DNA of 64,000 nucleotides from assembly GCF_044704955.1 (NCBI RefSeq), contig NC_091995.1, positions 13,516,001 to 13,580,000 of the forward strand, written 5' to 3'. The translations under genes were made by a program, and so were the position numbers. The notes under the pieces were generated by a model, which was not told the origin of the DNA, searched no databases, and saw nothing but the letters and a program-made list of their open reading frames with translations. Origin of the DNA: Pristiophorus japonicus. Its lineage: Eukaryota. This document shows, piece by piece, positions 1 through 64,000 of this stretch (within the stretch, counting starts at the first letter, position 1; each line of letters opens with the position of its first letter).

Positions 1-821
1 GTATATAATGTGCTTCCGTGGAGGGGTAGAATGAAAGGGTTAATGGACCCACTATAATGCATGGATGTTTCAATGTGCATCATCAATGGCCTTGATGAAC
101 AAGTATTGATATAAATAAGGAGGGGAAAGTTAAGACAAGGCAAAAATTAAAACCTGTTAAGCGAAATTGAAGGGGTATGCCACACAATAACCATTTTGGA
201 AACAAGTGGTTCAAGGAGTTAACAAAATGTATACACAAGTAAATGTATACATAGTTAACATTGGGTATCACTGGACATCACTGGGGTGAAGAAGTTCTGC
301 TCTTCTTCACAGACCCTCCCTGTTGTTCTTTCCTCCCTTTTCTGCCCCTGTACTTAAAAACTGTTAGATCCCTAACTTCTGAGAGGTCTCCTCATTAAGG
401 TTGTCCGTTTGGGCGAGGTACTGAAGGTCTGCTGCCAGCAACAGATTTAAGGAGTCAGAAAACTGGCAACAAAATAAAAGTCAAACTTTGTTGTCATTAA
501 CCAACATCATTTCAATTAAAAAACAATTATCTGGTCAATATCTCATGGTTGTTTGTGGGGTCTTACTGTGTGCAAATTAGCTGCCACGTTTCCAAAATCA
601 CATCAGTGACTATACCTCAAAAGTACTTCATCGGCTGTAAAGCACTTTGGGACGTCCTGATGTCATGAAAGGCGCTATAGAAATGCAAGTTCCTTCGTTC
701 TTTCTAGATTGTTTGTTTGCTATAGCCACCTCTATTTGGAGAGGAGTGTTGTGTTTTTGGAGGACTGTACAGTAATATAATTATGTGGCAGCATGTTACA
801 TTTTAAAACGTTAGGATGCAG

Positions 822-2410
822 GCCATCAGGTCCTGGGGATTTATCGGCTTTTACTCCCATTAATTTATCCTGTACTTTTTCTTTACTAATATTAATTACT
901 ATAAGTTCACTTTCATTAGACCCTTGCTTCCCCGCTATTTTTGGTATGTTTTTTGTCTTCTACTGTAGGTAGAAAATATTTGCTTAAAGTCTCTGCCGTT
1001 TCCTTATTCTCCATTGCAATGTCTCCTGTCTCTGCCTCTAAGGAACCCACGCTTACTTTTGCTAATCTCTTCCTTTTTACATACTTGTAAAAGCTCTTAC
1101 AATCTGCTTTTATATTTCTTGTTAGTTTACTCTCGTATTCTATTTTCTCCCTCTATCAATTTTTTGGTCATTCTTTGCTGATTGTCAAACAAACCCTCCC
1201 AATCCTCAGGCTTACTACTCTTTCTGGCAACATTGTGGCCCTCTTGATTACTATCCTTAACTTCTCTAGTCACCCATGGCTGTACCACTTTTCCAGTGGC
1301 ATTTTATTCCTCAAGGGATTGCATATTCGTTGAGAATTATAACTTATTTCTTTAAATGTTTGCCAATGCTCATCTACCTTCATATCTTTTAATTTAGTTT
1401 CTCAATCTATCTTAGCCAACTCGCCCCTCATACCTACATAATTGGCTTTGTTTAAATTTAAGAAAGAAAGAAAAAGACTTGCATTTATACAGTGCCTTTC
1501 ACGACCACCGGACATCTCAAAGCCAATGAAGTACTTTTGGAGTGTAGTCACTGTTGTAATGTGGAAAACGCGACAGCGAATGTGCGCACAGCAAGCTCCC
1601 ACTAACAGCAATGTGATAATGACCAGATAAACTGTTTTTATGTTTTTTAAGGGATCAATATTGGCCAGGACACCCGGGGTAACTCCCCTACTCTTCTTTG
1701 AACTAGTGCCAGGGGATCGTTTCCGTCCACTTGAGAAAGCAGACGTGGCCTCGGTTTAACATCTCATCCGAAAGATGGCACCTCCGACAGTGCAGCACTC
1801 CCTCAGCTCTGCACTGGAACGTCAGCCTAGATGTGTGTGCTCAAGTCCCTGGAGTGGGACTTGAACCCACGACCTTCTGACTCCGAGGCGAGTAAGGCCC
1901 TAGTTTCGTATTTAACCACGTCACAAACTCAATATGATCACTTTTCTTTACAGGATCCTTTACTATAAGATTGCTAACTAACCCCCTCTCATTACACAAT
2001 ATTAGATCTAAAATAGCCTGTTCCCTTGTTGGCTCCTCAACATATTGTTCTAGAAAACTGTCTCAAATGCATTCCATAAATTAGCCCTCCAAGCTACTTG
2101 TAAATTTGGTTTGCCTAGTGCATATGAAGATTAAAGTCCCCCACAATTATTGCATTAGCGTTTTTACATGATCCTCTAATTTCCTCATTTATACTCTCAC
2201 ACTGTAACTACTGTCGGGGAACTTATTATCTACTCTCACCAGTATTTCTGCCCTTTTGTTATTTCTTAGCTCCACCCATACTGATCCTACTTCCTGATTT
2301 TTAGGGGGAAAATTCTTTCACACTATTGTCTTTACCTCTATCAGGGCTGCACCCGCCACCCGCTTTTCCATTTTGCCTATCTTTTCTAAAAGTCAAGTAC
2401 CCTGGAATAT
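822..2410 (-). mobile_element. Old degenerate CR1 ORF2 fragment, interrupted by a SINE
   Basis: Similar to the CR1 at 29900-30700 (e.g. GMRGELAKID vs GMRAELAKVD; ggccatcaggtcctggggatttatc = KSPGPD). Confidence 0.7.
1463..1892 (-). mobile_element. Same SINE family, inserted in a CR1
   Basis: Reverse core plus B box; (tttc)n tail; TAAG on both sides. Confidence 0.75.
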
Positions 2411-2414
2411 ATTG

Positions 2415-4362
2415 CAAATCCCAGTAGCCAGTGTACAGCGGAGTGCAGAGGCAGGTCAGAGTGCAAAGGCAAGAGTTTGGAAAGTGGGAGAACTTTAAGG
2501 GTTAATCCCTTTTAAACCATTCCAAGGTTGGTGTAAATTACTAGTGACAATTTCTAATAGCTTCTAAAGGTAAAATAAGATTACAAGTTTAAGTAAAACT
2601 GCAATATTAAACAGATAGGATTCTTGTAGGCTTAACCAGAGACAAACAAACAAGCTAACTTAATTAATTGGACAGCTAGTAAAAACTGGTTCCCTAAACA
2701 GGCCAGTGGTGAGTCAGCCAGGAACAGTATAAAAAGAGGGGGCTTGGTGCAGTCTTGCTTGGAGTGCAGTGGCAGGTCAGAGTGCAAAGGTAAGAGTTTG
2801 GTAAGTGGGAGAGTTCAGGCAAGTGGGAGCAGGCGTTGTTGCTTTGTCTTTTTTTCCCCCACCAGCGCTGACTCCCCGACCTGGGAGGAAAAGAAAATGA
2901 AGTGTGATGTCACAGCAAGAGGTTCGGGGACGTTGGTTGGCCAATAAAGGCCCAGCGGCAGTCTAGAGGCGGTGGCAGTCGGAGCGGCCTATAAAGGACA
3001 GCTGGTGCAGCTGCAGCAGGGAGAGAAGGCAAAAAAGTAGAAAGAAATCGAAAGGTGACATCACAACCAAGATGGTAAGTGATTGGCGAGTAGTTTTTTC
3101 TTTTTCTTTATCAGTAAGTAACCTTTAGCATTATTGTTGCAAAATTAAGTGAATCTAGGGGTTAAGTCACGGCAGGAGACCTCAGACACGTGTTATGCTG
3201 CTCCTGTATGTGGGAAGTCGGGGACGCTTCCAGTGTCTCCGACGACTATATATACGGGAAGTGCATCCAGCTGCAGCTCCTGACAGGCCGCATTGCGGCA
3301 CTGGAGCTGCGGGTGGATTCACTCTGGAGCATCCACGATTCTGAGAATGACGTGAATAGCACGTTTAGTGAGTTGCTCTTACCGCAGGTAAAGGTTACAC
3401 AGCCAGATAGGGGATGGGTGACCAACAGGAAGGGCAGTGGAAGGAAGGTAGTGCAGGGGTCCCCTGCGGTCATCCCCCTGCAAAACAGATACACCCCTTT
3501 GGGTACTGTTGAACGGGATGACTCATCAGGGGAGGGCAGCAGCAGCCAAGTCCATGGCACTGTGGGTGGCTCTGCTGCACAGGAGGGCAGGAAAAAGAGA
3601 GGGAGAGCTATAGTGATAGGGGATTCTATTGTAAGGGGAATAGATAGACGTTTCTGTGGCTGCAACCGAGACTCCAGGATAGTACGTTGCCTCGCTGGTA
3701 CAAGGGTCAAGGATGTCTTGGAGCAGGTGCAGGACATTTTGAAGGGAGAGCGTAAACAGCCAGTTGTCATGGTGCATATAGGTAAAAAACAGGACGAGGT
3801 CCTGCAAGACGAATTTAGGGAGCTAGGAGCTGAATTAAAAAGTAGGACCTCAAAAGTAGTAAGCTCAGGATTGCTACCAGTGCTAGTCAGAGTAGGAATC
3901 ACAGGATAGCTCAGATGAATACGTGGCTTGAGGAGTGATGCAGAAGGGAGGAATTCAAATTCCTGGGACATTGGAACCAGTTCTGGGGGAGGTGGGATCA
4001 GGACAAACCGGACGGTCTGCACATTGGCAGGACCGGAACCAATGTCCTAGGGGGAGTGTTTGCTAGTGCTGTTGGGGAGGGGTTAAACTAATATTGCAGG
4101 GGGATGGGTACCTATGCAGGGAGACAGAAGGAAGTAGAATGGGGGCAGAAGCAAAAGATAGAAAGAAAAAAAAGTAAAAGTGAAGGGCAGAGAAACCCAA
4201 GGCAAAAAGCAAAATGGGCCACATTACAGCAAACTTCTAAAGGGGCAAAGGTGTTAAAAAGACAAGCCTGAAGGCTGTGTGCCTCAATGCGAGGAGTATT
4301 CGGAATAAGGTGGACAAATTAACTGCGCAGATAGCAGCTAACGGATATGACGTAATTGGCCA
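2415..4362 (+). mobile_element. CR1 5' portion: 5'UTR, ORF1 (zinc finger/leucine zipper + SGNH esterase), start of ORF2
   Basis: CCSC...GKC, IAALELRVDSL, VIGDSIVR, DGLH; ORF2 start CLNARSIRNK truncated at about 4360; about 52-bp direct repeat in the 5'UTR (2440 and 2761). Confidence 0.85.
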
Positions 4363-4499
4363 ATGGTAGCTTTATGAAGTCTTTGTACTGACAGTTAAGA
4401 GTTAGGCAGTAAAACTATCTAACTGAACACTAATAAAGCTAGAATCTCGTTGCTCGTGGTGTTTCAAACGTGCAGCAATATGGAGCTAGAATTCATTAC

Positions 4500-4522
4500 C
4501 TTTTCTGTGTTTCTTTCAGATT
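4500..4522 (-). CDS. TRIM coding exon 5 (23-nt linker micro-exon)
   Basis: ttttttgttttcacag|AATCTGAAAGAAACACAGAAAAG|gtaatg = NLKETQK+AG; 23 nt is the characteristic class IV TRIM micro-exon size. Confidence 0.82.
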
Positions 4523-4837
4523 CTGTGAAAACAAAAAAATAAATTAGAATAGAAGTACAACTACACAAGATACATTTTTTTACACAAGGTAAGTGAAGTC
4601 AATGTTCAGGAATTTCATCTCAAACAAGTCCTTCTGGTTTTTTCTGGCACTTTTATTGCATCTGTAAATTAATTCCATAGTATTTATAGGACGGAAACAG
4701 GCCATTCGGCCCAACTGGTCTGTGCCACCCGACTTCATCTCACCCCATCAACATATCCTTCTATTCCTTTCTCCCTCGTGTTTATCTAGCTGCCCCTGAA
4801 ATGTATCTGTGCTAGTTGCCTCAACTTCTTTATTTGG

Positions 4838-5390
4838 TGGCCAGGGCCATTGGAGGGAGCAGCGCGCGGCAGCCCGGCCCGGAAATTGGTGCGGTCCCAG
4901 CCTGCAAGACCATCAGTAGGCCGGGGCCATTGGAGGGAGCAGGTGCGGCAGCATACCACTGCAGGGAGCAGTGCGAAGCCAGGTCACTGATTGCAGTGCG
5001 GGCAGGCACAGCAGGAGAAGGAGCGGCAAGAGTCCGGAGAGGGAAGTGACCGGGACCCAAGAGAGGAGTGGGCCCAGGGGGGCGGAGCACGGGCCAGCCC
5101 AGACTGCGATGTGTGCGCGCGCGCTCGGTCTGTGCAGCAGGGCTGGTCTCCAGTTAGTCTTGGGTATTACTTGCCACTGGACCAAGACCTAGCTCTGTCA
5201 AGCCCGTGTGGTGGCTGGTGTGCAGCGGCCACCACACGTAGAAAAAATCCACACGCAGGTATCTTCCACCCTTCACGATGTAGTTTGGGATCTGGAATAT
5301 TAGGTCCTTCATTAAAATACCTGTGAACTCATCCCTTTTTGGCGTGGAAGCAAGTCATCCTCGCTTCGAGGGACTGCCTACAACGATGAC
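4838..5390 (+). mobile_element. RTE-tailed non-coding retroelement, copy A
   Basis: Shared body and tail gtggaagcaagtcatcctcgcttcgagggactgcct. Confidence 0.8.
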
Positions 5391-5404
5391 TATGTGGTAG
5401 CAAG

Positions 5405-5550
5405 CAACCTTCCCCCACAGTTACGCACCAATCGGGAAGTCCCGCGAAGGCCATTCACCAGCTGTTGCCACTGGTAAAGATGCAGCGCATGCGCGAACAC
5501 GCAGCAAATTTAAAGGGACCGCACACGAAACAAAATTTAGAGGGAACATT
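5405..5550. mobile_element. Small hAT-like MITE
   Basis: Right end TTAGAGGGAACATTG; degenerate left end caaccttccccca; interrupts a CR1 tail. Confidence 0.4.
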
Positions 5551-6296
5551 GGTTACGAGTTCCACACATTACACAGTGGTGAGAATGTCAGCTGAATTTC
5601 CTGTTGGATTTCTTAGTGCCTAGCTTATATTTATGGCCCCTAGTTCTGTCCTCACCCGTAAGTGGAAACATTTTCTCTACGTCTACCCAGTCAAATCCTT
5701 TGCAATACACGGCAGGAAGGTTGCAGGTTCGACCCCTTAGTCCGTCCAGAGATGGCCAATATCAGCCAAGCAGAAGCAAGAGAGCCTGCGGTTGATAGCA
5801 AGGGAGCGTGGGAGAGGGAAGACATATCGGACTGTATTCCCACTCCGAGTCACTATCCGGTGACTCCTGCTGGAAAACATTAGCCGAGGAGCGAATGAGA
5901 ATCGGCTACGATGTCCGCCACAGTTGACTATCCCACCATAGAATGACACAGAATTCACAGCACAGAAACAGACCATTCGGGCCAACTGGGTAAGGAAGTT
6001 TCTCCTGAATTCCTTTATTGGATTTAGTGACCAGCCTATATGGATGGCCCCCGCAGTTTTGGATTCTCCCCCACGCCCTAAATCAGGCTCACAGCTAACG
6101 AATGGCCTCTGGGGTGAGATAGTGAGGACGGACTGCACCGCAGCACAAGTCGGTGCCAATCTCCGGTGAATTAATTCTGTGGTGGCTGCGGTGACTCTCT
6201 GCAATGGCCGATGGCAGACCGGTAGAATCTTCCACGGTGGGGGGGGGGGGGGGGGGGGGGCGGATGGGGGAAGAGAGAAAACGGAGACTGATTTAC

Positions 6297-6530
6297 CAGT
6301 AGAAAGGCAATGCTGTCCTGATGATTTATTTCCTCCTCCATCGCCTTGATGCTGGCATCCAGCGAAGATAAATCCCTGGGGATCTGGTCGATCTTCCCCT
6401 GCAGCTGTATGCTCTGTTGGTTCACCTCTGCTTTCAGCTGCTGGAGCAGAGCAGCCTCCTCCTTGTAAAGGAAACTGTGGAGCTCCTCAAAGCTTTTTTT
6501 GATGCTGTCCACTATATTCTGGGTCATATT
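6297..6530 (-). CDS. TRIM coding exon 4 (coiled-coil, 234 nt)
   Basis: Acceptor cctag|AAT with a TACTAAC branch point upstream; NMTQNIVDSIKKSFEELHSFLYKEEAALLQQL...QDSIAFLL; donor CTG|GTAAAT; size matches the usual 231/234-nt TRIM exon. Confidence 0.9.
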
Positions 6531-6577
6531 CTAGGCCCAAGGTAATAAATGCAGTTAGTAAGGTTCATCTTTAAAAA

Positions 6578-6630
<53 letters not shown>
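6578..6630. repeat. (CA)n microsatellite
   Basis: About 25 CA units immediately upstream (gene sense) of the TRIM exon 4 branch point. Confidence 0.95.
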
Positions 6631-6632
<2 letters not shown>

Positions 6633-6719
6633 ATTCACTGTTACCTCAAAAGTATTCCTGGCTGTGATTTACTTCCCCAAAGGCGGTGTTTTTATCCGTT
6701 TAAAAAAAAAAACATTTCC

Positions 6720-7495
6720 TCCAACTCAATATTGGGAAGACCGAAGCCAGCGTCTCTGGTCCCCGCCACAAACTCCGTTCCCTAGCCACCGGTTCCTTCC
6801 TGGCTACTGTCTGATGCTGAATCAGACTGCTTGCAATCTCGGCGTGCTATTTGACCCCAACTCTGCTCACCACCAAAACCGCCTATTTCCACCTCCGTAA
6901 CATCGCCCGTCTCTGCCCTTGCCTCACCTCATCTGCTGCCAAAACCCTCGTCCATGCTGGTGTCATCGCCAGACTTTCCTGGCTAGACTCCCACCTTAAA
7001 CCAACTTAAGCTCATCCAAAACTCTGCTGCCCGTATCGCAACTCGCACCTAGTCCCGTTCACCCACCACCCTGTGCTCTTTGACCCTAGATTGGCTCCCA
7101 CTCCACAAACATCTCAATTTGTATCCTCACATTCGAATCCCTTCATGGCCTCACCCGTCCTCCCTCTCTAACCTCCTCCAGGCCTATAACCCTCCGAGAA
7201 CTCTTTGTTCCTCCACTTTGGCCTCTTGTACATCCCTGATTTGAATCACTCCACCAGTGGCGGCCGTGCCTTCAGCTGCAGAGGCCCCAAGCTCTGGAAT
7301 TCCCTCCCTAAACTTATCCGCCTCTTTCTCTCTCCTCCCTTAAGATGTTCCTTAAAACTTACCTCTTTGCCCAAGGTATTGATCACTTGTCCTAATATCT
7401 TGTGGCTTGGTGTAAATATTCGTCCAACCATGTTCCTGTGAAATGCCTAGGGACGTTTTACTACATTAAAGGTGCTATATAAGTGCAAGTTGTTT
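6720..7495 (+). mobile_element. L2-type LINE 3' fragment
   Basis: NLGVLFD, QNSAAR, GGRAFS..GPKLWNSLP; tail tataagtgcaagttgtt; similar relics at 39600-40130(-), 41110-41430, 43115-43500(-), 47620-48170(-), 63575-63805. Confidence 0.75.
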
Positions 7496-7958
7496 TTCTC
7501 TCTGAAGACTTATTCTGGGGTAAAATTCCAGTTAGAAGATGTAGAAATAATGGGATTGAAATTGGACATAAGTGGCAGATGCAAAACAGACAGTATCGCA
7601 TCAATCGCTCATTATACACCCCAGTCCCGTTCAATAGCTTCACTAGCATGGATTGTCAGGCGTGTGGTATAATGGGTGGCGAATGAGACATAAAAGTGAA
7701 ATGATCAACGTGAGCAATGGGCTTTCGGGCAGAATATTGGAGGCAAAACACTGAAATCATTTACGAAACAGATGGATGCCATCAAGACGACTGGACAAGT
7801 TATTTCTGGATGGGTGAGGCCAATCTTTCTTCATACATGTCTATCTTAATCATATGTAACAAGATAGATTTCTTTCAGAAATCAATATTTTGAAATGCAG
7901 TATAGGAGTAATTTGAGACATGGTCAAATTTGTAAAATTGTAATCATAATAAGTGTAG

Positions 7959-10900
7959 CCCTTAAAGGGACCCTGATATGGAGAGACCATCTTCAGCGAT
8001 GGCGGGGCCAACAAAGACCTATTATTGCTCGCGCGGCAGCCAAGGCCACGGCTGTGGCTCCTGCTGCCCAGTCACCATTCAGGCATAACTAAAAAAAAGA
8101 ATGGGGTCAAGAGCTACACTCACCCCAACATGATCATCGAGGAGTGTGTGAAGGCAATGGCTGAGGTTGCCGGCCCCTCGGGAAAGCGGAGTTCTTCCTG
8201 AGGTCGGTGTGGGAGGTATCCCTGGCCCTGATAGTAAGGGGCTCACGGTGGGCGGGACCTTCCTGCCGGCGCATCGTCTCGAGGCCACCGCGCCGAGGAT
8301 CGTTATCTCAAACGTCCCGCCTTTTGTTCCCAGTGAGCTCCTCCTCCCCCACCTACGTCAACTGGGGGAGGTGAGGTCGGGGATAAATCCGATTCCGCTC
8401 GGCTTCAGGGAGGCCAGCCTCCATCAGGTGTTCTCCTTCCGCCACCAGCTTTTTGGTCAACTGGCACGGGATGCGGTAACGGAAGGGGCCTTTAAAGTGC
8501 TCCACGAGGGGACAGCCTACTGCGTCCTCTGGACGTCGGACGGTGCCACGCCTGCAAGGAGGTGGAGCATGTCCGCAAGAACAGCCCTGCCTTAGAAGCC
8601 GCAAAAACATCTAAAGCAGCCGAGGCTGGTGCCGACGCCATTCCTCCCCAGTTACCATCCGTGCCATAGATGCACGGGTGTCGTCGGGGGACCAATGTCA
8701 TCACGGCCTCCTGCGGGGGTGGGGGGGGGCTGGGAAGGAAAGAGAGGGAGAGCGTCTGCGCGGAAGGAAGGCACGGCATAAGAAAAAAACACCTGAAGGC
8801 TAGTCCCCTCAGTGAGCCAAACTGCCCCATCACTACTCTCGGCCCCAACACACCACCGGCAAGCACGGAGCATTTCGTGCCCGAGACCACAACTGCTCCT
8901 GTGGATGGTTGGATGGCCGCAGTCGGGCTCGGGCACGGGAAAGAAACACAGATGGAGGGAGTAGAGGTGGATGCAGACATGGAGGTTCCCCTGCCTCCGT
9001 GTCCCTCCGGACACAAAAAGGAGGCGCCAATCCGGGGAAACGGAGGAGGACCAAGGTCCCTCCGTGCGGGAGGAGTTGATGCCAGGCGCGGGTCCGTCAC
9101 CCACCAATCGGTCCCAACGTGCGTCGTGGGGGCGGGGGGGGGGGGGGGGGGGAGGTCTGTCCCTTGGGAGGATGAGACAGCCAAGGCTGTCCAGCTTGAC
9201 CTTCCCGGGGAGGGGGGGGGGGGGGGCGAGAAGACCTGCCTGTTGCGGGGGCCGCTAAGAGGACATCGCCGCCAGGTCGAGCGTCCCGAGGACTCAGGTA
9301 GGCGAGGCTGGAGAGGCCGAGTCCACCCAATCAAACCAGGATCTGTTCGACCCGGTCGAAAACACTGCGCAAGAACCCCCCGCCCACTGGGTCAGAGGGC
9401 GAGGAACCCTATCTCCATCCCGAACGTTGACGCCGGGTGTGTTGGAGGAATTGGAGAGGTTTTTCGGCCCGGTTTCTCCATGCAGCCTGGTGCCTGGGGT
9501 CCCCCGTCCATTGCCGCTTCCCGACCGGGCATTCCAGGAGGAGCCCAGGGAGGGACTCCTTTGCCGTCGATCCTGGGGTTGGGATCGTGACAGAGGTAGG
9601 GCTGGATGGTGCGGCCGGGGCTGTTCGCCGCACCCTGTGTGGTCGACGGACTGGCCGCTAGTGGTGACCTCCTGGGAGGAAGACAGGGGCTCGGTGGTGG
9701 ACACGGGAGGGGATTTAGAGATCCATCGCCAGTGAGCCGGTGGATCTCCTCGCGCCTGCCGCTGAGTCCCCCCTCATTCCTGCCAAGGAACTCCGGGACT
9801 TTATGGCAGAATGCCAGGGTTGCCGAGGTAAAGTCCAGCTGGCGTTGATCATGTCAGTCTTCACCGCCTTCAAAATCATGGGCCCGGACAGGGCCTTGTC
9901 CCAAAAAGACGCCGGCTCAAAACGTTCCTTGCTAGGTTGCTGACGGAGTGGAGGTCATCATACAAATCTGCTCCCTATCCACAGTAAGGTTAATTCGAGG
10001 TTGCACTATGCTCATCATGAAGATAACCATAAGCCAGCCTCAACATTAACAGCGGCAGAGAGGCAGACCGCAGATTTAAGAACCTTTCGCTCCCAAGGGA
10101 GGGGAAATATGCGGTGTTCTTCCTGCAAGAATCCTACACCGTTCCGGGAGAAGAGGCCACGTGGCTCCTGGAATGGCAAGGAGAGGTCCGCATGAGCCAC
10201 CTCACCGCCACTTCTTGTGGGGTGGCTATCTTGCCGGCCCCACATTTTCAGCTGGAGATCTTGTGTGTCAAGGAGCCTGAACCAGGCCGCTTGCTCAATG
10301 TCACTGTTCGCCTGGGGGGGGGGGGAACGTACCACTCCATTTAGTAAACGTGTATGCCCCTCAGCCCAGTGCGCAGTAAGTGCGCTTCTTCAAAGAAGTA
10401 TCCACTCTATTAGGCACCATTGACGTCGGCAACTGCATTGTCCTCGGGAGGGATTTTAACTGCACCCTTGACGCGAGACACTGCTTCGGTGCCCGGCAGA
10501 GCATGGCTGCGATGGAGAAGTTGAGGGACCTGGTCGGGTCCTTCGACTTGGTGGGCATCTGGCGAAATATCCATCCCGACTCCAGCACCTTTACTTGGGT
10601 GAGGTCTAGAAACATAGAAAATAGGTGCAGGAGTAGGCCATTCGGCCCTTCGAGCCTGCACCGCCATTCAATGAGTTCATGGCTGAACATGCAACTTCAG
10701 TACCCCATTCCTGCTTTCTCGCCATACCCCTTGATCCCCCTAGTAGTGAGGACTACATCTAACTCCTTTTTGAATATATTTAGTGAATTGGCCTCAACAA
10801 CTTTCTGTGGTAGAGAATTCCACAGGTTCACCACTCTCCGGGTGAAGAAGTTTCTCCTCATCTCGGTCCTAAATGGCTTACCCCTCATCTGGAAGAGGAT

Positions 10901-13783
10901 GGTCCAGAATCGACCGCCTGTATATATCCCGGGCGTACGTCTCCTGTGTTCCGGCAGCTTCTATGCGGCCGGTGCCGTGCTTGGACCGCCACCTGGTGTG
11001 GGCGGAGCTTGCTTCGCTCCACGCATGGGTGAGGTCCGCGTACTGGCATTTTAACAACCTGTTGCTGGAGGACGAGCGGTTCCGGGATTTGTTCCGTCGA
11101 TTCTGGACCAACTGGAGAAGGAAGGTGGGGGGGGGGGGGGGGGGGGGAAGGGGGGGCTTCAGCTCCTTGAAGTTATGGTGGGGCGTACGCGAGGGGGTCG
11201 ACCAAGAGGCGGGAGGCCAGGGTGGGGGCGCCTGGAGAAGGAGGTGCTCGACCTGAAGACCCGTCTTGGTCAAGTCGTCGAGGACCTGGCCCTGCGGACG
11301 GAGCACAAAGAGAAGACCGCGCTGAAGGACCTGCAGCTTGTCGGGTCCAGAGGTGCGTTCGTGAGGTCACGCACCCGGTTCCTCTGGGACCTGGACCTCG
11401 GCTCTCCCCTTCTACTCGCTGGAAAAAAGATGGTGGGTCCGTAAGCAGCTCTTGACGTTGCTGGCCGACGACAGATCTCTGGTCCCGGATCCAGAGGGCA
11501 TCAGTAACAGAGCCCGAGACTATTAAGGGGATCTGTTCTCTCCGGATCCGTCCAGCGACGAAGCACGCAGAGTTTTGTGGGAGGGCCTGCCGAAGGTTGG
11601 CCCAGAAGCCGGCGAAAATTTGAACGCTCCACTAGGCTTGGCGGAGCGGACCGGTGCCCTTGACCAGCTTTCGAGGGGAAAGTCCTCTTCTAAACTCTGC
11701 ACGCTTTCAGGTTCGGGACACATTTCGTTGCCCGGATCTGACTTTTGTACGCTGCCGTGGAGCGTCTGATTAAGGTTAACGGGTCTTTGACGGCGCCCCT
11801 TTGCTTTGGGAGAGGGGTGTGCCAGGGATGCCCCCATGTTTGGCCAGTTATATACAGTATGCGTGGAGCCTTTCCTGCGCAAGAGGTTGACGGGACTGGC
11901 TCTGCAAGGGCCGGGCGTGGAGGTCATCTCGGCTTATGCCGATGACGTGCTCCCCATGGTCACGCATCCCCTTGACCTGCGAGTGCCAGAAGATTTATTC
12001 GGCCGCATCCTCCACCAGGATCAACTGGAAGAACTGGTGGGTCAGTGGCAGGTAGACTCCCTGCCGGAGGAGTTCCGGTCTTTTGCCTGGAGCACGACCC
12101 ATCTCCTCTATCTGGGAGACCACATTAGCTCTGCCGAGGAAGCCTGGCCGGCGAACTGGCAAGAGCTGGAGACCAAGGTCGCCGCTCGCCTAGGGCGCTG
12201 GACAGGACTGCTCGGAGTGTTGTCCTACAGGGGTCGAGCGCTAGTCATAAATCAGCTGGTGGCCGCTATTCTGTGGTCACATTGACCCCTCTCCCTGCGT
12301 TTGTCATCAAGATATAGAAGAAGCTGGTCGATTTCTTCTGGAACAGGAAGCACTGGGTCTCTGCTGCGGCTCGGAGTCTTCCGCTTAGGGAGGGCGGTCA
12401 GGCGTTGGCGTGCTTGAGCATCTGGGCTGCGACTTTCTGTCTTCAGACCCTGCAGAGATACCTGCACATCGAGCACCCTCCTAGATGGTGTATGCTAGTG
12501 ACGTATTTCTTCCGCCAGCAGTACTCCCTCATGTATGACATGCAGCTCCTGTTTGTAAACCTGGAGGCATCCGTCCAGGCACGGGGTCTTTTACCAGGAA
12601 CTCATCAGGGTCTGGAACAAAGTTGCCACCAAGCACAGTTCTTCCCCATCTGGAGTGGCGGCTGTCCTTCGGGAGCCAGTGCTCAGGAATCCGTACCTCC
12701 ATGAGCGCGGTTTTAGGCGTCAGGCGGACGAGAGTGCTGCGTTTGGCAAGGTGACCAGGGTCAGGGACCTGCTCGATGGCGGAGGAGCGGGCTGGATGGC
12801 GCCAGAGGAGTTGGCATGGAGCCTATCCTGGGCCGACGTCCAGCGTGCGGCCAATGCCATCGAGTCGCTAAAAACAGCACTCCATTAGGTGTGTCGAGGA
12901 TGCTCAAGCATGTGGGGCGATCCCGTCCAAACTAACCCCTGTCCGGACGGAATTCCTCTGGCGCCAAGCCCCAAAACTTCCCTCGGAAGCCGGCGCCTCA
13001 CAACTTGAGTTTCCTCCGGGAAATCCCCTCCGTGCCTTTCAGATCTGCACGGAGGAGATTCCTGTACGGGCTGCCCTTGCACACTCTCCACTTTGCCACC
13101 CTAGTCTGTCGTCCGGACACGCCATGGCGCACCATCTTGCCGTCCGGAGGGGGCGGCAGTCCCTAGTAGACTGCTCTCTACGCGGGAGTCCTCCCTTTAT
13201 TTATTGGGGACTTGGCCTGGAGGGTGTTGCATGGGGCAGTCCCGTGTAATGGTTTATGGATTCCCAGGCCGCATGTAATTTCTGCTGTCTGGAAGTGTCT
13301 GTGTTCCATATTTACATCGAATGTGTGAGGTTGAAGCCCCTATTCCATTATTTGAAGGGGCTGCTCCTCAAATTCTGGTTGCTCCTCAGTCCCACGCTCC
13401 TGATCTTTGGGCATCCTGTGTGTAGGGGAGCGGGCAGGTCGGAAGGCCTCCTCGTAGGACTGCTCCTGGGCATGGCTAAGGTGGCCATTAACTGGTCCAA
13501 GCAGCAGGCGGGCGAGCGGGTCGTTCAGCCCGACTGCCTGCCTCTCTTCCACGGTTAAGTTCAAGCCAGAGAGCGTCCCTGGAGATGGAGCATGTGGTGT
13601 CCATCAGTACGCTCGTGGCCTTCTGCGAGAGATAGGTGCTGGAGGGACTGGAGTGCATCATCACCCCCGGCAACCAAATTTTAATTTGATTTGTTTTACG
13701 TCCAAAGTTTAATTTGTGAATTTGTCAGTTCTAGTGCCCCCTTTTAAGAGGGGCACTTGATTTATAGCTTTACTTAAAATAGT
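7959..13783 (+). mobile_element. Near full-length degenerate Tx1-clade LINE (ORF1 + APE/RT/CCHC ORF2)
   Basis: ORF1 remnant RIVISNVPPFVPSELL; APE remnants FLQE, GRDFNC, SRIDRLY, YWHFNNLLL; RT motif SAYADDV; C-terminal ACNFC..E.VFHIYIEC; many frameshifts; flanked by TGTAG at 7954-7958 and 13784-13788. Confidence 0.9.
10606..10885 (-). mobile_element. CR1 3' fragment nested in the Tx1 endonuclease region
   Basis: RGKPFRTEMRRNFFTRRVVNLWNSLP plus tail ttttctatgtttcta; interrupts Tx1 between FTWVRS and SRIDRL. Confidence 0.88.
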
Positions 13784-14010
13784 TGTAGAGCTGTTGAGTG
13801 AGAGTGGCTTAGCTATCATGTGATCTTCACAAGACTAAATAAAATCCCAGCCAGTTGGGTTCAGGGAATCCACGATGTAGCAGGGGGTTGTGAGCCTGAT
13901 GGATGAACTGGTAATGTGTAGTGTGATTGTTAAACCTTTTGCTGATAAACCAACTTGTTCTTAATAGCGATGTGTTGTTATGAATTCTTAAGCAAAGGAC
14001 CCATGAGCAA
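13784..14010 (+). repeat. LTR-like repeat interrupted by the Tx1 (left stub 7939-7958)
   Basis: Rejoined sequence begins TGTAAT and has AATAAAA and ATAAAC boxes; first about 30 nt recur at 48939; identity as an LTR is inference. Confidence 0.45.
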
Positions 14011-14937
14011 ACGATACAAAGATGGGAGGAAAAGCAATGTGTGAGGAGGATGCAAAAAACCTGCAAAAGAACATAGACAGGCTAAGTGAGTGGGCAAAAA
14101 ATTTGGTAGATGGAGTATAATGTTGGAAAGTGTGAGGTCATTCACTTTGGCAGAAAATAAATCAAAGAGGTTATTATTTAAATGGAGAAAAATTGCAAAG
14201 TGCTGCAGTATAGCAGGACTGGGGGTACTTGTGCATGAAACACAAAAGGTTAGTATGCAGGTACAGCAAGTGATCAGGAAGGCCAATGGAATCTTGGCCT
14301 TTATTGCAATGGAAATGGAGTATAAAAAAAAGGGAAGTCTTGCTACAGTTATACAGGGTATTGATGAGGCCTACCTGGAATACTGTGTACAGTTTTGGTT
14401 TCCATATTTAAGAAAGCATATACTTGCTTTGGAGGCAGTTCAGAGGAGGTTCACTCGGTTGATTCCAGAGATGAGGGAGTTGATTTATGAGGAAAGGTTG
14501 AGAAAGTTGGGCCTCTACTCATTGGAATTCAGAAGAATGAGAGGTAGTCTTATCGAAACGTATAAGATTATGAGGAGGCTTGACAAGTTGGATGCAGAGA
14601 GGATGTTTCCACTGATAGGGGAGACTAGAACTAGGGGGCATAATCTTTGAATAAGGGGCCGCCCATTTAAAACTGAGATGACAACTGATGATTTGTCAGA
14701 GGATTGTAAATCTGTGGAATTTGCTAATTCAGAGAGCTGTAGAAGCCGGGACATTGAATAAATTTAAGACAGAAATTGACAGTTTCTTAACCAATAAGGG
14801 ACTAAGGGGTTATGTGGAGCGGGCAGGGAAAGTGGACTTGAGTCCATGATCGGATCAGCCATGATCATATTAAATGGCGGAACAGGCTCGAAGGGCCTTA
14901 TGGCCTACTCCTGCTCCTATTTCTTATGTTCTTATGA
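14011..14937 (+). mobile_element. CR1 3' fragment
   Basis: LEYCVQFW, VQRRFTRLIP, LGLYSLEFRRMRG; tail ttcttatgttcttatg. Confidence 0.9.
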
Positions 14938-15234
14938 AGAAAATACATTACAGGACCTATGATGGCCGAAGCTTTCCATCACTGGAGTTTTCCTTGCATC
15001 ATGTCTGCGTCTATTGTAGACTAATTGAGAGACTGATTGCTAGGAATAGCCAACAGCTGCATTATTCCATGCGACTACCTAGAAGGTGAACTAGATGGAC
15101 CTTGGTCTTTTCTCATTTAGCAATTCCCATGTTCTTGATAGCATCAGCAAAACCAGTTAACCCCTACTTGCTCTTTTAATAGAAATACGTAGGAAGCAAG
15201 TTTTCAACTTCATGTTCAGGTTAGGTTTGTTGAG

Positions 15235-15594
15235 AAAATGTTTTTAACCAAAACTGTGTTTAAAATCATGAAGGGTGTAGATAGAGTAAATAAAGAGAAA
15301 CTGATTCCAATGTCTGAAGGGTCAATAACCAGAGGACACAGATTTAAGGTGATTGGCAAAAGAACCAGAGGCGACGCAAGGAAAAACTCTTTTATGCAGT
15401 GAGTGGTTAGGATTTGGAATGCACTGCCTGATAGGGTGGTGGATATAGATTCAATAGTAGCCTTCAAAGGGGAATTGGATAAATACTTGGAGAAACATTT
15501 GCAGGGATATGGGGAAAGAGCAGGGGAGGGGGGAATGCTCTTCGAAAGAGCCGGCGCAGACTCGATGGGCTGAATGGCCTCCTTCTGTGCTGTA
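15235..15594 (+). mobile_element. CR1 3' fragment (other subfamily)
   Basis: accagaggacacagatttaaggtgattggc...gggctgaatggcctccttctgtgctgta; remainder of tail resumes near 16155 after the RTE-tailed insertion. Confidence 0.75.
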
Positions 15595-16155
15595 CGGAAA
15601 TCGGCGCGGTTTCGGCCTGCAAGACCATCAGCAGGTCGGGGCCATTGGAGGGAGCAGCGTACGGCGGCATACCACTGCAGGGAGCAGCGCGTGCTGCTGC
15701 AGGAGAGCGACGGCTGCGAAGCCAGGTCACTGACTGCAGTGCGGGCAGGCACAGCAGGAGGGGCGAAGGAGCGGCAAGAGTCCGTAGAGGGAAGTGACCG
15801 GGGCCTAGGAGAGGCGTGAATCTGGGATCGAGAAAAGGCGAGGGCCCAGGGGCAGCACGGGCCAGCTCACACTGAGATGTGTGCGCACGCTCGGTCTGTG
15901 CAGCAGAGCTGGTCTCCAGTTAGTTTTGGGTAATCCTTGCCACTGGACCAAGACCTAGCTCTTTCAAGCCCGTGTGGTGGCTGGTGTGCAACGGTCACCA
16001 CACGTTAAAAAAATCCACGCACAGGCATCTTCCACCCTTCACGATGTAGTCCGGGATCTGGAATATTAGGTCCTCCATTTAAACACCTGTGAACTCATCC
16101 TTTTTTGGCGTGGGAGCAAGTCATCCTCGCTTCGAGGGACTGCTTATGATGATGA
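15595..16155 (+). mobile_element. RTE-tailed non-coding retroelement, copy B
   Basis: As copy A; ends tatgatgatga. Confidence 0.8.
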
Positions 16156-16279
16156 TTCTATGATACAGCACTAAAACACCACATACAGAAATGTAACATG
16201 TATCAAGAGTTCGACATAAAGAAGCAGAGTCAAATCAGTGAGCAAAATATTCTGTACTGTACAAGGCAAAGTCACTTAC

Positions 16280-16375
16280 CAAGATATCCTCCAGCAGGCC
16301 CTCGTATTTGATTTTCGCTAGATTGCGCTTATCAATCATGGCTTGTAGTTTGGTCACAGATTTCTGAAGTTGTGC
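16280..16375 (-). CDS. TRIM coding exon 3 (coiled-coil, 96 nt)
   Basis: ccttttgcttag|GCA...TTG|gtaagt; AQLQKSVTKLQAMIDKRNLAKIKYEGLLEDIL; a 96-nt phase 0-0 exon is typical of class IV TRIM genes; too short for the ORF track. Confidence 0.88.
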
Positions 16376-16629
16376 CTAAGCAAAAGGATTAAAGCAGTGT
16401 TTTGAAGGCATGCCGGAGCAGGAGATGCAGCAATATTACAACAGGAACTTGGTGAAGTTTTTAAAAAGTGATGTTAGTGCTGGGGAATGGCACTCTTTCA
16501 AATTCAAACACCAGGTACCATTATCAAGCACTCCTAAATTCTCAAAAGCACCAAATGTGACTCTTCTGGATTCCATACCAGCCATCCTGTGGCCTTTATG
16601 ACTAATCATATAATCACAACACAGAAGGA

Positions 16630-18300
16630 GACTATTCTTAGCTGGAACAGCCACAAAAATACTATGGTAACAAGAGCAGGTCAGAGGCTGGGTATTCTGT
16701 GGTGGGTGTCTCACCTCCTGTCTCCCCAAAGCCTTTCCACCATCTACAAGACACAAGTCAGCAGTGTGATGGAATACTCTCCACTTGCCTGGATGTGTAC
16801 AGCTCCAACAACGTCAAGGAGCTCGACACCATCCAGGACAAAGCAGCCCACTTGATTGGCACCCCATCCACCGCCTTCAACATTCACTTCCTCCACCACC
16901 GGCGCACCGTGGCTGCAGTGTGCACCATCTACAAGGTGCAATTCAGCAACTCGCCAAGGCTTCTTCAACTGCACCTTCCAAACCCCCGACCTCGACCACC
17001 GAGTAGGACAAGGGCAGCAGGCGCATGGGAACATCACCACCTCCACGTTCCCCTCCAAGTTACATACTATCCTGACTTGGAAATATCTTGCTGTCCCTTC
17101 ATCGTCACTGGGTCAAAACCTTGGAATTCCCTCCCCAACAGCACTGAGGGCCCAAGTTTCCACACGAAAAAAAACGGGTGCCCCTCCGAGCTGGGCGCCC
17201 GTTTTTCGCGCCTAAAAAAAAAAAAAAATTGCGATTCTGGAGCGTTCTGCAGCTCCTTGCCTGCCTGGTGCGGCGCCCAGGGGGGGCGGAGCCTACACTC
17301 GCACAGATTTTGTAAGTGGGAGGGGGCGGGTACCATTTAAATTAGTTTTTTTTCCTGCCGGCAACGCTACGCGTGCGCGTTGGAGCGTTCGCGCAGTGTG
17401 AAAAATACATTGGCACTCGGCCATTTTTGTAGTTCTTTGTAGCTGTTTAATTTTTGAACATTTTTAAATAAAAGCACATTGCCATCAGCACTGAGCCCCC
17501 CCCCCCCCCCCTCCCCCCTCCCCGCTCAGCGGCAACGAACGGCTGTCTCTTCCTCCCCCCACCCCCCGCTCAGCGGCAACAAATGGCTGTCTCTTCTCCC
17601 ATCTCCCCCCCCCTCCGCTCAGCGGCAACAAACGGCTTTCTCCTCCCCCACCCCCTCTTCCCGCTCAGCGGCAACGAACGGCTGCAGAATTCTCCCTGGC
17701 TGAAGCACTTTCACACAGGTAGGAAGATGGTTTATTTAATCTTTTCTTTGCTTATAAATGTTTATTCAGGTTGGATTTATTTGTAGAAGTATAAATAAGG
17801 ATTTATTGTAGAATTTAATGAGTTCCCTTCCCCCCCCCCCCCCCCACCTCGTTCTGGACGCCTAATTTGTAACCTGCGCCTGATTTTTTTAATGTGTAGA
17901 ACAGGTTTTTTCAGTTCTACAAAAATCTTCACTTGCTCCATTTTAAGTTAGTTTGGAGTACGTTTTCACTGTGGAAACTTTGAAATCAGGCGTCAGTGGC
18001 CGGACACACCCCCTTTTGAAGAAAAAATTCTGTTCCAAAGTAGAACTGTTCTACCTGACTAGAACTGCAGAAAAAAAAAATGTGGAGAATTGCGATTTCT
18101 AAGATAGTCCGTTCTCCACCAGTTGCTCCTAAAAATCAGGCGCAAATCATGTGGAAACTTGGGCCCTAAAAGTGTACCTGCACCCTAAGGACTGCAGCAG
18201 TTCAAGGCGGCGGCTCACCACCACCTTCTCAAGGGCAATTAGGGATGGGCAGTAAATGTTGACCTAGTCAGTAATGCCCACATCCCAGGAACAAATAATA
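16630..18300 (+). mobile_element. CR1/L2-group LINE 3' fragment interrupted by a MITE
   Basis: IYKTQVSSVMEYSPLAW, LDTIQDKAAHLI, HRRTVAA, WNSLP; resumes at 18167 and ends gggcaattagggatgggc. Confidence 0.75.
17148..18166. mobile_element. Non-autonomous DNA transposon (PIF/Harbinger-like MITE)
   Basis: Perfect 17-bp TIRs GGGCCCAAGTTTCCACA / TGTGGAAACTTGGGCCC; flanks TGA and TAA (3-bp TWA-like TSD, one mismatch); internal four-copy repeat ccgctcagcggcaac at 17520-17685. Confidence 0.8.
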
Positions 18301-18954
18301 CAAAAATAAAAATTTGGCCCATCGTGCGTGTGCCGGCTCTTTGGTAGAGTTAACCAATTAGTCTCACTCACCCCGCTCTTTCCCCATAGACTTGCACTTT
18401 TTTCCCCTTTTCCAAGCTCATCTCCAAGTAACTTTTGTAAGTTATCATTGATCCTGCTTCAACCATCCTTTCAGGTAGTACGTTCGTCACAGCAACTCGC
18501 TGCGCAAAAAAAAATTCTCATCTCTCCCCTCCTCTTCCACCCCACCCCTCCCCCCACACACACACACACACCAAAGACTGCCAAGAAGTGCTGAAATAGG
18601 GACAGTTCTGTGCAATGTTCTGCAAACAGCAGATAATGATGATGTTCACTCCATCAGACTGGCCTAGATTGGGACCCAGGCCTGAAGTGAAAGTGTGTGT
18701 GCCCACTGTACCACCCACGTACAGAAACTTAATCAGAATAGAAACAAAATGTGTCACTCGGCAATGAGGTGAACGACCCGTGAATCTATTTTGGCAGTGT
18801 TGGCAGAAGGAAAATGTTGGCCAGGACATCAGAAGAACTCCCCGCATTTTTTCCCAAACGATCCTTTACGTCCATCAAAACCAAGAGAGAAGTGACCTCA
18901 GTTCTAACGTCTCAGTTGAAGGACAGCCTTGCCTGCAAGGCAGCGCTCCTTCGG

Positions 18955-19405
18955 TGTCAGCTGTGGCTCAGTGTGTAGCACCCTCGACTCGGAGTTAGAA
19001 GGTTGTTGGTTTAAGTCCCTCTCCAGAGACTTGGGCACAACAATCTAGACAGACATTCCAGTATAGTGCTGAGGGAATGCTGCACTGTCGGAGGTGTCAT
19101 CTTTCAGATAAGACGTTAAACCGAGGCCTCGTCAGCGCTCTCAGGTGGATGTAAAAGATCCCATGGCACTATTTCGAAGAAGAACAGGGGAGTTATCCCC
19201 GGTGTCCTGGCCAAAATTTACCCTCAATCAACACAACACAAACAGATGATCTGGTCATTATCACATTGGTGTTTGTGGGAGCTGACTGTATGCAAATTGG
19301 CTGCCACATTTCAACAGTGTCGAGACTTCAAAAAAGTACTTCATTGGCTGTAAAGCACTTTGGGATGTCTGGTGGTTGTGAAATGCGCTATATAAATGAT
19401 TCCTT
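18955..19405 (+). mobile_element. tRNA-derived SINE with Deu-like core (SacSINE1-like), full length
   Basis: A box tggctcagtgtgt, B box ggtttaagtcc; core gaggtgtcatctttcagataagacgttaaaccgaggc...aaaagatcccatggcactatttcgaagaag. Confidence 0.75.
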
Positions 19406-19588
19406 CTGGGCCACCAGCCTGGATTGTTCACTCAGTTCCAGTGACGTACCAGATGACTGCTGCTGTGGACCAAATGAACCCCAGTGTGAGCCAGCACCTT
19501 CAGGAGAGCAGGGGGGGTGGGGGGGGGGAATTAATACAATAAAAAATAATTGCCAGCTGGGAGATGAGGGGGAGATCATACTCTGTAC

Positions 19589-19892
19589 CTTGAACTCTTC
19601 CGCAGCCTCTTGCACGTTGAGGACGTCGTGATGCAAGTGCTTCCTCGAGTCCCGGCAGTCCAGGCAGATAACCTCGCAGTCAGTGACACAGAAGCGCTCC
19701 ATTTTCTTCCGGTGCTCCGGACACATGTGCTGACCAGGCGCAGTCTCCTCCAGCCGCGCATGCTCTCTGCAGATCGTCGCCACGATGTTGGAGAGCTTGC
19801 GGTTACTCTTCAATGTGCTCGACATCGAGACATCGGAGCAAACTGCGCAAACGGGCTGACCTTGCTGCTCCCAGTGCTTGGTAATGCAGTCC
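19589..19892 (-). CDS. TRIM coding exon 2 (rest of RING plus B-box type 2)
   Basis: Acceptor ctctgttcacag|G; encodes (R)DCITKHWEQQGQPVCAVC...NRKLSNIV...CPEHRKKMERFCVTDCEVICLDCRDSRKHLHH...EAAEEFK; donor AAG|GTACAG; 304 nt restores phase 0. Confidence 0.92.
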
Positions 19893-20904
19893 CTGTGAAC
19901 AGAGATGGCGAATACAGTGAATTGCCGCGTGGAGTACAGAATACTAATTTAGACGAGTGTTGTTTTTAAAACTTAAAAGTAACTATTTTCAGACTAGGGT
20001 AATAGAAACACAAATACATACCAGGAGACTTCCACCATTTATCTTTGGGGACCACTGAGGCCACATACCAAGGAGCCTTGTGATAAGATCAGACTTACAT
20101 TTATACAGCGCTTTACACAATCTCAGGATATCTCAAAGCGATTTACAGCCAATGAAGGATGTTGGAAATCCAGTCACTGTTGTAACGTAGGAAACGCGGC
20201 AGCCAATTTGAGCACAGCAAGCTCCCACAAACGGCACTGAGATAATGACCAAATAATCTGTTTTAGTGATGTTGGTTTGAGAGATAAATATTGCCCCAGG
20301 ACACCAGGAATTACTCACCTATTCTTCGAAATGGCGCCGTGGGATCTTTTACGTCCACCCGAGGGGGCTTTGGTTTAACGTCTGATCCGAAAGACAGCAC
20401 CGCCAACAGTGCTCAGCCTGGATTTGGTGCCAACCCACAACCCACAGAGACAAGAATGCTATCACTTCGGCTGATACTTGTGAGTCACATATAAAGTCTA
20501 AACCCTGGTTCTCATCGGTGTGCATTATCTTGAACTGTGAATGCCAACATGTCTCAGAGCTCCAATTCAGGAATTCCACTCCCAATGAGGCAGCCACGAA
20601 GAAATGTCCATTTCAAATTTCCAGGGCCACAGAATTCCTGCAGGATTAAGCAAGAAATAAAAATGCAAATGGAAACACTGCTGCTGAGGCTTCATGAGCC
20701 AGTCGTCAGGAGCCATGCATGACCCACAATCTGTAGTTTGGACACCACAGACTTTTATAGACCCTTACAGTGCTGTAGCCTTGCAGTACAGTACTTGCCT
20801 GGAAGCTATTAGGATTCTGGGGGATATGCACATCAATGCAGCCTCTCCCACTGCTAAATTTCAGGCTCCCAAATATCTCCATTCATGCTCACCACTAAAG
20901 CCGT

Positions 20905-22883
20905 TTCCATTGAATGCAAGGAAAAGGCATATAAATTGGCCAGAAAAAGCAGCAAACCTGAGGACTGGGAGAATTTTTTAATTCAGCAGAGGAGGACAAA
21001 GGGTTTAATTAGGAGGGGGGAAATGGAGAACGAGGGGAAGCTTGCTGGGAACATAAAAACTGTCTGCAAAAGCTTCTATAGGAATGTGAAGAGAAAAAGA
21101 TTAGTGAAGACAAACGTAGGTCCCCTGCAGTCAGATTCAGGTGTATTTATAATGGCAAACAAAGACATGGCGGACCAGTTGAACAAATACTTTGGTTCCG
21201 TTTTCACGAAGGAAGAAACAAATAACCTTCTGGAAATGCTAGGGGTCCGAGTATGAAGGAGGAACTGAAAGAAATCCTTATTAGGCGGGAAATTGATGGT
21301 ATTGAAGGCCGATAAATCCCCGGGGCCTGATAGTCTGCATCCCAGAGTACTTAAGGAAGTGGTCCTAGAAATAGTGGAGACATTGGTGATAAATTTTCCA
21401 ATAGTCTATTGACTCTGGATCAGTTCCTATGGACTGGAGGTTAGCAAATGTAACACCACTTTTTAAGAAAAGAGGGAGAGAGAAAACGAGTAATTATAGA
21501 CCGGTTAGCCTGACATCAGTAGCGGGGAAAATGTTGGAATCAATTATTAAAAGATGAAATAGCAGCGCATTTGGAAAGCGGTGACAGGATCGGTCCAAGT
21601 CAGCATGGATTTATGAAAGGGAAATCATGCTTGACAAATCTAGAATTTTTTGAGGATGTAACTGGTAGAGTGGACAAGGGAGAACCAGTGTATGTGGTGT
21701 ATTTGGACTTTCAAAAGGCTTTTGACAAGGTCCCACACAAGAGGTTGGTGTGCAAAATTAAAGCACATGGTATTGGGGGTAATGTACTGACGTGGATAGA
21801 GAACTGGTTGGCAGACAGGAAGCAGAGAGTCGGGATAAATGGGTCCTTTTCACAATGGCAGGCAGTGACCAGTGGGGTGCCGCAGGGCTCAGTGCTGGGA
21901 CTCCAGCTATTTACAATATATATTCATGATTTAGATGAAGGAATTGAGTGTAATATCTCCAAATTTGCAGATGACACTAAGCTGGGTGACGGTGTGAGCT
22001 GTGAGAAGGACGCTAAAAGGCTACAGGGTGACTTGGACAGGTTAGGTGAGTGGGCAAACACATAGCAAATGCAATGTAATGTGGATAAATGTGAGGTTAT
22101 CCACTTTGGTGGCAAAAACAGCAAGACAGATTATCTGAATGGCGGCAGATTAAGAAAAGGGGAGGTGCAACGAGACCTGGGTGTCATGGTACATCAGTCA
22201 ATGAAAGTTGACATGCAGGTACAGCAGGTGGTGAAGGCAGCAAATGGTATGTTGGCCTTCATAGCTAGGGGATTTGGGCATAGGAGCAGGGAGGTCTTAC
22301 TGCAGATGTACAGGGCCTTGGTGAGGCCTCACCTGGAATATTGTGTTCAGTTTTAGTCTCCTAATCTGAGGAAGGACATTCTTGCTATTGAGGGAGTGCA
22401 GCGAAGGTTCACCAGACTGATTCCCGGGATGGCAGGACTGACATATGACGAGAGACTGGATCAACTGGGCCTGTATTCACTGGAGTTTAGAAGGATGAGA
22501 GGGGATCTCATAGAAACAGATAAAATTCTGACGGGACTGGACAGGTTAGATGCGGGAAGAATGTTCCCGATGTTGGCGAAGTCCAGAACTAGGGGACATA
22601 ATCTAAGGATAAGGGGTAAGCCATTTAGGACTGAGATGAAGAGAAACTTCTTCACTCAGAGTTGTTAACCTGCGGAATGCCCTACCGCAGAGAGTTGTTG
22701 ATGCCAGTTCATTGGATATAGTCAAGAGTTAGATGTGGCCCTTATGGCTAAAATGATCAAGAGGTATGGAGAGGAAGCAGGAAAGGGGTACTGAGGTGAA
22801 TGATTAGCCATGATCTTATTGAATGGTGGAGCAGGCTCGAAGGGCCGAATGGCCTACTCCTGCACCTATTTTCTATGTTTCTA
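20905..22883 (+). mobile_element. CR1 LINE, 5'-truncated, RT region
   Basis: QHGFMKGKSCLTNL, YLDFQKAFDKV, KFADDTK; tail ttttctatgtttcta. Confidence 0.92.
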
Positions 22884-23190
22884 ACATAAGAAATAGGAGC
22901 AGGAGTGGGCCATATGGCCTGTGAACCTGCTCTGCCATTCAGTATCATGGTTGATCTTCAACCTCAACTCCACTTTCATGCCCGATCCCCATATCTTTAA
23001 TTCCCTTTGTGCCCAAAAATTATTCTATTTCAGCCTTGAATATATTCAACAACTCAGAATCCACAGACCCCTGGGGTAGAGAATTCTAAAGATTCACAAC
23101 CCTCTGAGTGAAGAAATTCCTCCTCATCCCAGTCCTGAGACTGTGCCCCCTTGTTCTAGACTATCCAGCCAGGGGAAACAACCTGTCAGG
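22884..23190 (-). mobile_element. CR1 3' fragment, tail-to-tail with the previous element
   Basis: acataagaaataggagcaggagt... is a reverse-complement CR1 tail. Confidence 0.8.
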
Positions 23191-23392
23191 TAAGCTTGCA
23201 ACTCCTGCAAGTCTGGTGAGTGAAGTGACAGAGCTGGCATGCCTTTGGGTTAAAAATACACCCTTGTAACAAATGGAAGTAGTACAGGATAACAACCTGA
23301 CCTCTCTGATTGACATTAAGTGCACCCTGCTGTACATTATTTATTTCAGGCTAAATAATAACCACTATATTTATACAGAAGCAAAATAAATC

Positions 23393-24028
23393 AGCAAGTA
23401 ATCACGAAGGCAAATGGAATATTGACCTTTATTGCATGGGGGATAGAGTATAAAAGCAGAGAAGTCCTGCTACAACTGTACAGGGTATTGGTGAGGCCAC
23501 ACCTGGAGTACTGCGTACAGTTTTGGTCTCCGTATTTAAGGAAGGATATACTTGCATTGGAGGCAGTTCAGAGAAGGTTCAGCAGGTTAATTCTGGAGAT
23601 GACAGGTTGACTTATGAAGATAGGTTGAGCCTATACTCATTGGAGTTCAGATGAATGAGAGGTGATCGTATCGAAACATAAGATAATGAAGGGGCTAGAC
23701 AAGGTGGATGCAGAGTGGATATTTTCACCCATAGGGGAAGAATAAAATTAGATTCAGAATAAGGAGCTACCCATTTAAAACCCCCTCCTCAGGGGGTTGT
23801 AAATCTGTGGAATTATCTGCCCTGGAGAGCGGTGGAGGCTGGGTCATGGAATATATTTAAGGTGGAGATAAGACAGATTTTTGAGCAATAAGGGAGTAAA
23901 GGGTTATGGGGAGCGGGCAGGGAAATGGAGCTGTGTCCATGATCAGATCAGCCATGATCTTATTGAATGTCGGAGCAGGCTCGAGGGGTCAAATCGCCTA
24001 CCCCTGCTCCTATTTCTTATGTTCTTAT
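23393..24028 (+). mobile_element. CR1 3' fragment
   Basis: YKSREVLLQLYRVLVRPHLEYCVQFWSP; tail ttcttatgttctta. Confidence 0.88.
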
Positions 24029-24231
24029 CAGTATGTTTCAAAAGTGTTATGAGTGCCCTTTTCATAATCCAACACTTTTACTGACATCAACTTTTTTTTT
24101 TAATTTCCAGTTTATTTTGAAACTGAATTCAAATTCTCAAACAACTCCCGTTCTCTGGATTATTAGTCCAGTAACGTAATCACTAGATGACCGTATCCTG
24201 GCTGTTTTTGACACCAAAGAAGATTAGTGAA

Positions 24232-24934
24232 CCATAAGAACATAAGAATTAGGAACAGGAGTAGGCCATCTAGCCCCTCGAGCCTGCTCCGCCATTCAAC
24301 AAGATCATGGCTGATCTGGTCGTGGACTCAGCTCCACTTACCCGCCCTCTCCCCGTAACCCTTAATTCCCTTATTGCTTAAAAATCTATCTATCTTTGAC
24401 TTGAAAACATTCAATGAGCTAGCCTCAACTGCTTCCTTGGGCAGAGAATTCCACAGATTCACAACCCTCTGGGAGAAGAAATTCTTTCTCAACTCGGTTT
24501 TAAATTGGCTCCTCCGTATTTTGAGGCTGTGCCCCCTAGTTCTAGTCTCCCCCACCAATGGAAACAACCTCTCTGCCTCAATCTTGTCTATCCCTTTAAT
24601 GATTTTAAATGTTTCTATAAGATCACCCCTCATCCTTCTGAACTCCAAGGAGTAAAGACCCAGTCTACTCAATCTATCATCATAAGTTAACCCCTTCATT
24701 TCTCGAATCAGCCTAGTGAATCGTCTCTGTACCCCTTCCAAAGCTAGTATATGCTTCCTTAAGTAAGGTGACCAAAACTGCACGCAGTACTCCAGGTGCG
24801 GCCTTACCAATACCTTATGCAGTTGCAGCAACACCTCCCTGCTTTTGTACTCCATCCCTTTCGCAATGAAGGCCAACATTCCATTTGCCTTCCTGATTAC
24901 CTGCTGCACCTGCAAACTAACCTTTTGGGATTCA
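24232..24934 (-). mobile_element. CR1 LINE, 3' part (host of the Tx1 array)
   Basis: ESQKVSLQVQQVIRKANGMLAFI...RPHLEYCVQFWSP...VVNLWNSLP; tail ttcttatgttcttatg. Confidence 0.92.
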
Positions 24935-26059
24935 GACACGCTGGCGCGGCGCCTAAATTCTGCCAACGTCCGCCACACGGCCGATGCTAAAAACAGCTCA
25001 GGGCCCTGACTCCGTTAGGTGCATCGAGGAGGCTCAAGCACGTGGGGAGATCCCGTCCGAACTGACCTCCGTCCGGACGGAATTCCTCATCGACGCCAAA
25101 CCCCGGAACCTCCCTCGGGGGCCGGCGCCTCACAACTTGAGCCGCCTCGGGGAAATCCCCTCCGTGCCTTTCAGTTCCGCGCAGAGGGGTTTCCTGTACG
25201 GGCTGCTCCTGCACACTCAACTTTGCCATCCGCGCCTGCCGTCCGGACACGCCATGGCGTACCATCTTGCCGTCCGGAGGAGGCGGGGGTCTCCGATGGA
25301 GGGCACTCTACGCAGGGGTCCTCCCACTATTCATCGGGAACTTGGCCTGGAGGGTGGTGCACGGAGCAGTGCCGTGCAACAAATTTTTAAGCCGGTTCAC
25401 GGACTCCCAGGCCGCCTGCAATTTCTGCGGTCTGGAGGAGTCCGTGTTCCATGTTTTTATTGAGTGCACGAGGTTGCAGCCCCTGTTCCATTATTTGAAG
25501 GGGCTGCTCCTGAAATTCTGGCTGCACTTCAGTCCCACTCTCCTGATCTTTGGGCACCCTGTGCGCAGGGGAGCGGGTAGGTCCGAAGGCCTCCTCGTAG
25601 GACTGCTCTTGGGCACGGCCAAGGGTGCCATCAGCCGGTCCAGGCAGCGGGCGGTCGAGGGGGTCGTTCAACCTGACTGCCTGCCTCTCTTCCGCTCTTA
25701 CATCCGGTCCAGGGTGTCCTTGGAGATGGAGCACGCGGTGTCCACCAGTACGCTCGCGGCCTTCCGCGAGAGGTGGGCACCGGAGGGACTGGAGTGCATC
25801 ATCACGCCCGGCAACCAAATTTTAATTTGATTTTACGTTTTAAAGTTTAATTTGTTTTAATTGCCGGTGTTTTTAGTGTCCCCTTCCCTTTTATAGGGGG
25901 CACTGGGGAAAAATTGTGATTTTAGTGCCCAAAAAAAAAACGAAAAACAAAAAAAAAACAAAAAAAGGAAAAAAAGGGCCTTGTAAATGTCTGGTGTGTC
26001 ACCCAGGTCGGGTGGCATGGTTTAATGTTTTATGTTTTTGCAGGTAGACTCAAAGAGTT
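24935..26059 (+). mobile_element. Tx1 5'-truncated copy 1 (stacked array)
   Basis: zf-RVT/CCHC C-terminus ACNFCGLEESVFHVFIEC...CIITPGNQILI*, 3'UTR ending AAAAGAGT. Confidence 0.92.
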
Positions 26060-26063
26060 TCAG

Positions 26064-27154
26064 ACACGCTGGCGCGGCGCCTAAATTCTGCCAACGTCCG
26101 CCACACGGCCGATGCTAAAAACAGCTCTGGGCCCTGACTCCGTTAGGTGCATCGAGGAGGCTCAAGCACGTGGGGAGATCCCGTCCGAACTGACCTCCGT
26201 CCGGACGGAATTCCTCATCGACGCCAAACCCCGGAACCTCCCTCGGGGGCCGGCGCCTCACAACTTGAGCCGCCTCGGGGAAATCCCCACCGTGCCTTTC
26301 AGTTCCGCGCAGAGGGGTTTCCTGTACGGGCTGCTCCTGCACACTCAACTTTGCCATCCGCGCCTGCCGTCCGGACACGCCATGGCGTACCATCTTGCCG
26401 TCCGGAGGAGGCGGGGGTCTCCGATGGAGGGCACTCTACGCAGGGGTCCTCCCACTATTTGTCGGGGACTTGGCCTGGAGGGTGGTGCACGGAGCAGTGC
26501 CGTACAATAAATTTTTAAGCCGGTTCACGGACTCCCAGGCCGCCTGCAACTTCTGCGGTCTGGAAGAGTCCGTGTTCCATGTTTTTATTGAGTGCACGAG
26601 GTTGCAGCCCCTGTTTTGTTATCTAAAGGGACTGCTCCAGAAATTCTGGCTGCACTTCAGTCCCACACTCCTGATCTTTGGGCACCCTGTGCGGAGGGGA
26701 GCGGGTAGGTCAGAGGGCCTCCTCGTAGGACTGCTCCTGGGCACGGCCAAGGGTGCCATCAGCCGGTCCAGGCAGCGGGCGGGTCGTTCAGCCAGACTGC
26801 CTGCCTCTCTTCTGCGCCTACATCCGGTCCAGGGTGTCCCTGGAGATGGAGCACGCGGTGTCCACCGGTACGCTCGCGGCCTTCCGCGAGAGGTGGGCAC
26901 CGGAGGGACTGGAGTGCATCATCACGCCCGGCAACCAAATTTTAATTTGATTTTATGTTTTTAAGTTAATTTGTTTTAATTGCCGGTGCTTTTAGTGTTC
27001 CCCTCTCCTTTTATAGGGGGCACTTGGAGAAAAAAATTTGATTCTGTGCCCAAAAAAACCCCCCCAAAAAATAAAAAAAGGGCCTTGTAAATGTTGGTGT
27101 TTCCCCCAGATCGGGGGGCACGGTTTAATGTTTTTTGTTTGCTCCTAAAAGAGT
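26064..27154 (+). mobile_element. Tx1 5'-truncated copy 2
   Basis: Same 5' breakpoint (GACACGCTGGCGCGG) as copy 1; ends AAAAGAGT. Confidence 0.92.
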
Positions 27155-27159
27155 TTTAT

Positions 27160-29041
27160 GCATCCTCCGCCAGAATCAACTGGGAGAAATGTTCCGGACT
27201 CCTGGTGGGTCAGTGGCGGGTGGACTCCCTGCCGGAGGAGCTCAGGCCTTTTGCCTGGACCACGACCCATCTCCTCTATCTGGGAGTCTACCTTTGCCCC
27301 GACGAGGAAGCCTGGCCGGCGAACTGGCAGGAGCTGGAGGCCAAGGTCGCCGCTCGCCTAGGGCGCTGGACAGGAGTGCTCCGAGGGCTGTCCTACAGGG
27401 GTCGAGCGCTAATCATAAACCAGCTGGTGGCCGCCATGTTGTGGTACCGGCTGGTCACTTTGACCCCTCCCCCTGCGTTTGTCGCCAAGATACAGAAGAA
27501 GCTGGTGGACTTCTTCTGGAACAACAGGAAGCACTGGGTCTCTGCCGCGGTCTTGAGTCTCCCGCTTGGGGAGGGCGGTCAGTCGTTGGTGTGAGTCAGC
27601 GCCCAGCTCGCGACTTTCCGTCTTCAGACCCTGCAGAGATACCTTTACGTTGAGCCCCCTCCTAAGTGGCGTGCTCTGGCGATGTATTTCTTCCGCCAGC
27701 AGCACGGCCTCAACTATGACACGCAGCTCCTGTTTGAGAGTGTGGGGGGCGTCAGGACCGCCCTCCGGGAGCTGCCTGTCTTTTACAAGGAACTCATCAG
27801 GGTCTGGAACAAAGTCTCCACCAAGCGCAACTCTCCACCGGCTGGAGTGGCGGCCGTCCTGCAGGAGCCGCTGCTCGGGAATCCGTACCTCCACGACCGA
27901 GGTTTTTGGTGGCGGTCGGACGAGGGGGCTGTGGCTGGTGAGGTGACCAGGGTCAGGGACCTGCTCGATGGCGGAGGAGCGGGCTGGATGGCGCCTAAAT
28001 TCTGCCAACGTCCGCCACGGGGCCGATGCCATCGAGTCGCTAAAAAGAGCTCTGGGCCCCGACTCCGTTAGGTGCATCGAGGAGGCTCAAGCACGTGGGG
28101 AGATCCCGTCCGAACTGACCCCCGTCCGGACGGAATTCCTCATCGGCGCCAAACCCCGGAACCTCCCTCGGGGGCCGGCGCCTCACAACTTGAGCCGCCT
28201 CGGGGAAATCCCCTCCGTGCCTTTCAGTTCCGAGCGGAGGGGTTTCCTGTACGGGCTGCTCCTGCACACTCTCAACTTTGCCATCCTCGCCTACTGTCCG
28301 GACATGCCATGGCGTACCATCTTGCCGTCCGGAGGAGGCAGGGGTCCCCGATGGAGGGCACTCTACGCAGGGGTCCTCGCACTATTTATCGGGGACTTGG
28401 CCTGGAGGGTGGTGCACGGAGCAGTGCCGTGCAATAAATTTTTAAGCCGGTTCACGGGATCCCAGGCCGCCTGCAATTTCTGCGGTCTGGAAGAGTCAGT
28501 GTTCCATGTTTTTATTGAGTGCATGAGGTTGCAGCCCCTGTTTTGTTATTTAAAGGGGCTGCTCCTGAAATTCTGGCTGCACTTCAGTCCCACACTCCTG
28601 ATCTTCGGGCATCCTATGCGGAGGGGAGCAGCTAAGGGTGCCATCAGCCGGTCCAGGCAGCGGGCGGTCGAGGGGGTCGTTCAGCCAGACTGCCTGTTTC
28701 TCTTCCGCGCATACATCCGGTCCAAGGTGTCCTTGGAGATGGAGCACGTGGTGTCCACCGGTACGCTCGCGGCCTTCCGCGAGAGGTGGGCACCGGAGGG
28801 ACTGGAGTGCATCATCACGCCCGGCAACCAAATTTTAATTTGATTTTATGTTTTTAAGTTAATTTGTTTTAATTGCCGGTGCTTTTAGTGTCCCCCTTCC
28901 CTTTTATAGGGGGCACTTGGAGAAAAAATTCGATTCTGTGCCCAAACCCCCTACCCCCCCAAAAAAGGGCATTGTAAATGTTGGTGTTTCCCCCAGATCG
29001 GGGGGCACGGTTTAATGTTTTTTGTTTGCTCCTAAAAGAGT
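27160..29041 (+). mobile_element. Tx1 5'-truncated copy 3 (longer)
   Basis: ASSARINWEKC, YLGVYL, LSYRGRALIINQL, LPLGEGG post-RT motifs through to the C-terminus; ends AAAAGAGT. Confidence 0.92.
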
Positions 29042-30720
29042 TTCATGCACAAGGACCCCCAGGTCCCTCTGCACCACAGCATGTTGTAATTTCTCCCCAT
29101 TCAAATAATATTCCCTTTTACTGTTTTTTTTCCCCCCAAGGTGGATGACCTCACACTTTCCGACATTGTATTCCATCTGCCAAACCTTAGCCCATTCGCT
29201 TAACCTATCCAAATCTCCTTGTAGCCTCTGAGTCCTCTACACAACCCGCTTTCCCACTAATCTTAATGTCATCTGCAAATTTTGTTGCACTACACTCTGT
29301 CCCCTCTTCCAGGTCATCTATGTATATTGTAAACAGTTGTGGTCCCAGCACCGATCCCTGTGGCACACCACTAACCACTGATTTCCAACCGGAAAAGGAC
29401 CCATTTATCCCGACTCTCTGCTTTCTGTTCGCCAGCCAATTCTCTATCCATGCTAATACATTTCCTCTGACTCCGCGTACCTTTATCTTCTGCAGTAACC
29501 TTTTGTGTGGCACCTTATCAAATGCCTTTTGGAAATCTAAATACACCACATCCATCGGTACACCTCTATCCACCATGCTTGTTATATCCTCAAAGAATTC
29601 CAGTAAGTTAGTTAAACATGATTTCCCTTTCATGAATCCATGCTGTGTCTGCTTGATTGCACTATTCCTATCCAGATGTCCCGCTATTTCTTCCTTAATG
29701 ATAGCTTCAAGCATTTTCCCCACTACAGATGTTAAACTAACCGGCCTATAGTTACCTGCCTTTTGCCTGCCCCCTTTTTTAAACAGAGGCGTTACATTAG
29801 CTGCTCTCCAATCCGCTGGTACCTCCCCAGAGTCCAGAGAATTTTGATAGATTATAACAAATGCTATAACTTCCGCCATCTCTTTTAATACCCTGGGATG
29901 CATTTCATCAGGACCAGGGGACTTGTCTACCTTCAATCCCATTAGTCTGTCCAGCTCTACCTCCCTAGTGATAATGATCATCTCAAGGTCCTCCCTTCCC
30001 ACATTCCTATGACCAGCAATTTTTGGCATGGTTTTTGTGTCTTCCACTGTGAAGACCGAAGCAAAATAATTGTTTAAGGTCTCAGCCATTTCCACATTTC
30101 CCATTATTAAATCCCCCTTTTCATCTTCTAAGGGACCAACATTTACTTTAGTCACTCTTTTCCATTTTATATATCTGTAAAAGCTTTTACTATCTGTTTT
30201 TATGTTTTGCGCAAGTTTACCTTCGTAATCTATCTTCCCTTTCTTTATTGCTTTTTTAGTCATTCTTTGCTGTTGCTTAAAATTTTCCCAATCCTCTAGT
30301 TTCCCACTAACCTTGGCCACCTTATACGCATTGGTCTTTGATTTGATACTTTCCTTTATTTCCTTGGTTATCCACAGCTGGTTATCACTTCTCTTGCCGC
30401 CCTTCTTTTTCACTGGAATATATTTTTGTTGCGCATTATGAAAGAGCTCCTTAAAAGTCCTCCACTGTTCCTCAATTGTGCCACCGTTTAGTCCTTGTTT
30501 TCAGTCTACTTTAGCCAACTCTGCCCTCATCCCACTGTAGTCCCCTTTGTTTAAGCATAGTACGCTTGTTTCTGACACAACTTCCTCATCCTCAATCTGT
30601 ATTACAAATTCAACCATATTGTGATCACTCATTCCGAGAGGATCTTTTACGAGGAGATCGTTTATTTTTCCTGTCTCGTTACACAGGACCAGATCCAAAA
30701 TGGCTTGCTCCCTTGTAGGC
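29042..30720 (-). mobile_element. CR1 LINE, 5' part (APE end + RT) of the same element
   Basis: SDHNMV, KSPGPD, NYRPVSLTS, YLDFQKAFDKV, GVPQGSVLGP, KFADD; LGVLVHE joins ESQKVS across the Tx1 array. Confidence 0.92.
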
Positions 30721-31261
30721 TGTTACATACAGTTGGGTTTTTTTTGTTTACAAAATCTTACACTTCCAGTGCCAGTACTGAGGGAGTGCTGCAGTGTCAG
30801 AGGTGCCGTCTTTCAGATGAGGCATTAAGCTGGGGCCCTGTCTGCTCTCTCGGGATTCCATGGCCACTATTTCAAAGAAGAGCAAGAGAGCTCTCCCTGG
30901 TGTCCTGAACATTATTTATCCCTCAACAAACACTGCTGCTCGTGGGAGCTTGCGATATGCAAATTGGCCGCCACGTTTCCTACATTACAACAGTGACTGC
31001 ACTTCAAAGCTACATCACTGGCTGTGAAGCGCTTTAGAACTTCCTGAGTTTGTGAAAGGAGCAATATAAATGCAAGTCTTTCTTTCTATTTTGCAATAAC
31101 CTGGCAGCTCGTGTTCATTTTCTGGCATAGGTCCAAAGAGTACAAGCATTGTTAAAATGAATTGCACAATTTACCAAGGTGGAATTTGAACTTATCACCT
31201 CAGCATTGCTAATGCAGGGCCAAAACCCCACCCAGTCTTGAATCCCACTTCACTCCCACCT

Positions 31262-31557
31262 AGATCTAGGGGGCATAGTTTAAGAAGGGATCGTCCATTT
31301 AGAACAGAAATGAAGCGGAATTTCTTCTCTCGAGGGCCATAAATCTGTGAAAATCTCTACCCCCAAGAGCTGTGGAGGCTGGGTCATTGAATATATTTAA
31401 GGTGGAGATACAGACACATTTATGAACGATAAGGGAGTGAAGGGTTATGGGGGGCGGGCAAGGAAGTGGAGTTGAGTCCAAGAACAGATCTTATTGAATG
31501 GCGGAGCAGGCTCCAGGGGCCAAATAGCCCACTCCTGCTCATATTTCTTATGTTCTA
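31262..31557 (+). mobile_element. CR1 3' fragment
   Basis: ctagggggcatagtttaag...ttcttatgttcta. Confidence 0.8.
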
Positions 31558-31799
31558 TCCCGCAAGCAAGCCCAACCCCACGACCCAAAGCCCATGACAA
31601 CCCCCCTCCCCCAAGGTCTTAACACCACCTTCAAGCCCGCGGTCCGACGCGACCCCACCCCCCCCCCACAAGCCCGCGACCCTCTTCCCCCCCCAAGCCA
31701 GTGACCCTATTGCCCCAAGCCAGTGACCCTATTGCCCCAAGCCCACCCTGCAGACGTCAGGCCCAACCACCCTTGACAATCTGGTCTCCAGGGAAGTAC

Positions 31800-31912
31800 C
31801 TGCAAAAGTAATGCTCGCAGTCCAGCTCCACGGGGTCGGTGAAGATCGCCAGGCACAGAGGACAGGTCAGGTCCACGACGAGTTGTGAAATACCGTCTCC
31901 CAACGCCGCCAT
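31800..31912 (-). CDS. TRIM (RBCC) E3 ubiquitin ligase, coding exon 1 (N-terminal half of RING)
   Basis: ATG at 31912 in context AAGATGGCG; encodes MAALGDGISQLVVDLTCPLCLAIFTDPVELDCEHYFC+AG (C3HC4 RING start); donor AG|GTACTT; 113 nt, phase 2, compatible with the next exon. Confidence 0.9.
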
Positions 31913-32350
31913 CTTCGCACCAGCCGCGGAGTGGTGGGGGGAGGGGGAGCGGCAGCAGCCAATCACAGCGCCACACCCGCACGGTACGTGTACGGGGCAG
32001 CCAGCCCCGCAGCACACAAGCAGGGCGCCGGTCAAGGCCGCGACAGCCAATCATGGCGCCGAGCCGCCGATGATGGCAGCCAATCAACGCGCCGTTCCGG
32101 GCCGCGGTAGCCAATTACAGACTTTGGCCAATCCAAATCGTCAATCCTTTTATCCAATCAGTCTCCGCCTGGATAGCTTTGCCCACAGTGCGGCCCACAG
32201 CTCACAACCGTGCTCCATGCTGGCCAATCAAAACAGCGACTGGGAGCGCCTTACACGTCACGTGGTGCGTGAGCCAATCAGCGGTACGGGTAAGACACAG
32301 CGATAAAGAGGACGAAAAGGAGCGTCCGTCTGGCTAGCCAATCACAACGC
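31913..32350 (-). promoter_or_regulatory. TRIM CpG-rich, TATA-less promoter/5'UTR with nine CCAAT boxes
   Basis: CCAAT on + strand at 31959, 32047, 32080, 32111, 32128, 32154, 32224, 32274, 32338; CACGTG E-box near 32259; YY1-type AAGATGGCGGC overlapping the ATG. Confidence 0.75.
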
Positions 32351-32619
32351 TCGGTCGCCAGAGTGACAGGCCTGATGATTGAATCACCTCCACTGCAAGA
32401 TTGGAACTTTGCTGCATTGTTAACTTATTTGCTGATAAATTATGTAAAACTTCCAGTATTTTCTATCTTAAATTATTCCTGCAGTTTAAAAAAATAGTAA
32501 TATGCTGACAGAAGTAAAATGAACACTTTTGGAAACTTTTATACTTTTCAATTTGACCTCTTTAATAATAGTCTTGCATAGATTTATTTTTCCTGATAAT
32601 ACTTTTAAGCAAACCAAAT

Positions 32620-33445
32620 AATCATCATCCTCGAGCGAGGATGACTTGCTTCCACGAGAGTTCACTGATGGTTCAATGTCAGACCCGATGTTCCAGTCCT
32701 GACACTCCATTTGAGGGGGTGGAAGATGCCTGTGCGTGGATTTTTGTTAACGTGTGGTGACCATTGGCACATCAGCCACCACACGGGCTTGACAGAACTA
32801 GGCTTTTATCCAGTCGCAAGGGTTGAACCAGGTCGACTGGCAACCTGCTCTGCTGCATGAACCCAGTGCGTACACATATCGCAGCGTGGGCTGGCTCGTA
32901 CTGCTCCTGGGCTCTTCTGGGCCCCATACCCTCATTCGCCGCACCTCTGCCACATTGTTCCAGGGCCTGGCACTCCAGGTCTATTTAGAGCCCGGTCCTG
33001 CGGTGCTGTTCTCACACAGGTCAGTGCAGCCCACGATGTTCCAGGGCTCGGTGCTCCAGCTCTATTTAGAGCCCTGACCTGCGGTGCTGTTCTCACACAG
33101 GTCAGTGCAGCCCACGATGTTCCAGGGCTCAGTGCTCCAGCTCTATTTAGAGCCCCGACCTGCGGTGCTGTTCTCACACAGGTCAGTGCAGCCCACGATG
33201 TTCCAGGGCCCAGTGCTCCAGCTCTATTTAGAGCCCCGACCTGCGGTGCTGTTCTCACACAGGTCAGTGCAGCCCACGATGTTCCAGGGCCCAGTGCTCC
33301 AGCTCTATTTAGAGCCCCGACCTGCGGTGCTGTTCTCACACAGGTCATTGAGGCCTATGATGTTCCAGGGCCCGGCGCTCCAGCTCTATTTATAGCCTTG
33401 ACTGCAGTGGTGTTCTCACATAGGTTGGGGCGGCCAACGATGTTC
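32620..33445 (-). mobile_element. RTE-tailed element, copy C, with an 81-bp tandem array
   Basis: Tail atcatcatcctcgagcgaggatgacttgcttccac; about six 81-bp units at 32955-33445. Confidence 0.8.
32955..33445. repeat. 81-bp minisatellite, about six copies
   Basis: Unit ccagggcccagtgctccagctctatttagagccccgacctgcggtgctgttctcacacaggtcagtgcagcccacgatgtt; appears as 27-aa repeats in spurious ORFs. Confidence 0.92.
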
Positions 33446-34561
33446 CATGATTAACAAACCAAATAATATATAACTTGTGAAAGCCAAACACTGTGGATGC
33501 TGGAAATCTGAAATGAAAGCATAAAATGCTGGTAAACACTTGGGCTTTTGAGGTGTAGCTACTGTAGGAAACGCGGCAGCCAATTTGCGCACGGCAAGCT
33601 CACACAAACAGCAATGTGATAATGACCAGATCCTCTGATAAATAAGAGATAAATATTAGCCAAGTCACAGGGAGAACTCCAAATCTCTTCTCCGATACAT
33701 ATAATCCAGGTTGACACTCCAGTGCCAGTACTGAGGGAGTGCTGCCGCACTGTCGGAGGTGCCACCTTTCGAATAAGACATTAAATCGAGTCCCCATCTG
33801 CCCTTAGATGGAAAAGATCCAATGGCACTATATCGAAGAAGAGCCGGGTCCCGCTTAAGTCATATTATATTCCATTTGTGGACTTGCAACACCTGATGCG
33901 CCTTAAATTATCTGCAAATCTTCTGTTTAAATGTAAGTGGAAATCGAGATATTTGTATTTCAATAAAATCTACATTTGATTACAACATTCTTAATTTCCA
34001 TCAAATGTGTGTAAAGTATTTATATAGTGATACATTTAGTATATATAGAGAGATTCATATATATATATTTGTAGAGAGAGATAACTGGAAAATATGTCTC
34101 TAATTGCTAAGAGTTTAAATCCAGAATCATTGAACTGCACCATTTGGGATGGATGCTCAAACCACGCTAAACTAGCTAATCTTGGCGGAGGCAGCAATTC
34201 GGGTGCAACAATCGACCCCGACACTCTTAGGTTAGGAAGAGGAATGTCTCCACTCCCGCTTACAAATCAGCTGATACGTCACAGGGATGAGAATTTTAAA
34301 ATTGAGGCATTGCCAGACCGGGAGCGCACCTAGGTCAGCAAGCACAGGAGGCCATGTGGAGGGGACTTACTGCGAGTTAGGACATGGGCAGCAAGGATTT
34401 GGGATGATCTCCAGTTTAACATATACGGAAAAAAATCATCCCAAGGCGCTTCGCTGAGGCGTCATCAATAAAAATAAAGAATAAAACAAATCAGGGATTG
34501 AATTGAAACTGAATATTGTCTTTGGGCCAAAGCCACGCCATTGATGAGCTGCTCAGAGCAG

Positions 34562-35075
34562 CATCGTCATAGATAGTCCCTCGAAATCGAGGAAGTCTTG
34601 CTTCCACTCTAAAAGTGAGTTCTCAGGGGACTGTACAGCCCAATACGGGAATTACAGTCTCTGTCACAGGTGGGGCAGACAGTGGTTGAAGGAAAGGGTG
34701 GGTTGGGAGCCTGGTTTGCCGCACGCTCCTTCCACTGCCTGCACTTGATTTCTACATGCTCTCAGCAACAAGACTCAAGGTGCTCAGCCCCCTCCCGGAT
34801 GCTCTTCCTCCACTTAGGGCCAGGGACTCCCAGGTGTCGGTGGGGATGTTGGACTTTATCAAGGAGGCTTAGAGGGTGTCCTTGAAATGTTTCCTCTGCC
34901 CACCTGGGGCTCGCTTGCTGTGTCGGAGTTCCGAGTAGAATGCTTGCTTTGGGATTCTCGTGTCGGGCCAAAGTGGCCCGGTCCAACGGAGCTGGTCGAG
35001 TGTGGTCGGTGCTTCGATGCTGGGGATGTTGGCCTGATCGAGAACACTGATGTTGGTGCGTCTATCCTCCCAGGA
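34562..35075 (-). mobile_element. RTE-clade LINE 3' fragment
   Basis: WEDRRTNISVL, QLRW, RIPKQ..YSEL, GGQRK.FKDTL; tail gtggaagcaagacttcctcgatttcgagggactatctatgacgat. Confidence 0.85.
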
Positions 35076-35279
35076 CATCGTTAGTGATATTTCTCCAGAG
35101 ATTTGAGCTGTCGACTGTATATGGTCCCAGAGCCCAGAAACTGTTGCTGACACTCAGAGGCACAACATGCTGCTTGTCATCTACTTTCACTTTATCTCCA
35201 GGCCCCAGCTGATCAAAGCCCAGTCCATTCCCCGTCCTCTCCCCATTTCCTCCCCTCCTCCCTTTCCCCGGATCCCGGA

Positions 35280-35510
35280 ACAACTTTCTGTCTCTTTCCA
35301 GAAGCTTCTCCCCCTGACCCGCACCTTCGAGAAGCCTCTCGGACTCTCGGCCGTCTCGCCGACTCACCGCGCTCTGATTGGCCGCCGCCTCGGAACCGCC
35401 CCCGACCGTCGGCGGTGAGCTCACCGAGCCGCGTCCTGATTGGTCCGCTCCGCCGTCAATCAGCCAGCCAACACCGCCCACCCCGCGGCGCTGAGGCAAT
35501 ATAAAAGGGC
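35280..35510 (+). promoter_or_regulatory. HSP70-1 promoter: HSEs, two inverted CCAAT boxes, TATA
   Basis: Perfect HSE tTTCcaGAAgcTTCt 35295-35309; second cTTCgaGAAgcCTC from 35325; CTGATTGG twice; TATAAAA 35500-35506. Confidence 0.9.
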
Positions 35511-35663
35511 AGAGCTCAGCGTCTCAGAATCACAATCCACTTGGAGAAGGCACCACTTGACAGCGGGTTGATTGCAGGCAGAGGACGCAACAGCAGCCAG
35601 CAGCCAGCAGCCAGCAGCAAGCAGACAAGGCTGAATCCAGGTGACCCTAACCGAGAGAGAAAG

Positions 35664-37589
35664 ATGCCTGCAACCAAGGGAACAGCCATTGGCATCGACC
35701 TGGGCACCACCTATTCCTGCGTGGGGGTCTTCCAGCACGGCAAAGTCGAGATTATTGCCAACGACCAGGGCAACCGCACCACCCCCAGTTACGTGGCCTT
35801 CAATGACACCGAGAGGCTCATCGGGGACGCTGCCAAGAACCAGGTGGCTCTCAACCCACCCAACACCGTCTTTGATGCCAAGAGGCTCATCGGGAGGAAG
35901 TTTGACGACCCAGTGGTCCAGTCCGACATGAAGCACTGGCCCTTCCAGGTGGTGAGCGATGTGGGAAAGCCCAAGGTGAAGGTTGAGTACAAGGGTGAGG
36001 ATAAAACCTTTTACCCCGAGGAAATCTCTTCCATGGTGCTGACCAAGATGAAGGAAACAGCTGAGGCTTACCTGGGCCACACTGTCACCAATGCTGTTGT
36101 CACCGTGCCTGCTTACTTCAATGATTCCCAACGCCAGGCAACCAAAGATGCTGGTGTGATCGCTGGTCTGAATGTCCTGCGGGTCATCAATGAGCCGACG
36201 GCAGCTGCCATTGCCTACGGCCTAGACAAGAGGGGCACAGGCGAGCACAATGTTCTAATCTTTGATTTGGGTGGTGGTACTTTTGACGTCTCTATTCTCA
36301 CCATTGATGATGGTATCTTTGAAGTGAAATCAACGGCTGGTGACACCCACTTGGGAGGAGAGGACTTTGATAATCGCATGGTCAATCACTTCATTGAGGA
36401 GTTCAAGCGTAAATACAAGAAGAATATCAGTCAGAACAAGAGGGCGGTCAGGAGGCTGAGGACAGCCTGTGAGAGAGCAAAGAGAACCCTGTCTTCCAGC
36501 ACCCAAGCCAGCATCGAGATTGACTCTCTGTTTGAAGGCATAGACTTCTACACCTCCATCACCAGGGCTCGGTTTGAGGAGCTGAATTCTGACCTGTTCA
36601 GAGGCACTCTGGAGCCAGTGGAGAAAGCTCTGAGAGATGCCAAGTTGGGCAAATTGCAGATCCATGACATTGTCTTGGTCGGGGGCTCCACCCGTATCCC
36701 CAAGATCCAGAAACTGCTACAAGATTTCTTCAATGGCAGGGAGCTGAACAAAAGCATCAACCCTGATGAGGCTGTGGCCTATGGGGCAGCTGTACAAGCG
36801 GCTATTCTGATGGGGGACAAGTCTGAGAATGTTCAGGATATGCTTCTCCTGGATGTCGCTGCTCTGTCTCTGGGTCTCGAGACAGCAGGAGGGGTCATGA
36901 CCACACTCATCAAGCGGAACACCACCATTCCCAACAAGCAGACCCAGCTCTTCAGCACCTACTCTGACAACCAGCCCGGTGTCCTTATTCAGGTCTATGA
37001 AGGGGAGAGAGCCATGACCAAGGACAACAACATTCTGGGCAAATTCGAGTTGAGTGGCCTCCCTCCTGCCCCACGTGGTGTGCCACAGATTGAGGTCACC
37101 TTCGATATTGATGCCAATGGCATCTTGAACGTGTCTGCTGTGGACAAGAGCACAGGCAAAACCAACAAGATCACCATCACCAATGACAAGGGCCGGCTGA
37201 GTCAGGAGGAAATTGAGAGAATGCTGCAGGATGCAGAAAAGTACAAAACTGAGGATGAAGGCCAGCGGCAGAAGATCGCAGCTAAGAACTCCCTGGAGTC
37301 GTACGCCTTCAACATGAAGAGCGCGGTGGAGGATGAGAACGTGAGCAGTAAGATCAGTGAGGAAGACCAGAAGAAGATCATTGACCAGTGCAACCAGGCA
37401 ATATTGTGGCTGGAGAAGAATCAGACGGCAGAGAAAGAGGAGTTTGAGCACAAGCAGAAAGAGTTGGAAAAACTCTGCCAGCCCATCATCGCCAACCTGT
37501 ACCAAGGAGGGGCAGCAGGGGCATCTTGCAGAGCCCAGGCTGGACAAGGCACTTCCTCCACTGGACCAACCGTGGAGGAGGTGGATTAA
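35664..37589 (+). CDS. hsp70: Heat shock 70 kDa protein, copy 1 (cytosolic, intronless, 641 aa)
   Basis: Signatures [36 protein letters not shown]; C-terminal GPTVEEVD; ATG in aagATG context downstream of TATA (the ORF-track start at 35541 is a TTG in the 5'UTR). Confidence 0.97.
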
Positions 37590-37922
37590 TAGACTGTGAA
37601 GAACTTGGGTTTAATGCACTGTGTTGGTGAACATTGTTCAATTGTATCTATACATAGTCTATAAATGGCTACCTCCTCATTCTTATGATTCTTTCATGAT
37701 CAGTAGATCAAGTGGGATTGTTGTACTTTGACCTCTTAACTCATCTTTGCCGCTTAAATTGGGGTGAAAAGTGAATATTTTGTTATACAATGCAGATGTA
37801 CTCTAGTTTCTATGTTACTATACCAGCTATCACGTGAGCTTTTGAACTGTATTCTGTTTTTTTTTAAAGATGTATGCTGCAATATATAATTGTTCTCAGG
37901 TGGATTCTGAAATTATGTTTTT

Positions 37923-37928
37923 AATAAA
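37923..37928 (+). terminator. Poly(A) signal of HSP70-1
   Basis: AATAAA followed by a GT/T-rich tract; conserved in the duplicate at 47132. Confidence 0.7.
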
Positions 37929-38344
37929 TTTGTTAAATCAGTTTCCTTGTTTAGTTAATTTTGCAGGAACGAAGTGTGACAGTGGTTTAGTTACAATGAG
38001 TAACATCTCAGCAAGTCATCATATTGCAGTTTCCAATTCATTTTCATTGTCATGTGACAAACCAGTTCCCTGAATTATTGTCACACATCCCAATAATAAT
38101 ATTAAACCATTTGACTTGTTTTAATATATGTTTCATAGTTTGAGGAATTATTAAATCACAGCCAATGAATTACTTTTGTGGTATATTCATTAATGTTGTA
38201 TGGACAAATACACCGTCCAATTTAACAAACAGCAATTTCTTGAGTAACCTGCTAATCCCTCCTCTTCTCACAGCACCTTCCCCCTGCAAGCTTAGCAGAT
38301 GCAACATCTGGCCTTTTACATCCCCCCCCCCCCCCTTTCCATTA

Positions 38345-38615
38345 TCAGGGCCCAAATACTCCTTCCAGGTGAAAGTGATTTACTTGTACTTCTTGCAATT
38401 TAGTATACCGTATTCGCTGCGCACGATGTGGTCTCTACATTGGGGTGACCAAACGCAGATTGGGTGACCGGTGACCGCTTTGTGGAACACCTCCATTCAG
38501 TCGATATGCGTGACCCCGAGTTTCCAGTTGCCTGTCACTTTAATTCTCTGCTCCACTCCCACTCTGGCCTCTCTGTCCTTGGCCTATTACGCTGTTCCAG
38601 TGAAGCTCAACGTAA
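38345..38615 (+). mobile_element. Penelope-like element fragment (GIY-YIG region)
   Basis: Degenerate VY.IRC.RCG.YIG.TKRRLGDRF.EHL coding (tattcgctgcgcacgatgtggtctctacattggg...aaacgcagattgggtgaccg). Confidence 0.7.
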
Positions 38616-38689
38616 CCTCATTGAAACCTAGAGCTAAGTGTGCACATATTGTTGAAGGTGGAAGGGCAGGCTGAGACAGCACTTAAATA

Positions 38690-39590
38690 AGCTTATGGGA
38701 TTCTGGGCTTTATGAATAGGAGTACAAAAGCTTTGATATGATGAACCTGTATAAAATGCTGTTTTGACCTCACCTAGGGTATTATGTCCAATTTTGGGTG
38801 CCACACTTTAGGAAGGATGTGAAGCTCCTAGAAAGGGTGCAGAAAAGACTTACTTGAATGGTTCCAGTGATGAGGGACTTGAATTATGTTGATAGACTGG
38901 AGAAGCTGGAGTTGTTCTCAGAGCAGCGAAGATTGAGAGGTGATTTGATAGATGTGTTCAAAATCATCAGGGGTCTGGACACAGTAGATAAAGAGAAACT
39001 GTTCTGAATGGCAGAAAGGTCGAGAACCAGAGGGGACAGATTTAAGGTGGTTGGCAAAAGAACCAAAGGTGATGTAAGAGAAAAAACGGTTTTAAGCAGC
39101 GAGTGATTAGGATCTGGAATGCACTGCCTAAAAAGGTGGTGGAGGCTCACTCAATCATGGTTTTCAAAAGGGAGTTGGATAAGTTCCTCAAAGAAAATAA
39201 TTTGCCAGGCTGTGGGGAAAGGTCAGGGGAATGGAACTAGGTGAGGTGCTCTTACAGAGAGCTGGCAGAGGCTGGATGGGCCGAATGGACTTCTTCAGTG
39301 CTATGACCATTCTATGATTCTATTTTAGATTCTGAGAGGGATTGATAGGGTAGATAGAGAGGTTGTTTCGCTGGGCTGGAGAGAATACTCTCAATCGAAG
39401 GTCGGCCATTTAAGACGGGGATGAGGAGGAATTTCTTCACTCAGCCGGTTGTGAATCTTTGGAATTCTCTACTCCAAAGGGCTTTCAGTGCCGAGGTGTT
39501 GAGGTTGCAGATCAGCCTTGATATTAAATGGCAGAGCAGGCTTGTCGGGCCTTATGGCCTACTGCTGCTCATAATTCATATGATATTCTG
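38690..39590 (+). mobile_element. Two adjacent CR1 3' fragments
   Basis: Degenerate RPHL..CVQFW region, tail ttctatgattcta at about 39320, second tail at about 39580. Confidence 0.75.
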
Positions 39591-40532
39591 TTCTTAACAT
39601 AGATACATGTCCCAGAGTGCTTCACAGAAAGCGAAACCAAATAAAAGTCAAGGAAGGAGGCATCAGGAGGGGTGGACAAAAGCTTGCTCAAAGCAGTGAG
39701 TTTTAAGAAGGGTCTCAAAGAAAGAAAATGTTAATGAGGGAATTCCAGAGTGGGGCTTAGTCTTTTGAAGGCACGACCAGTGTCTATGGGGTGAAGGGAG
39801 ATATGGGGATGGGTGATAGATATCGACAAGCAGCCAAAGTGACAGAAACGGTGTGTGAGTGTTGGTGTAGTGGTGGACTTAGTGTGGTGGTGGGATTGTA
39901 GAACTGGAAGAAAAGATAAGGAAGGGCAAGGTAATCAAAGTACTTAAATGTGAGGATTTATACATGTGGTATTGAGGTATTAGAGCCAATGTGGGTCAGC
40001 GAGAATGGGTGTTGGGCAAATGGAATGGTGCTGGATAGGATACAGGCAGCAGAGTTTTGGATGAGCTGAAGTTCACGAAGAGTGGCAGGTGGGAGGACAG
40101 TTGGCGAGATTAGGGTTGGTGAGGTTAGAGAAACATTGTAAATACTGGAAATCAAATAGAAACACAAAATGCTGGAAATGCACAGTCAGTGTTTGAGAGA
40201 GGTTAATATTCCAAGTGGGAATCTTCAACTGAACTGCCCAGCAGGGGAGGGGAAGGTGGGGGCGGATCTATATCTGAAACACTTACCTGGCCATTTCTCT
40301 TTACCGATGTTGAAAGGTCTACTGCACACCTTCAGCATGTTTTGCCACCTTTATGATAACTTAGCGTTGCACCAGTAAATACATTACAAAATGTTATTGA
40401 AATAACAACCAGAATAATTTCAGTGGCTGAGTTACAAGACAACAAGTTTAATTTTCAAATTTGATAGTTAAGTTTGTCACATTTTGCCAGACCCAAAATA
40501 AAGAGTGCAGGAATTGGGGCAGTTTTATTCTG

Positions 40533-40663
40533 TTTCCAAAAGCTTCTCCCCTGGACTCCTGCTGACTTGCCGCGCTCTGATTGACTGCCGCCTCAGGCTC
40601 TCCTCCAACCAGCGGTGGTGAGCTCACCGAGCCGCGCCCTGACTGGTCCGCGCCGCTGCCAAT
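40533..40663 (+). pseudogene. Orphan degenerate copy of the HSP70-1/2 promoter with no TATA or CDS
   Basis: tttccaaaagcttctcccc...ccgcgctctgattgactgccgcctc...ggtgagctcaccgagccgcgccctgactggtccgc aligns by eye to 35295-35460 and 44513-44680. Confidence 0.85.
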
Positions 40664-43529
40664 TAATTATTTTTTTTTACAGAACTTCAAACTAAACTTC
40701 AGTTACCGAACAATTACACAAGAAAGATATTGCTTGGCATAAGTTACATGTTTAGATAAAGAAAAGTCAAGTCTCTCTTGTAACGTACAAAAGATATACA
40801 GCACAGATTCAGACCATTCGGCCCAACGTGTCCATGGTGATGCTTATGCCCCACTCGAGCCTCCTCCCCTCCCCTCTTTCGTCATCTATCAGCATAACCC
40901 TCTGTTCCCTTCTCCCTCATATGCTTATCTAGCTTCCCTTTAAATGTATCTATACTATTGGACACAACTGCTGCCTATGGTAGTGAGTTCTACACTCTAG
41001 GTAAATAGTTTTTTCTGAGTTCCCTACAGTCTCTGCCATACCGAGATTATTGTTTTCTACCCCAAAGACATGGTATGCTGAATGGATCTCCCTCCAGTCA
41101 ATGCATTTACACAAGTGGAAGTGTGCCCTGCTGTCCGTATCCTAACTTACATCAAGTCCCATTCACCCATCACCCCTGTACTTGCTCCTCCATTGGCATC
41201 CGTGCCTTCAGCTGTCTGGGCTCCAAGCTCTGGAATTCCCTCCTTAAACCTCTCCGCCTCTCCTCTTTCTCATCCTTTAGACATTCCTTCAAACCTACCG
41301 CTTTGACCAAGCGTTTGGTCACCTGTCCTAATATATTTATGTGGCTCTATCAAATGTTGTCCCTTAACGCTACTATGAAGTGCCTTGGGACGTTTTACTA
41401 CGTTAAAGGTGTTATATAAATAAACGTTGTTGCCCTGGTCTATGCAATATATATGCAAGCATATCCTTGGCACATTATCATATGCTGTCTGCTGCTCAGA
41501 GGTTTAAAGCAAATCTATCCAGAACAACAGAAATCAACCTTATCAGATGGGAAATATTTTTTCCAATGTATCTGAGCTCCACAACAATCTCTAGGTACAT
41601 TGCTGTTACTCAGCCAGAAGCATAGCTTGTCTTGTGAGCCTTCTCAGCCTCCTATTAAAACAGCCCCTGCTCTGATTCTGCTATAGGTAGGTTAAACGGC
41701 CACTCTCAAGTTCCCTGCTCTCAGCAGGCGGCACTGTTTCACATTGCAAATGTTCACCAACAATTGCTCTCAATGTCAGCAAGCAATAAGCCAATTTTAC
41801 ACAGCTCAATAGATCCTTCTACTTCAAGCATATCAAGACTCGAGATTTCTGCAGCCAGACTCTAGGCCCTTAGCCATGGAATTCCCTCCCTAAACCTCCC
41901 TCCCTCTCCACCTCTCTCTCTTCCTATATGACACTACTTAAAACCTACCTCGAACAAGATGCTCATTGGTATAGCAGGTGTTTGCAAGCCCATCATTCGC
42001 ACAGTGGCAGCCTCTAACTCAAGAAGATCATGGGTTCTGGCCCCACTCCAGATTCTTGAGCCCATAATGTAGGCTGACACTCTCAGCAGTATTGAGGGAG
42101 TAGGGTCTTTTGGATAAGATGTGAAAACAAGGCTCGGTCTGCCCTCTCAGCTGGATGTAAAAGATCCCATGGTACTATTCGAAGGAGGACATGCGAGTTC
42201 TCCCCGGTGTAGTTACCAACATTTATCCCACAACCAACATTACTACCAAAACAGATGACCTGCTCATTTATCTCAATGCAGTTAGTGGACTCTCACTGCC
42301 TGCAAATTGTTTGCTGAATTTTCAAACATTACAACAATGGCTACACTTCGATGATGTAAGATATTGCTGTTCATGTCCTTAGTTTGTCCCAAAGCTTTCT
42401 GCCTGATGTCCTTGCCAATATTTATCCCTCAAACAATATCAGTAATAACAAATGATGGGATTATTATCACATTACTGTGTGTGAGATCTTGCTGCGTGAA
42501 AATTGGCTGCCGTGTTTCCTACAATATAACAGTAACTACATTTCAGAAGTACTTAATGAACTGTAAAACGCTTTGGAACATCCTATATAAATGTTTTTTT
42601 TTCTTCATCTACCGGAGATCTACATTTAACTAGTCAAACCCCCTTGATTCTCCAGTAAACTTTGACAATACGCTTTGCTTGGAGCTGAGAGCAGTCCGAC
42701 TGTTTCTGAGTGCTACAGTTTGGAAATCTGGCAATGATTCCCACCCAAAGTAAACTGGAGTCGATTCATATGTGAGGGGGGAAATACAGGGATCCTATTC
42801 CTGATCCCTATCCAGCGAATCGTACTGGGAAGTGTATGTGGGTGAGATGAGGGCACAGCTGTGATGGTCAACTAGCCTGCTCTCACTACAATGACCCACA
42901 AAGAATGGTCTCTGGCATGAGATACGTGAAATGGATTGAGGGAGTGCTGCCCTTTCGGATGAGATGTTGAACTGAGGCCACGTCTGCTCTCTCAGGTGAA
43001 CGTAAAAGATCCCCTGGTGTTATTTCAAAGAAGAATAGGGGAGTTCTCCCCAGTCTCCTGGCCAGTATTTATCCCTCAACCAACATCATTGACACAGATT
43101 ATCGGATCATTTGACACTGAGCCACATAAGGAGATATGAGGACATGTGACCTAAAGCTTGGGCAAAGCGGTCGGTTTTAATAAGTGTCTTAAAGGAGGAA
43201 AGAGACAGCGAGGCAGAGAGGTTTTAGGAGCTGAGAGCCTAGACAGCTGAAGACACGACCACCAGTGGTGGAGTGAAGAAAATTGGAAATGCACAAATGG
43301 TTGGAACTGGAGGATCACAGAGATCTCGGAGGATTGTATGGCTGGAGGAGGTTATAGAGGTAGGAAGGGGTAAAGCCGTGGTTGGATTTAAATATGAGGA
43401 TGAGATATTAAAATTGAGGCGTTGCCGGACTGGCAGTCAAAATAGGTCAGCGAGCACAGGGGCGATGGGTGAACGGGAGTCAGTGTGGGTCAGGATCAAC
43501 ACAAGTTCTTTCGTTTATCTTCCCCGGAG

Positions 43530-43790
43530 ATATCATCATCATCATAGGCAGTCCCTCGAACGAGGATGACTTGCTTCCACTTGAGTTCACAGATGTTTCA
43601 ATTGAGGGGGTGGAAGATGCCTTTGAGGAGATTTTTTTTAACCTGTTGTGACCATTGCACATCAGCCACCACACGGGCTTGACAGAGATCGGCCTTTGTC
43701 CAGCGGCAAGGGTTAACCAGGACGACTGGAGACCTGCTGTGCTACACGGGCCTAATGCACACATATCGCAGTGTGGGCAGACCACATATC
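43530..43790 (-). mobile_element. RTE-tailed element, copy D (5'-truncated)
   Basis: atcatcatcatcataggcagtccctcgaacgaggatgacttgcttccac. Confidence 0.78.
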
Positions 43791-44021
43791 AGGGGTTCTC
43801 TATCAAACCTCCCCAACTCACCCAAACAGTCGCTGCCACTCAAAGTGATGCAGTGCACGTAAAGTGGGAGACGGCAAGCTGAGGCTGCTCTCAAGAACCA
43901 AGCCTCACTCTGTCCGGCATTGATTACTGCAATCTCGCACACTTTACGGGTTTGCAGCGCAATGGTGCACCTGGCGGGATCAGACAGCCATCGCTGCAGT
44001 GACGGGATCTGGGTTGGCGTG

Positions 44022-44392
44022 TAGGGTTGCCAACTCTGGTTGGACGTATTCCTGGAGGTTTCATTACATGGAGTCCTGCCTCCCATCACCCCCGTGCTCC
44101 CGCTAGTCGCCCAACCCGTCCATCCTCGCGACGTATCGTCATCCCACGGGCAACTGGCAAGTGAAGAAATTCTTCATGGCCTTACGGGATGACTCCTGGC
44201 TCTCAGTCCAACAGCTTATCTTTCCCAACTCCAAATGTTTTTTATAACGAAAGTGTTCAAAGAAAATGAAAGAAAAAAAGGCATTATTTTTCCACTGCCC
44301 CTCTGGTTTTTATCCCGGGTGTTGCTGGCAGAAGTGACATTAATCTTCAATTCCGGGAGATTCCCGGGCAATCCTGGAGGGTTGGCAACCTT
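44022..44392. mobile_element. hAT (Tip100-like) MITE directly upstream of the HSP70-2 promoter
   Basis: TAGGGTTGCCAAC...GTTGGCAACC termini; no clear TSD. Confidence 0.6.
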
Positions 44393-44499
44393 CTCCTTTT
44401 CGCTCCGGTCCTGTTTCCCGCAGTCTCCAGGCCCCAGGTGATCAAAGCCCAGTCCATTCCCCGTCCTCTCCCCTCCTCCCTTTCCCCGGATCCCGGGAC

Positions 44500-44725
44500 A
44501 ACTTTCTGTCTCTTTCCAGAAACTTCTCCGCCGGACCCGCAGCTTCCAGAAGCCTCTCGGACTCTCGGCCGTCTCGCCGACTCACCGCGCTCTGATTGGC
44601 CGCCGCCTCGGAACCGCCCCCAACCGGCGGCGGTGAGCTCGCCGAACCGCACCCTGATTGGTCCGTATCGCCGTCAATCAGCCAGCCAGCACCGCCCACC
44701 CCGCGGAGCTGAGACTATATAAAGG
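44500..44725 (+). promoter_or_regulatory. HSP70-2 promoter: HSEs, two inverted CCAAT boxes, TATA
   Basis: HSE tTTCcaGAAacTTCt 44513-44527; cTTCcaGAAgcCTC from 44543; CTGATTGG twice; TATATAAA 44716-44723. Confidence 0.9.
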
Positions 44726-44864
44726 GGCGGAGCTGAGAGTCTCAGAGTCACAATTACTTGGAGACGGCACCAGTTGGCAGCGGGTTATTGCAGGCGTAGG
44801 ACTCGAAAGTAGCAGAAGTAGACAAGGCTGAATCTAGGTGACGCTTACAGACAGAGAGAGAAAG

Positions 44865-46790
44865 ATGCCTGCAGCCAAGGGAACAGCCATTGGCATCGAC
44901 CTGGGCACCACCTACTCCTGCGTGGGGGTCTTCCAGCACGGCAAGGTCGAGATCATCGCCAACGACCAGGGCAACCGCACCACCCCCAGCTACGTGGCCT
45001 TCAATGACACTGAGCGGCTCATCGGGGACGCCGCCAAGAACCAGGTGGCTCTCAACCCACCTAACACTGTCTTTGATGCCAAGAGGCTCATCGGGAGGAA
45101 GTTTGATGACCCAGTGGTACAGTCCGACATGAAGCACTGGCCCTTCGAGGTGGTGAGCGATGCGGGAAAGCCCAAGGTGAAGGTTGAGTACAAGGGTGAG
45201 GATAAAACCTTTTACCCCGAGGAAATCTCTTCCATGGTGCTGACCAAGATGAAGGAAACAGCTGAGGCTTACCTGGGCCACACTGTCATCAATGCTGTTG
45301 TCACCGTGCCTGCTTACTTCAATGATTCCCAACGCCAGGCAACCAAAGACGCTGGTGTGATCGCTGGTCTGAATGTCCTGCGGGTCATCAATGAGCCGAC
45401 GGCAGCTGCCATTGCCTACGGCCTAGACAAGAGGGGCACAGGCGAGCACAATGTTCTCATCTTTGACTTGGGTGGTGGTACCTTCGATGTCTCTATTCTC
45501 ACCATTGATGATGGTATCTTTGAAGTGAAATCGACGGCTGGTGACACCCACTTGGGAGGAGAGGACTTTGATAATCGCATGGTCAATCACTTCATTGAGG
45601 AGTTCAAGCGTAAATACAAGAAGAATATCAGTCAGAACAAGAGGGCGGTCAGGAGGCTGAGGACAGCCTGTGAGAGAGCAAAGAGAACCCTGTCTTCCAG
45701 CACCCAAGCCAGCATCGAGATTGACTCTCTGTTTGAAGGCATAGACTTCTACACCTCCATCACCAGGGCTCGGTTTGAGGAGCTGAATTCTGACCTGTTC
45801 AGAGGCACACTGGAGCCAGTGGAGAAAGCTCTGAGAGACGCCAAGTTGGACAAATTGCAGATCCATGATATTGTTTTGGTCGGGGGCTCCACCCGTATCC
45901 CCAAGATCCAGAAACTGCTACAAGATTTCTTCAATGACAGGGAGTTGAACAAAAGCATCAACCCTGACGAGGCTGTGGCCTATGGGGCAGCTGTACAAGC
46001 TGCTATTCTGATGGGGGACAAGTCTGAGAATGTTCAGGATATGCTTCTCCTGGATGTCGCTGCTCTGTCTCTGGGTCTCGAGACAGCAGGAGGGGTCATG
46101 ACCACACTCATCAAGCGGAACACCACCATTCCCAGCAAACAGACCCAGATCTTCAGCACCTACTCTGACAACCAGCCCGGTGTCCTTATTCAGGTCTATG
46201 AAGGGGAGAGAGCCATGACCAAGGACAACAACCTTCTAGGCAAATTCGAGTTGAGTGGCCTCCCTCCTGCCCCTCGTGGTGTGCCACAGATTGAGGTCAC
46301 CTTCGATATTGATGCCAATGGCATCCTGAATGTTTCTGCTGCTGACAAGAGCACCGGCAAAACCAACAAGATCACCATCACCAATGACAAGGGCCGGCTG
46401 AGTCAGGAGGAAATTGAGAGAATGCTGCAGGATGCAGAAAAGTACAAAACTGAGGATGAAGGCCAGCGGCAGAAAATCGCAACCAAGAACTCCCTGGAGT
46501 CATACGCCTTCAATATGAAGAGCGCGGTGGAGGATGAGAACGTGAGCAGTAAGATCAGTGAGGAAGACCAGAAGAAGATCATTGACCAGTGCAACCAGGC
46601 AATATTGTGGCTGGAGAAGAATCAGACGGCAGAGAAGGAGGAGTTTGAGCACAAGCAGAAAGAGTTGGAAAAACTCTGCCAACCCATCATCGCCAACCTG
46701 TACCAAGGAGGGGCAGCAGGGGCATCTTGCAGAGCCCAGGCTGGACAAGGCACTTCCTCCACTGGACCAACCGTGGAGGAGGTGGATTAA
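44865..46790 (+). CDS. hsp70: Heat shock 70 kDa protein, copy 2 (641 aa; recent duplicate of copy 1)
   Basis: Same signatures; C-terminal lid/tail reads identical to copy 1; ends GPTVEEVD. Confidence 0.97.
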
Positions 46791-47131
46791 TAGACTGTGA
46801 AGAACTTGGGTTTAATGCACTGTTGGTGAACATTGTACAATTGTATCTATACATAGTCCATAAATGGGCACTTCCTGAGATTCTTATGATTCTTTCATGA
46901 TATGTAGAACAGGTGGGATTGTTGTACTTTGACCTCTTTGAACTAGTCTTTGCCGCTTAAATTGGGAAGGGGGAAGTGAATATCTTGTTAATATAATGCA
47001 GATTTCCTCCAGTTTCTATGTTACTATACCAGACACCAAGTGACCTGGTCATATTTTGCACTGCATTCTGTTTTTTTAAAGCTGTACGGTACAATATATA
47101 ATTGTTCTCAGGTGGATTCCGAAATTATGTT

Positions 47132-47137
47132 AATAAA
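47132..47137 (+). terminator. Poly(A) signal of HSP70-2
   Basis: AATAAA with downstream T-rich tract, homologous to 37923. Confidence 0.7.
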
Positions 47138-48761
47138 TTTGTTTTTAATTAGTTTTCTTGTTTAGTTCCTTTATTTTGCTGTAACGAAGAGTGACAATGG
47201 TTGAGTTACACCAAGTGACATTACAGCAAGTCATCATATTGCAGTTTCCAATTGATTTTAGTGGTCATGTGGCCAACTAGTTCCCTGAATTATTGTCACA
47301 CATCCCAATAATATTAAACCATTTGATTTGTTTTAATATGTTTAATAGTCTCAGGAATTACTAAATCACAGCCAATGAATTACTTTTGATGTGTATTCGC
47401 CATTGTTGTGTAGACAAGGACAGCGTCCAATGTAACAAACAGCAATTCAATGACTAACCTGTTAATCATGATTGGCCAGGACATTGGGAGAATACTCTAT
47501 TGTTCCTCGATGAAAGGGTTCCACCTGCAGTGGTAGATAGGGCCCCTGTTCAACAGTGCATAAATCAGCTAGGAGGAGCAAAATTGGGTGGGGGAGTTAT
47601 TTGTCTCTGGGGCACATACAACAACAGCAATGACCTGCATTCAAACAGCACTTCCAACATGGATATCTTCCCAAAGTGGTTCACAGGAAGAGTAACTAAA
47701 TAAAATGAGTGCCGAGTGAAAGAGGTCTTTGGGTGGGTGAACAAAAGCTTGGTCATAGAGGTGGATTTTAAGAAGGGTCTCAAAGGAGGAGAGGTTTAGG
47801 GATGGAATTCCAGGGTGTCAGGTCCAGGGTGTTGGCTGAAGGCACAGTCACTCTGAGGGGAAGGGGAAAATGCACTAGTAGCCAAAGTAAGCGATGCAGT
47901 GTGTCTGTGCGTGGGGCAGGCAGGGCAGAGGGTGGGGGAATTACTGGTTGTACTGTAGAACTGGAAGAGAAGATAGGGAAAAGCAAGATCATCAAGGCAC
48001 TTAAATGTGAAGATTTAAACGTGGGATAGGAGCCAATGTAGGTCAGCAAGGATGTGGTGTTGGGCAAATGGAACTTGGTGCAGGATCGGATAGAGGCAGC
48101 AGAGTTTTGGATGAGCTGAAGCTCACGAAGAGTGGCAGATGGGAGGAAAGTTGGCGAGGTTAGGGCTGGTGATGTGAAAGAAAAGTTGCAAATACTGGAA
48201 ATCAAATAGAAACAGAAAATGCTGTAAAAGCACAGCAACCCGCTCACCTGAGAGATGTTAATATTCCAGGTGGGAATCTTCAACTGAACGGCCAAACAGG
48301 GGAAGGGACAGGCGGGGGGTATCTATATCTGAAACATGAACCTGTCCCCTTCTCTTTACAGATGTTCAAAGGTCTACTGCACACCTTCATCATCTCTTGT
48401 CACCATCATGATAGTTTAGCATTGTATCAGTAAATCATTTACAAACTATTATTGCAAAAACAGCCGGAATAATTTCAGTGGCCATGAGTTACAAGACAAG
48501 ACGTTTAATTTGCATGTCTGAGAGTTAAGTTTGTCACATTTTGCCGGGCCCAAAATAAAGAGTGCAGGGATTGAGGCGGTTATATTCTGTAAGATTTTAT
48601 ATTTTTGTATACCAGCAGCTCCCCGCGTGTTGCGGAGCTTAATGTTGAAATCCTGGGGATTGTGCAGTCATTGAATTTGGTCAATCAGATATTTCACTGT
48701 AAAGCCCACAATGATGAACGGAAAAACATCGCCAAAAAAAGGGCAATAAAATCTCAATCCA

Positions 48762-48938
48762 GTCCGCTCGCGGCCTTCCGCGAGAGGTGGGTACCGGAGG
48801 GACTGGAGTGCATCATCACCCCCGGCAACCAAATTTTAATTTGATTTAAGTCACAGTTAAAGTTTAAAATGTTAATTTGTTGGTTCCAGTGCCCTTGCCA
48901 AAATGGGGGCATTTGATTTTACATTCTACCAAAATAGT
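48762..48938 (+). mobile_element. Tx1 extreme 3' fragment
   Basis: LAAFRERWVPEGLECIITPGNQILI* plus 3'UTR hairpin, ending AAAATAGT. Confidence 0.85.
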
Positions 48939-49155
48939 TGTAGAGCTGTTGAGTAGGAGTGGCCTAGCCACTTGGAGCTGTGAGCCTGTGGAGGAAGAAG
49001 CTGCAGCTGCTGTGTGCCTGCCTGCATCAACCAGAGTCTCCAGGAGAGGAGGAAGAGAACTCTTGTATCACTCCAAACCCTTCTGGAAAGTGGGAGGATA
49101 CAACCCGGGAGCTTCTTACTAGGATAGTTGAGAGTAACAGTGAATTATTATTGTA

Positions 49156-49530
49156 GAATCATAGAACAGTTACAGCACAGGAAGCCATTCGGCCCATTGA
49201 GCCCATGCCGGCTCTCTGCAAGAGCACTTCAGCTAGTCCCATTCCCCGTCCTTTCCCGATAACCCTGCAATTTTTTTCCCTTCAGGTACTTAGCAATCCC
49301 TTTTGAAAGCCACAATTGAATCTGCCTCTACTGCCCTTTCGGGCAGTGCATTCCAGATCCTAACCACTCACTGTGTAAAAAATGTTTTTCCTCTTGTTAC
49401 CTTTGCATCTTCTGGCAATCACCTTAAATCTGTGTCCTCTGGTTCTCGACTATTCCGCCAATGGGAACAGTTTCTCTCTATCTATTCTGTCTCGACCCGT
49501 TATGATTTTGAACACCTCTGTCAAATTTCT
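49156..49530 (-). mobile_element. CR1 3' fragment
   Basis: atcatagaacagttacagcacagg...gccattcggccc; reverse of the 15235-type tail. Confidence 0.75.
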
Positions 49531-50229
49531 CAATCTTCTATCTATAAACATATATGGGAACCCTGTAGCAAAAATAATTATTTTCATTTAGTAACCTTTA
49601 TTAAGTGTCTTTTTGTACAAAGGGATTTTCATGTAGTGCTCGGGATGGAAACGTTACACTCACCTGAGATGGTCCCAGGTGGTATAATGTTTGCAAACTA
49701 CATTTATATATTTTAAAAAATGGGGAAACTTTTCTAATAGCCTGAGGGGGCAACAATATAGTTTAATCCAAAAGCTCCCAGTAGAATGCTCTCAAATGGG
49801 ATCAAAGATAACGTTATGGGGAGGGAGGATAATATTTTGTTTTAAACATAAGTGCAGTGCGTTCTTTTTTTTTGTACAGGTTCTGGAGATTCTCTATTAA
49901 AGCTCTGGGGACTGGAGGATTTGTTTTTGCACGGACTTTAAAGATCCCGTCCACTTGCACAGCCACCCTTCCGCAGATCGATTCAAAGTTGCTCCCGTCA
50001 CAAATCCGGACTCGAAGCTACTGCAATCGCTTCGTCTTCTGCGTTTAAAATAAAAGTCTCGATATTTTTCGGACAAAAAATACCCGAAGCTGAACCATCC
50101 GATTCAGGATGGATCAAAAGACAAAATCCTAAAAGAGACAAAGTAATATTGGCAATACTCTCAGCAGGTCAAGCAGCACAGATGTTACCTGGCCTGCTGA
50201 GCATTTCCAGCATTTTTTGTTTTTATTAC

Positions 50230-50497
50230 AGATTTCCGGAAAAGTCAGCGAATTTAAGCGACGGATAAATAAACCGGGAGACATCTAGCTGATTCGAGCA
50301 GTCGAGCGCCGCCGCCAGAAAATTCCCGCGCTCTCTGCGTCAGAATGTTGCTACTGCTCGGTCGGCACAGCAACTGTGTAGCGCGCTCCCCTATTGGCTG
50401 CCTTGCTGTCGCAGCATTCTAAAGCTGGCCAGGCTGGCGCGATGATTGGCTGCAACTGACGGGCGTTCCGCGGGAGAACTCTGGCAGGCTATAAATG
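50230..50497 (+). promoter_or_regulatory. HSP70-3 promoter: imperfect HSEs, two ATTGG, TATA
   Basis: TTCcgGAAaaGTC at 50234; aGAAaaTTCc near 50317; ATTGG near 50393 and 50445; TATAAA 50490-50495. Confidence 0.7.
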
Positions 50498-50598
50498 ATC
50501 CGCTGGGTGGCGAAGACTGGGGACTGAAGCAGCGGCATCTTTGGTGACTGGGGCAGTTGTCACACACGGCCACGTTAAAAAAATATATGTACAAAATC

Positions 50599-52509
50599 AT
50601 GTCGGCAGCCATTGGCATCGACCTGGGCACCACCTACTCCTGCGTGGGGGTCTTCCAGCACGGCAAGGTCGAGATCATCGCCAATGACCAGGGCAACCGC
50701 ACCACCCCCAGCTACGTGGCCTTCAACGACACCGAGAGGCTCATCGGGGACGCTGCCAAGAACCAGGTGGCTCTCAACCCACCCAACACTGTCTTTGATG
50801 CCAAGAGGCTCATCGGGAGGAAGTTCGATGACCAAGTGGTCCAGTCCGACATGAAGCACTGGCCCTTCGAGGTGGTGAGCGATGCGGGAAAGCCCAAGGT
50901 GAAGGTTGAGTACAAGGGTGAGGATAAAACCTTTTACCCCGAGGAAATCTCTTCCATGGTGCTGACCAAGATGAAGGAGATCGTCGAGGCTTACCTGGGC
51001 CACACTGTCACCAATGCTGTTGTCACCGTGCCCGCTTACTTCAATGACTCCCAACGCCAGGCAACCAAAGACGCTGGTGTGATCGCTGGTCTGAATGTCC
51101 TACGCATCATCAATGAGCCGACGGCAGCTGCCATTGCCTATGGCCTAGACAAGAAGGGCCAAGGTGAACACAACGTTCTCATCTTTGACTTGGGTGGTGG
51201 GACCTTCGATGTCTCTATTCTCACCATTGATGATGGTATCTTTGAAGTGAAATCGACGGCTGGTGACACCCACTTGGGAGGAGAGGACTTTGATAATCGC
51301 ATGGTCAATCACTTCATTGAGGAGTTCAAGCGTAAATACAAGAAGGACATCAGTCAGAACAAGAGGGCGGTCAGGAGGCTGAGGACAGCCTGTGAGAGAG
51401 CAAAGAGAACCCTGTCTTCCAGCACCCAAGCCAGCATCGAGATTGACTCTCTGTGTGACAGCTTGGACTTCTACACCTCCATCACCAGGGCTCGGTTCGA
51501 GGAGCTGAATTCTGACCTGTTCAGAGGCACTCTGGAGCCAGTGGAGAAAGCTCTGAGAGACGCCAAGTTGGATAAAGCTCTTGTTCGTGATATAGTCCTG
51601 GTTGGGGGCTCCACCCGAATCCCCAAGATCCAGAAACTGCTACAAGGTTTCTTCAATGGCAGGGAGCTGAACAAGAGCATCAACCCTGATGAGGCCGTGG
51701 CCTATGGGGCAGCTGTACAAGCGGCTATTCTGATGGGGGACAAGTCTGAGAATGTCCAAGATCTCCTGCTACTGGATGTCGCTCCACTGTCGCTGGGTCT
51801 TGAGACAGCAGGAGGGGTCATGACCACACTCATCAAGCGGAACACCACTATTCCCACCAAGCAGACCCAGATCTTCACCACTTATTCTGACAGCCAGCCT
51901 GGTGTCTTGATCCAGGTGTATGAAGGGGAGAGAGCCATGACCAAGGATAACAATCGTCTGGGCAAATTCGATCTCAGTGCGATTCCCCCTGCCCCACGTG
52001 GCGTGCCACAGATTGAGGTCACCTTCGACATTGATGCCAATGGCATCTTGAACGTGTCTGCTGTGGACAAGAGCACAGGAAAAGAGAGCAAGATCACCAT
52101 CACCAATGACAAGGGCCGGCTGAGCAAGGAAGAAATCGAGAGAATGGTACAGGAAGCAGAAACGTACAAAGCCCAAGATGACCAGCAGCGTGATAAGATC
52201 GCAGCCAAGAACTCCCTGGAGTCCTACGCCTTCAACATGAAGAGCTCGGTGGAGGAAGAGAATACGAAAGGCAAGGTCAGCGAGGAAGACAAGAACAAGG
52301 TGATAGAAAAGTGTAACCAGGCCATATCGTGGCTGGAGGTGAATCAGGCGGCAGAGAAGAAAGACTTTGAGGACCAGCTGAAGGAGCTGGAGACTGTCTG
52401 CAATCCCATCATCACCAAACTCTACCAGGGAAATATGCCTGCTGGCTTTGGAGCCCAGGCTGGTAAAGGAGATTCCTTTGGTGGCCCAACGATTGAGGAG
52501 GTTGATTGA
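50599..52509 (+). CDS. hsp70: Heat shock 70 kDa protein, copy 3 (636 aa; alternative in-frame ATG at 50587)
   Basis: HSP70 signatures; ends GPTIEEVD; ATG 50599 has A at -3 whereas ATG 50587 has T at -3. Confidence 0.95.
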
Positions 52510-52782
52510 ATGCCATCCCGAACTTTCATTTCTCCCCTCCCTCCCTCCCCCCTAGTGTAAGTAACTTTTATGCGCGTTGTCATGACAAAATACTTTAGTT
52601 GCCGATTGGACAGATGATATATTGCATTAGTTGGGTACTTGGCTGTGAAGTATCCCAATTGGTTTGGGGGAAATGGTTTTGTTTGAGTGAACTTTGCATG
52701 TTTTTTTGTATCATGTTGAACAGCTATCTTACTTTTCTGGTTACATCTGATTGCCCGAGTGTGTGTGTATATTCAAGGGGCC

Positions 52783-52788
52783 AATAAA
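52783..52788 (+). terminator. Poly(A) signal of HSP70-3
   Basis: AATAAA followed by tgtgtttggtgttt. Confidence 0.65.
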
Positions 52789-53457
52789 GTTATGTATTAA
52801 AATCCATGTGTTTGGTGTTTCATTTTTAATACTAAGTCTTTCTTGCACCTTCCCCATTACTTTCCTGAACTGACCAGCCTCACACTCTGTTTACACACTT
52901 GCGGTTGAGCCCCAACACCTTCCTGAGCTTGATTTGACATGGTTAGATTGTTTTTACTGGTGCCCTCCTAAAGGGGACATTTGCAGAACTGATTCTTTGT
53001 GACACTAAACCTGGTGCCACCTTTTTAAATCGCAAAAGTCACGCACTAACATTATCCTTAATTTGAATGAAGTGTTCTTTTATTAGTACTATTGAACTTG
53101 TTTATGGATGTGGACCTTATTGTAACACCTCTAATTTATTTCAAAACATATTTACGGTGGAAATAAACATTGTGGAATTTAAATTGAAACTCACAAATGA
53201 GAAATGTAATCTTGCTAAAGTGTCATCCATACTTTAAAACAAAGTTGAATGAAATATTTTGCTTTTATCAGAAACTGTATTAAAGATTGCAATTGGCATG
53301 TTTCACAAGCAGAACTTTCATATTTTGTATCATTCCCCCAAACAATTGCAAAAAAAAATTCCTTATAAAAAGGAAACAGTCTCATTAATATATACAAAAA
53401 TGGGTTTGTCGGAAATATTTTGCTTATTAAACTAATTGACCTTTTTTGATATTTGTT

Positions 53458-54035
53458 ATCATCATCATAGGCAGTCCCTCGAAATTAGGATGATTTGCTT
53501 CCACGCCCAAAAAGGGATGAGTTCAGAGGTGTTTCAATGAAGGACCTAATATTCCAGGTCCTGAGCTACATCCTGAAGGGTGGAAGATGACTGTGCGTGG
53601 ATTTTTTTAACGTGTGGTGGCCGTTGCACACCAGCCACCACACGGGCTTGACAGCTTGGTTTTGGTCCAGTGGCAAGAATTAACCAAGACGACTGGAGAG
53701 TAGCTCTGCTGCATGGACCTAGTGCACACACCTATCGCGGTGTGGGCTGGCCCGTGCTGCCCCTGGGCCCGAACTCACGCCTCTCCTGGCCCCGGTCGTA
53801 TCCCTCCACAGTCTCTCGCCACTCCTGCTGTATCTGCCCATGCTCCAATCACCAACCTGGACCTTGATGACGTCACTCTTTGCCCTCCTGCACCAGCTCG
53901 TGCTTCTCCCTGAAGTGGCATGCCTCCCCACTGCCCTCGGGGGCTCCACGCTGCTCCTGAGCCGCCGCACCTCCGCTCCTTTCATGGCCCCTACCTGCCG
54001 CTGGTGTTCTCTCGCAGGTCGGGGCCTGTTCTCCT
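53458..54035 (-). mobile_element. RTE-tailed element, copy E
   Basis: atcatcatcataggcagtccctcgaa...; its 5' end resembles one unit of the copy C array. Confidence 0.78.
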
Positions 54036-54189
54036 ATTAAAGGCATCCTTTTGCATTTTTGAACTCTGTTTCAAATACATTTTTAGATTCAATATTTCAT
54101 TATCCATTTGAGGAAAGCCAATATTAAAGAAAAGGGCTATTCTGAAAAGAGTCATTGCCTCAAACACTTAACATGCCTTCCCTGCCCAT

Positions 54190-54666
54190 AAAGAAAGAAA
54201 AAAAGACTTGCATTTCGACAGCACCTTTCACAACCACTGGACGTCTCAAAGCGCTTTACAGCCAATTAAGTACTTTTTCTGGAGTGTAGCCACTGTTGTA
54301 ATGTGGGAAACGCGGCAGCCAACTTTTGCACAGCAAACTCCCACAAACAGCAATGTGATAATGACCAGATAATTTGTTTTTTGTTATGTTGATCAAGGGA
54401 TAAATATTGGCTAGGACACCGGGGATAACTCCCCTGCTCGTCTTCAAAATAGTGTCATGGGATCTTTTATGTCCACCTGAGAGAGCAGACATGGCCTTGG
54501 TTTAACATCTCATCTGAAAGACAGCACCTCTGACAGTGCAGCACTCCCTCAACACTGCACTGGAGTGTCAGCTTAGATTTATGTGCTCAAGTTCTGGAGT
54601 GGGACTATGAACCCACAACCTTCCAACTCAGAGGTGAATGTGTTACCCACTGAGCCACAACTGACA
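54190..54666 (-). mobile_element. Same SINE family, full length
   Basis: Reverse A/B boxes and core; partial copies at 495-705, 20092-20470, 30760-31087, 33545-33845, 41990-42600, 42937-43110. Confidence 0.75.
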
Positions 54667-55265
54667 CCAGGACACTGGCAGGCTGAACCCACATCACCAG
54701 CATCTCCAGCCATTAAGAAAGTGGAGGCTATAGTTAATGTCAGAAGTTTTAAAGTCAATGTTGGAAGAGAGCTGCAGAATGCCCATGGGAAAGGTGAGGT
54801 AATGTTCCTTGAATTTGCAATGAGCTTCACCGGTACAGTGTAGAAGGCCTCATTTGAAAGATGGTATCTCCAACAGTACTACCCTGCCTCAGTACTGCAC
54901 AGAAGGCTCTGGAGTGGGACATGAACCTGACTCAGGCAAGCGGTGTACTGCTGAGACTAGGCTGACACCTGAAAAAGGAAGATATTGGAAAGGGGAGTCA
55001 TCAGATCTGCGATGGAAAGGGGAGTCATCAGAGCAGATGCCGCAGAGATAGAGAAACTGGGAGAAAAGAATGGAGACCTTGCAGGAAGTGAAACGGGAAG
55101 AAACACAACATGGTTGGTTGCGGAATCAGTAGGCAATGCAAAATTAATTCCCTGCAATTGCAAAGGCTGGGGTCATTGCTAGAAATATATCTGAGCCAAA
55201 GGTTCAGAGTCGGTCACTGTGATGGATGTGGGCTTCACCCTGTGTTGTTCTAAAGTTTTTTTGGG

Positions 55266-56008
55266 GGGGAGCAGCGTGCAGTGGCCCGGCCCAGAAATCG
55301 GCACGGTCCTGGTCTGCAAGACCATCAGCAGGCCGGGGCCATTGGAGGGAGCAGGTGCGGTGTTCTGGCCCGGAAATTGGCACGGTCCTGATCTGCAAGA
55401 CCATCAGCAGGCCGGGGCCATTGAAGGGAGCAGGTGCGGTGTTCTGGCCCGGAAATTGGCACGGTCCTGGTCTGCAAGACCATCAGCAGGCCGGGGCCAT
55501 TGGAGGGAGCAGTGTGCGGTGGCATACCACTGTAGGGAGCAGCGTGTGTTGCTGCAGAAGGGCGGAGGCTGCGAAGCCAGGTCGCTGATTGCAGTGCGGA
55601 CAGGCACAGCAGGAGGGACGAAGGAGCGGCAAGAGTCCGTAGAGGGAAGTGACCGAGGCCCAGGAGAGACGTAAATCTGCGTACCAGAAGAGGCGGGGGC
55701 CCAGGGGCAGCGTGGGCCAGGCCACACAGCGACGTGTGCGCGCGCTCGGTCTGTGCAGCAGAGCTGGTCTCCAGTTAGCTTTGGGTAATCCTTGCCACTG
55801 GACCAAGACCTAGCTCTGTCAAACTCATGTGGTGGCTGGTGTGCAACGGCCACCACACATTAAAAAAAATCCAAGCACAGGCATCTTCCATCCTTCACGA
55901 TGTAATTCGGGATCTGGAATATTAGGTCATTCATTGAAACACCTGTGAACTCACCTCTTTTTGGCATGGAAGCAAGTCATCCTCGCTTCGAGGGACTGCC
56001 TGATGATT
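55266..56008 (+). mobile_element. RTE-tailed element, copy F, with a 79-bp tandem head
   Basis: accatcagca recurs at 55321, 55400, 55479; shared tail. Confidence 0.8.
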
Positions 56009-56089
56009 ATAAAGTATTTCTGTTTTATCTTTTTATACAAATTTAAGACAGATCAGTGCACTGGGGTTTTAAATTGGAGGTCTGTTTTA

Positions 56090-56720
56090 AGTGATCCATT
56101 TGTCCTTCTACCTGAAGAACCTATACTATCTGTTATGTGAAGAACTGCTTCCTGATTTCATTCCTGCATGGCATGGCTCTAATTTTAAGTTTATGTTCCC
56201 TTGTTCTAGATTCTCCCACTCGAAGAAATAGTTTTTTCTGCATCTATACTATTGAATCATTTTAAAGACCTCAACGGAATGCAAACCAAGTTCTCATAAT
56301 TTAATCCTTTCAGTTCCAGTATCGTTCTGGTGAATCTGCGTAGTACCCCCTCATGGCCAGTATATATTTTCTGAGGTGAGGCACCCAGAACTGAACTCAA
56401 TACTTAAGATGGGGTCTGACCAAGGCTTTATACAAATGAAGCATAACTTCCTCTGTTTTGCATTCTAGCCCCCTTGAGATAAAGGCCAACATTCCTTCAC
56501 CCTTTTTGATTGCTTTTTGTACTTGTCCCACTAGCTTTTAGTGATTTGTATACACGGACACCCATATCTCTTGGTTCCTCCACAGTTCCTACTTTCTCAC
56601 CAGATACCGTGATCTATCTTTCCCTGATCTAAAGTGGATGACCTCACCATCTGCCACAGTTTTGCCCACTCACTTAATCTGTTTATGTTCCTTGGTAACT
56701 TTCTGCTCCCATCTGTACTT
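56090..56720 (-). mobile_element. Old CR1 RT-downstream fragment
   Basis: cacccagaactgaactcaatact...ggtctgaccaaggc is the reverse of LVRPHL.Y.VQFW. Confidence 0.65.
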
Positions 56721-57557
56721 AATAGTACCTCTCAAAATTTATTGAAAATTACTTAATTTTTTTAGCAGTATGTATAATCGTATAGAAAAGTATTTTTTTT
56801 ACACGGCTTTAAGAAGCCAGGGAGGAATATTGGAAAACGTCACTTTCACTATTCTGGAGAAACGCCTCGAAAATGAGTCCCACTCTGTGTCTCAGATGTG
56901 TAGGGTTGCTAAATCATACCTTTTTCCTGAGGATTTTGCTTTTTGTTTGATGCAGAATTAGGATAACAAAAAGAGGGAGTACAAAGAAGAGAAAGTCTTT
57001 TCAAAAAATCTCCATGGAGGGCAGAAGATTCACATGCCTGAGATTACTTCTTTTTTCTACCTCCTCTTTTGAAAGCAAGCTACCCACAAGGGGATACATT
57101 ACCTTACTACCACCCACACCTTCTGAATTATAAGATCAAAGTGCACAAAGGAAAAACATTTATAGAGGGTGTCATAATAACCCTGCTCAATGAAGCAAAT
57201 TCCGCAAGTTTCAGGCTGTAACATGAATTCTGTTACAGAGAAGCTGGATTTCCCGCTGGAATAATAATCTCATAGTGATCCTTCTATGGACTGAGAAAAC
57301 TAGCTTCTAAACCGTAATTAAATTCTAAATCTTTACCCAGAGAGTGGTTAGAATGTGGAACTCGCTTCCAGCTGGAGCAGTTGAGACAAATATCATAGAT
57401 GCATTTAAGGGAAAGATAGATAAGCACATGAGGGAGGAAGGAAAGGAAGGATTTGCTGATACGGTGAGATGAAGAGGGGTGGGGTGGAGGCTCGTGTGGA
57501 GTATAAACACCGGCATGAACTATTTGGGGCAAATTGCCCATTTCTGTTTTGTAAACA

Positions 57558-58224
57558 CTATGACCTTTACTTTTTTTGCATATTTAATGTTCACTTAATG
57601 TCCAGTTTTACCACTGAAATGACATATAACGCCCATATATCGCACATTTTGGCACAAAATGGAAACTGACGGGCATTTTTAGGAAACTTATCACCTAGCG
57701 TTACTTTTCCCATGTGCTTAACGCCAAGATTCAATAATACCGCCCACCCATTTTTTTTTTGTCGTAAAGAGCACATTTGGCAAAACTAATGCCCAGGAGA
57801 TCACCACCGTCACTTTCACCAGCTCGCACACATATCACCCACAATATTGCTCGTCCAAAAAACCGCCCAGAAAAAGTGGAACTGTTCTGAACTAAAGCCA
57901 GCATGTGGCTGCCATTTTTAAAATCACAAGTCGCTTCATTCAAAAGGCTGCTGTGCTTCAATCCCGGCGGAGTTCGGATGTACTCTGCAGGTCATTGGAG
58001 TCGATGTGAACATCTCTACAAACATCTTGACCATATTGTGACCGATTGGAATTGAATAGGTGTCTTCGTCGGGACATTCCTTGTTTGAGACCAATCGATG
58101 GAAAACAGAGAGCTCCTGCAATGGGACCTATCCTTTCTCACCCTCTCTTGGTGACCAATTACCACCCACTCCGAAAATAATGCCCATTTTGGGGCGAAAA
58201 GCACAAAAGTGGAGGTTCTAGCCC
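57558..58224. mobile_element. Degenerate MITE-like element
   Basis: Right end aaaagtggaggttctagccc|ta; CpG-containing subterminal cgccc repeats; left terminus eroded. Confidence 0.4.
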
Positions 58225-58919
58225 TATGTAATTCTATGCACACTGGAGAAATTTGTTTCAATTACAAGAGCAGGCTTTTCTTGACAGAGATTTGCTAGAT
58301 TCAATGCTTTGTCTCCATGCAGGAAGAAGCACAGGGTATTTGATTCCCATTGCTAATTAATTTTGGGGAATGTAGGTAATGCTGGGCATGCTACATTTAT
58401 TGTCCATGCTAGTTCCTTTCAGAAGTTGGGTGTCTCTTATTTTGTAGCAATCGTGTTTACAATTGAGTGACTTGCTGTGCCACTTCAGAGGCTATGAAGA
58501 GTCAGGTGTGGGACTGTAGTCACGTTTAGGCCCAGACTGGGTTAGGGTGGCAGGTGCCTCTCACTCTAAAGGACATTAGTGAACCAATTGGAATTTTATC
58601 TCTTTCTGGCAGCATTGACGGTCTATTTTTTTTCCAGTGTCAACTGCAAATGATAACATTTATTGACTTGAGAACTTTTTGTTTCTTAAGACTATGGGAA
58701 CTGAAGTACTCTTTTGGGGACACAAATGTGTAAAGAAAATGCAGTGGTTCCCATGGCAACAATTCCCATGGCCAGACAAACGTCAACATATCGCAATAAT
58801 CACTTAAACATGATAAATCATCGCCAACGAAAAAAAACAGTAGACCATTTCTAGGAGGGCCTCAACTGTGGCAATCCCGTCGGTTGAAATTGATTTCAAA
58901 TTTGAATTTCGTTTGGCGC

Positions 58920-59095
58920 CACTTCCAGCACGTGGCAGAAACGTTCTGGAGGCGTCGACGTCACAATCGAGTGCATTGAGCGACCTCTTAATGGTCAAGG
59001 CGCTACCAAGGCGACGAGGATTTGGACGGCCATTGGGCGGCGGGGACGTCAATCAAGCGGGCCTCTTCTGGAACGTGCCCCGGGCTATAAATAGG
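58920..59095 (+). promoter_or_regulatory. HSP70-4 promoter: imperfect HSEs, E-box, ATTGG/GC box, TATA
   Basis: cTTCtgGAAc 59065-59074; AAAcgTTCtgGAG near 58940; CACGTG 58929; ATTGGGCGG near 59032; TATAAATA 59086. Confidence 0.75.
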
Positions 59096-59207
59096 GATTG
59101 AGGCCAGAAGGAGCGGCAGAAGAGGATACAACGACCAGGCGGAGTCGCGCTGGTACGGTCCGGATTCCACAGCCCTAGTAGATCAATTTCAACTCGGTGA
59201 AAAAAGA

Positions 59208-61127
59208 ATGGCAGCCAAGGGAACAGCCATTGGCATCGACCTGGGCACCACCTACTCCTGCGTGGGGGTCTTCCAGCACGGCAAGGTGGAGATTATCGCC
59301 AACGACCAGGGCAACCGCACCACCCCCAGCTACGTGGCCTTCAACGACACCGAGCGGCTCATCGGGGACGCTGCCAAGAACCAGGTGGCTCTCAACCCAC
59401 CCAACACCGTCTTTGATGCCAAGAGGCTCATCGGGAGGAAGTTTGACGACCCAGTGGTCCAGTCCGACATGAAGCACTGGCCCTTCGAGGTGGTGAGCGA
59501 TGCGGGAAAGCCCAAGGTGAAGGTTGAGTACAAGGGTGAGGATAAAACCTTTTACCCCGAGGAAATCTCTTCCATGGTGCTGACCAAGATGAAGGAGATC
59601 GCTGAGGCTTACCTGGGCTACACTGTCACCAATGCTGTTGTCACCGTGCCCGCTTACTTCAATGACTCCCAACGTCAGGCAACCAAAGACGCTGGTGTGA
59701 TCGCTGGTCTGAATGTCCTGCGCATCATCAATGAGCCGACGGCAGCTGCCATTGCCTACGGCCTAGACAAGAAGGGCAGAGGCGAACGCAATGTTCTCAT
59801 CTTTGACTTGGGTGGTGGTACCTTCGACGTCTCTATTCTCACCATTGATGATGGTATCTTTGAAGTGAAATCGACGGCTGGTGACACCCACTTGGGAGGA
59901 GAGGACTTTGATAATCGCATGGTCAATCACTTCATTGATGAGTTCAGGCGTAAATACAGGAAGGATATCAGTCAGAACAAGAGGGCGGTCAGGAGGCTGA
60001 GGACAGCCTGTGAGAGAGGAAAGAGAACCCTGTCTTCCAGCACCCAAGCCAGTGTTGAGATTGATTCTATGTTTGAAGGCATAGATTTCTACACCTCCAT
60101 CACCAGGGCTCGGTTTGAGGAGCTTAATACTGACCTGTTCAGAGGCACTCTGGAGCCAGTGGAGAAAGCTCTAAGAGATGCCAAGTTGGATAAAGCTCAT
60201 GTTCATGATATAGTCCTGGTTGGGGGTTCCACCCGAATCCCCAAGATCCAGAAACTGCTGCAAGATTTCTTCAATGGCAGGGAGCTGAACAAGAGCATCA
60301 ACCCTGATGAGGCCGTGGCCTATGGGGCAGCTGTACAAGCGGCTATTCTAATGGGGGACAAGTCTGAGAATGTCCAAGATCTCCTGTTACTGGATGTCGC
60401 TCCACTGTCGCTGGGTCTTGAGACAGCAGGAGGGGTCATGACCACACTCATCAAGCGGAACACCACCATTCCCACCAAGCAGACCCAGATCTTCACCACT
60501 TATTCTGACAGCCAGCCTGGTGTCTTGATCCAGGTGTATGAAGGCGAGAGAGCCATGACCAAGGACAACAATCTTCTGGGCAAATTCGATCTCAGTGCGA
60601 TTCCCCCTGCCCCACGTGGCGTGCCACAGATTGAGGTCACCTTCGACATTGATGCCAATGGCATCTTGAACGTGTCTGCTGTGGACAAGAGCACAGGCAA
60701 AGAGAGCAAGATCACCATTACCAATGACAAGGGCCGGCTGAGCAAGGAAGAAATTGAGAGAATGGTACAGGAAGCAGAAACGTACAAATGCCAAGACAAC
60801 CAGCAGCGTGATAAGATCGCAGCCAAGAACTCCCTGGAATCCTACGCCTTCAACATGAAGAGCTCGGTGGAGGAAGATAAAACTAAAGGCAAGGTCAGCG
60901 AGGAAGACCAGAACAGGGTAATTGAAAAGTGTAACCAGGCCATATCATGGCTGGAGGCGAATCCGGGGGCAGTGAAGGAAGAAATTGAGCAGAAATTGAA
61001 AGAGCTGGAAAAAGTATGCAACCCCATTTTGAGCAAGCTGTACCAGGGAGGTATGCCGGAAGGATCGTACAAAACCCAAGCTGGAAAGGATGCTTCTGGT
61101 GGACCAACAATTGAGGAAGTGGATTGA
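59208..61127 (+). CDS. hsp70: Heat shock 70 kDa protein, copy 4 (639 aa)
   Basis: [17 protein letters not shown]...GPTIEEVD; intronless; strong Kozak agaATGG. Confidence 0.97.
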
Positions 61128-61655
61128 ACCTTTTAATCTTCTGAAAGTCGAAACACTCTGTTATCGAAGTCATCAGTAGTACTATCATTTTAAATTGGTT
61201 CCCCGCCCACTTCCCCCCCCCCCCCAAATGACAGTGGCATTTTAGAGAAGTTCAGTGCGTTTGTAAATCCTCGTTGAATTGGTGTTAAGATAATGTTTGA
61301 AGGGTTAGACGAATGATTGCCTACATTTGCAATCGGATGTGTGAATGGTAACAATTAAACTTGTTAGCGGTGAGTTTTTCTGCATTCTTGTTTCCTGTAC
61401 GTTTTGCATGTTAATTTAATTATTAACTGAACTGGACAGCATTGGGACAATTCATTGCTGGTGCCTTCTCAGTTTTATGCACAACGACAGAACATATTCT
61501 ATGGTTCAGTGCAAATATTATATACACTTGGCAAAGTGTGACATCCTGAGAATCCCAATGTTTGGATGGATTATAAATTGCCTATTCAACTCTTGTTCCA
61601 TGTAGAACTCATTATAGGGTTACCTAGAGGTGCACTTAGAATAGTTTTTCTTTAC

Positions 61656-61661
61656 AATAAA
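61656..61661 (+). terminator. Candidate poly(A) signal of HSP70-4
   Basis: First AATAAA seen after the stop codon, with T-rich sequence downstream. Confidence 0.45.
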
Positions 61662-62819
61662 GAATATTGAAAGAGATTTTTCATTTTTATAGTCACTGAG
61701 AGAAGTTGGAATTATTGACGATTGGCAGGTTCTGCAAGCTTAATGTGGGTGAAATTATTGGGAAAAGTGATTAAATCCAAGAACCCTTTGTTACAAAATA
61801 CACAACATCAGAGGTGAAAGACAGGAGTGCTCCAAGCCAGAACCAATTTTCAGATAATTCCTCCTTGTTCTAAAACAGTCTGTTGAACCAATTGGGATCA
61901 TTAAGTCACGTGTTGTGACTTTCTCCGTTGCTATCATAACATTTCTCCTTATTTGTTGTGACTCATAACGACTGTCAGGTTTTTTTTCCTGACTGTTGCT
62001 ATCTTCTAAGGTTTGACTTTGGCAATAATGCTCTGTTTCTAAATTCAAACGATAACATAACATCAAAATTAAGCATAAGCTAGGATTTTCTAAAGTCTCC
62101 CTATTGCGACCTTTGTATATAAATAACCTTGTGTTTATCAACTGGCTGTCGGGAAAGTTATTAGTATCATATTCAAAATCTTATGTATGCGCATCTATCC
62201 ATTCATTTACTGTTATCACGATTTATGGTAACACTGCCCAGGTCAGCCTGTAACATTGCCTACATAGTCAATTATAATAGGACTTCACTATGCAAGCAGT
62301 CCTGGTCACGTTGCAGCAGCAGGCTGCAGGCATTAGGGGGCATTGTTGCTACATGGTCTCTTGTATCCCCTCACGCACCGTGAGAAATGCCATAGGAGAT
62401 CTACTGGTAGATATATAAAATTGCAATCGCTGGTAAGTCTGAGCTGGAATGAAGAGATCCACTGAAAGATGCACACTTGCTGTTCCTGTAACCGTCATCC
62501 AATCCACTTAGAGGAAGGAGATCCAAAAATATACTGCAAAAATGGTGATTTGCTCTTGTGCTTTCAAAAGAGATGGGAAATAACAATGTCCTCAAGCTTC
62601 ATCTCCTTTTAAAATTGTTTTAAAACTATAAACTGAAAAAAGTTTAATTACTTCACTGGACATTGAGTTCCAGCATAAAACATGGAAAGTTAATTTCACA
62701 CGCTTTAATTTCATGTTGATTCTGGACATGAAAGTGGTGCTACAAATGTTCAGTCATGGATCACCCACAGGGTTGGCAAAATTGTACGAATGGTACTCAT
62801 TTTAAATATATAACCTATA

Positions 62820-63230
62820 ACCTTCTCCTTTGAGCAGAAAAGGCTAAGTAGAGATTTAATAGAGGCATTCAAAGTCATGAAGGGTTTTGATAGAGTAAAT
62901 AGGGATAAAAATGTTTCCACTGGCAGGAGGGTCAGTAACCAGCGGATACAGATTTAAAATAATAGGCAACAAAGCCAGAGGTGAGATGAGGACATTTTTT
63001 TTTTTATACAGCAAGTTATTATGCTCTGGAATGCATTGCCTGAAATGGCGGTGGAAGCAGATTAAATAGTAACTTTCAAAAGGGAATTGGATAAATACTT
63101 GAAGGGGATAAAATTGCTGGGCTATGAGGAAAGAGCAGTGGAGCGGGACTAATTAGATTCCTCTTTGAAAGAGCCAGCACAGGCACAATGGACTGAATGG
63201 CCTCTTTATGTGTTGTAAGATTCTATGATT
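62820..63230 (+). mobile_element. CR1 3' fragment
   Basis: Same subfamily as 15235 and 38900; tail ttctatgatt. Confidence 0.75.
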
Positions 63231-64000
63231 AATGTTTCACTCTTAAAACTGTTCTATACCTTCAAATGAGGTTGCCACATGCCTCAATGTTGCTGATTCT
63301 AAATATTGCACCTAATGTTTACCTAGTATTGTGTATATACTGTGCATCACATTAAACCTTTAATTAGTTGAGCAATATGTTCCAAGTCTCAGTTATGGGT
63401 TTAAATCAGAGGTTTTTAAGCTTTTAGGTAGAAAGTTCCCAGCAAATATTGACTTAGGTAACTCGTGCAAATAACAATGCTGGGAATCCCGGGAGCCTCA
63501 GTTTAATGGCTCATCTTATAGATGATACCTCAGACACTGCAGCACTCTCTCAGTATGGCACTCATGTGCAATCAACCATTGGTGACCGTGCCTTCAGTTG
63601 CCTAGACCACAAGCTTAGCAATTCCCTCCCTAAACCACTCCGCCTCTCTACCTCCTTTAAGATGCTCCTTTAAACCTACCTCAAAAGCCCAAATTTCTAC
63701 TTATGTGGCTTGGTGTCAAATTTCATGTCTTACAACATTCCTGTGAAGCTCCTTGGGACGTTTTACAATGGTAAAGGTGCTTTATAAATACAAGTTATTG
63801 TTGTATGAGACAAATAGCAGAGAAGGATTTAAGGTGAAGCTAGATAGTACGAGGGAGAAAGGAATAGAAGGATATGTGGATAGGGTTAGATGAAGAGGGG
63901 TGAGAGGAGGCTCGCATCGTACATGAACGCCAGAATAGACAAGTTGGGCCGAATGGCCTGCTTCTGAGCTGTAGACTAATAAGGATCATAGGAAGTCCCT

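Follow-up and report, generated by a model that had tools for sequence, protein, structure and literature searches.

Within the window, the whole analyzed stretch of 64,000 nt from a shark genome, three 5′-truncated LINE copies of the Tx1 clade were found stacked head-to-tail on the plus strand inside a CR1 element, antisense to the ORF2 of this host. The original prediction of three Tx1 copies at one CR1 site was borne out by the junctions and by the coordinates of the array (24933–29041), and repeated insertion by one Tx1 lineage at one CR1 ORF2 site gained support from nine junctions from other loci. Quite probably, the array was generated by a site-specific Tx1 lineage through three separate insertions at the CR1 site, with target duplications of up to about 15 bp.

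The array begins with GGGA-TTCA, of which TTCA (24931–24934, +) is the left copy of the duplicated target; it comprises 2–4 bp, as CA is also element sequence. Copy 1 (24933–26058, +, 1126 nt) has a 5′ part of about 400 nt in common with copy 2, followed by a 3′ part of its own with an open ORF2 end, which yielded a zf-RVT match (E 5.5e-6, just below the cut-off of Pfam). Copies 1 and 2 are separated by a TTCA spacer (26059–26062, +), which reads, together with the next bases, TTCAGACAC, a 7/9 match to the target. The ORF2 of copy 2 (26061–27154, +, 1094 nt) is frameshifted by an 8-bp deletion, and its 3′ UTR ends in CCTAAAAGAGT. The spacer TTTATGCA (27155–27162, +) matches the target at 7/8 positions and leads into copy 3 (27160–29041, +, about 1880 nt), which starts at the end of the RT domain and runs to the 3′ end, carries one stop as well as 20- and 42-bp deletions, and is followed by TTCATGCAC. 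Because the spacers consist partly of microhomology with the element (CA for copies 1 and 2, GCA for copy 3), the local duplications amount to 2–4 and 5–8 bp.

All three copies lack a terminal poly(A) and copy 3 has a 5′ truncation of its own, both as predicted. The predicted common 3′ end had to be given up: copy 1 has a distinct 3′ UTR that ends in CTCAAAGAGT, not in AAAAGAGT. Both UTR types (that of copy 1 and that of copies 2 and 3) stop at the identical target base, and in silico folding predicted for both a similar hairpin and a terminal stem of 4 bp; the z-scores are modest (−0.9 to −1.7). The marks of target-primed insertion, i.e., 5′ truncation, a fixed 3′ end and target duplication, are all present.

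Copies 1 and 2 have the same 5′ end, and their first 399 nt are 99.5% identical (24933–25331 and 26061–26459, respectively; 2/399 differences), with an 11-bp deletion, a 2-bp deletion and six non-synonymous changes in both. This would be expected if a single insertion had been amplified by local tandem duplication, or if the assembly had merged haplotypes. However, beyond the shared segment the two copies differ by about 5% (23–26 differences over 482–491 aligned nt), the best-fitting breakpoint being located near 25332 (P=0.006, permutation test), and the 3′ UTR of copy 1 differs, apart from indels, at 33/201 aligned sites from that of copy 2 and at 36/197 from that of copy 3. A simple duplication as the origin of copies 1 and 2 was rejected, because near-identity is limited to the first ~400 nt (2/399 and then 26/491 differences). 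Copies 2 and 3 differ along their length (17/393, 21/440 and 13/197 differences), and a recent conversion of copy 2 by copy 3 was rejected in view of the 4–7% difference throughout. The 3′ parts of all three copies differ by 4–7% or more, and therefore the array is not one duplicated insertion. The copies evidently come from three different templates, which agrees with the independent integrations that had been predicted. Only the shared 400 nt could be accounted for by duplication or gene conversion. The different 5′ end of copy 3 and the existence of nine other junctions also speak against tandem duplication of a single insertion, which can be regarded as largely refuted; together with the merging of haplotypes, it is extremely improbable.

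The host, which we take to be a CR1 on account of its octamer tail, known ORF2 motifs and the original prediction, lies on the minus strand. No named CR1 protein was among the matches of the protein search. The 3′ part of the host (24234–24930, −) comprises the ORF2 end SQKVSLQ (200 codons open), the 3′ UTR and a tail with two TTCTTATG octamers; octamer repeats at the tail are given as a CR1 feature in the available text of PMC4316615. The upstream ORF2 part (29042–30500, −, the upstream limit being approximate) includes an RT domain (RVT_1, E 4.5e-27) and has 431 open codons at 29205–30500. The frame reads DLGVLVHE as far as the array and SQKVSLQ beyond it, confirming the predicted split at VLVHE/SQKV, and VLVHESQK is unbroken in two unrelated CR1 proteins. 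The comparison with sequencing contigs revealed that the host is near-identical to an abundant empty-site consensus; it is a young element. The empty site GGGA/TTCATGCAC is present in contigs of three of the four runs compared, in run X10 with 0 differences over 65 nt.

The target motif TTCATGCACAAGGAC (29042–29056, +) is the reverse complement of the CR1 codons V-L-V-H-E. The same 12-mer occurs 10 kb away in an uninterrupted CR1 that is 77% identical to the host and represents an empty site (14228–14239, −). The tetramer TTCA was rejected as the target, because the two strands of the window together contain it 660 times; the 9-mer TTCATGCAC is present twice, each time inside a CR1. Two of the four site-spanning CR1 copies in the window carry the motif (VLVHES/TQK), and the remaining two read VMVHQSMK and VRVYKSLK. 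On the sequence evidence, the target is a 9–15 nt motif of a CR1 subgroup, neither a tetramer nor a motif of all CR1s. The prediction was thus correct in that each 3′ end is followed by TTCA or a near-match, whereas TTCA is too short to be the target. Similarly, the proposal of a conserved CR1 motif as target held insofar as the same motif recurs in the nine further junctions, but it has to be restricted, as only 2/4 CR1 copies of the window carry it. A protein search for CR1s ending in the read-through tail VLVHETLLGANKKH yielded two candidates, both uninterrupted CR1s, and is silent on filled sites.

Judged by its protein sequence, the array element belongs to the Tx1 clade of non-LTR retrotransposons. 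Copy 3 reaches 56% with Xenopus Tx1 ORF2 compared to 24% with fish L1 ORF2 over 143 aa, its identity to the same Xenopus protein is 42% over 365 aa, and the E values of the protein matches are 3e-64 (Xenopus Tx1) versus 1.5e-6 (L1). In the protein tree, it shares a fork with Xenopus Tx1 and is contained in no well-supported branch; the tree is too short for placement of the element in a Tx1 subgroup. The array copies, being 5′-truncated, retain only the end of the RT and the C-terminal zinc motif, and no endonuclease of their subfamily was found in the 64-kb window. A sister Tx1 copy at about 8.0–13.8 kb, 78% identical, matches Tx1 ORF2 residues 6 to 1212. The two related Tx1 copies of the window (78% and 82–96% identical, with another 3′ UTR) lie outside CR1, and the contig depth drops about tenfold in the UTR of the copy 3 type; the claim of CR1 targeting is therefore limited to part of the Tx1 family.

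The 3′ end of the sister lineage is AAAATAGT. For the sister copy at 48.8 kb, no paralogous empty site was found; the paralogy stops 170 nt before this copy. The sequence after the sister copies has TGTA...TACA ends, and its reading as an LTR was rejected, because it has neither a target duplication nor a second copy. No Rfam family reached the gathering level in the window, with three matches at chance level after the sister copy, and Atlas searches yielded unnamed clusters only.

The window stretch 27157–29106 was compared with contigs of 4 of 13 sequencing runs (X1, X6, X9 and X10; X2–X4, X5, X7, X8 and X11–X13 were left out). From run X1, which stems from the same organism, 44,123 contigs were aligned. 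At least nine junctions in X1 (9 of the 12 listed, of 29) join 9–15 nt of the CR1 motif (TTCATGCAC...) to nine different Tx1 starts, at 27895, 28174, 28341, 28551, 28634, 28642, 28782, 28789 and 29032. Among the matches listed, the motif sides of all nine fall within 7 nt (29050–29056). The junctions contain 1–25 extra letters, and none of them is a junction of the array locus. Their depth is 8–33, that of single deletion joints mostly 7–10 and up to 41; summed contig depth was not taken as copy number. The junctions are given as positions only, without the kind or strand of the joint and without the sequence upstream of the motif, and all nine were found in a single run of a single sample, possibly the window's own source. 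In one X1 joint, 14 nt of target are followed by an inserted 10-nt piece from the extreme 3′ end (CTAAAAGAGT), which defines where the element ends. The duplications at the array locus (2–8 bp) are shorter than the 9–15 nt of motif in the X1 joints.

The exact probability of nine joints clustering within 7 nt is 9e-8 for 65 positions and 1.3e-6 for 46 positions, both calculated post hoc from the listed joints. The comparison contains an internal control: 65 nt of CR1 were available and joints deeper in CR1 are easier to detect, yet all nine lie within 7 nt. A rough estimate for random insertion predicts 0.05–2 such junctions for 500–20,000 copies. No single deletion joint was found at the motif among the 15 listed of 52. 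Runs X6, X9 and X10 contributed 12, 7 and 3 contigs, respectively, with no Tx1-CR1 junction among them, and therefore no cross-species support. Pattern and protein scans of metagenome contigs revealed no relatives with flanks, and neither did viral contigs. Neither of the two observations that had been named as contradicting the original prediction, random 3′ flanks or local duplication of one insertion, was made.

The nine joints, which consist of an element end or CR1, 9–15 nt of motif, few extra letters and a new element start, have the form of template jumps. This would fit RNA-guided targeting, in which donor transcripts run 9–15 nt into the CR1 flank, their tail anneals at loosely chosen CR1 nicks, and template jumps make the tandems. 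The missing poly(A) of the array copies and the GT that precedes the motif in the commonest CR1 variant (84 contigs) and is also present at the element's end are in agreement with such a process. Nevertheless, we regard it as unlikely: the unequal decay among the local copies argues against a single event with jumps, the local spacers are merely 4 and 8 nt, and the available text of PMC4494074 credits the target choice of Tx1 chiefly to the endonuclease. In addition, no heap of loose ends was seen behind 29050–29056 among the 17 listed of 988, a weak argument as their selection is not transparent.

The best interpretation of the listed joints is that they are tandem junctions; two of them contain only 9 nt of motif, too little for detection unless element sequence precedes it. 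Tandem junctions could also result if one old chance insertion had spread as a composite, either through CR1 retrotransposition or through segmental duplication, with Tx1 copies that arrived later homing to their own 3′ end. The high abundance of CR1, which makes up 21.78% of the whale shark genome (PMC8455134, available text), would favor such a passenger role. In contrast, the 5′-most array copy adjoins native CR1 sequence, the host is near-identical to the empty, abundant consensus, two UTR types stop at the same base, and the CR1 motif is kept in every listed joint of the tandem type. Multiplication as a composite is thus very unlikely, and site-specific insertion into CR1 is the preferred reading.

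For site-specific insertion, we infer the specificity of the endonuclease and its degree, the position of the nick, the order of events and a homology-driven joining at the 5′ end. The APE endonuclease of the element would nick the sense strand of CR1 where the E codon of VLVHE/S meets the S/T codon (GTGCATGAA^TCCC), and the freed 3′ end would prime reverse transcription at the 3′ end of the element (...AAAGAGU, no poly(A)). A second cut 2–15 nt away would lead to duplication of the start of TTCATGCACAAGGAC. Because the duplication would leave a usable target, further copies could pile up at the same position. The likely order here would be copy 3, copy 2 and copy 1, each inserting at the 5′ junction of its predecessor, and the cDNA of copy 1 may have been joined by annealing to the adjacent homologous copy 2, so that the first 400 nt of copy 2 were duplicated. 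The statistics on the order are borderline: the shared 5′ segment has decay marks at 8/399 nt compared to 2/491 nt in the part private to copy 1 (P=0.049) and 5 in that private to copy 2 (P=0.27), and the private changes (synonymous/non-synonymous) are 2/13 in copy 3 and 4/2 in copy 1 (P=0.03). To view the CR1 motif as a "safe harbour" is an interpretation.

Tentatively, it can be imagined that most copies of these Tx1 subfamilies reside at one coding position of CR1, the dominant shark retrotransposon, always antisense and removing the C-terminal 200 ORF2 residues, and that the sister lineage switched its target. If true, this would be the first known case of a vertebrate LINE that aims at coding sequence belonging to another LINE clade, and Tx1 could inactivate young CR1 elements and force changes in codons that CR1 is not free to vary. 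With a fixed CR1 ORF2 site, the most abundant shark repeat would join the target classes of Tx1. The array and sister lineages would provide two naturally occurring, closely related endonucleases whose targets apparently differ, a suitable system for studies of specificity switches, and within one assembly the recognition rule could be deduced from thousands of CR1 variants close to the target, whether filled or empty.

The surprise is limited by the fact that Tx1 elements aimed at another transposon and stacking with target duplications are already in print. Many members of the Tx1 clade, though not all, prefer a fixed target sequence, and the nine further junctions place the shark element among these. 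Its nearest named protein relative is Tx1L of Xenopus laevis (YTX2_XENLA), which appears to have the same domain order. Tx1L inserts into the non-autonomous piggyBac element Tx1D (PMC4494074, PMC6719617; available text of both) and thus, like the shark element, aims at another mobile element; in contrast, what the shark element targets, in antisense, is coding sequence in a LINE belonging to another clade. Crocodilian Tx1-Mar families and SINEU-3 target Mariner-N4_AMi, Tx1-8_Crp and Tx1-4_AMi target LTR retrotransposons, and Tx1-9_AMi targets Harbinger (Kojima 2015, PMC4494074). In the same text, tandem insertions around a target duplication (16 bp, SINEU-3) are read as sequential insertions, and insertion at one of two Mariner sites is antisense. 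The crocodilian families thus resemble the shark element in having a fixed site in an abundant transposon and tandems with target duplication. The available text of PMC4494074 names neither CR1 nor another LINE as a Tx1 target and mentions CR1 twice, neither time as a target; the literature searched yielded no Tx1 family aimed at CR1, whereas published families target DNA transposons and LTR retrotransposons. Keno (U2 snRNA) as well as Kibi and Koshi (microsatellites) are site-specific LINEs of the Tx1 clade from fishes and other animals (PMC4494074). Their targets are RNA genes or simple repeats, unlike the CR1 target of the shark element. Zepp inserts into its own copies. The Zepp/ZeppL LINEs of green algae, which are of the L1 type, form local clusters (bioRxiv 10.1101/2022.06.16.496473, available text). 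These are clusters of self or same-clade elements at centromeres, whereas the shark element uses a fixed site within a LINE of a clade other than its own.

The three 5'-truncated Tx1-clade LINE copies are arranged head-to-tail on the + strand (copy 1, 24933-26058; copy 2, 26061-27154; copy 3, 27160-29041) and split a LINE on the - strand, and thus the array inside a CR1 element proposed in the original prediction proved to be real. The host frame reads DLGVLVHE on one side of the array and SQKVSLQ on the other, and VLVHESQK is unbroken in two database proteins. The host contains an RT domain, and its tail consists of two TTCTTATG octamers, which are described as a CR1 feature in the consulted part of PMC4316615. 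Going by its tail and ORF2 motifs, the host is probably a CR1; named CR1 proteins were absent among the proteins returned. The empty site, GGGA/TTCATGCAC, was found in contigs of the sequencing runs X6, X9, and X10, the best records showing 0-1 differences in 65 nt. In X1, a run from the same organism, 84 contigs contained a variant ending TTTTGTGT/TTCATGCAC. As the empty site is nearly identical and common in these contigs, the host is a young member of an abundant CR1 subfamily. Three properties had been overlooked: the 3' UTR of copy 1 is distinct and ends CTCAAAGAGT, each spacer overlaps in part with element sequence through microhomology, and of the four CR1 copies spanning the site within the window, just two contain the motif.

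Copy 3 is 42% identical to Xenopus Tx1 ORF2 over 365 aa (E 3e-64), versus 25% to fish L1 ORF2 (E 1.5e-6), and its 143-aa natural frame gives 56% versus 24%. A protein tree of 13 rows yielded no supported branch containing copy 3, and the endonuclease is absent from the array copies. The complete Tx1 layout is seen in a 78% identical sister copy (about 8.0-13.8 kb). The turtle gene models P0005 and P0007 are close Tx1 relatives in which the same Tx1 segments recur several times (18 stretches in P0005, three endonuclease pieces in P0007), perhaps because Tx1 arrays are stacked in turtles as well.

The mechanism that best accounts for the array is probably target-primed reverse transcription at a sequence-specific CR1 nick with re-use of the site. 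The CR1 sense strand would be nicked after GTGCATGAA, and the nick would prime reverse transcription; this position was read from the junction and would shift further along if the transcripts extend into the flank. A second cut would follow 2-15 nt from the first, the 5' end would be joined through microhomology, extra letters or long homology, and the regenerated target could be used again by later copies. At the 5' junction of each of copies 2 and 3, 7 of 9 bases are identical to the target, and native CR1 would have lain upstream at the time, so that each could be hit again. Targeting guided by an RNA tail, with template jumps, is an unlikely alternative, and amplification of one composite, with Tx1 targeting itself, is an improbable one.

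Copies 1 and 2 have a common 5' end. Their first 399 aligned sites include only 2 differences, whereas the following 491 include 26 (permutation P=0.006), and in the UTR 33 of 201 sites differ. The differences between copies 2 and 3 along their length are 17/393, 21/440, and 13/197. This divergence beyond the common segment indicates three different 3' parts, with a duplication of only 400 nt. Local duplication of a single insertion, which had been named as a refutation, was therefore not borne out, and an origin of the array by local duplication or misassembly is very improbable. The copy 1 cDNA was probably joined by annealing to copy 2; alternatively, the common 400 nt could stem from later gene conversion. 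With the sister copy as outgroup, the common 5' segment showed 6 non-synonymous and no synonymous changes and two frameshifts, the own part of copy 1 showed 4 synonymous and 2 non-synonymous changes in an open frame, the own part of copy 2 showed 3 synonymous and 4 non-synonymous changes and a frameshift, and copy 3 showed 2 synonymous and 13 non-synonymous changes and deletions. This fits copy 3 as the oldest and copy 1 as the youngest, with the aged 5' segment originally belonging to copy 2, and the order tests were both borderline (P=0.049 and P=0.03).

For junctions at other loci, contigs of 4 of the 13 listed runs were compared with 27157-29106, i.e., copy 3 and 65 nt of CR1. No Tx1-CR1 junction was found in X6, X9, and X10 (12, 7, and 3 contigs), and X1, with 44,123 aligned contigs, was the sole run that gave any. 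Of 29 joints with extra letters, 12 are listed, with neither strand nor kind given, and nine of these 12 start at 29050-29056, after 9, 9, 13, 13, 13, 14, 14, 14, and 15 nt of the CR1 motif. If joints from CR1 into the element fell at random across the 65 nt available, finding all nine in a 7-nt stretch would have P 9e-8, or 1.3e-6 over 46 positions, both values being post hoc and for the listed joints. Their depth of 8-33 lies within the range of single deletion joints, and library chimeras are thus unlikely. The nine joints enter the element at nine different positions, at distances of 10 to 1147 nt from its 3' end, and none is a junction of the present locus. The shortest side of the deletion joints listed (15 of 52) is 21 letters, and therefore joints with a 9-nt motif most likely contain the element 3' end and represent tandem junctions like those of the array. 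None of these 15 falls at the CR1 site. No loose end was found behind 29041-29056 among the 17 of 988 listed, a weak hint that the flanks continue into CR1. The contig depth falls about tenfold in the copy-3-type UTR, so that the subfamily makes up only a minor part of a larger family. Taken together, the Tx1 lineage is most likely site-specific for a CR1 coding target. A less likely possibility is that most copies occupy this site and disable young CR1s.

The sister lineage has another 3' UTR and is represented on the + strand by a decayed, nearly full-length copy with ORF1, APE, and RT (about 7960-13783) and by a second copy at 48760-48938, neither of which sits in CR1. Both end AAAATAGT, followed by a common sequence of about 31 nt that starts TGTAGAGCTGTTGAGT, is not CR1, and could represent a second fixed target or an extended UTR. 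TGTAG also directly precedes the long copy (7954-7958), possibly as a 5-bp duplication. The long copy is followed by a repeat-like sequence (13784-14012 and 14937-14952) that starts TGTA, ends TACA, and is interrupted by CR1; it has no second copy in the window and no Rfam match. A CR1 3' fragment (10607-10889) lies inside the endonuclease region of the long copy, a reverse nesting. A GUG(U)CCCC...GGGGCAC hairpin right after the ORF2 stop was predicted in all four folded 3' UTRs (25862-25925, 28874-28936, 13716-13783, and 48872-48938; z -0.8 to -3.8) and is a candidate recognition structure common to both lineages.

The window also contains a tandem series of four intronless Hsp70 reading frames on the + strand (35505-37590, 44838-46790, 50548-52510, and 59091-61127). 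The 90% clusters of two of the proteins contain shark and ray proteins, and in one Hsp70 90% cluster a sawshark protein is the sole named member; the assignment of the window to a shark is founded on these clusters. A reading frame at 31707-32114 (-) has a RING-like cysteine pattern, CPLC...CEHYFC, after MAALGDG and no Pfam match at 0.01. Tandem arrays are located at 32956-33447 (81-nt units, 6.1 copies) and 55267-55521 (79-nt units, 3.2 copies).

In the consulted parts of the literature, no Tx1 aimed at CR1 was found; Kojima and Fujiwara 2004 or Repbase Reports could record one. The portions consulted of PMC5035012 and PMC8869645 contained nothing relevant to Tx1 targeting. According to the part of PMC8455134 consulted, the CR1 content of the whale shark genome is 21.78%, and Tx1 is noted there without a target. 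Clusters of ZeppL are described in the available part of bioRxiv 10.1101/2022.06.16.496473. The accessible part of PMC4494074 lists Tx1D, U2, microsatellites, Mariner-N4, LTR retrotransposons, and Harbinger as Tx1 targets, and interprets SINEU-3 copies arranged in tandem on both sides of a 16-bp duplication as the product of sequential insertion; the Tx1 case is restated in the parts seen of PMC6719617 and PMC3747384. In summary, Tx1 elements aimed at other mobile elements are already known, and the probable CR1 coding target appears, from the literature consulted, to be a new one.
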